A stretch of 64,000 nt of DNA, taken from IMG/VR virus record IMGVR_UViG_3300031873_001030; one strand, 5' to 3'. Positions 1-64,000 of this stretch are shown piece after piece; the stretch's first letter is position 1, and each line of letters begins with the position of its first letter. The DNA comes from a virus (lineage: Duplodnaviria > Heunggongvirae > Uroviricota > Caudoviricetes). The notes beneath the pieces are model-generated. The model was not told the DNA's origin. It searched no databases and saw only the letters and a program-made list of their open reading frames with translations. Made by a program: the position numbers and the translations under genes.

Positions 1-73
1 GAAGAATTTGAAGACGGAGAATGGAGAGAATACTATAATGACGATAGTGAAGACATAATGGAGATGATAGATA

Positions 74-295
74 ATGGGAAATGAAGATGAATGGGATAAG
101 GTAAGGACAATATGTAAGGATTTGCTATACTTGGCTAAGATGAATGGATATGAGAAAGAATCCTTCTTTACATCTATGATTATACTGACAAACTTGAGGA
201 AGTCTTTGGATAGTGAAGATAATGTATGTATGCTTGAGGAAATGGAAAAGGAATTGAGGGAAGAGATACGTAGAAGGATAGGTGGATTTTCTTGA
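74..295 (+). CDS. hypothetical small acidic protein (73 aa)
   Basis: Intact ORF; GGAGATGA SD-like motif just upstream; no recognisable domain. Confidence 0.3.
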   Translation: MGNEDEWDKVRTICKDLLYLAKMNGYEKESFFTSMIILTNLRKSLDSEDNVCMLEEMEKELREEIRRRIGGFS

Positions 296-699
296 GAGAG
301 GGATTTTGTAAAATAAAGAATGAGTATGCCTTCTGTTATTATTTTTCATTTGGACAGACTTATAATAGTCTTTGTGGAAAGTTCAAGATAACTCCCACGA
401 AGAATGGATTTATAGTCAGAGAGAGGTGATACACGTATGTTTGAGGAAGAGGAAGAGATTGAAGAGAATGAGGAAGAAGAAGATGAAAAAGTGGAATGAC
501 AAGAAGTTAGTGAAAAATATAATGAAATACGAAGAAGGACTTATGGAAGACAAAGAAGTTGTGCTATTCTTTCAGTATCTTGTTGATATAGGAATGGCTT
601 GGACTTTACAAGGACACTATGGAAGGACTGCCCAATATCTTATTGACAGAGGATTTGTTGAAGACAAAAGAGGTAGGACGAATGTTGAACATTAAATCA

Positions 700-713
700 T
701 TAACATATGTTAA
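700..713. repeat. TTAACATATGTTAA 14-bp perfect palindrome (single copy)
   Basis: Exact 14-mer 5 nt after stop of ORF 372..695; another copy at 988..1001, so ORF 739..975 is flanked by the motif. Confidence 0.9.
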
Positions 714-987
714 TGTAAAAAATATGGGATTGGTGTGAATGTTTGACGAGAAATGGATAGCTCATTTGGAGAAGGAACACAACGAGAGATGTTCTGATAG
801 GGATTTGAGAAAGAAGAATAAGATATATGAAGTTTCTAAAAAGTATGCTAAGGATTGTATCAAGTGTCAATATATCTGTGAGAGAAGCAATAATTTTCAA
901 TCCACGTTGAAAGAGTTGAAGAGAATGGGTTGGAAGATATATTTTCCTAAAGTGAGACAAACCAGAGGAGATTGAAATCTTATGTCA

Positions 988-1001
988 TTAACATATGTTA
1001 A
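988..1001. repeat. TTAACATATGTTAA palindrome (single copy)
   Basis: Exact 14-mer 13 nt after stop of ORF 739..975. Confidence 0.9.
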
Positions 1002-1206
1002 ACATTTTTTTTCTAGCGAACCAAACAGGAAGGTGTAGAATGAAAAAGAAAAAAACATATTGGATAATTGATTGGTGTAATGTGGAAAATTGTAAAGTAG
1101 CATATACATTAACAGAAGCAAGAAAATTTGCGAAAGAATTATATGAAGATAGTTCTCGCGTAATCATATTTCAATATATAGAAGAAAAGAGTTAGAGGTG
1201 TAGAAA

Positions 1207-1578
1207 ATGGGAATGTATAGTTCTACTGATTGGTGTGAATTGAAAGTGAAAAGGGGAAAGGAAATAGAATTTTTTGATTGGCTTAAGAGGAATGAAGATT
1301 GGAAAGAAGCGATAGAAGTATTGAATGGCGAAGTAGAGATACAAGTCAGTTGGAAGATTATAAGTTATTGGTATGACAGCTTCCTTGACGAACTTGAACA
1401 GCTTGCTGAATATATTACAGGAAAATGGATATTGCTTTATGAGACAGGAGAAAGCAAAGCCATAATAACATTTACAGAAGATGACGAAGTGAAGATAGAA
1501 GTTGGGGAAATGGATTATCACAAAATTGATATAGATGATTTGAGAAAGGAAAATATGAAAATGGAAAGGAGTGATTAA
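1207..1578 (+). CDS. hypothetical protein (123 aa)
   Basis: ORF with GAGGTG SD 8 nt upstream; stop codon TAA lies inside palindrome copy 1575..1588. Confidence 0.45.
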   Translation: MGMYSSTDWCELKVKRGKEIEFFDWLKRNEDWKEAIEVLNGEVEIQVSWKIISYWYDSFLDELEQLAEYITGKWILLYETGESKAIITFTEDDEVKIEVGEMDYHKIDIDDLRKENMKMERSD

Positions 1579-1626
1579 CATATGTTAAGAGAGTCGGCGG
1601 ACCCTGAGTTGCTTAACATATGTTAA
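1575..1626. repeat. palindrome pair TTAACATATGTTAA-N24-TTAACATATGTTAA
   Basis: Two exact 14-mers (1575..1588, 1613..1626) flanking a 24-bp GC-rich spacer gagagtcggcggaccctgagttgc. Confidence 0.9.
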
Positions 1627-2313
1627 GAAGCTTCATCCCGTTTCCATAGTAAATTTAAATACTATGGAAACTAATATTACATATGGTTAGATGGAAAAAA
1701 GATAGCCATATGATATTTGACAGCAACAATATCTATAATGATTTAGGTAATTGTTGGATTGACTTGAAAGCAAAGAAAAAAATGAGGTGATATGAAATGC
1801 CTGTTGGAAGACCTAAAGGTTATAGTCCTAAGAGAGATAATCAGAAGTGGAACTATTGCCCAAATTGTGGGAAGAAAGTAAATTGAACTAAAGAGGTAAT
1901 GAATTGTGAATTTGGAGAAGATTGTAAAGAAGATACAATTCCATAAAGAGATATTGATAAAGTTGAAGAATGATATGATTAAGAAGCATAGTCCTTTAGC
2001 TCCTGCGTATATAACTCATATACGTAGTTTGGAAGGTTTCTTGGCATATCTTGAAAAGGAGTTCAAAGCTATTGGAGAACAGAAAGAAGATTGATATGCT
2101 GAAAGGAAGTCTTTATAGATATTTCTTTTGTAAGGAAAAGAAAGAAAAAGAATATAGGTGTCCAAAATGCGATTGTATTTTGGAGATAGAGATAAAATGT
2201 GGACCCAAGTGATATTGATGAATAAATTACACGTAGATATATTTGGTATGGATATGGATTTTGTTAAATGTAATTCTATAAAAAATTCTCAGACAAGCGC
2301 TTCTGAAGACAAC

Positions 2314-2504
2314 TTAACATATGTTAAGAATTCAGCAGTACCTGCAGCAAGCAACTCATTAACATATGTTAAGTATCTCCATCGAATCATCCTTGGCAAA
2401 CGCCAGACCCAGGAACACAAGTCTTTAACATATGTTAATGTAATCATTGGCCGCATTGCCTCAAACAAGAAAGAAAATCCCAGTCGCCCATTAACATATG
2501 TTAA
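2314..2504. repeat. 4-repeat array of TTAACATATGTTAA with unique GC-rich spacers (31, 52, 52 bp)
   Basis: Exact 14-mers at 2314, 2359, 2425, 2491. Spacers ~50% GC versus ~33% background. Both-strand ORFs 2158..2559 and 2289..2564 are explained by translating the repeat (LTYVK/N). Confidence 0.85.
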
Positions 2505-2641
2505 TAAGTTGGTGCCAGCAATTGCTTGGCAACCAACAGCATACAAAGTGATATTATGAATCATATTCCTTTCATATGAAGCAGATATGTGGAAAATATT
2601 TGATACAATAATAGAAGGGAGAAAAAATGAGTTAAAAAGAG

Positions 2642-2854
2642 ATGCGAATAATGAAAATATTTAATTACAACGTGAGCATAACAATAAAGAAAGATTATCC
2701 TAATTGTAAAGCTCCTATTCAAAAGAGATATAGAGAAAAAAAGAGGATGCGTGGTTTTTGTATAAATGGTGGATGTTGGAACAAAGTTGAAAATAACCGT
2801 TCCAAATGTCCAATCTGTATGGAAAAAGATAGGAAGAGATGGAAAGTGAGATAG
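2642..2854 (+). CDS. hypothetical Cys-containing small protein (70 aa), possible zinc ribbon
   Basis: ORF with CINGGC...CPIC pairs; Lys/Arg-rich. Confidence 0.35.
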   Translation: MRIMKIFNYNVSITIKKDYPNCKAPIQKRYREKKRMRGFCINGGCWNKVENNRSKCPICMEKDRKRWKVR

Positions 2855-2867
2855 TTAGTGATTATTT

Positions 2868-3089
2868 GTGGACATAATAATTTCAACATTGATAGCATTT
2901 GGCTCTTTGGTATTGGCGATATTTTTCATACTTATTGCGAGGTGGGACGCAAACAAAGTGATAGATAAGTTGTATAGAGAGGAATATAAAGAGAGAAATA
3001 GGATTGATGCGAATGTTGTCAAATCACTTGTAGGGAACTTGAAACAGAAAAGAGATGATGAAATATCTAGTTCGGAATATACAAAATGA
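2868..3089 (+). CDS. small membrane protein (73 aa)
   Basis: N-terminal hydrophobic helix IISTLIAFGSLVLAIFFILIA followed by charged tail. Confidence 0.35.
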   Translation: MDIIISTLIAFGSLVLAIFFILIARWDANKVIDKLYREEYKERNRIDANVVKSLVGNLKQKRDDEISSSEYTK

Positions 3090-3384
3090 TTTTTAAGTAG
3101 CAACGTGTAATTATTAGATTAGTTAGATATAGAGGAGTGAAGGAAGTAACTAAAGAATCTCGTTTCTTTGGATATTTTCTTTAAGAATAAAGTATAATGG
3201 AGGTGGCAAATGTCATTCTACGAAAGATTGGAGAGGAGAGCAAAAGCACTTAATGATATAATGTGGGGTTCAGACGATGAGACTGAAAGTGAATAACTCT
3301 ACTATTAATACTTTAGCAATTAATTATACTATAGGGACTTTAGGAGTTCCTATGGTATAAAAAATCTAGGGGCTTTGTTCCTAG

Positions 3385-3411
3385 TTAGAAAGGGATATTC
3401 TTCCTTTCTAA
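3385..3411. promoter_or_regulatory. inverted repeat TTAGAAAGG-N9-CCTTTCTAA upstream of 3441 operon (operator-like)
   Basis: 9-bp perfect IR 30 nt upstream of ATG 3441; related GAAAGGG/CCCTTTC IR at 7668..7702 upstream of gene 7964. Confidence 0.4.
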
Positions 3412-3440
3412 AAATATGGTAAAAATAAGGTGATATATAA

Positions 3441-4010
3441 ATGAAGACAATAGAAGTAGAAATAAAAGGTCCTATTTTGCTGATGCATAATCCGAAGTCT
3501 ATGCTAGACCCACAGACTACTGGAACGAAATCATCAACTGCGAAATATGACTATAATGTCGAAGCAGAGAAGTCTGCTTACAAGACGAAAAAAAATGAAT
3601 TATATATTCCTGCCCAAGCTATGTTCAGTTCCACATTGAATGGAGCTTCTTTCAAGAAAGTAGGAAAATATACTGCCAAGAGCATTATAGCTGGCAATAT
3701 GAGAATAGAGCCAGAAGAAATCCTGATTCTAGATAGCAAAGGGAAAGTCATGACAAAATATGAGATAGACTTGAGGACTGTGGTTATTGCTCAAGGTAAG
3801 AAAAGAAACCGAATAGTCAGGGCAAGAGCTATGGTAAAGGATTGGAGTGCTAGATTCAGAATAGTCTATAACGACCAATTCATAGGCGACCCTGCTATAA
3901 TAGAAGATTGCTTGAAGGATGCAGGTTCAAGGATAGGTCTGTTGGAATACAGACCACAGACAAGTGGAAGCTACGGAACATTTGAGATAGTGAAATTCAA
4001 GGTGATATAA
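3441..4010 (+). CDS. hypothetical protein (189 aa), first gene of a two-gene operon with ParB-like gene
   Basis: AGGTGA SD upstream; stop TAA abuts ATG of next gene (taaATGg). Confidence 0.55.
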   Translation: MKTIEVEIKGPILLMHNPKSMLDPQTTGTKSSTAKYDYNVEAEKSAYKTKKNELYIPAQAMFSSTLNGASFKKVGKYTAKSIIAGNMRIEPEEILILDSKGKVMTKYEIDLRTVVIAQGKKRNRIVRARAMVKDWSARFRIVYNDQFIGDPAIIEDCLKDAGSRIGLLEYRPQTSGSYGTFEIVKFKVI

Positions 4011-4895
4011 ATGGCACTATGGGATAGGGAAGAAAGAAAGCATACGGAAAATAAAGTATTGCCACTCAAGGATATAGTATTTGATGAGAACATATATCCA
4101 AGACAAAGTTCATGGTGGCAAACTTCGTATAAATATGCCGAAGAGATGAAAGCAGGCGCAAGGTTTCCTCCAATCACAGTAGGTTTTGTGAATGGAAGAT
4201 ACGTGCTTGTGGATGGGAAGCATAGGAATGACGCACTTCTGATGAATAAGGAGACACATACATCAGTAGTAGTTCTCTATGGTTACACTTTGGATGAACT
4301 CTATATTGAAGCTGTAAAACTCAATAGGGCTCACGGTGTAGGACTTACTTCTTTCGACAAGGTCAAGATAATCAAGAGACTTGAAGATATGAAATATTCA
4401 TTGGGAGACATAGCCACGATAGTCCAGATTCCTTTGGGAAGCATAGAGAAATTTGTAGCACAGAGGATTACGTTAAATCCATTAGGACAAGTCACAGTAT
4501 TGAAATCTCCTCTCAAGTTTATGGCAGGAGGAACTATAACGATGACTGACGAAGAGCAAGATACTCTAAGTGTGAGGAGTGAGATAAGTCTGGTAAATCA
4601 GATGACACAGATATTCTCAAATCCGAAGATGCTAAGGGTTGATATAACATTCGTTGATGCTATCGAGAAGCTTTACCAACTGATTCAAGATTTCCTCAAA
4701 GAACAGAAAATTTTGAATGGAGCTGGAAATACAATAGAAGAAGTTCCAAAAGAGAAAATATACAAGAAAAGAGGAAGACCTAAGAAAATCAAGACTGAAA
4801 GTGAGACTTCAGAACCAAAGAAAAAGGGAAGACCTAAAGGTTCTAAGAACAAGCTTAAAGAACTTGATGTCAGTAACGTCAAAGAACAAGCATAA
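4011..4895 (+). CDS. ParB/sulfiredoxin-fold (ParBc, DGQHR-like) domain protein with C-terminal AT-hook repeats
   Basis: Motif GRYVLVDGKHRNDAL matches the ParB/Srx N-terminal domain signature; C-terminus has KKRGRPKK and KKKGRPKGSK AT-hooks. Confidence 0.6.
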   Translation: MALWDREERKHTENKVLPLKDIVFDENIYPRQSSWWQTSYKYAEEMKAGARFPPITVGFVNGRYVLVDGKHRNDALLMNKETHTSVVVLYGYTLDELYIEAVKLNRAHGVGLTSFDKVKIIKRLEDMKYSLGDIATIVQIPLGSIEKFVAQRITLNPLGQVTVLKSPLKFMAGGTITMTDEEQDTLSVRSEISLVNQMTQIFSNPKMLRVDITFVDAIEKLYQLIQDFLKEQKILNGAGNTIEEVPKEKIYKKRGRPKKIKTESETSEPKKKGRPKGSKNKLKELDVSNVKEQA

Positions 4896-4943
4896 ATAGT
4901 TAATCAGTTAGACTTTATTTGGAAAGAATGAAGCAGGGTTTAG

Positions 4944-5016
4944 TGACAACGAACCTCAGAGATAGAACTTACTGATTCTTAGAATCAGTTGGTTCTTACT
5001 GCGAGGTTCGTTGTCA
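4944..5016 (+). ncRNA. structured hairpin element copy A (~73 nt; TGACAAnnAACCTCAGAG...CTGCGAGGTTnnTTGTCA)
   Basis: 13-bp outer stem GACAACGAACCTC/GAGGTTCGTTGTC; 45 nt after ParB-like stop; T-rich tract follows; 3 more copies with compensatory changes. Confidence 0.6.
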
Positions 5017-5432
5017 TAGTTCCTTCCCTCTTCATACTTTCTTTAATATTAGGGAATTTATAAAAACTGTAGGTTTTTATTATGAGATAAGGTTCGGTTG
5101 GGTCAGTTGGGGTGGGTTCCGTTCCGATATGGTATGGTAAGATTATATTTATTGGACGTGGTAGGATAGGGTAGGATGCGATATGGTATTGTTACTTGTT
5201 CCGATATGGTTCGGTGATTTGGGGTTAGGTTAGGTCTGTTCCGATAGGGCAAGGTATGGTATTTTATTTATTCGATACGGTTCGGTTTGGTGGGTTTGGG
5301 TTAGGCAAGATAAGATAGGGTTAGACAAGGTATCTTACTTTTGTATCCGATTGGGTAAGGTCTGGTAGTATTCGGTCCGTTGTGGTTAGGCACGATATGG
5401 TGTGGTAAGGTTTGACATTTATAGTCAGTCAT

Positions 5433-5491
5433 TAACATATGATAAAGAGTTGGACCCAGTGCACGGGTGGCATTCCATTAACATATGTTAA
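5433..5491. repeat. palindrome pair (degenerate TTAACATATGATAA + exact TTAACATATGTTAA) with 31-bp GC-rich spacer
   Basis: Spacer agagttggacccagtgcacgggtggcattcc resembles spacer at 1589..1612 (shared agagtYgg...accc). Confidence 0.8.
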
Positions 5492-5525
5492 TGAGAAAAG
5501 ATAAGAAATAATGTAAAATGATAAT

Positions 5526-5798
5526 ATGAAGAAGATAAAGGAAGAATTTTGCTTTCGCAGGAATGATACTAGAACTTCATATGATATGCAGAAAGGCTAT
5601 CTGATATATGGCAAGATTGATGACATTTATAATATCATCACTTACAATCTATTTGAGATGTGGAATACTACAAAGTGTTTTAAAAGGTTTAGGAAATTGT
5701 TCGTCACTACTTCAAATCACGAATGGATACATTATCTTGTTCCAGATATAAAAGATGGAAGTCTGATGAAGAAGATTGAAAATTGGTTTAACTGGTAA
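5526..5798 (+). CDS. hypothetical protein (90 aa) flanked by 38-bp direct repeats
   Basis: ORF bounded by ccattaacatatgttaatgagaaaagataagaaataatg at 5475..5512 and 5820..5857. Confidence 0.35.
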   Translation: MKKIKEEFCFRRNDTRTSYDMQKGYLIYGKIDDIYNIITYNLFEMWNTTKCFKRFRKLFVTTSNHEWIHYLVPDIKDGSLMKKIENWFNW

Positions 5799-5822
5799 AA
5801 TGTATCGTTAACCAAAATTCCA

Positions 5823-5836
5823 TTAACATATGTTAA
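5823..5836. repeat. TTAACATATGTTAA palindrome within 38-bp direct repeat
   Basis: Exact 14-mer; second copy of direct repeat flanking ORF 5526..5798. Confidence 0.9.
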
Positions 5837-6150
5837 TGAGAAAAGATAAGAAATAATGAAAATCAAAAAGAGGTAAAAAAAATGAGATACTATTGCCGAG
5901 AACATAAGGAAAGTTTTGAGACTACTGTCTGCTTTCTTCAACATGTTCTTAAGGAACACCATAGCATATTTGACATCACAAGTGAATAGATATTTATGTG
6001 ATGAGGTGGGGTCAAGTCAGGTCGGTTCTGGTTGCGATACTGACCTTATCACACCAAACCTCACCTTACCAGGGTTCGATAAGTTGTGATTTGGTAGGAT
6101 AGGGTAAAGTTATTTATATTTGAAACACGTAATTATATGTCAAGGAAGTC

Positions 6151-6224
6151 TGACAACAAACCTCAGAGTTGGAACTTTCTGGTTCTAAAAAATCACTTAG
6201 TTCTTTCTGCGAGGTTTGTTGTCT
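6151..6224 (+). ncRNA. structured hairpin element copy B
   Basis: Outer stem GACAACAAACCTC/GAGGTTTGTTGTC (A-T pair where copy A has C-G); embedded in GGT array. Confidence 0.6.
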
Positions 6225-6948
6225 TTGTATCGACTTTATCATTCGGTCAGGTAAGGCGGGTTCAGGTGGGGTATAGTTTCGGTTCGGTATGGTAGTTTGA
6301 CATTTATACGATACGGTAAGGTGAGGTTTGGAAGATAGTCTTTATGATTCGGTAAGGTGGGGTCAGTTGCGATTGTGTGAGGTTTGATTTGGTTTGGTCT
6401 GATTTGGTAGTTTGAGGCAAGGTAAAGTTAATTCCTTTTATATGATAAGGTATGGTCTAATTCGGTCTGGTTTGGTTGGATGGGCTACGTTCCGATAAGG
6501 TTCGGTATGGTAATATGACACTTATACGATTAGGTTCGGTCAGGTAAGGTTGGGTCAAATGCGATTAGGTAAGATGAGGTTCGGTCAGATACGGCAAGAT
6601 ATGGTATAATATTTATTCGGTTAGGTGAGGTCAGTTTAGGTCTGGTCTGATGTAGTTTGGCATGGTAGTATAACACTTATCGGTTTGGTTCGGTATGATG
6701 CGATATGGTCAGATTCGGTTTGATATGGTAGTATGACACTTATTGGTCAGGTTTAGTAGAATATGGTAAGGTTCGGTTCGATACGGTGGGATATGGTCAG
6801 TTAGGATTTGGAAAAGGAGAGAATAGTTTCAAGAAAGAATCAGCCCTTGGGTGAGTCCCTTGAAATGAAAAATGCCGCACCAGAGATGGTGATATTAGGT
6901 AAACTAATATAAATCAAGGTTCGAACCGTCCGTTAGGCAACGGTTCTC

Positions 6949-7021
6949 TGACAACAAACCTCAGAGTTAGAACTTACTGGTTCTTGAAATCAGTTGGTTC
7001 TTTCTGCGAGGTTTGTTGTCT
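6949..7021 (+). ncRNA. structured hairpin element copy C
   Basis: Same outer stem as copy B; inner region variable; embedded in GGT array. Confidence 0.6.
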
Positions 7022-7667
7022 TCCTCCAAAAAATTACTTATTCGATAGGGTAAGGATAGGTATGCTATGTCAGGGTCAGGTTTGGTTAGGTTTGATATGG
7101 TATGGTAAGGTAATTTAATACTTTTGCTTTGGTGCAATATGGTAATATTCGGTAGGGTATAATTCGGTGGGTTCCGTTAAGGTATGGTAAGGATTATATT
7201 TATGAAATACGTATATAGGAATAGAGATGATGAAAGGGAACTTAAATTTGAAGTTCCAGATAGTATGTCAATAGCTGAAGCATTTGAATTTGCAGAAAGG
7301 AAATGCGCCAGCATGGAGTGATTATAATTTTTGGTCTGGTAGGGTGCGATTAGGTACGATTGGGTTTGGTCAGATAGGATATGATATGGACTATTGTAAT
7401 TTTCGGTTAGGTGCGGTTAGGTCTGGTTTGGTGCGTTCGAGGTGTGGTCAGATAGGATATGGAACTTTCATTCGTACTTTTCGGTAGGGCATTATTCGGT
7501 CCGATATGGTCTGGTCAATTCCGCTCTGGTTCGGTTAGATAGTGTATGGTGATATATGTTAAGTCGTGGTTTGGTTCGGTCTGGTAGAATGAGGTTTATC
7601 TTTTTTGATAGGCTATCGTTCGGTCTGGTGAGGTATGGTTCGGTAGGGTTCGGCAAGGTTTAATCCT

Positions 7668-7702
7668 TTTAGGAAAGGGTCTTTGATTCATTCCCTTTCT
7701 AT
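7668..7702. promoter_or_regulatory. inverted repeat AGGAAAGGG-N13-CCCTTTCT (operator-like, related to 3385..3411)
   Basis: IR GAAAGGG/CCCTTTC ~260 nt upstream of gene 7964. Confidence 0.35.
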
Positions 7703-7711
7703 AAAAGATTT

Positions 7712-7787
7712 ATCCCACGTCTTCGGGATTTATCCCTTCTTTCAGAAGGGATTTATATATCACCGAATCTCGTTTTAAACGAGATTC
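7712..7787. repeat. cluster of three hairpins (ATCCC-N8-GGGAT; ATCCCTT-N7-AAGGGAT; GAATCTCGTT-TTAA-AACGAGATTC) with repeated GGGATTTAT flank
   Basis: Perfect stems of 5, 7 and 10 bp; related ATCCC/GGGAT hairpins at 25707..25723 and 43488..43503. Confidence 0.6.
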
Positions 7788-7963
7788 ACAAAGAACTTGT
7801 GGTCGGGTCTGATACGGCAAGGTGTGATACGGTAAGATAAGATTGGGTTATGGTCTGGCAAGGAACTTTTTACTTATATGGTTTGGCACGGTCCATTCCG
7901 TTGCGTTTAGGTGTGGTAAGGCTTGGTATGGTTACGATTTATTTGGCGTAACATATGTAATAC

Positions 7964-8632
7964 GTGTATTTAAGGTTTCTTATGTATAGTTATGCTATGG
8001 CAAAAGATGAGAATAGGGAAATAAACGTCAGTGGAAAGACAATTGCCTTAATCCTTATGGTAATCATTACAATATTTTCAGTAGGCAGTCTGATAGTAGC
8101 CATAAATGATAAAGGTCAAGCTTCCTCAGATTCAACTAGCTGGCAGAACAAATATACAACTTGCAGTTCTGGATTAAGCTCTTGCAACTCTCAACTAAGC
8201 TCTTCTCAATCAAGCTCCTCTTCATGCGCTTCACAACTCAATACTTGCAATAGCAACCTTGATTATTATCAGAACACAGGAGGAACTTGCAGTTCAGATT
8301 TGAGCAATTGCAATGCCAATTATAATACCTGCAATGCCAATCTTAACAATTATAAGACACTTTATTCTAATTGCGGTGGCAGTCTGACTAACTATCAGAC
8401 ACTTTATTCTAACTGCCAGTCAAGCTATTCTACTTGTAATTCTAATTTCAATACTCTGACTTCCACTTACAATTCTCTGAAGTCAAATTCTGATGTCATG
8501 GCACAGAATTATGCCAGTATGAAATGCTGTCCAAGCTGGCCATCCACCAAATACAGCTATTACTATACAAGCAATGGAAATGTCTATTGCACTGATACAG
8601 CAACAGCAAGCACAAAACTTACAGGATGCTAA
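7964..8632 (+). CDS. secreted/membrane-anchored Cys-, Ser-, Asn-rich protein (222 aa)
   Basis: N-terminal TM helix IALILMVIITIFSVGSLIVAI; repetitive TCNSN/SSC motifs; true start may be the internal Met (MAKDENRE). Confidence 0.5.
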   Translation: MYLRFLMYSYAMAKDENREINVSGKTIALILMVIITIFSVGSLIVAINDKGQASSDSTSWQNKYTTCSSGLSSCNSQLSSSQSSSSSCASQLNTCNSNLDYYQNTGGTCSSDLSNCNANYNTCNANLNNYKTLYSNCGGSLTNYQTLYSNCQSSYSTCNSNFNTLTSTYNSLKSNSDVMAQNYASMKCCPSWPSTKYSYYYTSNGNVYCTDTATASTKLTGC

Positions 8633-8793
8633 ATCATGAGAAAATATACATCCGACAAATGGTTGAAACCTGGTGAAAAATATATCAGCACTGCAGAGAA
8701 AGAACCTGTTCCTAAAAAGAAATATGGTCATGTAGAAATTCCAGATATAGAAGACGATTGATAACTAATATTATAATAGTTTTTAAGTGGTAA

Positions 8794-9276
8794 GTGATGA
8801 GTTACGACGAGACAAGTGATTTAGCATATCTGATATTATTCGTCGGTTGTATAATTGGATTGCTCATACTTATCGTTGGCTTAGTCGGATTTTTCAATCT
8901 TGTCCAAGGATTATATTTTTGGGATTGGTTCATACTATTTATCTTGACATTCCTAGCTTCAGAAGTTTTCTTCCTTCTTGTATTCAAGAAAAAACCGACA
9001 GGAAATGTATTCTGGAAGACATTTGGAAATAAGATTTTATCTTGGATGTCAGGTTCGTTGATAATCGCAGAATTTACTTCTTTCTATTATTACATTATTC
9101 TGAACATAATCAGAGATTGGCTTACCGTATTGGAAGTATTGACTACTATAGGAAAAATAATTGGAATAGGTGTGATGATTGCATCACTTATTGCTTTTTA
9201 CGTATGGTTCAACACTTTGAGATATAAAAATATCAAAGAACCTAAAGGGAAACTTAAAAAAGTATACAAGAGGTGA
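8794..9276 (+). CDS. integral membrane protein (160 aa, ~4 TM)
   Basis: Four long hydrophobic segments; basic C-terminus. Confidence 0.5.
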   Translation: MMSYDETSDLAYLILFVGCIIGLLILIVGLVGFFNLVQGLYFWDWFILFILTFLASEVFFLLVFKKKPTGNVFWKTFGNKILSWMSGSLIIAEFTSFYYYIILNIIRDWLTVLEVLTTIGKIIGIGVMIASLIAFYVWFNTLRYKNIKEPKGKLKKVYKR

Positions 9277-9702
9277 TTAGTTTCTGATAATTACTCAGAC
9301 ATTCACATTCGGACATAGTGAAAATCTTCTGGCAAGGATATTCTCCTCAAGCACAACACTTGCAAGATGCACATTTGTTTTCAATGAAAGACGCATAATA
9401 GAATATTATATCCGTGAAGAATGGGGTGGAAAAATTGCTGATACAAAAACTATTAATGGTTTCATAGACAGATTATGTAGAGACACCACGCATGAATTTG
9501 TTCATGCTCTTGGAAATTGCCATGTGGAATGGGTACCAAAGATGATGGATAGATGGATGAAAAAACGAATCATATATGCACATTCTGTGGGACAAAGGAA
9601 GGACCTATGATACAGTTTGACTATGACGACTGGGAATGTGAAAAATGCCATAGGATGGGAAGACACATATCACGTAAATAAATATGAATATCAAAATCAG
9701 AA

Positions 9703-10209
9703 TTGAAATATATGGAAGGATATAGTGTAAAGATTGGAAAGTGTTGTAATTGTAAAAAGGATATAACTAAAATGGGATTGAAAATAATAAAAGCAGAAGT
9801 TTTCACGAAAGAAGTATTTGACAAGATAATGAAAGGTGATTATATCGAAAATGCTAAGAAAGAGTATGAAAGCTTTTCCAATCAAAATCAGAGAAAAGGC
9901 CAATGGTTGTGGAATAAAATATGGGATAAAGTAGTTGATAAAGCAAAGAGACCAGAGAGTGAAAAAGATATTCTTGAAAATGAACAATTAGTTTCACATC
10001 ATCTATGGACTATGAAAGATTCTGAATTTGATGAGATGATGTCAAAGAGGGTAGATTGTTCTAAAATCTTGAAACTGATTGACGAATTTAGTAAAAAGTT
10101 TGATGTTAAGACTTTAGAATTATGTGGAGAAACTATAGAATATATTCCTATAACAATTGCAGACTGGAACAACTTTAAGGAAAAACTCAAGCAAGAGATT
10201 TTGAAATGA
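9703..10209 (+). CDS. hypothetical protein (168 aa)
   Basis: Intact ORF, Lys/Glu-rich; N-terminal CCNC motif. Confidence 0.4.
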   Translation: MKYMEGYSVKIGKCCNCKKDITKMGLKIIKAEVFTKEVFDKIMKGDYIENAKKEYESFSNQNQRKGQWLWNKIWDKVVDKAKRPESEKDILENEQLVSHHLWTMKDSEFDEMMSKRVDCSKILKLIDEFSKKFDVKTLELCGETIEYIPITIADWNNFKEKLKQEILK

Positions 10210-10332
10210 TGATAACAACAGCAATATTCATATTACTGAAACTTTTTGTAGAGAATAATAGTGTATCTTGGTGGTGGATGTTACTTTTCATACTCTTTGA
10301 TTTGATGATGGTTCTTACTATCAGAGTAGATT

Positions 10333-10524
10333 TTGGAAGATGAAATTATGAGTTATAAATGTGAAAATTGTAAAGGAACAGTTCCAAACTGTATGCCACA
10401 AATAAAGATAATTGTAGAAAAGAGAGATAAGACATATCCGAATGGAAGCATTGGTTGGGAAACAGTCAAAGAGAAAGTATTGTGCAGTTCATGCAATAAG
10501 GATAAAGAGGTCAAAAAATCATAG
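10333..10524 (+). CDS. zinc-ribbon small protein (63 aa)
   Basis: CENCKG...CSSCNKD (two CxxC pairs). Confidence 0.4.
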   Translation: MEDEIMSYKCENCKGTVPNCMPQIKIIVEKRDKTYPNGSIGWETVKEKVLCSSCNKDKEVKKS

Positions 10525-10649
10525 ATTTCAATCAGATAATTGACAAGTATCTGGATAGGGAAAGGAGAGAAAGAAAGATAGGGGAATATTATGTTAGCGA
10601 GATTCCATATTGTTTAAGATTAACTTGGTTTAGATTCAAACAGCCTAAA

Positions 10650-11186
10650 GTGACATCCAAAAAAACACTCAGGCTATTCGAGAGGGGCAATGTGATTCAT
10701 CAATTCATATCAAAAGTCCTATTGAGTTCGGAAGCAGTAAGGGAAGTAAAAAGTGAACAGTCACTAAGGATACCAAGGATATCTGACAACCCTAAGGAAA
10801 ATTTTCTAATCACAGGCAGATTTGATAACTTTATTGAATTAGTAGAAGGGGAAAATGTGCTGATTGAAGTGAAGACGACAAGAAATCTGGATTATCAGAA
10901 ATCAGCTTCATTGCATCATATCATGCAACTGACACCATATCTTTTATACAAGCAAGGTCTGAAAGGTGCCATATTGTATATAGACATGAACTTCCAGACA
11001 AAAGTATTTGAAGTGATTTATGACCCTAAATTGATGCTGGAAATAATGAAAAGGGCAGAAAATTTGCATATGTATTTAGTGGAAGACAAAATGCCGCTAC
11101 CAGAAGCCAAAGACATACCAGAAAAAAATTGGGAATGCAAATACATATGCAATTATAAAGAGGAATGTGATAAATGTGTTACCTAA
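10650..11186 (+). CDS. Cas4-like / RecB-family PD-(D/E)xK nuclease with C-terminal Cys cluster
   Basis: Motifs ITGRFDNFI (GRxD), LIEVKTT (ExK), QLTPYLLY (QhxxY) and C-terminal CKYICNYKEECDKC. The in-frame extension 10506..10649 encodes the YCLRLTWFRF Cas4 N-terminal Cys motif but has no ATG/GTG/TTG, so the true start is unclear. Confidence 0.65.
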   Translation: MTSKKTLRLFERGNVIHQFISKVLLSSEAVREVKSEQSLRIPRISDNPKENFLITGRFDNFIELVEGENVLIEVKTTRNLDYQKSASLHHIMQLTPYLLYKQGLKGAILYIDMNFQTKVFEVIYDPKLMLEIMKRAENLHMYLVEDKMPLPEAKDIPEKNWECKYICNYKEECDKCVT

Positions 11187-12039
11187 AGTCACATTTGCAG
11201 TCTGCGCATACAATGAGGAAAAGATTATCGCAGAATGTCTGAGACACATAAAGAACGTCGATTATCCTAACAAGGAGATAATAGTCGGAAGCGATGGGAC
11301 TGACAGGACAACTGAGATAGCACAAAATATTGGTGGTGTGGAAGTCATATCATCTGGAGAGAGGCTTGGAAAGACTCAGATGCTGATGAAGATAATAGAG
11401 CAAGCCAAAGGAGATATAATAATCATAAATGATGCTGAATTTTTCCTATTTCCAAATGACGCTGTCTACAAGATTGTAGAAAGTTTTGAGAACGAAAGGA
11501 TAGGAGGATTGTCATTTGGCTCTTCAGCTCCTCATGAGATTGACTTCACAAATTGGTGGGGACTCGTGGAACACGTGATACAGGACATATTCAGATATCA
11601 TAGGATGAAAAAGAACCCACTCACGTCATTGAAAGATGCTAATTTTATCATCGTAGCAAATGCTTTCAGAAAGGATATCATAACAAAGCTTGAGACGATA
11701 AATGATGATGCTGAGATAGGATATCAATTACTGTCTAAAAATCATTATCTGCTATATGTCCCTTCAGTCAGTTTCTATACACCTGGAGGTTCTGCAAAGA
11801 ACATAAAGGATAATATAAACCAGAGGTCAAGGACTGCAGTAGGATGGATACAGATAGGAAAGTTGTATAAGATAAACTTCTTGAGATTCTATATAATCTC
11901 TTTCTGGATGATTGTCAAACTGATATTCAGCCTGATAATCTGGACTGGAGTATTCATATTCAGCTACCTGAAAGGAAGATTCCTCTACATCATAGGCAGA
12001 AGGTCTTCAAAGCAAGTATGGACAAAGGTAAGAAGATGA
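11167..12039 (+). CDS. family 2 glycosyltransferase (GT-A fold)
   Basis: N-terminus FAVCAYNEEKII...VGSDGTDRT typical of GT2; C-terminal TM segments. Confidence 0.7.
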   Translation: MINVLPKVTFAVCAYNEEKIIAECLRHIKNVDYPNKEIIVGSDGTDRTTEIAQNIGGVEVISSGERLGKTQMLMKIIEQAKGDIIIINDAEFFLFPNDAVYKIVESFENERIGGLSFGSSAPHEIDFTNWWGLVEHVIQDIFRYHRMKKNPLTSLKDANFIIVANAFRKDIITKLETINDDAEIGYQLLSKNHYLLYVPSVSFYTPGGSAKNIKDNINQRSRTAVGWIQIGKLYKINFLRFYIISFWMIVKLIFSLIIWTGVFIFSYLKGRFLYIIGRRSSKQVWTKVRR

Positions 12040-12374
12040 GAAAAAAATTCAATTATGAAAACTATTACAAGAAATATTATGAAAGTCATAAGGATAAGCA
12101 CTTGTATTATGTCAATGAATGGAAGAAGAAGCATAAAGATAGTGTAAGAATTTATTCCAAACGTTATTCCAAAAGTTGGAGATTGAGAAACAAAGAAAGA
12201 TTGAAGAAAACTTCAAAAAGATATTATGACAGGCATATCAGAAGTTCTTGGTTCGATAGGATATTTGGTTTCAAATGCAAAGTATGCGGCAAGAGATATA
12301 AAGATAAAAAGGCTTTGGGTGGGCATACCACATATTGTAAAAGAAAAAGGATTGAACTTATTAACATATGTTAA
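12018..12374 (+). CDS. Lys-rich protein with C-terminal C2HC zinc finger (118 aa)
   Basis: FKCKVCGKRYKDKKALGGHTTYC; stop codon TAA lies inside palindrome 12361..12374. Confidence 0.45.
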   Translation: MDKGKKMRKKFNYENYYKKYYESHKDKHLYYVNEWKKKHKDSVRIYSKRYSKSWRLRNKERLKKTSKRYYDRHIRSSWFDRIFGFKCKVCGKRYKDKKALGGHTTYCKRKRIELINIC

Positions 12375-12411
12375 AAAGATTGCATGCAGATAACTTCTTA
12401 ACATATGTTAA
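12361..12411. repeat. palindrome pair TTAACATATGTTAA-N23-TTAACATATGTTAA spanning a gene junction
   Basis: First copy holds the stop of 12018..12374; second copy holds the ATG (catATGtta) of 12405..12995. Confidence 0.9.
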
Positions 12412-12995
12412 TTGCTCGGAAATTCCGAAAAGCAGAAGGTAATGACATGGACCCATTGTGGAACAAGAAATTAGAGATAATAAAGAAGCATGGTATAGAC
12501 AATGCTATTTTGGATTTAGGATGCAACATAGGTGACTTCTCCTCATATTTCGTGAGAAATGGATATGATGTGACTGGCGTCGACATAGACAATGAAAATT
12601 TGCTCATAGCAAACAGCAGAGGGATACATACGAAAAAATGCAATCTGAATCTGAAATTGCCTATGAAAAGCAATTCATATCCTACCATCTTCGCATTGGA
12701 GATAATAGAGCATCTCATCAATCCAGACAATGTCATAAAGGAAGCGCATAGACTGCTCAAAGATGGCGGGAAGTTTTATGTGTCAGTCCCATACTTCGGA
12801 CTAGTAAAAAGAACAGCGATATCGCTGTTCTTTTTTGATGATGTCTTTCTATATAATGGTCCGCATATAAGATTTTTCTCTGAAAAATCTTTCCGTAATA
12901 TATTGACAAAAAATGGATTCAAGATTCTCAAGATTTATAAACTTGGAAGATTCTATCCAGTCTATATGGACATGCTTGCCGTATGCTCTAAATAA
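12405..12995 (+). CDS. class I SAM-dependent methyltransferase
   Basis: Motif I ILDLGCNIGDFS; post-I acidic DVTGVDID; LKDGGKFYVSVP motif. Confidence 0.7.
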   Translation: MLIARKFRKAEGNDMDPLWNKKLEIIKKHGIDNAILDLGCNIGDFSSYFVRNGYDVTGVDIDNENLLIANSRGIHTKKCNLNLKLPMKSNSYPTIFALEIIEHLINPDNVIKEAHRLLKDGGKFYVSVPYFGLVKRTAISLFFFDDVFLYNGPHIRFFSEKSFRNILTKNGFKILKIYKLGRFYPVYMDMLAVCSK

Positions 12996-13353
12996 GCAAT
13001 ATGCCTACTACAATCAATAACGAAAGCATTACGAAATTTATAAATCTCGAAGAATCAAATGAGATATTCTTCCCATTATACCAAAGGAATACAAAAGGTG
13101 ACATCCAGAAAAAATGTTTGTGCTTCAGTATGAACAGAGTATCTTCAAGAGTAAATTTGCTATGCCTCAAATCTTCTTTATAATCCTTTATGAAACTTTT
13201 TTCTACCAGATGCTTTTCCTCATGCTTTCTGAGCCTTAAGAACAAGCTTCTATTTTTTTTTAGAAATGGTTCCATGTAGATATTGCCATCTTCGACATAG
13301 GCTATGTTGAACGGGTCAAGCTTCTTATAGATAATCTGGTATTTCAAAGTCAT
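12988..13353 (-). CDS. hypothetical protein with C-terminal TM anchor (121 aa)
   Basis: ORF ends MLSLLIVVGILLI. Confidence 0.35.
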   Translation of the reverse strand: MTLKYQIIYKKLDPFNIAYVEDGNIYMEPFLKKNRSLFLRLRKHEEKHLVEKSFIKDYKEDLRHSKFTLEDTLFILKHKHFFWMSPFVFLWYNGKNISFDSSRFINFVMLSLLIVVGILLI

Positions 13354-13583
13354 TTATCATCATCAGAATCTTTTGTAAACAGAATTCCCAGATATTTCAA
13401 TCTATCTTCCTCTATTCTTTCAAATCTCAATCTTGTATTTCCAAGCCTGTATACTTCATGGTTGGTGCTATAGTTGTAAAACATGAACCTCAATTGGAAT
13501 TGTTCCAAATCTTTTTTCCCATATAATCTTCCTATCTCAAGTTCATTGTCATCCATCATTTCCTTTCTCCTATACATGAGCAA
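13350..13583 (-). CDS. hypothetical protein (77 aa)
   Basis: Intact ORF overlapping neighbour by 4 nt (operon-like). Confidence 0.3.
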   Translation of the reverse strand: MLMYRRKEMMDDNELEIGRLYGKKDLEQFQLRFMFYNYSTNHEVYRLGNTRLRFERIEEDRLKYLGILFTKDSDDDK

Positions 13584-13723
13584 TTTTCACAAATCCAATA
13601 CATTGAATTTTTCATTTTGTCATGCCTTATTTTTATGCATTTATTTATGCAGGCAGACTTCCCACAGATGACACATGCTGCCAAAGCTGTCCTTTCGGCT
13701 CTACATATTTCACATGCCATTTA

Positions 13724-14488
13724 TTATCCTTTCCAATTATAATAATTTTTGCAATCATCTTTTGATTCGCACTGTTGGCATGATGTATCATCCTTATCAA
13801 AAAGTGTGAAGCAGTCATGAAAAGGTGGTCTCTTTATTATTTTTTTATTGCCCATGAACAATCCTAATTCGACCAATCTATCTGAACATTCGCTATCTTT
13901 AGCAGATATCACTTCTTCTAATTTGATTTTAAATAGCGCTAGCAAGACCATCGCTTGTCCTCTTTCTTTGCTCTCTCCTTTTGGAAAGTGCTTGTCCAGT
14001 TCATCAATAAGTTCTTCTATTACATTTGCAGACAAGATTTCAGAACAAGGATGCTGTTCTGTCCCTCTTGTTTTACAGGATGAATTGTTTGGGTTATCTG
14101 ACTTGCCTTTCAAAAAATTATTACGAACCTTTTTGAAATCATTAATCTCACCTTCAAGAGCTATGCCTCCGCTCCAATGTAATTGCTTCAGTTTTCTCAT
14201 GTTTTCCAATCTCTTGATTTCACTGTCCAGAATCTTAATTACATTGTCTTTTGCAATTCTTTTTTCATATCTGCTTGGATTGAATGAACACTTTTCCCAG
14301 CTCCTTACTTTCCCATCATTATATTCTCCATCCTCAGAAGTTCCGCATATCAAATCACAATGCAGGGCGACTAATCCCAAATCATTATCAGCATGTTTGC
14401 AACTGCCACAAGTCATCAGTTCTTCTTTGTTGCAACTTTTTATTATTATTTTTTTCATATTCATTTTCATTTTTTCATCTTCTGTCAT
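13724..14488 (-). CDS. Cys-rich hypothetical protein (254 aa)
   Basis: Many Cys pairs (CGSCKH, CQQCESKDDC); no recognisable domain. Confidence 0.45.
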   Translation of the reverse strand: MTEDEKMKMNMKKIIIKSCNKEELMTCGSCKHADNDLGLVALHCDLICGTSEDGEYNDGKVRSWEKCSFNPSRYEKRIAKDNVIKILDSEIKRLENMRKLKQLHWSGGIALEGEINDFKKVRNNFLKGKSDNPNNSSCKTRGTEQHPCSEILSANVIEELIDELDKHFPKGESKERGQAMVLLALFKIKLEEVISAKDSECSDRLVELGLFMGNKKIIKRPPFHDCFTLFDKDDTSCQQCESKDDCKNYYNWKG

Positions 14489-14822
14489 ATTTCACTACAA
14501 CAACTGTTTTGTTTTTCATAACGGCAGTAGCGATAGTATGTGCTGTTCCATAACTCCAACCATCCCAGAACGCAATGACAATATTTGAATCATTTACCAT
14601 TTCAATATTCCTTTTGAGATAATTGCCACTATCAGCAGGGAAATGTTCTATTTCAATATTATTCTCTCTTGCATATTCTTCTGCATATTCGTCAGCACTA
14701 TTCTTACAACAACCTTCAATAATTATGTCATCTTTATGCAAATGACATTTCAATGTATCAAATACTAATTCCTTATAAGATTCTTTCGTTCTTGTTCCAC
14801 ATATCAAGACTTTATTCATCAT
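14475..14822 (-). CDS. SLOG/DUF2493-like Rossmann-fold protein
   Basis: VLICGTR...GCCKNSADEYAEEYA...FPADSG...IAFWDGWSYGTAHTI resembles the DUF2493 GxR...GADxxA...FxAxW pattern. Confidence 0.4.
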   Translation of the reverse strand: MMNKVLICGTRTKESYKELVFDTLKCHLHKDDIIIEGCCKNSADEYAEEYARENNIEIEHFPADSGNYLKRNIEMVNDSNIVIAFWDGWSYGTAHTIATAVMKNKTVVVVKYDRR

Positions 14823-15055
14823 TTCACCTTTCTTTTTTTCTTATTCAAAGGCATCAAGTCATTCGTACCAATAGCAAAATAACCCATCTTTATCATAGGC
14901 GTGCTGTCTCGCAATATCTTTTTGGGATTATTCTTGTCAGCATAGATTGTAGTATTTCCAAATTGCCCTACTATCATGTCTTCACTTTCAAATGTCTCTA
15001 TCCTTGTATTTTTCACCCTCTCTATGAAATCCTTTAATTCTAATTTTATATCCAA
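14819..15055 (-). CDS. hypothetical protein (78 aa)
   Basis: ORF in co-directional minus-strand cluster with 4-nt overlaps. Confidence 0.35.
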   Translation of the reverse strand: MDIKLELKDFIERVKNTRIETFESEDMIVGQFGNTTIYADKNNPKKILRDSTPMIKMGYFAIGTNDLMPLNKKKRKVK

Positions 15056-15059
15056 ATCA

Positions 15060-15419
15060 TTACCTCTTTAATTTCTTTTTTCGAAAGAAGGCATTGTCAT
15101 AAGTGCAATTCCATTCTGGTTTTCCAACGAGATAAAATCGTTCCTTGCTCAACTTGCCTCTTTTATATTTCTTCTTTTCAATCTTTCCGTAATGATAGCA
15201 TTTGCCTTCATCAAGGACATCATTGACCACATGCCAGAATTTCCTGAACATCAGATTTGCAGGCTTGTCCATATAATTAATCTTCAACCAATGCTGCATA
15301 TTCTTGTTCATCATGAAGAATCCCATGTCAAACATGGCTCTCAATTCATCTTCAGATATCGGTATCTGCAACCAATCCATATTTTTGTCATCAACTATGT
15401 TAATCGTCACTCTCTTCAT
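15060..15419 (-). CDS. hypothetical protein (119 aa)
   Basis: Intact ORF in minus-strand cluster. Confidence 0.4.
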   Translation of the reverse strand: MKRVTINIVDDKNMDWLQIPISEDELRAMFDMGFFMMNKNMQHWLKINYMDKPANLMFRKFWHVVNDVLDEGKCYHYGKIEKKKYKRGKLSKERFYLVGKPEWNCTYDNAFFRKKKLKR

Positions 15420-15682
15420 AAGATATTCGCTCCTAGATTTCCTATGTTGAGTGCAAGTTTTTCACATCGCAGCCCATCATCAGTCACATCTATCACTTTA
15501 TATAATACTCCATTTTTATCCATGATTACTTTTCCGATATAGTTCTGCTTGTTGACTCTCATGTCTTTCAGCACTTCTGAAGTTATCGAACTCATGTCAA
15601 GAAATCCTCTTATATCATTTTTTTCTGTCCTTGCTCCAAAAATAATCCTTATGTCTCCCATATCATTCATCCTCCAACTCAT
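15416..15682 (-). CDS. hypothetical protein (88 aa)
   Basis: Intact ORF overlapping downstream gene by 4 nt. Confidence 0.4.
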   Translation of the reverse strand: MSWRMNDMGDIRIIFGARTEKNDIRGFLDMSSITSEVLKDMRVNKQNYIGKVIMDKNGVLYKVIDVTDDGLRCEKLALNIGNLGANIL

Positions 15683-15765
15683 TCAAATCCTTGTCAAATT
15701 CATATATGGCATTCTCATCTTCTGGCATGCACCATTTTTTCAAGAACTTTTTTAATTTCATTTAA

Positions 15766-15984
15766 TCAACCCTGGCAATAATGTCTTGTTCTCTTCTCAC
15801 CTTTGAAAATCCTTCTCGCTTTCCATATTTCCCGATTCTTGTTTACGACGAAGTTCAGGTATTCGCCATCATTATCCATCTTCTCCAAGTCAGCACAAAG
15901 CATGTTCTCATGATATGGACATGGATAATAGTTTCCTCCGCTTGTCCTGCATCCGCAGGCAAAGTCTGTTCCGATTTGAATCAC
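15766..15984 (-). CDS. hypothetical Cys-containing protein (72 aa)
   Basis: CGC...CPYH...C motif; overlapping + strand ORFs considered less likely. Confidence 0.3.
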   Translation of the reverse strand: MIQIGTDFACGCRTSGGNYYPCPYHENMLCADLEKMDNDGEYLNFVVNKNREIWKARRIFKGEKRTRHYCQG

Positions 15985-16499
15985 CTAAGCTTTCGTATCT
16001 TGACTTCGATGAATGTCTCGGCATCGAAAAACTTTCCAAACTTCAGAGGAATCCATATTATCTTCCCTCTTTTTCCCATCTGACCCACCTTACATCTAAA
16101 ACTTATTTCATTTATCATAAAATATATTAGTTTCATTAGAATATAAAGTTTTAAATTCAATTATAATACAGCAAATAGAAGTGACAATTATACCAAACCC
16201 AAGTTGAGTCACTGAAATGAGGATTTATAGTTCAATCCAATCTTTACAATTTCCACAGAAGTCTCCACCACTCTTACAGCTTCCATCATAAAAATTTTTA
16301 CAACTACTGCAGCATCTCAAGTTTTAACCTATTTTTAGCTTCTTCTTCCAACTTACATATTTCATTTATCGTATACATCACAATAACCTCCACATCTTCA
16401 ATCTGACAGCGAGTTTATACATATTATGCCAAAACCAACTGCCTTCATTCTTTCTCGCAAACATATATATTCCAACATATGTTATCAATGACATAATTG

Positions 16500-16770
16500 T
16501 AAACCACAGATTACCAGACCATACCCGAACCTATAAGACCACATCACACCTGAGCGAAAAGTGTTAACCATACCACATCAGACTTTATCATGCCTTACCA
16601 GTCCTTAACATATCGTAACTTACCACAACGTAGCATAAATGACAATCCATATCTTACCACACACCAACATATCTTACCAAAACCCACCCTAACCCATCTA
16701 ACCCAATCATAAATATAATCCCTATCTTACCAAATCCCATCACAACGGACCCTACCAAATCAGACCCCGT
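16500..16770 (-). repeat. inverted partial copy of the GGTNN satellite (G-rich strand on minus)
   Basis: ACC-rich on + strand (accagaccatacccgaacc...); the reverse complement matches units of the 5090..7940 array, e.g. ggtaagatagggattatatttatg. Confidence 0.7.
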
Positions 16771-16868
16771 TAAATAATTATAAGTTTCCCTTTAAAGAAA
16801 CATGGAAGAGGACTTGTTCCTCTTCCCAACCAAATAATACCTTCTTGCCCTCTAAGTCAGTTACTTCT

Positions 16869-17171
16869 TTATCGAATAAAAACGTCGAAAGCTTTTGCCT
16901 TTCGTCCGCTTTTAGTTGAAACTAGACCCTTGAAGACAATTTTCAGTTCCTGACCAATTTTCACTGAACCCATCTGTCTCTCTAAAATCATAGAACCAAA
17001 GACAGTTCTGACTTTTCCAGTGTTGTCTTTGATGTCGTAGACTCTGGACTTACTTCCATCTGGCCTGAAGTAATTTCCATCTCGAATTTGCATGAGAGTT
17101 CCTTCCAGTGAGTCGTCTTCATTTTCGAATCTGAATATTTCTCCACTTGTAGATTGCCAATTTCCTGGCAT
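16869..17171 (-). CDS. hypothetical protein (100 aa)
   Basis: Intact ORF; divergent from 17441 across an AT-rich 270-bp region. Confidence 0.45.
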   Translation of the reverse strand: MPGNWQSTSGEIFRFENEDDSLEGTLMQIRDGNYFRPDGSKSRVYDIKDNTGKVRTVFGSMILERQMGSVKIGQELKIVFKGLVSTKSGRKAKAFDVFIR

Positions 17172-17440
17172 GAATTATCAACTCCATTATTAATTAATAG
17201 AAACTATCAGTCTCTATCTAGATTATTTCATAACTTGGGAATAGTCTAGAATACAGACAAGCTCTTCAGTCTATATAAACATAATTGAAATCTGTGAGAT
17301 AAACTTCAGAAACTTTATCTCATGACTTATATCTTTCAAGATAAAGTTTCCCTGATAGAAAAGAGTATTTATAATCAAACATCAATATAATGACCGATAG
17401 CTTTTTAAAGCTATGCTTTATGTGATAAAGGAGAATAGGA

Positions 17441-17638
17441 ATGATAATAGACTATGGCAAGTTGAAAGGAAAGAAAGTGAAATTGTTATGCGTATTTGAA
17501 GGTCTGAGTCAGACTATCTATTACGATGGCATAATACTAGATTCATCTGAAGTCAATAAGGTTGTGACCATATCAGATAGATTTAGCAAGACAGTTCACA
17601 TTGATATGGATAGTATAAAACAAGTGGTAGAGTTATGA
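17441..17638 (+). CDS. hypothetical small protein (65 aa)
   Basis: AAGGAGAATAGG SD upstream. Confidence 0.35.
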   Translation: MIIDYGKLKGKKVKLLCVFEGLSQTIYYDGIILDSSEVNKVVTISDRFSKTVHIDMDSIKQVVEL

Positions 17639-17742
17639 TTGAGAGAAAGAAAGACAGAACAAAGGTGGATAACCATTAGTCCTGCCCTTCATCTGTATAA
17701 GATATTGCTTTTTCTAGTATATAAGTCTTACTTGGTGGTATT

Positions 17743-18933
17743 ATGACGTTGAAGAATCTTGTAACGCCATTGGAACTTAAGACTCTCTGGGATTCTGAAT
17801 ATTACAAATCAATATTGACAGCTACAGCTAGCAGCTGCCAATTTGGAAGGATAAGAGAACACCAACGTAATAATACATTCAAAGAAATCAGAGCCAATCT
17901 GAATGCTCTGATAGTTGGAGAATATGGAATTGGGAAATCCACAATGTTGGACATTAAGAATGTCCCAATAGTCAGGGCTAATACAGTTTCAGTTGCTGGA
18001 CTAGCTGGAACTACGACAAGAAGTGGGGAACACGTTATTGGAGCTGCATATAAAGCTAATAATAAATTACTAATTATAGATGACGTTGGTAGTGGTGAAA
18101 ATTCTTATATAGATAATTCTGTAAAACGATGCATGAATCTGCTATTGGAACCTCCGCATACTTTTTCACGAATGTTAGGATTTAAGATGAACATTCCTGT
18201 GAAAGAGAAGAAGGGTGGAGCTTGGGTGAAAGGAAGTGAGAATCAGTTTACATTGCGTTCTAAGTTCAGTTGCATCGTAGCTACAACATCAGTTGTAATT
18301 CGAAATACTGATGACAAAGCTTGGATGTCAAGATTCGTACCAGTAAAACTACATGGTAGTGTGGATTACATGTTTGAATTTTTATCTGGTTCTAATCCAT
18401 TTACAATTACTGGTTTGAATCGGAAAGTCAAGTTATTTGAATTTCCAGATTATCTGGAATTCTTGGAATTCTATGAAGAACATTTTCGTGGAAGTCTGTG
18501 GGAGAAAAGCATAATAGAAAAGGAAGATGAAGTCGGTTCTATAGCGAGAAATACTGGTGACTTGGTAAGATTGGCTGCTTTCAATTGCGCTGTCGATGAT
18601 AGAATAAATATAGAATTTGAAGATGCCAAGAAAGTTTTTGATAGGTTCTACAATCAGATATGGTTCAATATCCAAGTTGGACCACTGACTCATGAACAAT
18701 ATAGAGTTCTATTACTTCTCAATAAGAAGTTGACTGAAGATGAGATAGCAGAAACTATACAAAGGTCACAGCCTTACGTATCTAAGATGATAGAGAAATT
18801 TGAAAGTAAGGGAATACTTGTAGACAGAAAAGTTGCGAAAGAAGTTGAAAACTTTAAACAAACTTCATGGGAAAAACTCGAACCACAGCAGACTTTATCA
18901 GAATCTGTAAAGTTAGATGGTAGTCATGAGTGA
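17743..18933 (+). CDS. AAA+ ATPase with C-terminal winged-helix domain (Orc1/Cdc6-like or mobile-element replication initiator)
   Basis: Walker A VGEYGIGKST; Walker B LLIIDDVGSGE; C-terminal wH LTHEQYRVLLLLNKKLTEDEIAETIQRSQPYVSKMIEKFESKGIL. Confidence 0.55.
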   Translation: MTLKNLVTPLELKTLWDSEYYKSILTATASSCQFGRIREHQRNNTFKEIRANLNALIVGEYGIGKSTMLDIKNVPIVRANTVSVAGLAGTTTRSGEHVIGAAYKANNKLLIIDDVGSGENSYIDNSVKRCMNLLLEPPHTFSRMLGFKMNIPVKEKKGGAWVKGSENQFTLRSKFSCIVATTSVVIRNTDDKAWMSRFVPVKLHGSVDYMFEFLSGSNPFTITGLNRKVKLFEFPDYLEFLEFYEEHFRGSLWEKSIIEKEDEVGSIARNTGDLVRLAAFNCAVDDRINIEFEDAKKVFDRFYNQIWFNIQVGPLTHEQYRVLLLLNKKLTEDEIAETIQRSQPYVSKMIEKFESKGILVDRKVAKEVENFKQTSWEKLEPQQTLSESVKLDGSHE

Positions 18934-19099
18934 TTATAAAGATAAATTGCATTATAGTGAACGTGATGATAGATATTACACAATGAGTGACTATGAAAAA
19001 AAATATCGACAAACTAAAAAGTACAAGGAATATAGAAAAAAATATCGGAAAAAACTGAAAGAGAAAAGGTTGATGAGAAGTTACAAATGATATTACAAA

Positions 19100-19560
19100 A
19101 TCGGCGCGCGCAAGTTTAACTAAAGCTATTAGCTGATGTGATGAGACTACTATGTAGGAGTAATGCTATATGAAGAACTCTAAGTAGTAAAAATAAAAAA
19201 ATTATATAATATATATATTAGAGTATATGAATGAAATCGTTGTTGGAGTTAAGGCGTAGAATGTCTCCGTTGGGGTAATTCATCTAGTCTGTATAGAGTA
19301 GAGGAAGAATATTCCAAATCGCAGAACATAGAGAGAGAGAGAGAGAAAATCTTGACTTCTTGTTTTGCCAAATGGAATATTTTGCTAGTAGTCTATAAAG
19401 ACTAGATGAACAAGGCTAACGGAGACAATTTACGCCTTCTTTCCAATAACGAAAAACGCAGTTTTTTTGCCAAAAATGATATTGAAAAAAGCCACTTTTT
19501 CGTTGTTTTTTGAAACAGCACTAAATTCATAGACTAGTAGTAAAAAAAACTCAAATTAAG
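19100..19560. other. candidate replication origin / structured intergenic region
   Basis: ORF-free ~720 bp downstream of the AAA+-wH gene. ~166-bp imperfect palindrome with outer IR tgtctccgtt (19262..19271 / 19418..19427) and inner IR catctagtct (19281..19290 / 19399..19408). (GA)8 at 19331..19346 sits between the arms. AT-rich flanks. Confidence 0.35.
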
Positions 19561-19672
19561 TATATGCTTCAAAACATACTTCATATGATATAATTTAACG
19601 AAGGATGACATTTCATGCATTGAAGATATTTAAACTTGAAAAACGAAAGTTATCATTAGTTTAAGTGATAAG

Positions 19673-20074
19673 ATGTTGGAAGAAAAACATAAAGGTTCTT
19701 CAAGTTTTTTACTGATTTTGCTTGGAATTTTTATTGGTGTAGCTATTATGTTTTTGATTGGTTTCATTTCAGATTCAAATCCAGATTTTGATTCACCTTC
19801 AGTCAAACTTTTGGGAACTTGGCAGACTTTCATACCAATCAATGGTGTTCAGAATTTATTCACATTCAGTTTTGACAAGAACGCTAGCACAATCATAGCT
19901 TCAGAAACTGCATCAGTCAGTGGAAAATATGAGATTAAAGGTTCAAGTCTGACTATCTTCGATTCCAGCAATCAGACAATTTCAGTTTATACTTATCAAT
20001 TTATTACAGATAACTCTTTGAGTCTGATTCAGTCTGGACAAAATTTAGGAATTATTCTGACTAGATTGGCATAA
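19673..20074 (+). CDS. membrane-anchored/secreted small protein (133 aa)
   Basis: N-terminal TM/signal FLLILLGIFIGVAIMFLIGFI; Ser/Thr-rich remainder. Confidence 0.45.
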   Translation: MLEEKHKGSSSFLLILLGIFIGVAIMFLIGFISDSNPDFDSPSVKLLGTWQTFIPINGVQNLFTFSFDKNASTIIASETASVSGKYEIKGSSLTIFDSSNQTISVYTYQFITDNSLSLIQSGQNLGIILTRLA

Positions 20075-20502
20075 AAATTTTAAAACTTTATAAAGAATGA
20101 TTCCTAAATGAATTGTAGGAAATTTTAATTGGTAAATATGGATTTTATACCTGGAAAATTTTACAGTGTTAAGGAAATAGATGAAGGACTTACAGATTTG
20201 AGAGTCATACACAAGATTAAGGGTGTCGATTATCATCTTTTTAGGAATAAATCACATGATGATGGGAATAGGTATTATCTTATGTATGTTTCAAAAGCGT
20301 ATTGGTTGAAAGAAATACGGGAACGAGGTTTGTTGAAAATATGACAAGAGAAGATAGAAGAAACAAAGTCGCACCAGGATGGAAATTTCTCCATAGCAAG
20401 AATAAGACCCTGCTGTTGAGATACGACAATGAAAATAAATAAAATCAGGAAAGTGAAAAATAGATGACTCACCAAATATAAAGAATAATGAAAGTGAAAT
20501 AG

Positions 20503-21249
20503 ATGAGTATCATAGAAGTCAGAAAAGATGCTGCTTATAGAGCTATGAAAGATATTATTTCGCTGATTAATAATGTTAATACAGTTTATGATGTGGGTGG
20601 GAGGAATGGTTGTGACAAACTTTTGAAGAAAGTGAAAAATGTTATCATTTTGGATAGGAATAAAGAGATGCTTGCAAGAGCACGGAGGAAAGGATTCAGA
20701 ACTATCTGTTGTGATTTGAATTACAAGCTTCCATTGAAAAGCAATTCTATAGAAGCATATTTTTGTGCTAATCTAGTGGAGCACATAGTAAATATAGATA
20801 TACTCATATCTGAGATGTGGAGGACTTTGAAACCAGGTGGAACTTTATTTATTCTGACGCCGAATTTGGTCTCGCTGCATAATCGGTTCTTGTTCTTATT
20901 TGGAAAATTACCGACTTGTTGCTGTGTATCTGATTTGTTCTATGTTGGAAGTTCTGGAGAAGAGGGGATATCCCATCGGCATATAAGAATGCATACATTC
21001 TCGTCTCTTGCGAGACTATTTGAACTTCATGGTTTTGATTCTGTGCTTATGAAGGGTTCTGGGTTCTATCCAAGTTTCCTCAATTTCATGTCAGGTGTAG
21101 TGCCTACATTCTCGGTGTATATAATAGCGGTATTTAGAAAGGGAAAAGTTCCAAAAGATGATGTCAGGAGACTTTTGTATAGGAAGCTATATGATGATGA
21201 TATGGAACTGTTAAAAAGAAAATTGTTAGATAGCAGATATGATTTATAG
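20503..21249 (+). CDS. class I SAM-dependent methyltransferase
   Basis: Motif I VYDVGGRNGCD; LKPGGTLFILTP. Confidence 0.65.
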   Translation: MSIIEVRKDAAYRAMKDIISLINNVNTVYDVGGRNGCDKLLKKVKNVIILDRNKEMLARARRKGFRTICCDLNYKLPLKSNSIEAYFCANLVEHIVNIDILISEMWRTLKPGGTLFILTPNLVSLHNRFLFLFGKLPTCCCVSDLFYVGSSGEEGISHRHIRMHTFSSLARLFELHGFDSVLMKGSGFYPSFLNFMSGVVPTFSVYIIAVFRKGKVPKDDVRRLLYRKLYDDDMELLKRKLLDSRYDL

Positions 21250-21672
21250 AGACTATGTTTTGGATGTCGGTTGTGGAAAAGGAAATCTTGAAGTGATATT
21301 GGAAAGAAGGGGATTTGAAAATCTTTTTGCATTGGACAGTTCCAAAATGGCATTGGCAGAACTTAAATTGAGAACAAGAAAAAGCAAGACATCCAAAATC
21401 CTATGCAAGTCATAAAGGAATGCATGAGAGTTGGCAGACAAGCTATCATAGCCGTTCCTAATGGATTTTGGGTCGAACTGATACCTAAGAATTGGACTAT
21501 GCCAATTCCAAATTACTATGCACCTACAAAGAAATTGTTGAAATCTGCTGTGCATTGGTTGGGAGGAGAGATAATAGAATGGAATTATTACTATTCAGAT
21601 TTCAGATTCATAAGAAAATTCTTTCCAAGATGGTTCAGTACTAGCTTCATAGTAAGAGTAAAAAAACGATAA
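21240..21672 (+). pseudogene. disrupted methyltransferase (motif I fragment in one frame, remainder in another)
   Basis: 58-aa ORF 21240..21413 contains YVLDVGCGKGNLE (motif I) then stops; ORF 21403..21672 continues in another frame; no intact full-length reading frame. Confidence 0.35.
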
Positions 21673-21728
21673 GTTTATATACTTTCACAAACAATATATA
21701 ATATGCTTCAGAGACATGAAGTTAACTA

Positions 21729-22961
21729 TTGGAGATGAAAGTGATGAACATAGGTGAAGTTGAAATTGGAAAACCTTGGCAATATAAGGAAAATTCTATT
21801 GGAATTGTTGTTCCACTTTTAAGGAAGAATCAAGTCAAAAGAAATTATAAGACAGTTGAGGAAGTTAAGGAGATGATGAATATCAAGGATACTGGAAATA
21901 TAGACAGTGTTGAAATTTCCTCAAAAGTCAATGAACCAGTTTTTATCAGGAGCGGGACGATGTTTGAAGGGGTTGGAACTCAGAGCAGGACGCCAACAAC
22001 TAGCATTGTCATAATTCCAAATCAACAGCCTATGAAAGTTCCTGTAAAATGCATACATGCTTCTCATCACATATCTTCTGGAAGCAACTTTAAAGTCGCA
22101 GGTAGTATTCCCCACTATATTGGTTATGCAGCTTTTGGACCAAGGGCTAGTCAATCTCGTGTGTGGTCTTCTGTAAGCATGCAAGCAAGTTCTGTAAGCC
22201 ATCATGCTATGCATCTTTCTGACAATCTTATCGATAACGTAAGAAAAATAGAAACTTTTAAGAAAGATATTGGCGAAGCAGTTAAAAACTATCCGATATT
22301 GAAAAATCAAGTTGGTATAGTTGTTCTTGATTTTAACGGGGTTGTTGGTCTTGAGATGTTTGATAATTCTGAATCTTGGGCAGCAGTATGTAAAGACATA
22401 ATCAATAAGTATTCTGACACAATAACACAGCTTGTTGACAGTCCTTTATTTTCATTGAATGAAGAAAGCATAAAACCAAAGATATTGGAATTCTTGAAGA
22501 AGCTGACAGAAGCAAAAGAAGAGATTATCTTTCAAGCAGATGTGATGAAAACAATCTTATTGGAAAATGGAGATATCATTGGAGAATGTACGAGTATTGA
22601 TGGCAGGATGATACATCTCATGGGAATGAAAAAGAAGGATGAGGAAAGGACATATGGTTCAGTTGCTCCAAATAATTTACCATTTACACCACAAAATTGG
22701 ACAACCAGAGGTTCTAACTATTCTGTGCTATCTGCACTTGGAGATGGAAGTAGGAGATTTTCAGAAATAGAGAAAACAACTAAATTATCCCCAGCTACAG
22801 TAAGCAAAAATTTAAGCAAGTTCCATTCTCTTGGATTTATTGACAAGTCAGCAGAAATAATAAACAACAAGGCCCGTGAAGTTTATAGCCTTACAAGCAA
22901 CGGTAAAAATGCATTTTTTACTATGCATGATGTCAGGAAGAAATTGATGAAGCTTGGATAA
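21729..22961 (+). CDS. hypothetical protein with C-terminal winged-HTH DNA-binding domain (410 aa)
   Basis: C-terminus LSALGDGSRRFSEIEKTTKLSPATVSKNLSKFHSLGFIDKS resembles ArsR/MarR-type wHTH. Confidence 0.5.
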   Translation: MEMKVMNIGEVEIGKPWQYKENSIGIVVPLLRKNQVKRNYKTVEEVKEMMNIKDTGNIDSVEISSKVNEPVFIRSGTMFEGVGTQSRTPTTSIVIIPNQQPMKVPVKCIHASHHISSGSNFKVAGSIPHYIGYAAFGPRASQSRVWSSVSMQASSVSHHAMHLSDNLIDNVRKIETFKKDIGEAVKNYPILKNQVGIVVLDFNGVVGLEMFDNSESWAAVCKDIINKYSDTITQLVDSPLFSLNEESIKPKILEFLKKLTEAKEEIIFQADVMKTILLENGDIIGECTSIDGRMIHLMGMKKKDEERTYGSVAPNNLPFTPQNWTTRGSNYSVLSALGDGSRRFSEIEKTTKLSPATVSKNLSKFHSLGFIDKSAEIINNKAREVYSLTSNGKNAFFTMHDVRKKLMKLG

Positions 22962-23109
22962 GCCTTAAATACTTTAACAGCCAATATTTTTTAGATATCA
23001 AATGAGAATCTACGATAATGTCACGATATAAGTTACACATTATGTGTAACCTCTCTATCTTTGCCTAGCAAGTGAAGACAGGGACATAAAAGAAAAAGAG
23101 GTAGATTCA

Positions 23110-23427
23110 ATGGTATTAATGTATAGGCAGGGAGACTTGCTTTTCAGAAAAGTAGAGAAGATTCCTTCTAATGCAGATGTCGTTAAAAATGGCGTTATTC
23201 TAAAAGGTGAAGCGACTGGACATGCTCACAAGCTTGTAGGCGGTACAGTATTTTCACAGTCAACTGGATTCATGGGAAATGGTCCAAGACAAATGTTCCT
23301 TCAAGTTGAAAAGAGCGGAAGAGTTGTTCATGAAGAACATAAAACAATTGAACTTGAAATTGGGTTCTACATCGTAATCCGTCAACGTGAATATAACCCA
23401 TACAGAATCTCATTAGTCGGGGATTAG
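23110..23427 (+). CDS. hypothetical protein (105 aa)
   Basis: Intact ORF; stop abuts start of next gene. Confidence 0.4.
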   Translation: MVLMYRQGDLLFRKVEKIPSNADVVKNGVILKGEATGHAHKLVGGTVFSQSTGFMGNGPRQMFLQVEKSGRVVHEEHKTIELEIGFYIVIRQREYNPYRISLVGD

Positions 23428-24054
23428 ATGATGGACGAATTCAAGAACACAATGAAAGGATTCTTTCACAGTTTTGATTATCTTCCTGAAGTGTTCAAGA
23501 CTCTTCATATCATAAGGCTAGTTCCAGGAAAGTTCGAGGTCAAGATGAAGCAGCCAATGATAATCCTTGGAAACCTGAGATTCCTGAATGAGACAAAACA
23601 TAGATGGCAGGAATACAATTTCGAAACTTTCTTCCTCAAAAAGAGAATTCCAGATTGCCAATGCAAAGAAGTCATGGATGCTGCAAAGGAATACATCCTA
23701 TTCAAAAGACTGCATGAGAACCAGAAAATCAGTGCAAGAGAAATAATGAATTGCAAAAATCTCGAATTGAGGAGAGCATTACTTGAAAGGTTTGGTTATG
23801 AGAAAATGTTGAATGAGCTTGGTGGACATATGATAGATGCAGAAGGAAATTACATTCTTTTCAAAATGGATTTCAGGGAAGTAAATGAATCTGTAAAATT
23901 AAATGAGGATGTAAAACTTTTGAAGATGAAGGATTCCTCAACAGAAAGATGGTATGTATTAAGGGTTCCTCCAAATGTAAAAAATTGCACTGAAGCTGTG
24001 TCATGGTCTTTCAATACGCCAGTTGAAGAATACAAATTAGAAGTGGAAACATAG
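23428..24054 (+). CDS. hypothetical protein (208 aa)
   Basis: Intact ORF translationally coupled to 23110..23427. Confidence 0.45.
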   Translation: MMDEFKNTMKGFFHSFDYLPEVFKTLHIIRLVPGKFEVKMKQPMIILGNLRFLNETKHRWQEYNFETFFLKKRIPDCQCKEVMDAAKEYILFKRLHENQKISAREIMNCKNLELRRALLERFGYEKMLNELGGHMIDAEGNYILFKMDFREVNESVKLNEDVKLLKMKDSSTERWYVLRVPPNVKNCTEAVSWSFNTPVEEYKLEVET

Positions 24055-24100
24055 TGCGTGTGACAGGATTTGAACCTGTAAGGCACTAAGCAACGGATAT
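24055..24100 (-). ncRNA. orphan tRNA 3'-half-like fragment (T-arm ACAGG-TTCAAAT-CCTGT + acceptor 3' strand CACACGC-A)
   Basis: Perfect T-arm and 3' acceptor strand, but no complementary 5' acceptor strand (GYGTGTG) within ~250 nt. Confidence 0.3.
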
Positions 24101-24415
24101 CCAAGTCCTAATCGTTTAAGTTTACTCTTGGTTTGAGCCTTTGAGTTTGGGCCTCTAAGTCCGCCTATCTTTTAAATAATTATATATGCTGTAATATATA
24201 TTATGAAAAAGCGAAAACTAATTTAACTGTTGAAATTAAAGTTATTGGATATGTCTTACTGTAAAGCATGCAGAATATGCCTTCCTTTCTTAATTCATCA
24301 TGCAATTTTATAATTAAGAAGGTTATAATGTTGACTTTGATACTCTTCTTTCCAGCACAAGCTCATATCTTTTTAATACCTTCCTTATTGCAGCAATGAT
24401 ACTTATCTTTTTCTC

Positions 24416-24479
24416 TTAACATATGTTAATCAGTGATGCAGCATAATGCAAAATTCCTTCAGTCTTTAACATATGTTAA
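24416..24479. repeat. palindrome pair TTAACATATGTTAA-N36-TTAACATATGTTAA
   Basis: Two exact 14-mers flanking 36-bp spacer tcagtgatgcagcataatgcaaaattccttcagtct, adjacent to tRNA cluster. Confidence 0.9.
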
Positions 24480-24601
24480 TGTCAAATTAGAAATGCAATA
24501 CGATTGTTAACAAGAAAGTTAACAAAGTCTCACCTGCCAGAATTGCACCAGCATCTACGAGGCTACAGCTCGTTGTTCTACTGTTGAACTAAGGCGAGTT
24601 G

Positions 24602-24674
24602 TGGGGATGCTGAGATTTGAACTCAGATTATTCGCTTCCAGAGCGAAGGTTCTAACAAGTTATACTACATCCCC
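24602..24674 (-). tRNA. tRNA-Pro (anticodon TGG)
   Basis: Manual fold: acceptor GGGGATG/CATCCCC; T-arm CTGAG-TTCAAAT-CTCAG; anticodon stem TTCGC/GCGAA; loop TCTGGAA (C at position 33 is atypical). Confidence 0.65.
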
Positions 24675-24677
24675 AAG

Positions 24678-24751
24678 GGAGAATAGAGGGATTTGAACCC
24701 TCTCTAACAAGTTCACAGCTTGACGTGCTCGCCTACTACACCATATTCTCC
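24678..24751 (-). tRNA. tRNA-His (anticodon GTG) with G-1
   Basis: Acceptor GAGAATA/TATTCTC plus an extra 5' G pairing the discriminator C (His hallmark); D-stem GTGT/GCAC; anticodon loop CTGTGAA; T-arm GAGGG-TTCAAAT-CCCTC. Confidence 0.75.
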
Positions 24752-25212
24752 ATTTTATTATGTTCTTCTCTATGGCAATTTGCACATAGAAGTTTGCATT
24801 TCTGCAATTCTTTTCGTATCACCTCGAGACTATTATGCCATATTCTGGATATTTCATATTTCTTTTCTCCGTTCATATGATGAAATTCAAGTGCTGCGAA
24901 ACATTTGTTATATCCACATTTTTGACATTTACCTCCAAATTCCATTTTCATAATTTTTGTTTTTTCTTGGTTTTTACGCTTTTGTGCTATATACCACAAA
25001 TGTCTCTGAGGGAGAGATGATTTTTGTTTATGTTGTTTTATATATTTTCTCATATATTCTCTATGATATTTTTTCCTTTTTTCTCTGTTTTCAGGGTTTG
25101 ACAACCAAATTTTCCATCGTTCTTTTTCTTGCTCACGGTGTGATTTTCTATATAATCTATTTATTTCACACAATCGTTCTTTGTTTTTTTCATAATATTT
25201 TTTACTGGTCAT
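24736..25212 (-). CDS. HNH endonuclease
   Basis: CQKCGY...LEFHHMNGEK...LCANCHREEH (HNH/zinc-finger nuclease signature); the 3' end of the ORF overlaps the 5' end of tRNA-His. Confidence 0.65.
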   Translation of the reverse strand: MTSKKYYEKNKERLCEINRLYRKSHREQEKERWKIWLSNPENREKRKKYHREYMRKYIKQHKQKSSLPQRHLWYIAQKRKNQEKTKIMKMEFGGKCQKCGYNKCFAALEFHHMNGEKKYEISRIWHNSLEVIRKELQKCKLLCANCHREEHNKMENMV

Positions 25213-25255
25213 ATAATGTAATTGTTTAATACCATTTATATTTGTTGTTGAACTA

Positions 25256-25330
25256 CGCTCTGGGCAAGACTCGAACTTGCAATTTCTCCGTTAACAGCGG
25301 AGCGCTTGTACCTGTTTAAGCTGCCAGAGC
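25256..25330 (-). tRNA. tRNA-Asn (anticodon GTT)
   Basis: Acceptor GCTCTGG/CCAGAGC; D-stem GCTT/AAGC; anticodon stem CTCCG/CGGAG; loop CTGTTAA; T-arm GCAAG-TTCGAGT-CTTGC. Confidence 0.75.
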
Positions 25331-25333
25331 AAG

Positions 25334-25437
25334 TACTCCCCGAATGATTCGAACATTCGTCTCTTGGTTTCTCCAAGTTTCAGATTCTTGTTGAAATTAT
25401 CAAAGCCAAGCATCTTTGTCCACTGGACGAGGGGAGT
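25334..25437 (-). tRNA. tRNA-Gln (anticodon TTG) with ~31-nt intron at 37/38
   Basis: Acceptor ACTCCCC/GGGGAGT; T-arm GAATG-TTCGAAT-CATTC; anticodon stem CTTGG/CCAAG enclosing 38 nt (CTTTGA + 31-nt insert); intron contains TCAA complementary to the anticodon region (BHB-like). Confidence 0.6.
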
Positions 25438-25469
25438 ATATTGATTGTAGTTCTTTTTAAAAACTATGG

Positions 25470-25500
25470 ACACAAGCGGGAATCGAACTCGCATCTCTTT
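25470..25500 (-). ncRNA. orphan tRNA 3'-half-like fragment (GCGAG-TTCGATT-CCCGC T-arm + 3' strand TTGTGTC-C)
   Basis: T-arm-like element with one A.C mismatch; no matching 5' acceptor strand found upstream. Confidence 0.25.
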
Positions 25501-25706
25501 CTTGCAAGGGAAGTATCCTACCATTAAACGATTGGCCCGTCATTGAAGAAAAAAGAACTAGCTCTATTGATTTGCCTTATGGGCGGGCTGTTGATTATAT
25601 GCTTCAATAGACATATTAGAAAATTTAGTCTTGATGATTGATTTGATTTTGTATTATGTGATATATAGAATGCAATATATATTTTAGAAGCATTATTTTC
25701 TAGATT

Positions 25707-25723
25707 TATCCCTCTAACGGGAT
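25707..25723. repeat. ATCCC-N6-GGGAT hairpin with GATTTAT/GGGATTTAT flanks
   Basis: Overlaps the stop codon of XPF (minus strand); same motif family as 7712..7752 and 43488..43503. Confidence 0.5.
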
Positions 25724-26358
25724 TTATATTTTTCAGTCAATATCTTCTTGATTCTAGTTGAAAGTACGTCTCCTATTCCCTTTGCTTTCTGCAAGTCTTC
25801 CTCACTGGCTAAAAGTACTTTTTCAACAGAACCGAGATTTTCCAACAGCCTTTTGGATATTGTCGAATTTACTCCAGGAATGGAGGAGACTATCTGCTCT
25901 TGTATCTTTGACATTTCTGTCGGCACCTTTTCAAATTTGTATGATACAGTTCTTTTGCTTTCAACTTGCTCTTTTTTCGCAAGATGATATATCATTCTGG
26001 CAGTGTCCATTTTGTCCTTAGTATTTACTATGGAAATGTTGAATCTGATGATTAGACTTGCCATAGCGGCTTTCACAATGTTCACATCTATGCGTTCATT
26101 TGGAAATCCTTCTATGATTATGATGACAATCTTAAAATTGTCCTTCATCCTAGTTGTCTGTTCAAATAACCTTCCATCAAATATTGACGCTACAAAATCT
26201 TGATATGTCTTCCTTTCAATCACTGTCCTATCCGAAACTATGAAGTCTCCAACTTCCAAGAAAGATTCATTCAAGTTGACGTTGGCAAAATTTCTCAGAA
26301 AGTATATCAGCTCTTTTTCCCTGGAATCTGCTGATATCGTGATTTTAAATTCTTCCAT
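25714..26358 (-). CDS. xpf: short XPF/Hef-type structure-specific nuclease (ERCC4 nuclease domain + HhH2)
   Basis: ERCC4 motif GDFIVSDRTVIERKTYQDFVASIFDGRLFEQ; C-terminal HhH2 IPGVNSTISKRLLENLGSVEKVLLASEEDLQKAKGIGDVLSTRI; ~214 aa as in the crenarchaeal-type PCNA-dependent short XPF. Confidence 0.7.
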   Translation of the reverse strand: MEEFKITISADSREKELIYFLRNFANVNLNESFLEVGDFIVSDRTVIERKTYQDFVASIFDGRLFEQTTRMKDNFKIVIIIIEGFPNERIDVNIVKAAMASLIIRFNISIVNTKDKMDTARMIYHLAKKEQVESKRTVSYKFEKVPTEMSKIQEQIVSSIPGVNSTISKRLLENLGSVEKVLLASEEDLQKAKGIGDVLSTRIKKILTEKYKSR

Positions 26359-26598
26359 AGTATTATCAGTAATTGCAAAAATATATCTCCGAAATCGGGA
26401 AGGTTACAGATTCACTGGAAACCAGCGAAGCATTGTCGATGCTATGAAATCCTTCCCAGTAGGAGATAAATTTATTTGTGCAGATAATCTTAAATACTTT
26501 AACAACCGATATAATTGTATCTCTCATACAGCTATGGGATTCATAATACAACAACAGGATGTAGTACAGTTTCCGTAGCGATTTTGGAGGGTACATTT

Positions 26599-26859
26599 AT
26601 GGATACCATCACGCTATATATACTTAGAACAAAGCCAGAGACACATTTCTATGTTGGAATTACTAAAGACCTTGATAAGAGATTAGAACAGCATAAAAAT
26701 AATCCAAATGTCTCTTGGGTAAAAAGAAGAAACTTTAAATTTGATTTAGTATGGAGAGAGAAATTTCCTGATTTGAAATCTGCAAGGAAAAAGGAGAAAT
26801 ATTATAAGAAAATGGAAAGGAAAAGACTCTTAAAAATCATTGGGATAAAAGGAGTGTGA
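26599..26859 (+). CDS. small GIY-YIG nuclease-superfamily protein (YhbQ/Slx1-like), paralogue 1
   Basis: LYILRTKPETHFYVGITKDLDKRLEQHK GIY-YIG core; GGAGG SD 9 nt upstream of internal ATG 26599 (track ORF starts 26515); paralogue at 35982..36239. Confidence 0.65.
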   Translation: MDTITLYILRTKPETHFYVGITKDLDKRLEQHKNNPNVSWVKRRNFKFDLVWREKFPDLKSARKKEKYYKKMERKRLLKIIGIKGV

Positions 26860-26863
26860 TGGT

Positions 26864-28279
26864 ATGGAACTAAACAAAGGTTCAAAAAGAACGAGAAAAG
26901 TAATTAATCCTGAAGGTTCTATAGTATTGAAACGTTCAGATGAAATCCAGCTATATCTTGAAGCAAGCAATCTCAACATAAAGGAAGATAAGTTCTATCA
27001 GAGTGCTAAGGACAAGCTGGCAAGCTTGATAAAGATGGCTAGGGAAGCCAATCAGGCATACGTCTTTGGTCTTGGAAGATTCTTAACTGACAACGGATTG
27101 AAACTTTCTCCAGTTGTGTTATATTCAGTACTGTCTGACAGACATGTTCCAATTAATGCAAGTGCAATAAAGACATTCAACACTCCTCAAAGAATAGCAG
27201 AAGCTGTATCATTGCAGAATCTTAAGATAGTTAAATTGAACAACCAATTCAAGAAAAAGATTCTTAAGAAAGCCTTGGAAAACATGTCAGAATTTACTTT
27301 GAGAAAGAACAAGATGCTTAAGAGAAAAGTCAAGGAAAAGGACTTGATTAAACTTTTGAGGCCTAAGCCAGCAAATGCAGAAATGGCAAAGCTATACAAG
27401 GCAATTATAGAAGATGACAAGCTTTCAAAGATGAAGGAGACTGAAACATTTGTAAGAGTGAAGTCTTCAAAAGAAATGAACACTAAAGATAAGCTTGATT
27501 ATTTGACAAATAACGTAGACAGGCTTCCAATAAATGAATTGATAAGAAATCTTAAGTTCATCTCTGAAAATGCAGACTTCAGGAAAGACTTTGAATTGAA
27601 GAGCAAAGTGATAGCAAAATTGCAGAATATAAAGGACATGAGGTTCTTGAACGTTTTTGATTTGATAACCACTGTGGTTTATGTTCCAGACTTCAGCAAG
27701 GCACTGTCAGAAGTTGTAAAGAAATTTTGCGATGATGTTAAAGCTAAGTTTGACTACAATGAAAGTGCAACTGTATTATTTGACTTGTCTGGAAGTATGG
27801 AAGGGGAGGGAATAGAAAAAGGTTTTAAGTACTTGGTACTGTTTGCAAATATATTTGGCAATTTGAAATTGAGATGCTTTAGTGAAGAATTGCTTAAGGA
27901 CACTTACCAGAATGTCATCACTGACATAAATAAAGGAAATTACAAGATTGCATTGAACAAGCTTGACACTATCGGTGGAACTGCATTGCTTGATTCTTTG
28001 GACAAACTTATAGATGAGGGAAAGACTGAATCTAATATAATCATTATAAGCGATGAAGTGAGCTGGCTTGAAGGAGATGACTTGAGTGTGAGAATAAAGG
28101 AAATTTCAGACAAGCTTAAGGGAAAGAAAGTGATACTGGTAAATCCTGTAGTTTATAAGGGAACAGTATTCAGGGACAATATAATTGCATTTGCAAGCCT
28201 TACCTCAAATGTCATTTACAATCTGATGATAGGAACAAAGCCAGAAGCATTTGTAAAGATGATAAAAGAATATAAGTGA
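26864..28279 (+). CDS. von Willebrand factor A (vWA) domain protein with alpha-helical N-terminal region (471 aa)
   Basis: MIDAS motifs VLFDLSGSMEG (DxSxS), GGTALLDSL, IIIISDEVSW; N-terminal ~290 aa Lys-rich helical, TROVE/Ro60-like architecture not excluded. Confidence 0.6.
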   Translation: MELNKGSKRTRKVINPEGSIVLKRSDEIQLYLEASNLNIKEDKFYQSAKDKLASLIKMAREANQAYVFGLGRFLTDNGLKLSPVVLYSVLSDRHVPINASAIKTFNTPQRIAEAVSLQNLKIVKLNNQFKKKILKKALENMSEFTLRKNKMLKRKVKEKDLIKLLRPKPANAEMAKLYKAIIEDDKLSKMKETETFVRVKSSKEMNTKDKLDYLTNNVDRLPINELIRNLKFISENADFRKDFELKSKVIAKLQNIKDMRFLNVFDLITTVVYVPDFSKALSEVVKKFCDDVKAKFDYNESATVLFDLSGSMEGEGIEKGFKYLVLFANIFGNLKLRCFSEELLKDTYQNVITDINKGNYKIALNKLDTIGGTALLDSLDKLIDEGKTESNIIIISDEVSWLEGDDLSVRIKEISDKLKGKKVILVNPVVYKGTVFRDNIIAFASLTSNVIYNLMIGTKPEAFVKMIKEYK

Positions 28280-28299
28280 TAAAAAAGGAAGTGAAATAA

Positions 28300-28599
28300 A
28301 TGGGAATGTTTGATTATGTATTGGCAGATTTCAAATGTCCTTACTGCAAATTTATTGTTGCACAAGAAAGCATGCAGAAAAGTGTAAACACTGGGGAATA
28401 TGACACATGGCAAACAAAAGATTTGAGTTGCGGTTTGAGGATAATAAAGGTTGGTGACAAGATAAAATTAAGTGGGATGCATATCGGAAAAGGATTCCTA
28501 AACATTCATCACATATGCCCAAAATGCGACAAGCTTGTCGAAGCAAGAATCAAAATAAAGAATTACAAGCTTACAAACAAAAAGAGATACATAATATGA
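28300..28599 (+). CDS. zinc-ribbon protein (99 aa)
   Basis: CPYCKF ... CPKCDK. Confidence 0.4.
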   Translation: MGMFDYVLADFKCPYCKFIVAQESMQKSVNTGEYDTWQTKDLSCGLRIIKVGDKIKLSGMHIGKGFLNIHHICPKCDKLVEARIKIKNYKLTNKKRYII

Positions 28600-28844
28600 A
28601 CTTTGAAGACTCATCAAGAGAAAGGATAGAATCCATGAAGAAATTAAAGGACGAATTTTTAGAGGAAGTATTCAAGAAATTTGGAATGTCCAAAACTGGA
28701 AGTAATGATATCTATAAGGTGAAGGACATGTCAATAGGTATCGTTAGAGATGAACTATATCAAGTGTTCAGAAAATTGGCAAAGCAGGAATTGCGAAATA
28801 CCTTTACTAAATTATGCAAGGAAATAGATGGTGATGAAGATTAA
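28515..28844 (+). CDS. hypothetical protein (likely starts at internal Met ~28596)
   Basis: ORF overlapping end of the zinc-ribbon gene; MNFEDSSRE internal start more plausible. Confidence 0.3.
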   Translation: MPKMRQACRSKNQNKELQAYKQKEIHNMNFEDSSRERIESMKKLKDEFLEEVFKKFGMSKTGSNDIYKVKDMSIGIVRDELYQVFRKLAKQELRNTFTKLCKEIDGDED

Positions 28845-29322
28845 GCAATACAAGATAGTCTATCCAAAAGAGTTTGAGGTCAACGAAACTTGGGGAAAAT
28901 CATTTGTTTTTCCATTTGAACCATTGGATTTGTCAAATAAGCCAGATAGCTTGGGAAGAATTGAGTGGCATATAGAACTTGTAATGGATAAGAAAAAGAG
29001 CAAGGTCAGCAAATCATTTTCAAAATATTACATAAAGGAATTGTGGGTATTTGCCACACAGACAAAAGATAAGAGGTACATAGGTAAAATATTCAAGATA
29101 CCGTGCCATACAGAAACTCTTACTGCTTCTTCTTTCCATCCTGAGGACTATTTGAACAACTTATGGAAATTCACATTCTGCGATGAGCACAAGAACCCAC
29201 TCTTTTCTGCATATCCAAAAGATGAGCACAAATATTTTGTGATTGATGCATCAAGTTCCATTTCAATAGAACCAAAATTCATGTCAAAATTACCTGTTAA
29301 AGATGTACTGCATAAGAGTTAG
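28828..29322 (+). CDS. hypothetical protein (164 aa)
   Basis: Intact ORF overlapping upstream gene (operon-like). Confidence 0.45.
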   Translation: MVMKIKQYKIVYPKEFEVNETWGKSFVFPFEPLDLSNKPDSLGRIEWHIELVMDKKKSKVSKSFSKYYIKELWVFATQTKDKRYIGKIFKIPCHTETLTASSFHPEDYLNNLWKFTFCDEHKNPLFSAYPKDEHKYFVIDASSSISIEPKFMSKLPVKDVLHKS

Positions 29323-29483
29323 AATAAAGTAATGATGTAAAATGTATGTTGCGATATATAATTTCTGAAATCTAAAACAATATTAATCATCTTTCATAAA
29401 TTTTATTCTGCTCCTAAAAGTTTGTCTTAATAAGCTAGCTTTACGGAGTATTTGATAAGTAAGTAAGTAACTAGGTAATAATA

Positions 29484-29903
29484 ATGGATAAGCCTAAATC
29501 AAATGAAGAGGAAAAGTTTGAGAAGGGAGCAGAGGCTAGTTCATCTACCCTTGCTCCTTCTTCAAAATTAAAAGAAGAGAGAAAAATTCCTGAGGCGACT
29601 TTTGTGGTTCCTACTTCTACTATTGGGACTTTTGTGAAGAAGGATGATAAAGACGTTTCATTTCCAGAATGGGAGGGACGGTATAGGAAACGGGCTAGGA
29701 GGCTTGGGATTATTTTCACGGTCTGCTGTATTTTGGCTGTCATTTGGTTGTTATACATTTACATTGCTGGAAACAAGGATGTCCTTAGTACGATAACATA
29801 TACTCTTCTGATGTGGATACTTGTGATAGTGTTCCTGAAGTTTGCTGTGAATAGGAGAGTAAAGCAGAAAGAGAATTCCTATAGAAAGAAAGCGGAGGGC
29901 TAG
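29484..29903 (+). CDS. membrane protein (139 aa, 2 TM) with charged N-terminus
   Basis: TM helices IIFTVCCILAVIWLLYIYIA and TLLMWILVIVFLKFA. Confidence 0.45.
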   Translation: MDKPKSNEEEKFEKGAEASSSTLAPSSKLKEERKIPEATFVVPTSTIGTFVKKDDKDVSFPEWEGRYRKRARRLGIIFTVCCILAVIWLLYIYIAGNKDVLSTITYTLLMWILVIVFLKFAVNRRVKQKENSYRKKAEG

Positions 29904-29905
29904 TT

Positions 29906-30238
29906 GTGGGAAATTACAGATTTCTTATAACTCTTGAGCTCCTTGGGAGATTAGTCTTGGGTGTGAGCTGGCTTATTTTCGTCAGCGCTTTTGTGCGGTT
30001 TGGTGAATATTTTTCGGCTTTTGCGTTTGTAGTTTTTGGATTGTCATCTATCGCAATGGTTTACTGGATGTTCGTTCCATTCTTCATTCCTGTTGCTTTA
30101 TTGACCCCACTGATGGGGTTGACAAGAAAGAAAGATGAGAAACTGGATAGCAGAAGGAAACCAGAGGAATTTTCTGGAATGATACTTTTCAACTTGGCCT
30201 ATGAAAGATTAAAACAGAGAGTAGAGCGAGGTTCATAA
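29906..30238 (+). CDS. membrane protein (110 aa, 3 TM)
   Basis: Three hydrophobic helices; adjacent to preceding membrane gene. Confidence 0.45.
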   Translation: MGNYRFLITLELLGRLVLGVSWLIFVSAFVRFGEYFSAFAFVVFGLSSIAMVYWMFVPFFIPVALLTPLMGLTRKKDEKLDSRRKPEEFSGMILFNLAYERLKQRVERGS

Positions 30239-30241
30239 TCA

Positions 30242-31066
30242 ATGGCTAAACTTACTGCTACTGTAAATGATGTTGTCATGTTCAAGTCTCTTTTTGGTCT
30301 GTTGTGCAGGAATTCTGATATGCTAAAATTTAAAGTCGATAAGGAAGGTATAAGTTCTGTTACTATGCCTGCGGATATGGCGACTTTTCTTAGTGTTTTG
30401 ATAAAGCCAAATTTCTTTGAGGAATGGAATTTTGAAGGTTCGTTCATGTATTGCTATTTTGACCCGCAGCAATTTTCTCGGATGATGAAGAATCTTACCT
30501 CGAAGAAGATTGAGATGGTGCTTGATGAGAATTATATAAATTTCAGTCTTGAGAACGAGGGAAGAAAGAAACATATCTCATTGGTACAGATTACTGGAGA
30601 ATTGTCAGAGCTTCCTGGGAATTTGGGAACTGATTTTGATTTTTCATGGATTATTGAGATAGAGACTTTGAAAAGCATTGTGGATGATATTGTCAATGTC
30701 GATGACAATGCGGATTTGTCTTCCATCTATTTCACATGGGAAAAAGACAGTCTGAAAGTTGAAGCAAGGGAGAGTAAGGTCATGAAGTTTGAGACTATTA
30801 TTGGCCCACCTTTTGTGAAATGTGGTAGCGGGCATTCTTCTTTTAGGACCAATTATTTTTCAAAGATAGTCTGGGCTGGTCTTGGTAAGATTAGATTTTC
30901 AATCTTGAATACTGACGGTCCAGCTTTTATGGAGACTTGTGATGATAGCAAGTTCTCATTGAAATTTATTGTGGCGCCTTTTGTGGCAAGTAATCCTGAT
31001 ATGGATATCACGTCCGAGAATGACGGTAAAAGTTCACAAGATAGTGAGGTGGTAAGTGATGGGTAA
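30242..31066 (+). CDS. pcn: DNA polymerase sliding clamp PCNA
   Basis: Length 274 aa; N-terminal FKVDKEGISSVTMPADMATF aligns with archaeal PCNA FKVTEDGISMRAMDPSRVVL; C-terminal LKFIVAPFV matches the PCNA LTFLLAPRV region. Confidence 0.65.
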   Translation: MAKLTATVNDVVMFKSLFGLLCRNSDMLKFKVDKEGISSVTMPADMATFLSVLIKPNFFEEWNFEGSFMYCYFDPQQFSRMMKNLTSKKIEMVLDENYINFSLENEGRKKHISLVQITGELSELPGNLGTDFDFSWIIEIETLKSIVDDIVNVDDNADLSSIYFTWEKDSLKVEARESKVMKFETIIGPPFVKCGSGHSSFRTNYFSKIVWAGLGKIRFSILNTDGPAFMETCDDSKFSLKFIVAPFVASNPDMDITSENDGKSSQDSEVVSDG

Positions 31067-31520
31067 ATGTACAGCGTGTGGAAAAAACATAGGAATGTTT
31101 GGTAGCAGCAAGTCTTGCGATGCTGAAGATTGTAAAGTTGAAGGTCTGTGCAAGGAATGTTCGTCTGCCAAATTGTCAGACTGCGAAAAATGCGGATATA
31201 CATTCTGCATTGCTCACATAAAAAATCATGAATGCGAAGAGGAAAGTGATAAGGAAGAGAGTGAGGATTCTGAAGATGGAGAAGAGGAGGAAGAGCCTGT
31301 TGAATTGTCTGAAGATGATGTCCATATCTCAAAGGATAAGAAATTTAAGATGCTTCTTTTGGAAGATTACTATAATGAAGATATTGTAAACTTCCTTGAA
31401 GAGACGGAAAAGGAAGGGTATGTGCTTATCGGCACCGATATGGGCAATAGCATGTACTTATTCAAGAACTTTTCTTTAGAAAAGAAAAGTTCACAAAAGA
31501 AAGAAGGAGAAAGTGCATGA
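31056..31520 (+). CDS. zinc-finger (AN1-like C6H2) protein with acidic C-terminal half
   Basis: CKECSSAKLSDCEKCGYTFCIAHIKNHEC pattern; poly-Glu/Asp region. Confidence 0.4.
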   Translation: MMGKCTACGKNIGMFGSSKSCDAEDCKVEGLCKECSSAKLSDCEKCGYTFCIAHIKNHECEEESDKEESEDSEDGEEEEEPVELSEDDVHISKDKKFKMLLLEDYYNEDIVNFLEETEKEGYVLIGTDMGNSMYLFKNFSLEKKSSQKKEGESA

Positions 31521-31556
31521 AGAATCAAGAATCAGAAAATTCTTTGTATACTTTCT

Positions 31557-32483
31557 TTGAAGAAAGTATTTGGAGGTTATAAAGAAATGATAATGACAAC
31601 AGGAAGTTGGATATTGGCAGGATTAGGTGCCTTCATATTCATAATGTTTCTTTCTGGAATAAGGATAGTAAGGCCTTTGGAAAGGGGTTTGGTTGAAAGG
31701 TTTGGTAAGTATCATAGGTTTGCCATGCCAGGTTTCAATTGGATAATCCCAGTATTTGACAGCATGTACAGAATCAACATCACCGAGACTATGGTGAATG
31801 CTGAACCTCAGCAGATTATTACTATGGATAAACTGAATGCCACAGTTGATGCGCAGGTTTATTTCAAGGTAAAAGATGATGAGACTTCTGTGAAGGCTTC
31901 TCAATATAACGTCTACAACTACAGGTACCAGATTGTAAATCTTGCGAGGACTACTCTGAGAAACATCATAGGTACGATGTCCCTTACTGATGCAAATAGC
32001 AAGAGGGATGTGATAAACAAGGATTTGATGGATACTCTCAGTGTCGAGACAAAGAATTGGGGTATACAAGTTGTGAGGACTGAATTGAAGGAGATAGACC
32101 CGCCAGAAGATGTACAAGCTACAATGAACAGGGTAGTGAAAGCGGAGAATGAAAAGATGGCTGCCATAGACTTTGCAACAGCTGCAGAGACTCAGGCAGA
32201 TGGTCTTAAGAGAGCGAAGATAAAGGAAGCGGAAGGTCTGAGGCAATTTGAGATATTGCGTGCAGAAGGTAATAAGCAGGCGACTATACTTGAAGCTGAC
32301 GGAAGAGCTCAGGCTATCAAGCTTGTGAATGAGGCTGCAGAAAAGTATTTCATTGGAAATGCCCAGAAATTGAAGACTCTCGAAGTCACTCAGAGTTCAT
32401 TGGAAAGCAATACAAAAATAATAGTTCCGAACGACCAGAAAATCATAAATGTGATAGGAAACTTAATCGGCGAAAAATTATAG
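31557..32483 (+). CDS. SPFH/band-7 (stomatin/prohibitin-like) membrane protein
   Basis: N-terminal TM then IRIVRPLERGLVERFGKYHRFAMPGFNWIIPVFD...VDAQVYFKV, the classic SPFH core; coiled-coil C-terminus. Confidence 0.75.
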   Translation: MKKVFGGYKEMIMTTGSWILAGLGAFIFIMFLSGIRIVRPLERGLVERFGKYHRFAMPGFNWIIPVFDSMYRINITETMVNAEPQQIITMDKLNATVDAQVYFKVKDDETSVKASQYNVYNYRYQIVNLARTTLRNIIGTMSLTDANSKRDVINKDLMDTLSVETKNWGIQVVRTELKEIDPPEDVQATMNRVVKAENEKMAAIDFATAAETQADGLKRAKIKEAEGLRQFEILRAEGNKQATILEADGRAQAIKLVNEAAEKYFIGNAQKLKTLEVTQSSLESNTKIIVPNDQKIINVIGNLIGEKL

Positions 32484-32564
32484 AGAAACTTTTTCAAAAA
32501 AGTTTCATCAAAAAATCTGTGGTAGGGTTTGGTATATTGATTTTGTTAGTGAGGAGTATATAAA

Positions 32565-32807
32565 ATGACGAAAACAATAGTTGAGGAAAGTGTGATGCCG
32601 CATAAAAATGATTTCAGTTTTGACGAAGGAAAATCTTTTCTTGTAGAGGAATTTAAGATTAATGATAATCTTAGAAGAAGATATGTGAAGCTTATTGACC
32701 AGCATGGAAAATTCGAATTGTCTTTGTCACAGTTCAAATGGATTGTTGAAAAAGTCAATTGCATAGAATCTGAAGTAAATGTATATGAAAAACAATTGAG
32801 ATTGTGA
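32565..32807 (+). CDS. hypothetical protein (80 aa)
   Basis: GAGGAG SD upstream; part of a small-gene array. Confidence 0.35.
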   Translation: MTKTIVEESVMPHKNDFSFDEGKSFLVEEFKINDNLRRRYVKLIDQHGKFELSLSQFKWIVEKVNCIESEVNVYEKQLRL

Positions 32808-33193
32808 ATATGAAAAATATAAAGATAACGACAAAAATTTGTGACAAGCATTTTGCAATTTTGAGATATGAAAGTGATGATATGATTAGTGCGAAGAAGG
32901 TTTTCAATAAGCTGAATTGTAAGTTTAATTTCAAAGAGACTTGGTTCGTATCTGTTGATGGGATGATTTTTTCCATATCTTTCTGCCTTTATACTTGGTC
33001 GAAATACAAGTCGATGATTTATGCAAAAGGTATTTCAAAGAATTTCCGTGAAGGATGTTTGAAGGATAGGTGCGGTTGTCTTGTGTTGAAACCTGGCTGC
33101 AAGTTTAAAGTATTGTACAAATTCAATCAGGAGCGTTCGAATCAGGAACTTAAGAATAGCATTCAAGATATATTAACTAGGAAAGAATTATAA
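32804..33193 (+). CDS. hypothetical protein (129 aa)
   Basis: 4-nt overlap with upstream gene. Confidence 0.4.
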   Translation: MNMKNIKITTKICDKHFAILRYESDDMISAKKVFNKLNCKFNFKETWFVSVDGMIFSISFCLYTWSKYKSMIYAKGISKNFREGCLKDRCGCLVLKPGCKFKVLYKFNQERSNQELKNSIQDILTRKEL

Positions 33194-33195
33194 TT

Positions 33196-33501
33196 ATGGA
33201 GAACTTTCTTCAAAGAAAGTTCACAAAGAAATTGGAGGTAACTGGTATGAGTAAAGAAGCTGCAAGTAAGGAAGATGGTAGAGGAAGAAACGCAGTTTCT
33301 TCCCTAATGCATAAGCTGAAGATGGAAAAAAGATATAAAGGTAAGAAGATTGTTTCGATGAAGGAACGGTTCCTTAAGACTGCGCATCAGAGAGGGAAGA
33401 TGAAAAAAGGAATGACTAAATCCCAGATGAAGAAAGAAATCAAGCAAAGATTAAAAGATAAAAAACCAATATATCAATCAAGGCTTACCGATTATGTTTA
33501 A
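33196..33501 (+). CDS. Lys-rich small protein (101 aa)
   Basis: Highly basic; possible nucleic-acid binding. Confidence 0.4.
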   Translation: MENFLQRKFTKKLEVTGMSKEAASKEDGRGRNAVSSLMHKLKMEKRYKGKKIVSMKERFLKTAHQRGKMKKGMTKSQMKKEIKQRLKDKKPIYQSRLTDYV

Positions 33502-33829
33502 GAAGAAAAAAGTTTCGGCGAGACAGGAAGTAGAAGATATACGGAATAAAGTACATCAATCTGTACATTCTAAAGATAGGATGTCTTTAAAGGAAGAGCT
33601 TGATGAACTTCATGCACAGATACATGAGTCTGGAAAAGTTCGGATGCCTACTAGGGGGGAGATATATGGACATCCAACAAAGCCGATTGGAATCTGCTTG
33701 AAATGCAAAAAGATGTTTCCGACTGAGCAGCTTCAACGTTATTATATAAATCCAGAAGAGTGTTATTGGTTGTGTCCAAAGTGCGGTTTCAAGAAAAGAA
33801 TGAGAGAAAAGTTTTCATCGAGATTATAA
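33494..33829 (+). CDS. zinc-ribbon protein (111 aa)
   Basis: CLKCKK ... CPKCGF. Confidence 0.4.
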   Translation: MFKKKKVSARQEVEDIRNKVHQSVHSKDRMSLKEELDELHAQIHESGKVRMPTRGEIYGHPTKPIGICLKCKKMFPTEQLQRYYINPEECYWLCPKCGFKKRMREKFSSRL

Positions 33830-33878
33830 TTAAGTGATAAGAGGCAATAGAAAGTGAAAGAAGAAATCATTAATTTCT

Positions 33879-34622
33879 TTGTATACTTTCTTTGAAGAAA
33901 GTATTATGATAGAAGATGAAATTATAAGCGGGAGAATTTCTATTGGTCGGGTTGGTATTTATCTTAATGCTAAGACTAAAGGTGGTTACAATATAGGATT
34001 TAATTTTCTTAATAGTCCAGAGCTGAGGACTGCGGGCGTGTGCAATATCACGAAGGACCAGATGTTTATAATGTTTGCTGATTTTGACAATATAGGTTAT
34101 GAAAAACTTAAAGACCAGTTGGATTTCATAAATAGGAATCATGATGTGAGCAATTTTCTTGTTCTTACGACTGGAAAGAATCGATATCATGTGATAAGTT
34201 TTGAAAAATTCTGGAAACAGGAATTAGTTGACATATTGAAGAATACTTTCTGCGATTATACGTATAAAAGTTTTGTTCCGTTGAAAGTTGACAAGGGCTG
34301 GATACTTAGGGTGACTGAAAAGAGGGATTTGGATAATAATGTTGTGAAGGACAGGCCTGAATATGTAGAATCGTTTTCTTATTCTGAAGTCCCTAAGAGG
34401 AGATTGTCGCGTGCTCACGTAGAATTTTTTTCGAGAATGTATCCTGAATTCAGGAAATTTGCAGAGGAGAAGCTTGATAAAAATTATTGGGATGAGTTTA
34501 CTGTGATTCAGCTGCTGAAATATGGGACAAGCCATGAGAATCTTATTGCAAAATTTGACTTGAAGGATTTGATAGATTCCAAGAAGCTTGAAATAGTGTG
34601 GAAGGACAATATATTTGATTAG
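33879..34622 (+). CDS. putative primase-polymerase (AEP/prim-pol-like) domain protein
   Basis: AEP-like motifs: FIMFADFDNIGYE (DxD), TGKNRYHVISF (sxH), VDKGWILRV (D..hR); stop codon abuts hairpin element copy D. Confidence 0.4.
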   Translation: MYTFFEESIMIEDEIISGRISIGRVGIYLNAKTKGGYNIGFNFLNSPELRTAGVCNITKDQMFIMFADFDNIGYEKLKDQLDFINRNHDVSNFLVLTTGKNRYHVISFEKFWKQELVDILKNTFCDYTYKSFVPLKVDKGWILRVTEKRDLDNNVVKDRPEYVESFSYSEVPKRRLSRAHVEFFSRMYPEFRKFAEEKLDKNYWDEFTVIQLLKYGTSHENLIAKFDLKDLIDSKKLEIVWKDNIFD

Positions 34623-34695
34623 TGACAATGAACCTCAGAGTAGGAACCAACTGGAAAGTGGAATCAGCAAGTCATAACTGCGAGGTTCATTGTCA
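34623..34695 (+). ncRNA. structured hairpin element copy D
   Basis: Outer stem GACAATGAACCTC/GAGGTTCATTGTC (two compensatory pairs relative to copies A-C); followed by gcttttatt T-tract. Confidence 0.6.
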
Positions 34696-34739
34696 GGCTT
34701 TTATTGTACAAAAACGAAGATTAATATTGAGGACCTTTT

Positions 34740-35402
34740 ATGACCGATATCGATGCCGAAAAAGTTTGGAGCTCTCTTAGAAGGGAAAAGACATTGGATT
34801 TGTTAGGGCTTACTGACAGTGAATTGAGGGATATTGTTGATTCGCTTATTGATGAGGCTGGATTTCCTGCGACTAATTTGGGAGATGAAGCTAGGGAATT
34901 GCTGACAGATGAGGCTAGAAAGGAAGCTGGTCCTGAGGAGGAAGTTGAAAGAGAAAAAGAGATAGAGGAAGCAGAAGAAGTCACTGAAGAAGAGCTTGAA
35001 GCTGCTAGGGAAGGAAGAGCTGAAGAGAGAAGGGAAGAGCGTCTTGAACGTCTTGGAGAAAGGAGACCAAGAAGGGAAAGAGGAGTTGGAATTGAGCCTA
35101 TGGAATTGCCTAAAGTGAAGATTCCAGAAGAGAGGATTCCAGAAATAAGAGTTCCTCCTGGAGTTGAACTTCCAGTTATTCGGGAATTTGAAACTCCATC
35201 TAAGCGCATGGAAAGGGTCATAGGTGAAGTTGAGGGTGGTGTAGAGAAGAGAATAAAAGAGACTGATGAAAAGACAAAAGAGATTAGTAAAGGTCCAGTT
35301 AGTTTTGGCCAGAGAGTTGCCGATACTGCAAGAAATGTGAGGGATACTGTTATTAATGTTTCAAAGCGTATAATTGATAGAATAAGGCAATTAGGTAGAT
35401 AA
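34740..35402 (+). CDS. highly charged Glu/Arg-rich low-complexity protein (220 aa)
   Basis: GAGGA SD upstream; purine-rich coding strand; antisense ORF 34721..35221 is Ser-rich artefact. Confidence 0.4.
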   Translation: MTDIDAEKVWSSLRREKTLDLLGLTDSELRDIVDSLIDEAGFPATNLGDEARELLTDEARKEAGPEEEVEREKEIEEAEEVTEEELEAAREGRAEERREERLERLGERRPRRERGVGIEPMELPKVKIPEERIPEIRVPPGVELPVIREFETPSKRMERVIGEVEGGVEKRIKETDEKTKEISKGPVSFGQRVADTARNVRDTVINVSKRIIDRIRQLGR

Positions 35403-35417
35403 TCTTTATGTGATGAG

Positions 35418-35500
35418 TTAGGGTCCGATGGGGTAAGTTAGGATATTGTGAGGTCGGATGTGGTATGTTTGGTGAGGTAAGGTATGGTCCGATATGGTTT
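35418..35500 (+). repeat. GGTNN satellite patch (includes TCCGATATGGT submotif) immediately upstream of gene 35503
   Basis: gggtccgatggggtaagttagg...ggtccgatatggttt; same family as 5090..7940. Confidence 0.65.
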
Positions 35501-35502
35501 AA

Positions 35503-35982
35503 GTGATTGATATGAAAATTGAAGTAAGGATGCACCATCTTAGCGAACTTAAGAGAAAGTTGCTTGATTCTGATATGAATCATACCAAGTATATTTTACT
35601 GGATGAGATGAGAGCGACGATAGATAAGTTGAAGGGTGACAGGAATCTCATGTTCAAGATTGTTGCTATGATGTCGAAAGTGACTACTGCTTCTCGGTTG
35701 ACTACTGAAGGGATGATAATGGCTTTGGAAAATATGGTTTTGTTTGATATAATGCAATATGATATTTTACAGGATGGTGATGTGACTGTTTTGAATCTGA
35801 ATGTTGATGATAATTATTTTGAGATTTTTAACAAGATTCCTCTGATTGGCAGGTTTATCTCAACTCTTTCTGGAGGAAGAAAAAGATATTTGGAAGAGGT
35901 GAGAAAAACTATAGAGGAGGATTATACAAAAGATTATACACTGAAAATAATCATGGATGATACAAAGGAGGTTCATGAATAA
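35503..35982 (+). CDS. hypothetical protein (159 aa)
   Basis: Intact ORF; stop overlaps start of the GIY-YIG paralogue (ATGA). Confidence 0.4.
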   Translation: MIDMKIEVRMHHLSELKRKLLDSDMNHTKYILLDEMRATIDKLKGDRNLMFKIVAMMSKVTTASRLTTEGMIMALENMVLFDIMQYDILQDGDVTVLNLNVDDNYFEIFNKIPLIGRFISTLSGGRKRYLEEVRKTIEEDYTKDYTLKIIMDDTKEVHE

Positions 35983-36239
35983 TGAATCGCGTCACATTGT
36001 ACATATTAAAATGCGATAATGGAATGTTTTATACTGGTATTACTAGAGATTTAAAAAAGAGACTTTTTCAGCATAGAAATTGTAAAAGTTCTTCATTTGT
36101 AAAAAGAAGAAATTTAAATTTTGATGTTGTTTATACTGAAACTTTTGGGAATTGGACACTTGCTAGAAAAAAGGAAAAATATTATAAGAAGATGAATAGG
36201 GAAAAATTAAAAAAAATTATAAAGAGTGTGACGCGATGA
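35982..36239 (+). CDS. small GIY-YIG nuclease-superfamily protein, paralogue 2
   Basis: LYILKCDNGMFYTGITRDLKKRLFQHRN; shares KKEKYYKKM..R..LKKII tail with paralogue 1; GGAGG SD. Confidence 0.65.
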   Translation: MNRVTLYILKCDNGMFYTGITRDLKKRLFQHRNCKSSSFVKRRNLNFDVVYTETFGNWTLARKKEKYYKKMNREKLKKIIKSVTR

Positions 36240-36646
36240 ATTCACTTGTGTGGATTTTGTTGATACTTTATGTTCTGATAGGTGTTGGAGTAGCTGTCAG
36301 CAAGAAATGGATAACGAATAGCACGGGTGAGATAAACTTGCAGAATGTGTTGAGGCTGCAGACTTGGACAAGATTGTTTTTCAATCCATGGACTGTTTTG
36401 ATTTTAGCGGTCTCTATAGGATTGTTCGGAGTTTCTATGTGGGTGTTTTCTCTTGAGAAAGCTAACAGTATAATTTTAGTGAGCATGGTTCTTGGATTAC
36501 CAGCTACGTTGTTCAACGTATTCTTGAATAAGAGGATTCTTGGTGAGATTGTGTCATCTTCACAGTACGTTCCAATTTCTATGACTGTTGTCGGTTATAT
36601 GCTGATGATTGCTGGAGTCTGGTATTTCGTTGGAGGGATAAAGTGA
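36236..36646 (+). CDS. small 4-TM membrane protein (SMR/GtrA/ArnE-F-like candidate flippase component)
   Basis: 136 aa with four hydrophobic helices; heads glycosylation cluster. Confidence 0.4.
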   Translation: MNSLVWILLILYVLIGVGVAVSKKWITNSTGEINLQNVLRLQTWTRLFFNPWTVLILAVSIGLFGVSMWVFSLEKANSIILVSMVLGLPATLFNVFLNKRILGEIVSSSQYVPISMTVVGYMLMIAGVWYFVGGIK

Positions 36647-36767
36647 AATTGTCAGATGAAGATAAAAAAGTCTTGAAGGATAAGAAATGGTGGGTTCTTT
36701 TAGCGTTTTCTTTGCTGCTTCTTGGAGTTTTTATATGGTTTGTTAGTTCTCACAGTGGAGCAGGTTT

Positions 36768-37862
36768 ATGAAGATAGCAATTCTATTTGATTTCATAGAA
36801 GGATGTGCGGGTGGAGAGAAGTTGTTAAAATTCCTAGCTCAAAAATATGATGCTGATATTTATACTGGCTATGTGGATTGGGACAATACTTATCCAGAAT
36901 TTAAGAATATGCGTATAACTGTCATAGGAAAAATATCAAAGATTCAGATATTGAAGCAGGAGATGCTGATAAGAAGTTTCAGGAAATTGGATTTGTCTGG
37001 ATATGATAAGATAATATGTCTTGGATTGTATTCAATCTACGCAGCGGAGAACTTTTCTTTGAAGAAAAGTTCACAAAAGAAATCAGAGATAATTTGGTAT
37101 CCTTATGGAGTGAGTCCTTTCTACAAAAAGAGAGCCAATATGGATGATAGTTTTGCTAATCAGAGTTTGATTTGGAAGATAGGTGCTTGGATATTGACGC
37201 AAAGGACTAAAGGATATAATAAAAAGATTGTTCAAAATAATATTGACAGGATAGTGACGATATCCACGTATTCAAGGAAATCTTTCAGGGAATATTATGG
37301 AAGGGATTCTGCTGTGATATCGCCGCCAGTGGATATGGATAAACATTATTGGAAACAAAACAAAGGATACTATCTGATTGTATCAAGGTTGCTTGCTGGA
37401 AAGAGAGTTGACTTGGTGATAGAGGCTTTCAAAAAAATGCCAGACAAGATTCTTTATATCGAAGGGATAGGTCATATGGAAAATAAATTGAAGGAGCTTG
37501 CAAATGGATATGATAATATAAAATTTCTTGGAAGGATTCAGTCTGACAAGCTTCCAGAACTTTATTCTGAATGCATAGCTTTTGTGGGAACTGCTCTATA
37601 TGATGATTGGAGCATGCCTATGGTGGAAGCTTTGGCATCAGGGAAACCTTGCATAGCTGTGAATAAGGGGGCATATCCTGAAATCATAAATGACAGGGTT
37701 GGCATATTGGTTGAAGGGACGCCAGAAGGGATAATTGCAGGTGTGAATAAGATTACTCCAGGAATCGCTGAGAGCATGAAGGATGAGTGCATCAAAAGGG
37801 CAAGAAGATGGGGCATGGTAGAATTTGGAAATAAATGGGATAAGATATGCGAAGTATATTAA
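36768..37862 (+). CDS. GT-B fold glycosyltransferase (GT4 family-like)
   Basis: C-terminal EAFGMP-like region: MVEALASGKPCIAVNKGAYPEIINDRVGILVEG. Confidence 0.7.
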   Translation: MKIAILFDFIEGCAGGEKLLKFLAQKYDADIYTGYVDWDNTYPEFKNMRITVIGKISKIQILKQEMLIRSFRKLDLSGYDKIICLGLYSIYAAENFSLKKSSQKKSEIIWYPYGVSPFYKKRANMDDSFANQSLIWKIGAWILTQRTKGYNKKIVQNNIDRIVTISTYSRKSFREYYGRDSAVISPPVDMDKHYWKQNKGYYLIVSRLLAGKRVDLVIEAFKKMPDKILYIEGIGHMENKLKELANGYDNIKFLGRIQSDKLPELYSECIAFVGTALYDDWSMPMVEALASGKPCIAVNKGAYPEIINDRVGILVEGTPEGIIAGVNKITPGIAESMKDECIKRARRWGMVEFGNKWDKICEVY

Positions 37863-39082
37863 AATGCAGGTCATGTGGTAGTAAAAAATTGATTCCTTTA
37901 CTGTCATTGGGAAATCAATACATATCTAATTTTGTAAAAAAATCTGAAGAGAGGGGAAAGAAGATACCTCTGACTCTTCTGTTGTGTGAAAATTGCAAAT
38001 TGGTGCAGTCGAAATATACAGCGCCTCGGGAATTGCTATATTCAAAGTATTGGTACAAATCTGGGATAAGTTCTACAATCAGGGATGACTTGAAAGATAT
38101 AGTAGATAGTGTGAAAAAATTTGTTGCTTTGGAGAGGAATGACAAAGTGATTGACATAGGTTGCAATGATGGGACTTTGCTGCGGTATTATAAGAATGAT
38201 GTGGTCAAGATAGGATTTGAACCGTCGGATTTGTATAAGGAAGCTGAAGATGGAAATGATTGGATAGTCCATGATTATTTCAGTCTGCATCCCAAAGGGT
38301 TGGGATATGAAAATTTCTTTGATGTCAGGGCAAAAGTTGTGACTGCAATCTCGATGTTCTATGACTTGGATGACCCGAACCAATTTCTTGAGGATGTGAA
38401 AAATATTCTGCATGAGGATGGCATATTTGTCATACAGCAGAATTATCTTGTGTCCATGATGGAGCAGAATGCTTTTGATAACATTGTACATGAGCATCTG
38501 GAATATTATTCATTGTATTCTTTGGAGAAACTTTTGGACAGGCATGGCATGGAAATTTTTGATGTCAAGATAAGCGGCATAAATGGCGGAAGTTTTAGGA
38601 CATACATAAGATTGAAGAAAGGAAATAAAATCCCGTCAAGACGGGATAAATGTTCTTCTTATTCTCTAAAGTCAATGAGAAAAAAAGAAAAACTTTTGAA
38701 GTTGGACAAAAAAGAAATTTATATGAGATTTGGAAAAAGGGTAAAAAAAATAAGAAGAGATTTGAAATCATTGCTGCTAAAGCTGAAAAAACAGAAGAAG
38801 AGCATAGGGATATATGGGGCATCGACAAGGGGAAATACGATTCTCCAATATTGCGGCATAGACAAATCCATAGTTGATTTTGCGACAGACAAGAATCCAG
38901 ATAAATGGGGCAAGCATACAATCACGATGATACCGATAATATCAATAGAAGAATATAGGAAAAGAAAACCAGATGTCCTTCTTGTGATGACTTGGCATTT
39001 CTTTGACGAGATAAAAAAACAGGAAAAAGATTATGAAGGTGTATTCATAATTCCAATGCCTAAGGTGAGGCTAGTAGCATGA
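37847..39082 (+). CDS. C-methyltransferase-like SAM-dependent methyltransferase with N-terminal zinc ribbon
   Basis: N-terminus CRSCGSKKLIPLLSLGNQYISNF plus motif I VIDIGCNDGTLL; architecture of sugar C-methyltransferases (TylCIII-like). Confidence 0.55.
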   Translation: MRSILKCRSCGSKKLIPLLSLGNQYISNFVKKSEERGKKIPLTLLLCENCKLVQSKYTAPRELLYSKYWYKSGISSTIRDDLKDIVDSVKKFVALERNDKVIDIGCNDGTLLRYYKNDVVKIGFEPSDLYKEAEDGNDWIVHDYFSLHPKGLGYENFFDVRAKVVTAISMFYDLDDPNQFLEDVKNILHEDGIFVIQQNYLVSMMEQNAFDNIVHEHLEYYSLYSLEKLLDRHGMEIFDVKISGINGGSFRTYIRLKKGNKIPSRRDKCSSYSLKSMRKKEKLLKLDKKEIYMRFGKRVKKIRRDLKSLLLKLKKQKKSIGIYGASTRGNTILQYCGIDKSIVDFATDKNPDKWGKHTITMIPIISIEEYRKRKPDVLLVMTWHFFDEIKKQEKDYEGVFIIPMPKVRLVA

Positions 39083-39209
39083 TGTTATGGATAAAAATTG
39101 TGATTGGAATTGCATCGTTCATAGTTGCTGCATTCATATTTTTGGTGATTTCTTTCTACTTTCTGATGAAAGAGCTTGAGAAACGGGAAAGGGAGATGGG
39201 GGAATCTCA

Positions 39210-40823
39210 ATGATGGAAATAAAATTTGACCCATATCTGATTGTTTTTATTATCATCGCTCTCGGTGTTTTGGTATTTGAATTGATTGTGACTGTCGGCA
39301 AGCCTCTGGCTTTCGGTGACGAGGCATATCATGCTTACATCGGAAAATATATTGGAACTACGCATACATTTCCAAAGGACCTTCCAGGATTCGGAGGTCT
39401 TTACACGTATTCTCCATTGTTGCATATCATATTGGGTGTGATATATGTATTGCCTTCTGCGTTATGGGTATTGGCAAAGACTGTAGTGCCATTGACTGTT
39501 CTTGTGATAGGGATGTCGATGTTCATTCTTCTGTCGAAATTATATAATAGCAGGCTGGCATTTGTAGCTTCAGTGATAATAATCGCATTGCCGATATTTG
39601 TGACTTATTCAGTTTTGATTTATACTGACATGCTGATGGTATTGTTTTTCTTCCTTTCATTTGCTTTCACATTATTGGCAGATAAATTTGGTAGTAAAAA
39701 ATATTGGTTTCTTGCTGTCGTATTTGCATCTCTTTCTTACTTGTCAAAAACTCCAGGAATAGTGAGTTTCTTGTTCATCGGTGGGTTGCTGGTATATAAA
39801 TTTGCGAAGAAGGAATTGTCTCTGAAACAATTCTTGGCAATATCATTGATATCTATCGGGATTGTGGCAGCATTAGTCGGTTGGTGGTGGGTGAGGAATT
39901 ATGTTGATTTCAAGACGATTGATTGCAATCTTCCTCTTACATTTTTCAACACCGTTATCGGTGTCAAATCAGAATGTTACAATCTGTCGGATGTGATTAC
40001 TAAGGAGAGTGCTGATAAGTTTGCTGGATATGTTGCACCGACTGGTTCGAATCTGGACGTGCTTCATTTTGGATTGAAAGGATTCATGGAATTTGTGTAT
40101 GGAAAAATGTTGTTGGTTCCACTGTTCGTATTTTGTGGAATAATTCTGATGTTGAGAAGGAGAGAACGGAATGACATTTATTTGCTGGTATTATTGCTGC
40201 TGTCTGTATTGCCAGTGATATTTGTAAGTTCTGCAAGAGTGGAGGATGTTGGAAGGTATATAATTCTGTCAACTGTGACTTTTGCCCTGATGTCTGCAGT
40301 TTTTCTTGAGGAGTTTTTCAAGTCAGTGCAAAAGTTTTGGAAATACATACCTGTGTTAATCATCATTGTGATGCTGATATTGTTTTGGCCTGTGTTTAAG
40401 AGCAGGTTGGATACGATGTCACAAGTGAAGACTTTCTCTCCATTGTTCTTTGATGCGTGCGATTGGATAAAAGGAAATACGCCAAATGATGGGATATTCC
40501 TGTCTTTATGGTCAGCTCCTACTGCATATAATTGCGAAAGGACATCAAAATGGAGCACTAATGATTTGCCTGATATTGTACTGAGTCAGAATGTGACGAT
40601 TGTATTGGATGCGTTGGAAAGTGAAAAAATAAATTATATATTCATCCAGAAATTTGCAATGAGCGGTGCTGCATATATAACCATGGTTCCTTACAATTTT
40701 GTAGTATTTCTAGAGAGTAATCCAAATAACTTTCAGAAGGTTTATGAGAATGGACCTTCCTTGAATGATTGTGCGAGTGCTGGCGGATGTGACGGAACTA
40801 TAGTTTATAAAGTGATAAAATGA
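39210..40823 (+). CDS. polytopic membrane glycosyltransferase (GT39/GT83 ArnT/PMT-like or AglB-like)
   Basis: 537 aa, >10 TM helices, first loop FGDEAYHAY (DE motif), large C-terminal soluble domain. Confidence 0.5.
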   Translation: MMEIKFDPYLIVFIIIALGVLVFELIVTVGKPLAFGDEAYHAYIGKYIGTTHTFPKDLPGFGGLYTYSPLLHIILGVIYVLPSALWVLAKTVVPLTVLVIGMSMFILLSKLYNSRLAFVASVIIIALPIFVTYSVLIYTDMLMVLFFFLSFAFTLLADKFGSKKYWFLAVVFASLSYLSKTPGIVSFLFIGGLLVYKFAKKELSLKQFLAISLISIGIVAALVGWWWVRNYVDFKTIDCNLPLTFFNTVIGVKSECYNLSDVITKESADKFAGYVAPTGSNLDVLHFGLKGFMEFVYGKMLLVPLFVFCGIILMLRRRERNDIYLLVLLLLSVLPVIFVSSARVEDVGRYIILSTVTFALMSAVFLEEFFKSVQKFWKYIPVLIIIVMLILFWPVFKSRLDTMSQVKTFSPLFFDACDWIKGNTPNDGIFLSLWSAPTAYNCERTSKWSTNDLPDIVLSQNVTIVLDALESEKINYIFIQKFAMSGAAYITMVPYNFVVFLESNPNNFQKVYENGPSLNDCASAGGCDGTIVYKVIK

Positions 40824-41086
40824 AATCAAAGGAACGGAGATTGCTATTGGCATGTGAAAAGCTGTCTAAGTTAAAACAAGAGGAAAGAGAATTGGAAGAT
40901 AAGTTATATCATGTAAGGATAAAAATTGAAGAATTGTATTATGGGAAGAGGCAAGCAAATGAAATCAGTAAATATTAGGACAGAATCAAAATCAGTGACT
41001 TATGTTTCTTATGAGGATAATCCAGATGAAAAGGAAATGAGAGACTATATTTTGAAGACATTGAACTTTAGAGGTGACTTTCTTTT

Positions 41087-41671
41087 ATGACAGATTTGAG
41101 CAGAGTGATAGAAAATAGCGGGGTAGTGTTGAAATATTGCGAGGGGATTAAGAATCCGAAGATAATAGAATTTGGCGGTGGAAACAATAGGTTGGTGCTT
41201 CCATACAAAGTTGATGAATTGGATTACATAAGATTGAAGAAAGGCGATATGATTGCGGATTTGGAAAAGAGACTTCCGATAAAGAGCAATTCTTATGATA
41301 TCATATTCTCATCATCAGTCTTCGAACATGTGTTCAACATCAAGCAGCTTTTCAATGAATGCCATAGGATACTCAGACCAGAAGGGAAATTGATATGTTT
41401 CATTCCGCATTTTGCATCGTTATCGTCTATACACTTTCTGCATCAGAAATTCTTTTCAACAACATCTTTTGGAGTTCTGACCGAAATTGATACTGATTTC
41501 AATTATGAGTTTAGAGGAAAGTTGTGGAAGATAGTTGAGATGAGAATAACTTGTCCGTTGAAATTCTTGGAGCCATTGATAAACTTGAACCAGAGATTTT
41601 ATGAAGGTACGATACTGAAAAATATAGTTCCTCCACGATTCTTGGTTGTTGTGCTGGAAAAGGTTTTATAA
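41087..41671 (+). CDS. methyltransferase type 11-like protein
   Basis: LPIKSNSYDIIFSSSVFEHV...LRPEGKLICFIP (post-motif I region conserved with 12405 and 42044 genes). Confidence 0.5.
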   Translation: MTDLSRVIENSGVVLKYCEGIKNPKIIEFGGGNNRLVLPYKVDELDYIRLKKGDMIADLEKRLPIKSNSYDIIFSSSVFEHVFNIKQLFNECHRILRPEGKLICFIPHFASLSSIHFLHQKFFSTTSFGVLTEIDTDFNYEFRGKLWKIVEMRITCPLKFLEPLINLNQRFYEGTILKNIVPPRFLVVVLEKVL

Positions 41672-41698
41672 ACTTTGATTACCAATTATTATGACAGC

Positions 41699-41745
41699 GT
41701 ATGGTTAGGTCTGGTTGGATGTGATAAGATAAGGTTTGGTAAGAT
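41699..41745 (+). repeat. GGTNN satellite patch upstream of gene 41764
   Basis: gtatggttaggtctggttggatgtgataagataaggtttggtaag. Confidence 0.55.
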
Positions 41746-42043
41746 AATAAAGAGGTAATGTAAATGGGAATACTTGATATGTTTACGCAATCTGACAGAC
41801 TGAAAAATGTTTTGTTGGGAATTATTAATATGTTGCTTCTTTTGGGAATTTTTCTTCTTGGCCATAATTCTGCGATATGGACAAATGAACAAATACAAAC
41901 ATATTGTTCCATAGATTGGTGCAATGCTTATCGCATGAATACAGGAATTTTCAATACTTCTATCATAACTGGTGTGAATGATACTTTTAATATTTCAGAT
42001 TTAGGTCTGAATCCGAAATTGAATTTTACATTGGTGAATGTAA

Positions 42044-42583
42044 GTGGTAGCTAGAATCTTGAATGTCGGTTGTGGTAATGATACCTATGGAACGGATTTT
42101 ATAGACATGTATCCGATGAGAAAGGAAGTAAGAAGATGCGATATTGAGAATGAGAAGCTTCCATTCAAGGATAATACTTTTGACGAAGTGTATTCTGAAA
42201 ACTTTTTTGAGCATCTGAAAAATCCAAGCAATGTGTTGAAGGAAATGAGAAGAGTGTTGAAGCATGGAGGCAAGCTTGTAGTCATAACAGATAATGCTGG
42301 ATTCTGGGCATTTCATATTGCTGGTGCTACTACTCACTATGGAGGATATGAGAAGAAAAGTTTTGGAAAATTGGACAGGCATTTCGGATTGTTCACCCCT
42401 TGGCATCTGAAAAATCATTTTGAAGATATCGGACTGAAAAATATCATGTATAAATATAGGTTATTGAGAAAGAAAAATCCTTATTGGTATGTGAGAATAA
42501 TTTCAAATGTCATAAGTGTTGTGACTAAGAGAATGGGACAATCGCAGATAAGGATTGAAGGTATTAAACAATTTACCAAATAA
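42044..42583 (+). CDS. class I SAM-dependent methyltransferase (type 11)
   Basis: Motif I ILNVGCGNDTYG; LPFKDNTFDEVYSENFFEHL; LKHGGKLVVITDN. Confidence 0.65.
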   Translation: MVARILNVGCGNDTYGTDFIDMYPMRKEVRRCDIENEKLPFKDNTFDEVYSENFFEHLKNPSNVLKEMRRVLKHGGKLVVITDNAGFWAFHIAGATTHYGGYEKKSFGKLDRHFGLFTPWHLKNHFEDIGLKNIMYKYRLLRKKNPYWYVRIISNVISVVTKRMGQSQIRIEGIKQFTK

Positions 42584-43328
42584 TTTGGTACAATTCAATT
42601 GTTCTATTTGGAAAACCAAAAGAATTTGATGTGTTTACTTCTTCATCATTTTGAGGTTCGATGAAAATTCTACCTTTGTCTGTAGTGTTGAATATTATTA
42701 TTGCATGCCCTATTGTGTAATTTTTCCATTCAATATATACTAAGCCAATACTGATGTGTTGTTTAAGAGAATTTAATATGATGTCTCGACTAAAGTCCCA
42801 ACAATTATAAGTTTCATTATATGTGTTTTCATTTGTCTTATCAGTAGCTATGAAATTTTTCATATCATTATATGTTGGGTCTTGAGAATTTTCATAGAAA
42901 AGGTAGTCATTTAAATTCCACGTATTACGATAGAATGTTGTCAAGTTAGTTGTGTTAAAGACTGATATATTTGTTATGTTCAATACTGTCAAATTAGTTG
43001 TGTTAAAGACTGATATATTTGTTATGTTCAATACTGTCAAATTAGTTGTGTTAAAGACTGATATATTTGTTATGTTCAATGTTGTCAATTCTGTTATGTT
43101 CGTTACGTTTAATACTGTGATATTAGTTATGTTAAGAATTTTGATGTTTGATATCGAACTGTTGACTAAATTTATCTTATCGTCTAAAAGAGTTTTTACA
43201 CTGCTTAGTTCATTTTGTGTGGAAGTTAGACTTTTTTGTATTTCAGATGTTTTTTGAATCTGAAAAATTATTGTAATCAAGGTTGCAATAAAAATTGTGG
43301 AAAAGACGAAGATTGTCTTTGAATCCAT
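42573..43328 (-). CDS. membrane-anchored secreted protein with 16-aa tandem repeats rich in N-glycosylation sequons
   Basis: N-terminal TM IFVFSTIFIATLITIIF; 3x48-bp DNA tandem repeat (42948..43091) encoding NITNISVFNTTNLTVL; C-terminal region with NCWDFS...H (possible Cys-His peptidase-like fold, unverified). Confidence 0.5.
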   Translation of the reverse strand: MDSKTIFVFSTIFIATLITIIFQIQKTSEIQKSLTSTQNELSSVKTLLDDKINLVNSSISNIKILNITNITVLNVTNITELTTLNITNISVFNTTNLTVLNITNISVFNTTNLTVLNITNISVFNTTNLTTFYRNTWNLNDYLFYENSQDPTYNDMKNFIATDKTNENTYNETYNCWDFSRDIILNSLKQHISIGLVYIEWKNYTIGHAIIIFNTTDKGRIFIEPQNDEEVNTSNSFGFPNRTIELYQIIW

Positions 43329-43487
43329 AATTTATCATAGTGTTCGTTGAACTTAAGACAATCGCAGATTCTGCAACATACAGGTTGAGTCTTGTATATA
43401 CGTAGAATCATGTCCTAAACTATATGATTAAGCTTATATATTTCCAAAGCTTAATTACTAATTGTGACCAAATTACATAAAACTTTT

Positions 43488-43503
43488 ATCCCGAAGACGG
43501 GAT
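43488..43503. repeat. ATCCCG-AAGA-CGGGAT hairpin in divergent intergenic region
   Basis: Same ATCCC/GGGAT family with TTTAT flank. Confidence 0.5.
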
Positions 43504-44138
43504 TTAAGAGAAATTTGTTGAATCCTATTTCACAGAGGATGAGTTTTGTATTTCCTGTTTCTTTTTACAGATTGTTGGGAGGCATCAGTATGAAGTACAA
43601 TCGTGATATGACATATATCATGATGGAAGCTGTGAATGAATGGACGATGAAGAGGGAAGGAATAAATCTTGCAGAACTTTCAAACAATGGAAGAAAAATA
43701 AAAATAGGAGGTAGATTGTAAATGGGCGGTGAATCGATAGAAGATAAGATTGCAGGTACGATACCATTAGTCATAACTACTGGAGTTGCTATGAATGTCT
43801 ATGAGAGGACTTTGGGCAGTAGCGGAAAGAAACCGAAGAAAAAGATGGTGAATAAAGTATTTGGTGCGAAGAAAATTTCTTTCGGGAATTCAAAGAAAAA
43901 TGGATTGTATGACTTGTGATGTGAGTTGAAGAAAACATGTCACATGGGGAAAAAAGACAGAGAAGGAAAAAAACTAAGAAGCAAAGGCAAAGAAAAAGGA
44001 TGAAAGAGAGGAGAGACAAAGGGAGGTAATCTATGAATGAGATTGACATCCATGAAATGAATTATTTCATCGACATGGTGTCACCAGCTTATCAAGATGA
44101 GTTGTGAAAAAAATGAGATGCGAAAACAATAGGGGTAA

Positions 44139-47100
44139 TTGCCCAATTTGGAGGGTTTTGTAATGGCAAATAGTATTTTTGGTCAGCCTCAGCCAAATCC
44201 ATTTTCACCAGGCACGACATTGCCGTCATCAAATGTAAGTGTGACGCCAAGTATGCCCATTGGTGGATTGACTGTAGGATTAGGAGGAAGTGGAAATGTT
44301 TATTATGGAGGAGCGCCTGCTGGAGGAGTTGGTCAGACTACAACAACAACTGGAGGTCCTGCGATTTATATTCCTCCACAGGAGACTGCAAAAGCAGCAG
44401 AAAAAACAATAACTCCTGCTTTGATTCCTGAAATAAAACCGCCAACTTTAAAAGTTGGTGTCGGCGGATTGGTAGAAGGTTTGGGAAAATCTGGTAATGT
44501 ATATGAAGGTGGTGTGCTTGTTGGAGGTACTACTCCATGGGGTCCTGTAGTTAAGGAAGGTGGTGTCAGTTATGTCCCAACTGGAAGGACAGCTGAAACT
44601 GGAGAGACAATTTATTCTGGAACTCAGATAAGTTCTGCAACACCTATTGGAACTTTTGTGCCTGCAAAGAGAATTGAAATAACTCCACTGATGCCAGAGA
44701 TTAGTGTACAACCAGCTACAGCTGGTGCTATAGGTCTTTCATTTCCTGCAGGTGTTTTGTCTGTAAAATCTGGTCCAGTTGATGTGAGCAAACTTTCTCC
44801 AGATGTGCAGACTGCGTTGGGAAATCTTCAAGGAAAGGTGCAGGCTGAATATCCAGGATTCAAGCTTGCAAGTTGGACTCGTGAAGGTGATGAGCTGAAA
44901 GGTGTTTTGGAACCTGTGAAGTATGTCTCACTTGGAACTGATGTTACGAAAGCGACTGCTGCCATAAAGGATTTGGGATTGAAAGAAGGTGATTATAAAT
45001 TATATACTGGAATTGGTGGGGATTATCAGCTTGTGACTGATAAGGTGTCAAGCCAGAAATACGTGAGTGGTCTTCTTTCCAGTTATTCAGTTATTCCTAT
45101 AACTGGGTATGGACAGTATAGAGGGTCTGATGAGAGGATTGCATTGAAGTTTCTTGATAAGGAAGGTTATATCAAAGATGGTGTGATAAGCAAAGATGTT
45201 CAAGTGATAGGGGATATAGGAGTAGGAGGAACTGGTGCGATGATAGTTTTAAAGGGAAGTACAAAGAGTTCTGAAGATTTGTCAAAGACTTATTTTTCTT
45301 CCTTGACTGAAGTGCAGAAGGAAGATACTGCGATGGCAAGAGGAGAGTTGCAGATTGCTCAGGAAAAGGAACTTTTGAGACAACCTGGTATGAGTGTTGA
45401 AAAGGGAGCTGCTTGGTGGAATTTGAATGTTGGTCCTTATATGCTTTCTCCAAAGGACCCTCTTGGTCTGAGGAGTGCTTACATAGGAGTTGAAGGTTTG
45501 GTAAAAGGAACTCCTGTCAGTGTCATACAAAAGGACATAGAAGCTAGCAGGCTTTCTGCAGAACAGGAATTTCTTCAGAGAAAATATATGGGAGAGTCTT
45601 GGACTAAATCATTATGGGAAGCTCCTGCAACGCAGCCTTTGAAAGTTGCTGCTACTTGGTATGGCGGTGGTCTTTTGTTGGGAGGTGCTGCTGGAGTTCT
45701 TAAAACTGCTGAAGTAGGTGCTGGTATAGTATCAAAAGCTCCATGGCTTGCAACTACAGGAAGAGTTATTTCAACTGCTGGAAAAGTTGCGACAAGTGTT
45801 CCAGGACAAGTTGTAATTGGTTCAGGATTGTATGGTTTTACTGAAAGAGGAAATATAATGGCACTTGCAAAAGGAGGTGTTCCAAGAGACATTGTTCCTG
45901 GAATGATTTTTGACGCATCACAATTTGGATTTGCATATGGCGGTGCAGCTGCAGGTTTTCCAGTTGGTTATTCTAGAGGTGCTGGATTGGGTTATGCTTT
46001 CAAGCCTGGTGCATTGCCTCCATCTGAAACATTCGTGGCAGAAATCAGAGGGACTGGAGTATCTGGAATTCCAGGTGAATTGCAAGGATTGAAACTTGGG
46101 ACAAGGGTTGCTGGAGAAGTTCCAAAGGGTTTTGTTCCAAAAGGATTTAGTGAAGGTGTTCCTTATAGGGCGTTCTTGCAGGAGGGTGTGACAGTTACAA
46201 GAGCTGGAGAAGTTGTACCTTCTGGGACTTTGATGCCAACTATTGCAGAAATGGAACCTGCAAAACCTTTGATGCAGAGGATTGCCACTGCAATGACAAA
46301 GCCAAGCGAATTGATTCCTAAGATGCTTCCTGGAGGACCTACTGTTGAAGCTCCTTTTCTTGAATCAATCAGATATGGTGAAGAAAAGATAGCGAAAGGA
46401 GGAACTAAGGATATTTATGCTGCAGGTTATCAGCCAGGAACTACAATATGGTCAAGATTGAAGATGCCTGTTGAAGGAGCGCAGTATGGGATTGCTGAAG
46501 GTTTTAAGACTGTTACAGCTGAGAGTCCTCTTGCTTCGTTGACAGAAAAATACACTACAAGGATGGCATTGAGAGCTACTGGCGCTCCTATTGAAGCGGG
46601 AGATGTTGTTCCAGTGAAAATAATGGCAAAGACAGATTTTATTGTAAATGATGAAGGGATAGCTGCGATGTTGAAATCTGGAAAGAATCTTGCAGATATT
46701 GAAAAATTGAAAGGTGCTGATATAATACAGCGTGATATTGAATTTGCAGATAAGCCTGCTGTAAGGTACACTAGATTTATTGATAAGGAAACTGGAAAAT
46801 CTTTGGTTGTGTTGAAGCAGACTGCAGCTCCTACAATAGAGGAAGTTGTTGCTTTGGCAGAGGAAGGAAAGACTTTGATAAAACCTGAATATGTTGGAGG
46901 AAAGGTTGCAGGCTATAGTATAAGAGGTACTGAAATAGTTGGAGAGGGGAAAGAATTTGCAGGAGGAGTGCGTTATAAAAAGGGTGTTGAAGTAGTTGGT
47001 AAGGAACAAGTGACAGGAATAGCTCTTGATGATAAGACATTTAACGCATTGATGGATAAATATGGAAACAAGATATTGAGGGTTTCATCTCCGACAACTG

Positions 47101-48161
47101 CAAGAGATATAGCAGCTCTTGAGGCAAGTGCTGAAGGCGGTGTCACAAGAGGGACAAGCGAGCTTTCTGTCATCAGATACGTCTCAAGGGGACAATTTGA
47201 AGATTATCTGAAATCAAGAACTGGAGTAAGTAGTGTGAAGGGTGGTGAATATCCTCCTACTGAAGCTGGAACTTTTGGAACTGTTTCAATTGAAAGGCCT
47301 GAAGTTCCTAGACTTCCTAAGGTACCAGAAGAAAAAATAGTTCCACCTGAAGCTGGAGTTTCAAAAGGAGGTCTTATGTCTGAAGGCGAGAGAGTGATGT
47401 CAATTGCTCTTTCAGAAGAAGTTGGAAGACCAGCAGTCGGATTGGAAGAACGTCCTTTGAGATTCACTGAAAAGTATTTTGGGATGCAAACTCCATCCTT
47501 TGGAGTGACATCTGTTGAAGGTGCAGGGATAATAAGTTCTGACATAGCCATTGCTACAAAGTCTGCTGTTGGAATGCGTGAACAATTAGTTGCAGCTCCA
47601 GAGATTAGTGTTAGAACTATGTTGAAACCATCTGCAATTATGACTAGTGTAAATATTGAGGATGTGTTGCTTAAGATTTCTGAAAGTATTTTAGGCAAGT
47701 TGCAGCCAAGGATAAGTACTGATATCACTGATGTAGGAATGAGGATTGAACCGATAACTTCTCCTATTGTTACAACTAAGGTTACAACTGCTGTTGATAT
47801 AACACCTATACCTATGAATTTGATAGCTCCTATTACAACTTTTAAAGGACCAATTGTGACTGTCAGACCTCCAATAATACCTCCTGGTGGTGGGGGCGGT
47901 GGTGGAGAAGGTAAAAAACCTGAAAGAGAATATTTTGGATATTTCGGTCGTAAAAAAGCAGGAAAGAGAATTTTAAGTTCTGATTTGTTTTCTGTTGCTG
48001 TGTCTCAGGCTGCGTATGGAAAAGCCACTACTCCAAAGTTTAGTAGGAAAGAAGTTTCTGAACTTGAGAGCAGAGGTTTGATAAGAGTTCCTACAGCTGA
48101 GATATCTGGAATCCCAAGTTCTGGAGAATTATTGAAAAGATTGTTAGGAGGTAGAAAATGA
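44139..48161 (+). CDS. large Gly/Val/Thr/Ala-rich protein of unknown function (1340 aa)
   Basis: Long intact ORF with GGAGGG SD; no signal peptide or TM; GSGNVY(Y/E)GG repeats near N-terminus; C-terminal GGGGGGEGKK. Confidence 0.6.
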   Translation: MPNLEGFVMANSIFGQPQPNPFSPGTTLPSSNVSVTPSMPIGGLTVGLGGSGNVYYGGAPAGGVGQTTTTTGGPAIYIPPQETAKAAEKTITPALIPEIKPPTLKVGVGGLVEGLGKSGNVYEGGVLVGGTTPWGPVVKEGGVSYVPTGRTAETGETIYSGTQISSATPIGTFVPAKRIEITPLMPEISVQPATAGAIGLSFPAGVLSVKSGPVDVSKLSPDVQTALGNLQGKVQAEYPGFKLASWTREGDELKGVLEPVKYVSLGTDVTKATAAIKDLGLKEGDYKLYTGIGGDYQLVTDKVSSQKYVSGLLSSYSVIPITGYGQYRGSDERIALKFLDKEGYIKDGVISKDVQVIGDIGVGGTGAMIVLKGSTKSSEDLSKTYFSSLTEVQKEDTAMARGELQIAQEKELLRQPGMSVEKGAAWWNLNVGPYMLSPKDPLGLRSAYIGVEGLVKGTPVSVIQKDIEASRLSAEQEFLQRKYMGESWTKSLWEAPATQPLKVAATWYGGGLLLGGAAGVLKTAEVGAGIVSKAPWLATTGRVISTAGKVATSVPGQVVIGSGLYGFTERGNIMALAKGGVPRDIVPGMIFDASQFGFAYGGAAAGFPVGYSRGAGLGYAFKPGALPPSETFVAEIRGTGVSGIPGELQGLKLGTRVAGEVPKGFVPKGFSEGVPYRAFLQEGVTVTRAGEVVPSGTLMPTIAEMEPAKPLMQRIATAMTKPSELIPKMLPGGPTVEAPFLESIRYGEEKIAKGGTKDIYAAGYQPGTTIWSRLKMPVEGAQYGIAEGFKTVTAESPLASLTEKYTTRMALRATGAPIEAGDVVPVKIMAKTDFIVNDEGIAAMLKSGKNLADIEKLKGADIIQRDIEFADKPAVRYTRFIDKETGKSLVVLKQTAAPTIEEVVALAEEGKTLIKPEYVGGKVAGYSIRGTEIVGEGKEFAGGVRYKKGVEVVGKEQVTGIALDDKTFNALMDKYGNKILRVSSPTTARDIAALEASAEGGVTRGTSELSVIRYVSRGQFEDYLKSRTGVSSVKGGEYPPTEAGTFGTVSIERPEVPRLPKVPEEKIVPPEAGVSKGGLMSEGERVMSIALSEEVGRPAVGLEERPLRFTEKYFGMQTPSFGVTSVEGAGIISSDIAIATKSAVGMREQLVAAPEISVRTMLKPSAIMTSVNIEDVLLKISESILGKLQPRISTDITDVGMRIEPITSPIVTTKVTTAVDITPIPMNLIAPITTFKGPIVTVRPPIIPPGGGGGGGEGKKPEREYFGYFGRKKAGKRILSSDLFSVAVSQAAYGKATTPKFSRKEVSELESRGLIRVPTAEISGIPSSGELLKRLLGGRK

Positions 48162-48304
48162 AACTTACAAAGGAAAAGATAGCGTATTTCATCAAGGACG
48201 AGAAGAAAGCTGTGAAGGAATATCACAAGTATGGCCTGCACAATCTTGAAAAGGACGAGCGCAAGCATAAGAAATTCCTGCTTAAAAAATTAGGGGGAAA
48301 GTAA

Positions 48305-48928
48305 ATGCCAGAAGAAAAATGGAGGAAAAGATTAACATTTCAACCTTCTCCTGGAGCTTCTATAATGGATGCTTTTAAGATTGCAGAAGATTTGCCGCAA
48401 CTGACTACAGGAAAATTGCCATTGGGAGAAACAGAAAGAGAAATCAAGTCAAAAGAATGGTATGGGGCGACACGTCCAGAGGAATATGAGGAAAGGGAAC
48501 GGATAAAGAGAGAGGCTATGGTAAGGGAAGGAGTTAGGAGAAATCCGAAGTTGCCTGAACCTGAGATGGTTGGTGGGAAGGAAGGAATTGAAATTTTTAG
48601 TCCTGCTAAATCCTCGCTAACTTATGGTAGTCAGCCTCAAATAAGGGAAGCTGAAGATGTTCTCTCAAGGAAAGAAAAACTTAGAGCTAGGGCGCAAGTA
48701 TTGTCTGAAAAGGTTGAAGCAGAAAGTTTAAGAAGAAGAGAATTTGAAGAATGGAGAAGTTCTCCGAAAGGTGCTCCATTGAGATTTGCAGAGACTGTTG
48801 GTGCAAGATTTCTTAATCCAAGAGAGCTTCGTAGGATTCCCGCAATACCAAAAATGCCATTTGGCGGGTATAAAAAATATGGAAGGGGAATTGAAAGGAG
48901 AAAAGCTAAATTGCTTTTCAGCAGGTAA
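48305..48928 (+). CDS. basic hypothetical protein (207 aa)
   Basis: Arg/Lys/Glu-rich; directly downstream of the 1340-aa gene. Confidence 0.4.
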   Translation: MPEEKWRKRLTFQPSPGASIMDAFKIAEDLPQLTTGKLPLGETEREIKSKEWYGATRPEEYEERERIKREAMVREGVRRNPKLPEPEMVGGKEGIEIFSPAKSSLTYGSQPQIREAEDVLSRKEKLRARAQVLSEKVEAESLRRREFEEWRSSPKGAPLRFAETVGARFLNPRELRRIPAIPKMPFGGYKKYGRGIERRKAKLLFSR

Positions 48929-49089
48929 AATAAAAATGGGAGATTCAAGATGAAATTAGTTAAAAGGAATGGTCAGTTCTTGGAGGAATGAACTAAGATG
49001 AATATCACTAGACAATTGTGGTTAGAAAAAAATAGAGATATGATTAGTGATTATAATAAAAATTATTATCTGAAGGAGGAAAAAAAATA

Positions 49090-49320
49090 ATGAGATTAAA
49101 AAAAGTCAAAGGTCAGTTTCTCATAGTTTCCATGATTGCCACATTTATGACAGTGACGGCATTCATCGTAATCTATCCGATATTGAGCAGCCAGATAAAT
49201 TCAGCAGTTGGAGATATGGATGTTTATTCTGCAACTATGCTGAAACTGACTCCGTTCTTCATATTGGTTAGCATAATACTGACGATAGTGTTCGCATCAA
49301 TGCCTATGAGAGAAGGTTGA
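49090..49320 (+). CDS. small pilin-like protein with archaeal class III (type IV pilin-like) signal peptide
   Basis: MRLKKVKG|QFLIVSMIATFMTVTAFIVIYPIL: basic N-region, KG/Q junction, then hydrophobic helix; GGAGG SD. Confidence 0.45.
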   Translation: MRLKKVKGQFLIVSMIATFMTVTAFIVIYPILSSQINSAVGDMDVYSATMLKLTPFFILVSIILTIVFASMPMREG

Positions 49321-49388
49321 ACACCGATAACGGTGTTGAAGAACTTTTTCAAATTAGGAGGAACTGACATGAAAGTAAAGAGTACAAT

Positions 49389-52300
49389 ATGCATTGGAAA
49401 CATTTACTTACTCATAAGTCTCTTTTTCTGGAGGGGATTCGAATCAGTATAAGATTGTCAAAGGCAACTGTAAAGATTACAAGCTTGATATTCGCATTGG
49501 CTCTGATTGGAACTTTTGGCTATCTTTTTATCTCCAATGTCAGCAACAAAGTGAGTGGAGATTCTTATAATGACATAAATATGAGTGATATAGTCAATAA
49601 TACTATAGTGACAGCATCTAGTTATTCGAATTATGAATATGAGGTGACTAAAAATGTATACAAGACTTATTTCCAAGACAATATCAATTCAGGTGAAGCT
49701 GTAAGGTTTGAGAAGGATGGATATTATTTCATATATGATTTGAGTGGTGGAAAGATTCAGTGGGCAGAACAAGATGGAAACCCTACGAAGACAAAGTCCA
49801 TAGGAGCAATATTATCTTCTCCGATAAGTCTTGCTGGTGATAAAGTTTATTACAATGATGCTTTTGCATATACAAATGTGAGTTATCTTATCTTGAATGA
49901 CATGCTCAAAGAGAATTTCATATTGTCATCATCGTTGCCGATAGATGACACATACTTGTATTTGGAATATACTGGTGAGATAAAGCATTCGGATAGTCTG
50001 ATGATTTATGCAAATGATAAGAATCAGACTGAAAAGAATTTTGTAACTCAAGGTAAGATAGAATTCAAGGATGTAAATGGAACTACGATATTTTTCTTAC
50101 CAGCACCTACAGTAACTGATTCGAATGGAAAGTCGGAATATGGTTTTTATGATATAAAAATTTCCAGTGGAAAGATTGCATTCAATCTTAGAGTGAACAG
50201 CACTTTCTTGAAAAATGCCGCTTACCCAGTGTATATAGACCCAACTATTAGAACTTTCAATGATACATTATCATCAAAAAACTTGACATTTATATGGAAT
50301 CAGAATCAGACACTTTATATATCAATACCAAAAAATGCTATAGTTACAAATGCTTACTTGAATTTGAGTGGATTCCCGGCACAGAATAATGTAAATTTCT
50401 TTGACCCCTTAGACAATGGAAATTATATTAGTTCAACCAATGCTATAGTAAGTGGCGGGCAAATAACATTAAATCGTCAAAACAATACAGGGGAAAGTTT
50501 TACTTCACCTCCCTGCAGTGAAATACAATATATAGGCGGTACCGTACCAGGTACTTATGCAACTGCACAATCCTTTAGAGCATCGGGTGTGTATCTTTCA
50601 TATATTAAAGTCAAGTTCTTCAATCAAGTCACCGCAACATTATCAATAAGGTCGAGTTTAGCTGGAGCCAATCTTGTTTCTACAAGTGTTGCAAGCGGAG
50701 ATGAGAGATATTATGAATGGTATATCACAAACCCACCAGCGCTCACTGTTGGTAATACTTACTACATAGTTCTTACATGGAGTTCTGACGGAAGCAATTA
50801 TGGAGGCTTGAGACAGGCTTGCTACAATTATTTGTATCCGAACGGAACTTATTATGCTTACTTGTTAAGTTCCTGGAACACTGAACCGAATGGGGCTTAC
50901 TATGACCATGCTTTTGAAACAAAATACTGGGAGTATGATACAAGCAATTATGTTAATTCAGTTGCAATAGACACCACATCATATTATTTGAATGCAACCT
51001 TAACAAAATCAGATAACATACCAGCAGGAACATCAATAACTTATTATTTAAGTTCAAATGGTGGCGCGTCTTGGGAACAAGTCACCTCAGGCATAAATCA
51101 TACATTCTCTAATATCGGGCAAGATATCAGATGGAGAGGAGTATTGACAACAAATTCTGATAGGTCATCAACACCAACACTTTATAACATGACTGTGAAT
51201 GCATCTCAAGGGTATTGGCCAATGAATCCTTATCTTGATATTTCTGGGGATGGAGACGTGGAATGGAATTATACAGGAACATTTAATCAATCAAACAATA
51301 GGACAGCAAACTTATCCTCTGAAATAAACACATATTTGTCGACTTGTACACCAACAAGTGGGAATTGCACAATGCCATTAGTATTCCATTCAGATACAGC
51401 AGGAATAATTCAGGTTTCAGATATCAACATAACATATAATGTGCCTTTTATATCGGTTTGGAATACTTCAAAGGCAGGAACTAGCAACTCTACACAGATT
51501 GAATTGCCTTTATACAATGGAGGCACTTATGCATTTACAGTGGACTGGGGTGATGGAACAACAGATTACATCACTTCATATCTGAATGATAACCACACTT
51601 ATGCGACAGCAGGGGTTTACGTTGTGAACATAGCTGGGACTATAAATGGATTCAGGTTCAACAATGGTGGCGACAGATTAAAGATTATCAACATCACACA
51701 ATGGGGAGACTTGAATGTAGGAAATTCTGGTAATTATTTTCACGGTTGTGCTAATTTGAATAGCAATGCCACTGATAACTTGAATTTGGCAGGAACTACG
51801 GATTTGTCTAATATGTTTTATTCAGCTACTTCCTTCAATGGAAGTATTTCAGGCTGGGATACAAGTGGTGTCACTTCCATGTATACTATGTTCTATGGCG
51901 CTTCTAATTTTAATTCGAATATTTCAAGCTGGAATACAGGAAATGTAATCAATATGGAATATATGTTTTATACCGCTTCTTCCTTTAATCAGAATATTTC
52001 AAACTGGAATACAGGAAAAGTCACTAGTATGTTAAGTATGTTTCATGGTGCCACTTCTTTCAATCAGAACATAAGCAATTGGGATGTCAGTAAAGTCACT
52101 ACTATGTCTGATATGTTTCATAGTGCTACTTCCTTCAATGGAAATATTTCAGGCTGGAATGTAGTCAATGTCACTACTATGTATGATATGTTCCATAGTG
52201 CCACTTCTTTCAATCAGAGTATGAGTAGTTGGAATACAGGAAATGTTGCTACTATGTTTTCCATGTTTTATGGTGCTACTGCTTTCAATGGCAATATTTC

Positions 52301-55300
52301 AGGCTGGAATACAGGAAATGTCAATAATATGGTAGCTATGTTTTATAATACTCCTTTTAATCAGAATATTGGAAATTGGAATGTCAGCAGTGTCACTACC
52401 ACATATCAGATGTTTTATAGTGCTTCTATTTTCAATCAGAATATCAGTAGTTGGAACACAAGTAAAGTCATTACTATGAGTGAGATGTTTCGTGGTGCTT
52501 CTGCTTTCAATCAGAATATAAGCAATTGGGATACAAGCAAAGTCACTACTATGACCAATATGTTTTATGATGCTACTTCATTCAATGGCAATGTTTCAGG
52601 CTGGAATATAGGAAATGTCACTACTATTGATTATATGTTCCGTGGTGCTACTTCTTTCAACCAGAGTATGAATAATTGGAACACAAGTAAAGTCACTACT
52701 ATGTATGCTATGTTCTATGGCGCTTCTAATTTTAATGGAAATATTTCAAATTGGAATACAAGCAATGTCATTGCCATGGATTATATGTTTTATAATACTG
52801 CTTTCAATCAGAATATTTCAAGCTGGAATACAGGAAAAGTCGCTAGTATGGCAGGTATGTTTCAGAGTGCTGCTTCCTTCAATCAGAATCTTAGTTCTTG
52901 GAATGTCAGTTCAGTGACTAATGCGGCAAATATGTTTTTGTCTGTGACATTATCTACTCCCAATTATGATTCCTTGCTTGTTGGATGGGGCAGCAGGGTT
53001 GAAAAGAATGCTACTGTTTTTTCGGGAGGTAATTCCAAGTATTCTGCTGCTGGTCTTGCTGGCAGGAATAATTTGACTGGTATTTATAATAATTGGACTA
53101 TCACTGATGGTGGTCCTGTGGACATAATTAATCCGACATATACTAACTTCGGTTCAGATTACACGAATAACACAGCAGTAAATGGCGGAAGTATTTTAAC
53201 TTATTATGCGAAATGGATAGATAATATCCAATTAGACAAATGTGTAAACTCAAGCAAGATAAATACCTCAGGCAGCTGGACTAATGGAACTTGGGCATCA
53301 GCAGGAACAGGTAACTGGACTAACTACACAGTAAAATTTCCAGCAGAAGTAGGAAGCAACTATACAGTAAAAATCTATTGTAACGATACTTCTGGATACA
53401 TGAATGTGACTGGAACTTTATTCTGGTGGGCAGAGAGTTTTGTGATAACTCAGAATCATACTTGGCAAGGTACGACATTGGAAGATGACAATACATTCGC
53501 ATATTCTCCAACGTTGAATGTGAGTTTCCAGATGACTGCATTGAATTTTGACAATGGAACATTTGAATTTGACGGAGCTAATTATACAATTTCTACAAAT
53601 CCAAAAGTTTACAACAATACCAATGGAGTTTATTGGATTAATTTTACAAATAAAAAACCAGGAAATTATAATTTCAAATGGTATGCCAGTACGATTAGTG
53701 GAATATGGAAAAATACAAGTCAAGTGACTTTGATAGTTACAAAGGCATATCCTGCATTTTCAAATTCAGTTACAACACCGATAAATTATCTTACTGCATC
53801 TGATTATGCAAGTAATGGAAATAATTTAGGTTGTGATGACTGTACATATTATACAAAAAGGAATGGAACTCAGATATGTGTTGGAGCTTGTTCAGATACG
53901 ACTGTATTAGGAGCAAGTGCATATAATTATACAATCTATACGGCTGGAGGTGAGAATTATACTTCAGGCCAGAGTGAATTGGATTTGACTGTGAATAAAA
54001 TCATATTGTCAGGTACGATAAATTCTCCTGATGTGACTTATCCTACTGGAATGTCAATAACTGGAAGCGAATCAAATACTGGAGATGGAGATGTCGCATA
54101 TCAAACTTGTTTAGATAATGTATGTACATTAGGCAAGGGACCAAATACTTTTAATTATGGTGCGAATACTTACACTTGCAAGTTCAACACCACTGGAGCT
54201 ACTTTTGAAAACTATACGGCAAGTGCAAGCATAGCTATAGACTCATGCACTATAAACAAAGGTACGTCACTTTCGCTGTCGATAAATTCAAATGTGACAT
54301 CACCGATAACATATCCTATACCATCATCGATAAACGGAAGTGGGTGTGTGTTTGGAGCTGGTTATGGGACAGATATAGTTTGTACTTTATACAGAGGAAA
54401 TTCAACTTGGTCAGGAACTGGAAATGATACGGCAATCTTAGGAGCGGGCATCTATGCATATAATTATTCTACTCCAGGAGGAACAAACTGGACTGCAACA
54501 TCTGCAAGCAATTATACACTGATAGTGAACAGGGGAAGTCTTTCTTTATCGATAAATTCCAATGTCACGTCTCCGATAACATATCCTACACCATCATCGG
54601 TAAATGGAAGTGGATGTGCAGGAAGTGATGTAGTCTGCACTTTATACAGAGGAAATTCGTCTTGGTCTGGAACAGGAAATGATTCTGCAGTTTTATCTGC
54701 AGGTGTGTATGCATATAATTATTCCACTCCAGGTGGAACTAACTATTCAGCAGCATCTGCTGTTAATTATACATTGGTAGTGCTTGGTAATACTCCGCCA
54801 ACATATTCGTATTTTGGTGCAACTGTTCCAAATAATACAGTAGTGGTTGGTGGAAGTGTTGTGACTTATTATGCAAAATGGTCAGATGATGTCCAATTGG
54901 ATAAGTGTGCAAATTCTTCGAGAGTGAATAATTCAGCATGGGTTAATGGGACATGGGTATCTCCAGGAACAGGCAATTGGACGAACTATACAGTAGCATT
55001 TCCATCTGAGCGTGGGAGCAACTTGACAATAAGGATTTATTGCAATGATAGTGTCGGGCAGATGGTTGAGACTGGAACTTTGTTCTGGATTATAGATTAT
55101 TATCCATATTCAAATTCTACAGGACAAGCAAGCAATTCGATACCTTCAGGGACTAACAACACGTTATTTTCTAAATTATTTGCTGGTGGCGGAGGCACTA
55201 CACTTAGTTGGGCATGGCTATCTACAAATGAAACAGGAGCGTGGAAAAATTATACAATTACTAATTATACGTATTATAGTGTAATCTTAAATGAATCAAA

Positions 55301-58300
55301 TAGTGGTAATATTGGTGATACTTTTGAGGCAGGTAGTAGTAATCCTAATATAAATAATGGTATATATCCAAGTCTGGAAGTCTATGCATTTTATGGTATG
55401 CGAACATTTTTGTTGTGGAATTTGTCAATAATACCAACAGGTGCTACAATAGTTAGTGCTAATTTGTCTTTATATGGGTATGATATTGCACATGGTGGAC
55501 TTGGTTCAAGATTGTATAATGCATATAATACATCTACATATACTCTCAATGATTGTGGGCAGCAATGGATAGAAGGAACAAGGAACCAGTCAGCTAATGT
55601 GACCTGTAATGAATTGGTATATAACAATCAGCCATCTTTGAATATTTTACAGGATTCTATTTGGACTGGAACTACAAGTAATGTTTGGTTATCTTGGAAT
55701 GTGACAAACGCCACTATATCAACTTATTCAAATACAACCAATAAAAATATGAGCATAGTAATAAAAGAAAATACTGAAGTTGACAATATTTATTCACTTT
55801 TCTTCTCAAAAGAATATACAGGTAACATAGCATTAAGGCCACAATTGAATATAACATATGCATTGCCTTCTCCTTATATTGCTGGAAGTTTATTCAATTG
55901 GGTTAATTTCACGTGGCAGAACAATTCCATAATTGCTGGAAACATAATAGGTTGGAAGATATATTTCAATGATTCTTTAGGGCATGAAAATGTGACTGAG
56001 ACATATAACTTTACTATTGAGAGTAGCAAACCGATAATATCCCAGAATCATACTTGGCAAGGTACGACATTGGAAGATGATAATACATTTACATATTCTC
56101 CAACTTTGAATGTCAGTTTCCAGATTACTGCATGGGCTTATGATTTGAACATTCTTACTGCGACATTTGAATTTAACGGAGTCAATTATACAAATTCAAC
56201 AACAACTAGGGTCTATAATAATACAAATAATGTGTTCTGGATTAACTTCACTTCGATGAAAGCTGGCAATTATAATTTCAGGTGGTATGTCAATGATACT
56301 GTAGGTGGATGGAGCAATACAAGTCAAGTTGTATTGGCAATAGGTAAAGCTACATTGGTTGGAACAATATCCTCTCCAGATGTGTATTTTCCTGCTGACA
56401 TGTCACTGACTGGTTTGGAAAGCAATGCAGGAGATGTGGATGTTGCATATCAGACTTGTCTAGGTGATGCATGTAAACCTGGATTAGGACCAAATCTTTT
56501 TGGTTCATGTTGTGAATATCCTGCAGATACTTACACTTGCAAATTCAATACGACTGGAGCTGTCTTTGAGAATTATACTTCAAATGCCAACATAGCTACA
56601 GATTCTTGTACAATCAATAAAGGAGGACTTGTAGGAACAATAACAAGTCCAGATGTAACTTATCCAGCTGACTTATTTTTAACTGGTTCAGAGAGCAATG
56701 TAGGTGATACAGATGTCACATATCAGACTTGTGTCAGCAACATATGTAAGGCAGGTTTGGGTGCGAATAGTTTTGATATTGGAGGAGGAACATATAATTG
56801 CATATTCAATACTACAGGAGCTACTTTTGCAAATTGGACGGCAAGTGCAAGCATGCAGACTGACAGTTGCACTGTAAACAAAGGAATATTGACAGGAAGT
56901 TCTTCATCACCAGCAGTGACTTATCCTGCTGGATTGACAGCGACAGGAACTGAAACTAACACAGTGGATACTGATGTCGCATACAGGGAATATTGTGAAT
57001 TAGGAACAAAAGGAGTTTTGATGGGTTCTGCCTTAGGTGGAAATCCTTCAGGAACTGTTGTGCTTGATGTAGGGACATGGACATGCAAGCTTAACACCAC
57101 AGGCGGACCATTTGCCAATTGGACTGCATCCGCAAGCATAGGAACATCTGTTGGAATAGTAAGCATAGGAACATTGACTGGGACTATATCATCTCCAGAT
57201 GTCACTTATCCGACTGATATGACAATCACTGGAATTGAGACTAATACTGGTGATAGTGATGTTGCTTATAGGACTTGTTTAAGTGGCAGTGGTGAATGCA
57301 AGTCAGGAAAGGGACCAAATACTTTTGATTATCCTCCTGGAACTTATAGTTGCGTATTTAACACTACAGGTGCGGCATTTGCAAATTGGACGTCATCATC
57401 AAATATTGCTACGGATGTGTGTGTCATAAACAATGGAACGCTTACAATACAATTGTCAACACCAACTCCTATAACTTATGAAGCTGTAGCTGGTATCGAA
57501 GGATGGATTACTAATAACGCTGGAGATGGTGGATGTACTTATATCTTATTGAGGAATGGCACTCAAATCAATACCAGTATTCATGTCACTGATAACACAA
57601 TACTAGGTGCTGGATATTACAACTATACTTATTATACAGCAGGTTGTGCAAATTATACTATCAATAGGCTTGCTGATGTGCCATTGACTGTGAATCAGAA
57701 AAATGCATTTGTAAGAGTCTATCCATGGACAGGTCCTATAACATATGAGACAAGTGTATTTCAATATTGTACATCCTTATCTACATTGGTAAATTGTACG
57801 ATGTACAGGAATGGAACTACAGTTACGAATGGAACGAATATAGTATTAGGAGTTGGAGCTTATCTTTTCAAGGCTAACATATCAGATGCTGCCAATTATA
57901 CAAATTATGATGACTTGAATATTCTGACTGTCGATAAAAAACAGTTGGCAGCAAATTTATGGATTAATGGTCACTTGAATCAGAATACAACTGTGGTTCA
58001 AACATTCCCATACATTCCTAAATATGCGACTTCAAATGCGACGAATATCAATGGATTGAGTGGTTCTCTATATAGAGATGATGCACCTGTTGCAGGTGAT
58101 ACTGATACAATTCCACCTGTGCAAGGAACATATAAATACAAGGCCAATGCGACTGGAAATGTAAATTATACAAGCGATTCTGTAGGGCAGACATTTTATG
58201 CAAGTGTCATCTCAGCTCACAACATAACAATCTCAAGTCCAGTAAATGGAAGTTCGATTGGGATATTGCCAAATACAAATAAGAGTGTCCAAATAAATTA

Positions 58301-60647
58301 TACGGTTGGAAATCCAGTTTCAATTGTTTGCGCATATGCGATAGATGCTGGAATCAATACATCATATCGTGTAAATATGCTGACATGTGAGAATGTGACT
58401 TCTATTGGCATAAGTCAGATTGGGAGCCATAACTTGACAGTAGCTGTTTGGGATACGTTCTTCACTACATATAATGAAAGCAGTGTCTTCTTTGACATAG
58501 ATTTTGTCAATCAGTGGATTGTGACTAATGGCGGTGGTGTTGTGCTGACTGATGGAAATGTATCATTTTCAAATGGAACGTATAGCTTTAACTTGTCTAC
58601 AACTAATGGAACGTTTTCGACAAATACATCTCTGCTTCCGAAAGGTAATGTGTCAGCTACATTCAAAGATTTTGTGACGTATGCAGATAAAACTGTATAC
58701 TACAATGTGACTAATGAGACTCAAATTTCTACAACTATTGTTCTTTCATTTTCTGGAGTCACTATAAGGGTATTTGGAGAAGATTCGCTTTCTCCGATAA
58801 ATTGGTATAAAGTGACGATGACAAATGGGACTGCAAGCACTGGAGCGTATACTACGCAATTGACAGTTGGAAAGGGAAATCCTGGGGGTTACTTGATAAA
58901 TTTCCTTGATGATGATATCAATACTTATGAGAGCAATCTGAATGCCTTGTTCACTTATGAATTTGGATTTACAAATGCGACATTTGCATTGACATATAAT
59001 ATATCTGATGCTGTTGGAAATAGCACCAATCTTACATTGAAGATTTATAACAATACAGTAGGTGCATGGGATACTGTCTTCAATCTGACAAATTCTGGAA
59101 ATAGTGGAGGAATCACGACAAGATATTTCACGATAGACAATAGTCCGTCGATATATGCAAATTATGGGGACATATTCACAAGCTGTCTTGGAACATATTG
59201 CCCATTGTTCATGATGAACATGACACCAGCTGGTTCTGCAGTGATAAAAGTTTATGAGATGAGATTGACAGAACCATATACTTATGATACAAACGGATTT
59301 GCACAGATTAATTTCACAAAGTTCCCGATTACTAGCGGAACTAGCAGATTCATGTTTCAATCTCCTGTATATGCTTCATCATTGAATAATTATGGACTGA
59401 GGACTTATTTCATAAATCCATCTGCGATGGCTACGATAAATTTGGATGCATATCTTAGTAACTTATGTTATATACAGCAGTTCCAAACTGTCCAATCTAG
59501 TTTGGCTACTACAAATCCTATTCCAGTTCCTGATGTGTTGCTTACATTGATGAAGGTATTTGGAACTGAATTGAAGATAGTCGACCAGCAGAAGAGCGAT
59601 TATTCTGGCATTGCAAGATTGTGTGTGGAAGCTGGTTATCCATATACTATGACTTTTGTGAAGAGTGGATATCAGACACAGACTGCTTATGATGAAGTGT
59701 TTTCAAACGCTGGTCCTTATTATGTCAACATGTTTACAGTGAACGCAAGCGATTACTTTTCAAACCCATATTCTACAAACATTTCGATAACTCCTGCAGA
59801 TAATTATATACACAATTCTACAACAATCTATACATGTGCTGTACTGGCTCCATATAATCCATGGGGACCTTCTGGAAATGTATTACTCTCATCTTTCCTT
59901 AGAATATATCATTCTTATGAGTTTGCTGCATATCCTCCAAACATATCTTCAGCGTTATATCCACCAAGTTCTGGATTCTGTAATGGTACTGCTCCATTTT
60001 GCACTAACTATTATACAAATACGACTTGTGCAGCAGTTGTAGGATGTAATTGGGTAAATTGGATTGTTACTGGTGCTTGTAATGGACCACCAACTTGCCT
60101 TAGTCATCTGAAAGAATCAACTTGTTTGAATGAGACTGGATGTGATTGGACACGTTTTGGACCATTTGGAATATCAACATTGCATAATTCGACATTGGTA
60201 TCTAATCAGACTTCAACAAATCCGCTTGGAGCTATATTCACTTATGGATTGAATGAGTCTGGAACTTACAACATAACTTGTGGAGGATATTTTCGTGTAG
60301 TGAATGATACTTCAATCTTCAATGCGACTGGGAGTATTATCGAAATTTCTAAGCAGAGGGTAATATGGGTAGAACCTACTGGAGGTGGAATAGCTGGTGC
60401 TGGAAAAGACTTGATAGGAAACATAAGCGAATCTGCGTTATATTTTGTAGTGCTGATATTGGATATGATTATAACAAGTTTCTTTGTCCGTCACTTTGGT
60501 ATGAAAAGTGCGTTTATATTCCTTGTAGTATGGGCTATGGCAATGGTGATATTAGGAGGTTGGGGTTTCAATGCACAGACTGGAGTATTCTCAGTTGGAT
60601 TTTTGTTATGGATAGCACTCATGTTCTATCCATATAGGAGGGAATAA
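49389..60647 (+). CDS. giant (3752 aa) N-glycosylation-sequon-rich surface protein with DUF285-type repeats and C-terminal TM anchor
   Basis: N-terminal TM ITSLIFALALIGTFGYLFI; ~23-26-aa repeats MFxxAxSFNQNISxWNTxxVTxM (DUF285-type) at ~51.7-52.9 kb; internal ~2.6-kb duplication (53.15-54.25 kb vs 54.79-56.65 kb); C-terminal helices ALYFVVLILDMIITSFF / FIFLVVWAMAMVILGGWG. Confidence 0.8.
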   Translation: MHWKHLLTHKSLFLEGIRISIRLSKATVKITSLIFALALIGTFGYLFISNVSNKVSGDSYNDINMSDIVNNTIVTASSYSNYEYEVTKNVYKTYFQDNINSGEAVRFEKDGYYFIYDLSGGKIQWAEQDGNPTKTKSIGAILSSPISLAGDKVYYNDAFAYTNVSYLILNDMLKENFILSSSLPIDDTYLYLEYTGEIKHSDSLMIYANDKNQTEKNFVTQGKIEFKDVNGTTIFFLPAPTVTDSNGKSEYGFYDIKISSGKIAFNLRVNSTFLKNAAYPVYIDPTIRTFNDTLSSKNLTFIWNQNQTLYISIPKNAIVTNAYLNLSGFPAQNNVNFFDPLDNGNYISSTNAIVSGGQITLNRQNNTGESFTSPPCSEIQYIGGTVPGTYATAQSFRASGVYLSYIKVKFFNQVTATLSIRSSLAGANLVSTSVASGDERYYEWYITNPPALTVGNTYYIVLTWSSDGSNYGGLRQACYNYLYPNGTYYAYLLSSWNTEPNGAYYDHAFETKYWEYDTSNYVNSVAIDTTSYYLNATLTKSDNIPAGTSITYYLSSNGGASWEQVTSGINHTFSNIGQDIRWRGVLTTNSDRSSTPTLYNMTVNASQGYWPMNPYLDISGDGDVEWNYTGTFNQSNNRTANLSSEINTYLSTCTPTSGNCTMPLVFHSDTAGIIQVSDINITYNVPFISVWNTSKAGTSNSTQIELPLYNGGTYAFTVDWGDGTTDYITSYLNDNHTYATAGVYVVNIAGTINGFRFNNGGDRLKIINITQWGDLNVGNSGNYFHGCANLNSNATDNLNLAGTTDLSNMFYSATSFNGSISGWDTSGVTSMYTMFYGASNFNSNISSWNTGNVINMEYMFYTASSFNQNISNWNTGKVTSMLSMFHGATSFNQNISNWDVSKVTTMSDMFHSATSFNGNISGWNVVNVTTMYDMFHSATSFNQSMSSWNTGNVATMFSMFYGATAFNGNISGWNTGNVNNMVAMFYNTPFNQNIGNWNVSSVTTTYQMFYSASIFNQNISSWNTSKVITMSEMFRGASAFNQNISNWDTSKVTTMTNMFYDATSFNGNVSGWNIGNVTTIDYMFRGATSFNQSMNNWNTSKVTTMYAMFYGASNFNGNISNWNTSNVIAMDYMFYNTAFNQNISSWNTGKVASMAGMFQSAASFNQNLSSWNVSSVTNAANMFLSVTLSTPNYDSLLVGWGSRVEKNATVFSGGNSKYSAAGLAGRNNLTGIYNNWTITDGGPVDIINPTYTNFGSDYTNNTAVNGGSILTYYAKWIDNIQLDKCVNSSKINTSGSWTNGTWASAGTGNWTNYTVKFPAEVGSNYTVKIYCNDTSGYMNVTGTLFWWAESFVITQNHTWQGTTLEDDNTFAYSPTLNVSFQMTALNFDNGTFEFDGANYTISTNPKVYNNTNGVYWINFTNKKPGNYNFKWYASTISGIWKNTSQVTLIVTKAYPAFSNSVTTPINYLTASDYASNGNNLGCDDCTYYTKRNGTQICVGACSDTTVLGASAYNYTIYTAGGENYTSGQSELDLTVNKIILSGTINSPDVTYPTGMSITGSESNTGDGDVAYQTCLDNVCTLGKGPNTFNYGANTYTCKFNTTGATFENYTASASIAIDSCTINKGTSLSLSINSNVTSPITYPIPSSINGSGCVFGAGYGTDIVCTLYRGNSTWSGTGNDTAILGAGIYAYNYSTPGGTNWTATSASNYTLIVNRGSLSLSINSNVTSPITYPTPSSVNGSGCAGSDVVCTLYRGNSSWSGTGNDSAVLSAGVYAYNYSTPGGTNYSAASAVNYTLVVLGNTPPTYSYFGATVPNNTVVVGGSVVTYYAKWSDDVQLDKCANSSRVNNSAWVNGTWVSPGTGNWTNYTVAFPSERGSNLTIRIYCNDSVGQMVETGTLFWIIDYYPYSNSTGQASNSIPSGTNNTLFSKLFAGGGGTTLSWAWLSTNETGAWKNYTITNYTYYSVILNESNSGNIGDTFEAGSSNPNINNGIYPSLEVYAFYGMRTFLLWNLSIIPTGATIVSANLSLYGYDIAHGGLGSRLYNAYNTSTYTLNDCGQQWIEGTRNQSANVTCNELVYNNQPSLNILQDSIWTGTTSNVWLSWNVTNATISTYSNTTNKNMSIVIKENTEVDNIYSLFFSKEYTGNIALRPQLNITYALPSPYIAGSLFNWVNFTWQNNSIIAGNIIGWKIYFNDSLGHENVTETYNFTIESSKPIISQNHTWQGTTLEDDNTFTYSPTLNVSFQITAWAYDLNILTATFEFNGVNYTNSTTTRVYNNTNNVFWINFTSMKAGNYNFRWYVNDTVGGWSNTSQVVLAIGKATLVGTISSPDVYFPADMSLTGLESNAGDVDVAYQTCLGDACKPGLGPNLFGSCCEYPADTYTCKFNTTGAVFENYTSNANIATDSCTINKGGLVGTITSPDVTYPADLFLTGSESNVGDTDVTYQTCVSNICKAGLGANSFDIGGGTYNCIFNTTGATFANWTASASMQTDSCTVNKGILTGSSSSPAVTYPAGLTATGTETNTVDTDVAYREYCELGTKGVLMGSALGGNPSGTVVLDVGTWTCKLNTTGGPFANWTASASIGTSVGIVSIGTLTGTISSPDVTYPTDMTITGIETNTGDSDVAYRTCLSGSGECKSGKGPNTFDYPPGTYSCVFNTTGAAFANWTSSSNIATDVCVINNGTLTIQLSTPTPITYEAVAGIEGWITNNAGDGGCTYILLRNGTQINTSIHVTDNTILGAGYYNYTYYTAGCANYTINRLADVPLTVNQKNAFVRVYPWTGPITYETSVFQYCTSLSTLVNCTMYRNGTTVTNGTNIVLGVGAYLFKANISDAANYTNYDDLNILTVDKKQLAANLWINGHLNQNTTVVQTFPYIPKYATSNATNINGLSGSLYRDDAPVAGDTDTIPPVQGTYKYKANATGNVNYTSDSVGQTFYASVISAHNITISSPVNGSSIGILPNTNKSVQINYTVGNPVSIVCAYAIDAGINTSYRVNMLTCENVTSIGISQIGSHNLTVAVWDTFFTTYNESSVFFDIDFVNQWIVTNGGGVVLTDGNVSFSNGTYSFNLSTTNGTFSTNTSLLPKGNVSATFKDFVTYADKTVYYNVTNETQISTTIVLSFSGVTIRVFGEDSLSPINWYKVTMTNGTASTGAYTTQLTVGKGNPGGYLINFLDDDINTYESNLNALFTYEFGFTNATFALTYNISDAVGNSTNLTLKIYNNTVGAWDTVFNLTNSGNSGGITTRYFTIDNSPSIYANYGDIFTSCLGTYCPLFMMNMTPAGSAVIKVYEMRLTEPYTYDTNGFAQINFTKFPITSGTSRFMFQSPVYASSLNNYGLRTYFINPSAMATINLDAYLSNLCYIQQFQTVQSSLATTNPIPVPDVLLTLMKVFGTELKIVDQQKSDYSGIARLCVEAGYPYTMTFVKSGYQTQTAYDEVFSNAGPYYVNMFTVNASDYFSNPYSTNISITPADNYIHNSTTIYTCAVLAPYNPWGPSGNVLLSSFLRIYHSYEFAAYPPNISSALYPPSSGFCNGTAPFCTNYYTNTTCAAVVGCNWVNWIVTGACNGPPTCLSHLKESTCLNETGCDWTRFGPFGISTLHNSTLVSNQTSTNPLGAIFTYGLNESGTYNITCGGYFRVVNDTSIFNATGSIIEISKQRVIWVEPTGGGIAGAGKDLIGNISESALYFVVLILDMIITSFFVRHFGMKSAFIFLVVWAMAMVILGGWGFNAQTGVFSVGFLLWIALMFYPYRRE

Positions 60648-60649
60648 TC

Positions 60650-61099
60650 ATGAAAATGATATATAGGAAAGCAGCATCGTTGACTTTATTATTATCCATA
60701 TGGGCTGGAATAATAGGAGTTGGTGTATTGGCATATCCAAGCGGATATAAATCTACTTGGGACCAGATACAGACAGTATATTCAAATCCAGTTGGTGCAA
60801 TTCCAGTGATAATTAAGAATGCATTTTCAGCAGGGAATCTTGGTATGTTTGGAGGATTGTTAGTTGCTGGAGCAGTATCTGCAGTGATATTTACAACTTC
60901 TGTCTTGGGTGGTGGATTTTCCCAGCTGTTTGCAATTCCACTATTGATTATATTTGCAGTTGTCAATATGTTTGTCTTGCCAACGACTCAGATATTGTCA
61001 GAAAGTGGTGCGCCTTATGCAGTGCAGGTAATCTATACGCTTTTCATAGGGACACTTACTATTTTGACGGCATTGACATTCACTTCAGGTAGACCATAA
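60650..61099 (+). CDS. membrane protein (149 aa, 4 TM)
   Basis: Start 3 nt after the giant gene stop; four hydrophobic helices. Confidence 0.5.
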   Translation: MKMIYRKAASLTLLLSIWAGIIGVGVLAYPSGYKSTWDQIQTVYSNPVGAIPVIIKNAFSAGNLGMFGGLLVAGAVSAVIFTTSVLGGGFSQLFAIPLLIIFAVVNMFVLPTTQILSESGAPYAVQVIYTLFIGTLTILTALTFTSGRP

Positions 61100-61149
61100 G
61101 AGGCAAATGATATGAAAAAAGAAGATACAGAGAAGGAGGGAATGAGAAA

Positions 61150-61425
61150 ATGGTAGTATCTTTTCCATTCTTATGGGATGAATTGATTCAACAATTGTTA
61201 CTTAGTGTGACAGGTAGCCCATTACTTGTTGGTCTAATCGGAATATTTTTCATCGGAGTGTTAGGATTGGCAATGAGATTGACATTAGAGATACAGCTAA
61301 TTGCGATGTTCTTTTTTATAATGCTAATTGCTGTCGCATATATACCATGGATAAGTGGAGTTGTGCTAATTGTAGCTGGAATATTCGTTGGAATGTTTTT
61401 CTTTTACACGTTTTTCAGAGGATAA
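61150..61425 (+). CDS. small membrane protein (91 aa)
   Basis: Three hydrophobic helices. Confidence 0.4.
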   Translation: MVVSFPFLWDELIQQLLLSVTGSPLLVGLIGIFFIGVLGLAMRLTLEIQLIAMFFFIMLIAVAYIPWISGVVLIVAGIFVGMFFFYTFFRG

Positions 61426-61615
61426 TATGGAATTTGAAAAAGAATTGCAGTGCCCAAGATGCAGGACAAATTCACTGATAGATATAGGTGATTGGGATGA
61501 TGAGAATCTTTTCAAGTGCGTGTCTTGCAGATATTGGTTTCTGGAATCTTACATAAGAGGAAAAAATAATGATGCGTTGTGTCTGCATGAAGTGCCGATA
61601 GGAGATTTAAAATGA
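61388..61615 (+). CDS. zinc-ribbon protein (75 aa)
   Basis: CPRCRTNS ... CVSCRYW. Confidence 0.4.
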   Translation: MECFSFTRFSEDNMEFEKELQCPRCRTNSLIDIGDWDDENLFKCVSCRYWFLESYIRGKNNDALCLHEVPIGDLK

Positions 61616-61830
61616 AATATCTGTACAACAAAGTTTCAGAAAAAATAGATGAGCTGATAAGGAAGAGCCCGAAGAGGGAGTTGGATATGGAATTATTGAA
61701 GAGGAGTCTTCCAAATAAGATAAGGCTTACAAGATTTGACGTATTGAGCATTGTGAGAGAAATGGAAAAAGATGGTTGTTTCGTTATCGATGGCAATAAA
61801 CTCAGAAAGGAGGTGAAAACCGATGGTTGA
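61612..61830 (+). CDS. hypothetical small protein (72 aa)
   Basis: ATGA overlap with upstream gene. Confidence 0.35.
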   Translation: MKYLYNKVSEKIDELIRKSPKRELDMELLKRSLPNKIRLTRFDVLSIVREMEKDGCFVIDGNKLRKEVKTDG

Positions 61831-61978
61831 ATACATTGTGAAAATATATAAAAGGAAAAGAGACGGAACTCTGACTGCTAATCTTGTGAGGCATTCTTAT
61901 AAGAAAGGAAAGGCTATAAAGATGGCTAAAGTCAATATTTGATGAATTAAGATATAAAATAGTGGAGGTGAAAAAGAA

Positions 61979-62053
61979 ATGGCAAAAAAATGTTCAAATA
62001 AAGGAAAATTACTCAAAGTCAAGGGAAAAGTTCCCAAAGGTTGGAAAAAATGA
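61979..62053 (+). CDS. Lys-rich micro-protein (24 aa) ending GKVPKGWKK
   Basis: GGAGGTG SD 8 nt upstream; paralogous to 62093..62206. Confidence 0.35.
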   Translation: MAKKCSNKGKLLKVKGKVPKGWKK

Positions 62054-62092
62054 AAGAGTTGAAAAATATAAGATGATGGGGGTGAAAAAGAA

Positions 62093-62206
62093 ATGCAAAA
62101 ATGGAAAATTGAAAAAAGCAAAGTGAAAAAATTGAAAAAAATGAAAGGGAAATTTGATAAGATTGACATATATGAAGGAAAAGTTCCAAAAGGTTGGAAA
62201 AAATGA
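62093..62206 (+). CDS. Lys-rich micro-protein (37 aa) ending GKVPKGWKK
   Basis: GGGGTG SD upstream; stop overlaps next ATG (ATGA). Confidence 0.35.
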   Translation: MQKWKIEKSKVKKLKKMKGKFDKIDIYEGKVPKGWKK

Positions 62207-62349
62207 AAGAGTTAGGAACTGTGAAAAGAGGCAAGGTGAAGATATATTCAGAGAAACAGATGAAGTATCTTCATTTTAAGGAATTGCCTCACACTCACTA
62301 TAAGTATGTTGGAGGAAAGTTAATAAAAAAGAGGCATATATATACATGA
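62203..62349 (+). CDS. small basic protein (48 aa)
   Basis: ATGA-coupled to both the upstream micro-ORF and the downstream lipoprotein-like gene. Confidence 0.35.
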   Translation: MKELGTVKRGKVKIYSEKQMKYLHFKELPHTHYKYVGGKLIKKRHIYT

Positions 62350-64000
62350 CGCTTAAATTTGGAAAAATCAATAAGTTTAGTATGAGATGGCTTATCCTAT
62401 TAGCTATAGTGCCACTGATATTTTTCTCAGGATGTACTAGTCAACCAGGCATAATTTTATCTGCACCAAGCGGTAATCAGACTATATTTTTGACTCATGT
62501 TAATACGACTGTATTTGCATGGAATGGAACAGCTTTATCAGATTTGAATATGAGCATGTATTCGATAATAAATGCGACTTGGGTTAATACCACAAATATA
62601 AATGTCAGTCAGATTTGTTTCAATGGAACTTGTCTATTGTCATGGCCTATAAATTCATCTGCACAGATTATTGCTGTAATAAATAATTCTGGATATTACA
62701 ATATCACAGCTGCGATAGCTTCATACATAAATAATGCGACTGAGAGAAATCTGTTTACTGCGACATATAACATAACTTACAATACATGGGCATACAACCA
62801 GACATCTCCAGCAGTCAGCTATATAGATTGGTTGATACTTGTTTTTAATTCCACTTGGAATTCTACGTATAATGTTACGTATGATACTTGGGCTTATAAC
62901 CAGACAACACCTGCAGTAAATTATGTAGATTGGATTGTAGATACTTTCAATTCAACTTGGAACACCACTTATAACTCGACGTATGACACATGGGCATATA
63001 ACCAGACCACTCCAGCAGTCAGTTATACAAATTGGATTGTAGATATTTTCAACGCGACTTGGAACACAACTTATAATTCTACTTATGACCAATGGACTTA
63101 TAATCAAACACTTCCTGCTATCACATATGCGAACAGTCAATTCATAAATATGTCAAATGCAACTGTAAACCAATGGTTATACAATCAGACAACTCCTGCT
63201 ATAGACTGGGTTATAGCTCAAGGGTACATTAGCCAAGAATCAGAATATAATTCCAATCCACTTGGTTACATAAATGATACTTCGTGGAACATAACTGCAT
63301 GGAACGGTACTTTAGCTTTCAATAATACTTTATCAACTTATGACACATGGGCATATAACCAGACTACACCAGCTATAGATTGGGTCATAGCTCAAGGATA
63401 TACTGGAAATGCTTCATGGAACCAATCGTTAGCTGATACGTTATATTACAGTATCTTGAATCCGAATAATTTCATAAACAGTAGTTATAATGCAACTTAT
63501 GATACATGGTCATACAATCAGACTACTCCAGCTATTGACTGGGTCACAGCTCAAAATTATACTACTAGTAATTTTACATGGAACCAGTCATTAGCAGATA
63601 CACTTTACTACTGGATAACAAATCCAGATAATTTTGTGAATAATACTTATAATTCTACCTATGATACATGGGCTTATAATCAAACAACTCCAGCTATAGA
63701 TTACATACTGTCAAATCCTTATGGCTGGCTTAATACGAGTTATAACTCAACGTATAACACTTATGCTTATAACCAGACACAGCCAGCAATAGATTGGGTT
63801 ATAGCTCAAGGGTACATTAGTCAAGAGTCAGAGTATAACTCAAATCCACTTGGTTACATAAATGATACAAGTTGGAACATATCAGCTTGGAATGGTACTT
63901 TAGCTTTTAACGACACATTGGCTACATATGATACTTGGGCATATAACCAGACACTTCCAGCAATAGATTATGCAAATAGCCAATTCATAAACATGACTAA
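62346..64000 (+). CDS. lipoprotein-like repeat protein (partial, runs off window end)
   Basis: Signal peptide plus lipobox-like LIFFSGC; ~39-aa tandem repeats TYNSTYDTWAYNQTTPA... (117-bp DNA repeats 62760..63130, higher-order ~600-bp repeat 63195..63920); no stop before 64000. Confidence 0.55.
   Translation, partial: MTLKFGKINKFSMRWLILLAIVPLIFFSGCTSQPGIILSAPSGNQTIFLTHVNTTVFAWNGTALSDLNMSMYSIINATWVNTTNINVSQICFNGTCLLSWPINSSAQIIAVINNSGYYNITAAIASYINNATERNLFTATYNITYNTWAYNQTSPAVSYIDWLILVFNSTWNSTYNVTYDTWAYNQTTPAVNYVDWIVDTFNSTWNTTYNSTYDTWAYNQTTPAVSYTNWIVDIFNATWNTTYNSTYDQWTYNQTLPAITYANSQFINMSNATVNQWLYNQTTPAIDWVIAQGYISQESEYNSNPLGYINDTSWNITAWNGTLAFNNTLSTYDTWAYNQTTPAIDWVIAQGYTGNASWNQSLADTLYYSILNPNNFINSSYNATYDTWSYNQTTPAIDWVTAQNYTTSNFTWNQSLADTLYYWITNPDNFVNNTYNSTYDTWAYNQTTPAIDYILSNPYGWLNTSYNSTYNTYAYNQTQPAIDWVIAQGYISQESEYNSNPLGYINDTSWNISAWNGTLAFNDTLATYDTWAYNQTLPAIDYANSQFINMT

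Follow-up and report, generated by a model that had tools for sequence, protein, structure and literature searches.

The gene and its upstream repeat

The stretch of DNA considered here, referred to as the window (64,000 nucleotides; IMG/VR record IMGVR_UViG_3300031873_001030), is part of the 91,950-bp contig k141_1406800 (ENA ERZ27247974), in which nearly all genes lie on one strand. On the + strand of the window, an open reading frame extends from 33879 to 34622 and closes with a TAG stop codon at 34620-34622. [quoted passage not shown] All of these are present, with the stop ending at 34622 and the hairpin stem beginning at 34623/34624. The frame had been read from the TTG at 33879. The true start is most likely the ATG at 33906, because the database gene call and all homologues begin there and because the TTG falls within a 41-nt repeat upstream of the gene. 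The AEP gene is thus assigned to 33906..34622 (+ strand), where it encodes a 238-aa protein that is most likely a stand-alone AEP-superfamily catalytic domain, and residues are numbered from ATG 33906.

The frame is a genuine conserved gene and not a chance occurrence, given its 16 close homologues and 587 related clusters. A word-indexed search yielded 8 close homologues with 42-74% identity, which became 16 after extension. A profile search of 1.84 billion representative proteins then gave the 587 clusters at E<=1e-3, with 243 at E<=1e-10, and the majority of the members in these clusters are 180-210 aa long. The protein contains just two Cys and carries neither a zinc finger nor a PriCT or helicase domain, and no further Pfam domain is present.

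The 41-nt repeat (33865..33905, + strand) contains the palindrome ACTTTCTTTGAAGAAAGT at 33885-33902, ending 3 nt before the ATG of the AEP gene. A second copy of the repeat at 31530-31570 is 93% identical and lies ~20 nt before the start of the Band-7 gene, and a third copy of the palindrome (33203-33220) is found at the 5' end of the ORF that begins at 33196. The three exact copies of the palindrome, against 0.06 expected, fall within 2.4 kb, and none occurs elsewhere in the window. The repeat looks like a shared operator or promoter element. In the related locus L004, an unrelated inverted repeat is located just upstream of the AEP start.

Conserved residues and predicted fold

Conservation was counted in a 150-sequence alignment of diverse family members with a mean column identity of 15%. 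The three stretches that had been taken as AEP motifs are ADFD (aa 58-61, nt 34077-34088), GKNRYHVISF (aa 90-99), and DKGWILRV (aa 129-136), all contained within 79 residues. The first two are upheld by the alignment. Motif I, D59-F60-D61 (GAT TTT GAC, 34080..34088, + strand), closes the stretch FIMFADFD, where D59 is found in 147/150 members and D61 in 150/150; both are predicted metal ligands. The motif II histidine, H95 (CAT, 34188..34190, + strand), lies in RYHVIS and is His in 131/150 members and Gln in 5/150, a variation known at this position in AEP families (PMC5862659).

The third stretch did not hold up as proposed. Its acidic residue, D129 (34290-34292), is kept in just 21/150 members, whereas D117 (GAT, 34254..34256, + strand) of the sequence FCDY, positioned after the second helix, is Asp in 146/150. 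D117, not D129, is the real third acidic residue, and motif III is therefore reassigned to C116-D117. The remainder of the stretch belongs to a motif IV-like element, LR-x3-K (34308..34322, + strand), that is predicted to bind nucleotide. It comprises R135 (AGG, 34308-34310) within WILRV and K139 (AAG, 34320-34322), which are conserved in 149/150 and 147/150 members, respectively. D59, D61, H95, D117, R135, and K139 are nearly invariant across the 150 members. Further conserved positions are G44 (147/150), K101 (131/150), W132 (122/150), L134 (139/150), S168 (141/150), H171 (134/150), D196 (145/150), and Y206 (148/150).

Taken in sequence, the elements of the family pattern, hhhDhD ... (Y)H ... 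(C)D ... LR-x3-K, correspond to AEP motifs I-IV as these were defined by Kazlauskas et al. 2018 (PMC5862659). The features of AEP motifs I-III are found: a hydrophobic strand that ends in DxD/E for motif I, small-x-His (with Gln or Tyr in place of His in some families) for motif II, and hydrophobic-Asp for motif III. In the PrimPol-PV1 supergroup and PriS, motif IV is marked by an invariant Arg (or Lys) with a hydrophobic residue directly after it, on the strand that comes next after motif III, and this feature is likewise present. This 'Rh' motif is conserved in both groups and is essential in PolpTN2 (Kazlauskas et al., PMC5862659).

With an 8-sequence alignment, AlphaFold gave a model with a pLDDT of 69.5, and with the 150-sequence alignment the pLDDT was 91.7 and the pTM 0.83. 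The core of the predicted structure consists of a strand (54-61), a helix (65-79), two strands (83-90 and 93-102), a helix (104-112), and a further strand (133-135). D59 and D61 close the first strand, H95 stands at the beginning of the third, and R135 lies in the strand following the second helix, with K139 just after it. This beta-alpha-beta-beta-alpha-beta setting of the motifs agrees with published definitions of AEPs (PMC5862659).

The predicted model is structurally similar to solved AEPs. In a comparison with 48,164 chains, AEPs of about ten different families accounted for 12 of the 23 top fold matches and gave the longest alignments. Among these AEPs, the highest fold-match score was that of HP0184 (7.7), followed by human PriS (6.6), yeast PriS (6.4), ASFV C962R (5.9), human PrimPol and CAPP (5.6 each), the cyanophage S-2L PrimPol (5.3), PriS of Tetrahymena and of Sulfolobus (5.1 each), and RepB', Pyrococcus PriS, and the AEP of monkeypox E5 (5.0 each). 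HP0184 represents an AEP subfamily near RepB' and All3500 (PMC8065100). A Foldseek search of the BFVD viral models returned no match at E<=1e-3.

Searches for a known family

Sequence searches did not place the protein in a known family. Pfam, PHROGs, and NCBIfam gave no match for the AEP protein or ten distant relatives, and no significant family among the 150 relatives. The only replication-related hits among the latter were below threshold: RepB_primase in 3 (best E 0.0067), DNA_primase_S in 1, and the PriS model TIGR00335 in 1. PDB sequences, searched with the single protein and with profiles of 8 and of 150 sequences, gave no relevant match, and an hhalign comparison of the family profile with the N-terminal 280 aa of pRN1 ORF904 gave no match (probability 0.2%). 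By none of the methods used was there a significant sequence-profile match to any known AEP family. The profile check proposed at the outset gave no support from Prim-Pol, DNA_primase_S, RepB_primase, or NCBIfam models; the assignment to the AEPs is supported by fold and conserved residues and not by profile matches.

Relatives were also sparse in the collections of viruses, plasmids, and genomes. A tblastn search of GenBank phages and PLSDB plasmids found no relative, nor did a scan of IMG/VR for the AEP protein. Among 185,579 species genomes in GTDB, the family is present on one 8.8-kb contig only (L003), which is binned to a Clostridiaceae MAG; this binning is probably wrong.

Gene neighborhood and synteny

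Immediately upstream of the AEP gene is a gene for a zinc-ribbon protein (CxxC...CxxC; 33494..33829, + strand). In L001, L003, L004, L006, and L007, its homologue adjoins the AEP gene on the upstream side or is separated from it by one small ORF. Around the distant, ~190-aa members of the family, no zinc-ribbon gene was found at this upstream position. Two small genes (32804..33193 and 33196..33501, + strand) are conserved ahead of the zinc-ribbon and AEP genes in every close relative, with BLASTP synteny in L001, L004, L006, and L007. Neither has a family match in Pfam or PHROGs.

Two further genes of the window encode likely components of a replication apparatus. The first, at 17743..18933 (+ strand), encodes an MCM-like AAA+ ATPase with Walker A, Walker B, and SRF motifs and a C-terminal winged helix. 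Its best PDB matches are the cores of MCM8/4/5/2/7 (E 2e-4 and weaker), and its C-terminus matches MarR-type winged helices in both PDB and Pfam. The protein is a probable helicase or initiator partner, and its homologues precede the AEP gene by ~2 kb in L003 and by 1.3 kb in the distant L011, where the AEP is 25% identical. The second gene (30242..31066, + strand) encodes a divergent PCNA-like sliding clamp that is syntenic with the AEP block. The clamp is missed by Pfam and matches Sulfolobus PCNA weakly (E 0.003-0.008), its homologue in L001 carries a weak PCNA_N match, and identity between relatives is 25-32%.

The close relatives, in which the AEP is 42-51% identical, comprise L001 (Logan, 32-kb contig), L004 (NCBI GCA_964352345.1, 106-kb contig), L006, L007, and the GTDB contig L003. 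Their gene order is collinear with the window. The order begins with the PCNA-like clamp, Band-7 (in L001), a ParB-like gene, and the homologues of 32804..33193 and 33196..33501, proceeds through the zinc-ribbon gene, the AEP gene, and a homologue of 35503..35982, and ends with homologues of the genes at 41764 and 43464 and of a 1340-aa giant protein. L001, L004, L006, and L007 share the synteny of the zinc-ribbon, AEP, and PCNA genes. In the distant L010 (61-kb contig), the AEP gene is surrounded by dozens of small ORFans that run in one direction, with Band-7 and an Hjc-like gene also present.

The element that carries the gene

The AEP block had been interpreted as one of several integrated mobile-element modules interleaved with chromosomal-looking genes. 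This interpretation is not borne out. No integrase or recombinase was detected by Pfam or PHROGs among ~50 ORFs of the window, a set consisting mostly of ORFs of at least 100 aa, and no integrase is among the precomputed Pfam matches of the contig flanks. GC content is 0.35-0.38 across 32-36 kb, the same as in the flanks, and the AEP gene has a GC of 0.351, a GC3 of 0.377, and a codon-usage correlation of 0.79, values that are typical of the window. Every close relative has the block in collinear order, and no housekeeping genes, ribosomal or other, occur in the ~90 kb of contig inspected. The PCNA that had seemed chromosomal is a very divergent protein (E ~3e-3 against Sulfolobus PCNAs), and the putative HNH gene in the tRNA cluster (24736..25212, minus strand) has no Pfam match at E<0.01. 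What survives of the earlier interpretation is its mobile-element character, which applies to the contig as a whole and not to an inserted block. The AEP gene belongs to the conserved backbone of a ~92-kb element that resembles a virus or plasmid, and not to a chromosomal island.

The window also holds five clustered tRNA genes, two GIY-YIG genes, a PD-(D/E)XK nuclease, an XPF/ERCC4 nuclease found by Pfam (25714..26358), glycosyl- and methyltransferases, ParB, and a gene for a 3752-aa DUF285 protein. The 8.8 kb upstream of the window encode a phage-type MoxR ATPase, a VWA protein, and an ATP-dependent DNA ligase, and the 7 kb downstream encode proteins of 1736 aa and 1460 aa. In its entirety, the contig resembles an extrachromosomal element, or a virus, whose replication genes are of archaeal type. 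Judged only by the types of genes, PCNA, XPF, the MCM-like ATPase, the AEP, and the Hjc of a distant relative point to a putative archaeal host, and GGTGA-type ribosome-binding sites and overlapping genes point in the same direction. The low GC and one-strand layout prompted a comparison with Borgs and mini-Borgs, which gave no grounds for claiming a link, as PCNA, primase, and ParB are not mentioned in the mini-Borg paper.

The hairpin repeat

Hairpin copy D (34623..34695, + strand; 34624-34694 when listed with the other copies) directly follows the stop codon of the AEP gene, with arms at 34623-34641 and 34677-34695, a basal stem of 13-14 bp, and a degenerate interior. Three other copies, A (4945-5015), B (6152-6223), and C (6950-7020), are in or next to a 3-kb gene-free, G/T-rich region that follows the ParB-like gene, and all four have the same (+) orientation. 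The hairpin is not a product of chance, as the arm pattern occurs 10 times in the window with 0.53 expected. The 13-bp basal stem has no broken pair in the four copies, two of its pairs are kept through double changes, and the internal-loop sequences CAGAG and CUGCG are invariant. Copies A-C are long and nearly perfect (z -5.3 to -8.7), and copy D consists of the basal stem only (z = -3.4). A possible fifth copy, degenerate and on the minus strand, is seen at ~13486-13550.

No Rfam family matches the hairpin, and it is missing from all related loci, where the stop codon of the AEP gene is usually overlapped by the following gene. In L006, neither satellite nor hairpins are present in the gene-free region that lies upstream of ParB. 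A search of JGI metagenomes with the hairpin pattern gave six matches, all by chance and on unrelated, mostly high-GC contigs, and IMG/VR gave none. Because it is missing from related loci, JGI metagenomes, and IMG/VR alike, the hairpin is an element-specific palindromic repeat, and the gene does not have it at its stop codon as a conserved feature. The link that had been drawn between gene and hairpin is not supported. If copy D acts at all, it most likely does so as a 3'-end or terminator structure; a scan for consensus terminators found none at its site. The repeat may serve as a 3'-end structure, be a miniature palindromic mobile repeat, or act as a recognition site for a protein or the primase.

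The last of these roles bears on an alternative for the AEP protein itself. With an AEP fold, it could act mainly as an origin-specific initiator, like RepE/RepS of theta plasmids or RepB' on ssi hairpins, that recognizes a specific DNA structure, possibly the hairpins of its own element, and starts synthesis only there. The RepB'/HP0184 group is among the best fold neighbors, RepB_primase is the most frequent of the weak Pfam hints, and the conserved C-terminal part specific to the family (S168, H171, D196, Y206) could bind DNA. The four hairpins with their invariant internal loop and co-varying stem, one adjoining the AEP gene and three in the gene-free region, would suit such a protein as well. 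However, every relative that carries the gene lacks the hairpins, as do the metagenome and viral collections, so they are not the general substrate of the family. All four also run with transcription, which fits a role in RNA or as a terminator equally well. We consider an origin-specific initiator unlikely.

Proposed function and relation to known systems

The product of the gene is most likely a small DNA primase, archaeal/eukaryotic in type, that belongs to a family without a curated database model. In archaeal plasmids and viruses, replication is usually started by AEP primases. Taken as a whole, the locus is probably best explained by an AEP-type primase of this uncurated family that serves the replication of its ~92-kb carrier element or virus. 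The most likely function is that of the replicative primase of the element, possibly a primase-polymerase. In the proposed mechanism, D59, D61, and D117 would hold two catalytic metal ions, and H95, R135, and K139 would position the incoming nucleotide. The enzyme would make primers de novo for replication of the element and may also extend them. It probably works with the zinc-ribbon protein (33494-33829), the MCM-like AAA+/winged-helix protein (17743-18933), and the PCNA-like clamp (30242-31066). The existence and conservation of the gene, its residue pattern, the similarity in fold, the synteny, and the lack of island signatures are established, and catalysis, the partners, and the part played in replication are inferred. 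Inspection of ~90 kb revealed no gene for a DNA polymerase, and primers would be extended by another polymerase, probably that of the host.

A role in repair or damage tolerance, in the manner of PrimPol or the LigD Pol domain and in company with ligase, XPF nuclease, and PCNA, would make the protein something other than a replicative primase. The contig does encode an ATP-dependent DNA ligase (L022 7383-8207), an XPF/ERCC4 nuclease, and a PCNA-like clamp, and both LigD Pol and human PrimPol are among the fold matches. Yet no Ku-like gene was seen, and in relatives the ligase and XPF genes are unlinked to the AEP gene, whereas linkage with the MCM-like ATPase is seen in two independent relatives, one of them with an AEP of 25% identity. 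A repair enzyme is accordingly an improbable assignment.

About as doubtful is a more far-reaching proposal, in which the window would represent an undescribed lineage of ~90-106-kb elements or viruses whose AEP primes at hairpin signals. The archaeal-type replication set of this lineage would consist of a minimal AEP, a trans-acting zinc ribbon, a mini-MCM, a divergent PCNA, XPF, and ligase. Priming would take place on structured single-stranded DNA, as by RepB' at ssiA/ssiB, with the hairpins of the element as priming or origin signals.

That the protein is no AEP, and is instead an unrelated RRM/ferredoxin-like protein with convergent acidic motifs (e.g., another nucleotidyltransferase or a HUH-type Rep), is highly improbable given the preponderance of AEPs among the top fold matches, conserved residues that stand in AEP order with pRN1-like spacing, the absence of Pol-beta nucleotidyltransferase or palm-domain matches, and a YHVIS sequence whose single His leaves no HUH motif of the rolling-circle Reps (His-hydrophobic-His plus a catalytic Tyr motif).

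The AEP protein represents a new family within a well-known superfamily and not a new kind of system. It is an incremental addition to a well-studied group and introduces no new principle. The family comprises at least 587 clusters at 50% identity, with proteins of 180-240 residues that escape Pfam, NCBIfam, and PHROGs. With a model derived from the 150-sequence alignment, annotators could spot the replication module in many virus-like contigs that are otherwise uninterpretable. New AEP families keep redefining the minimal size of such an enzyme, and one as compact as this is suited to testing which parts of an AEP priming needs.

The closest known relatives are PriS and the PrimPol-PV1 supergroup, which includes RepB' of RSF1010, PolpTN2, and the All3500-like and HP0184-like proteins (PMC5862659, PMC8065100). 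The fold and the four-motif logic are common to all of them. The AEP protein differs from the PrimPol-PV1 supergroup in having no significant sequence similarity to any member family; in lacking a PriCT, PriL-like, or helicase domain; and in possessing an N-terminal sheet of four strands that is its own, along with a C-terminal part in which S168, H171, D196, and Y206 are invariant. A spacing of 6 is described for R231 and N237 of PolpTN2, in contrast to a spacing of 4 between R135 and K139. Compared with PriS, the protein is ~100-150 residues shorter and has no embedded zinc-binding domain, its sequence falls below the threshold of every PriS model, and no PriL partner was detected.

Other comparisons are with systems that share the setting of the gene. 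ORF904 of pRN1, a PrimPol proper (Pfam Prim-Pol PF09250), is likewise a primase-polymerase carried by a plasmid or virus, the type of protein to which the preliminary description had likened the frame, and its inter-motif spacing is similar. ORF904 has a fused helicase domain, whereas the AEP protein stands alone and has no Pfam Prim-Pol match. The MCM and primase modules of archaeal plasmids and viruses also encode an MCM-like AAA+ protein and an AEP on one element. The ATPase described here, however, is short (336-396 aa), with an MCM-like core and a winged helix, and is not a full MCM, and its gene is located 15 kb from the AEP gene in the window.

Repeated Palindromes and the NNGGT Satellite

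The predicted small archaeo-eukaryotic primase (AEP) gene shares a repeat with two other genes. The repeat is 31-41 nt long and contains the internal palindrome ACTTTCTTTGAAGAAAGT. One copy immediately precedes the Band-7 gene (31530-31570), another lies in inverted orientation at the 5' end of ORF 33196 (33203-33233), and a third immediately precedes the AEP gene (33865-33905). Three exact copies of the palindrome are present versus 0.06 expected, and the repeat is probably an operator or promoter common to these genes.

A second palindrome, TTAACATATGTTAA, is perfect over 14 bp and occurs in 15 copies, versus 0.03 expected by chance, at window positions 700-2504, 5432-5836, 12361-12411, and 24416-24479. 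Copies are frequently paired with a spacing of 38-66 bp; eight of them lie upstream of the ParB-like gene (4011..4895) and three downstream of it. Together they may form a parS-like centromere or a set of operators. An apparent ORF at 2158..2559, carrying LTYV[KN] repeats, is probably merely the TTAACATATGTTAA array translated.

Hairpins A-C, copies of an element-specific palindromic repeat that follow the ParB-like gene, sit within a 3-kb satellite (~5020-7960) that is gene-free, G/T-rich, and built from the degenerate pentamer NNGGT. The gene-free region of the relative L006 yielded no counterpart of this satellite. Further short NNGGT patches are intergenic, at 35419-35493, 41696-41759, and 16507-16772, the last reading as ACC on the plus strand. 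Because this patch, at 16.5 kb, is reverse-complemented at the point where genes turn to the minus strand, the satellite tracks the direction of transcription.

The MCM-like ATPase and the tRNA Cluster

The protein that the preliminary description had named an AAA+ initiator with a winged helix, encoded at 17743-18933 (+) and with counterparts in a relative (L003 2186-3346) and a distant relative (L011 5506-6516), is MCM-like and not Orc1/Cdc6-like. Three motifs are present: Walker A (GxGKS/T), Walker B (LLIID-E), and "SRF". Its top PDB matches are the cores of MCM8/4/5/2/7, and its C-terminus is a MarR-type winged helix.

The gene at 24736-25212 (-), previously called HNH, lies in the Tyr-Pro-His-Asn tRNA cluster (24527-25331); a Pfam scan gave no match for it at E<0.01. 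Its homologue in the relative L004 is 41% identical. Adjoining the cluster is a fifth tRNA-like gene, 25468-25538 (-), detected by Rfam (37.5 bits, gathering score 29) and absent from ARAGORN output.

Contig Flanks and Large Proteins

No housekeeping genes were seen in the contig flanks, upstream (L022 2893-8207) or downstream (L012 11697-20450) of the window. In the upstream flank are genes for a MoxR AAA+ protein of phage type (PF20030), a VWA protein, and an ATP-dependent DNA ligase of 274 aa; the downstream flank encodes proteins of 1736 aa and 1460 aa with no recorded Pfam match. Within the window, 49389-60647 (+) encodes a 3752-aa protein in which DUF285 (PF03382) is matched over four stretches (E 2.8e-138); numerous internal DNA repeats also occur there. 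A 1340-aa protein (44139-48161, +) has no family match, and homologues of 1150-1360 aa occupy the same position in relatives; its gene has a higher GC (0.42) and a low GC3 (0.24).
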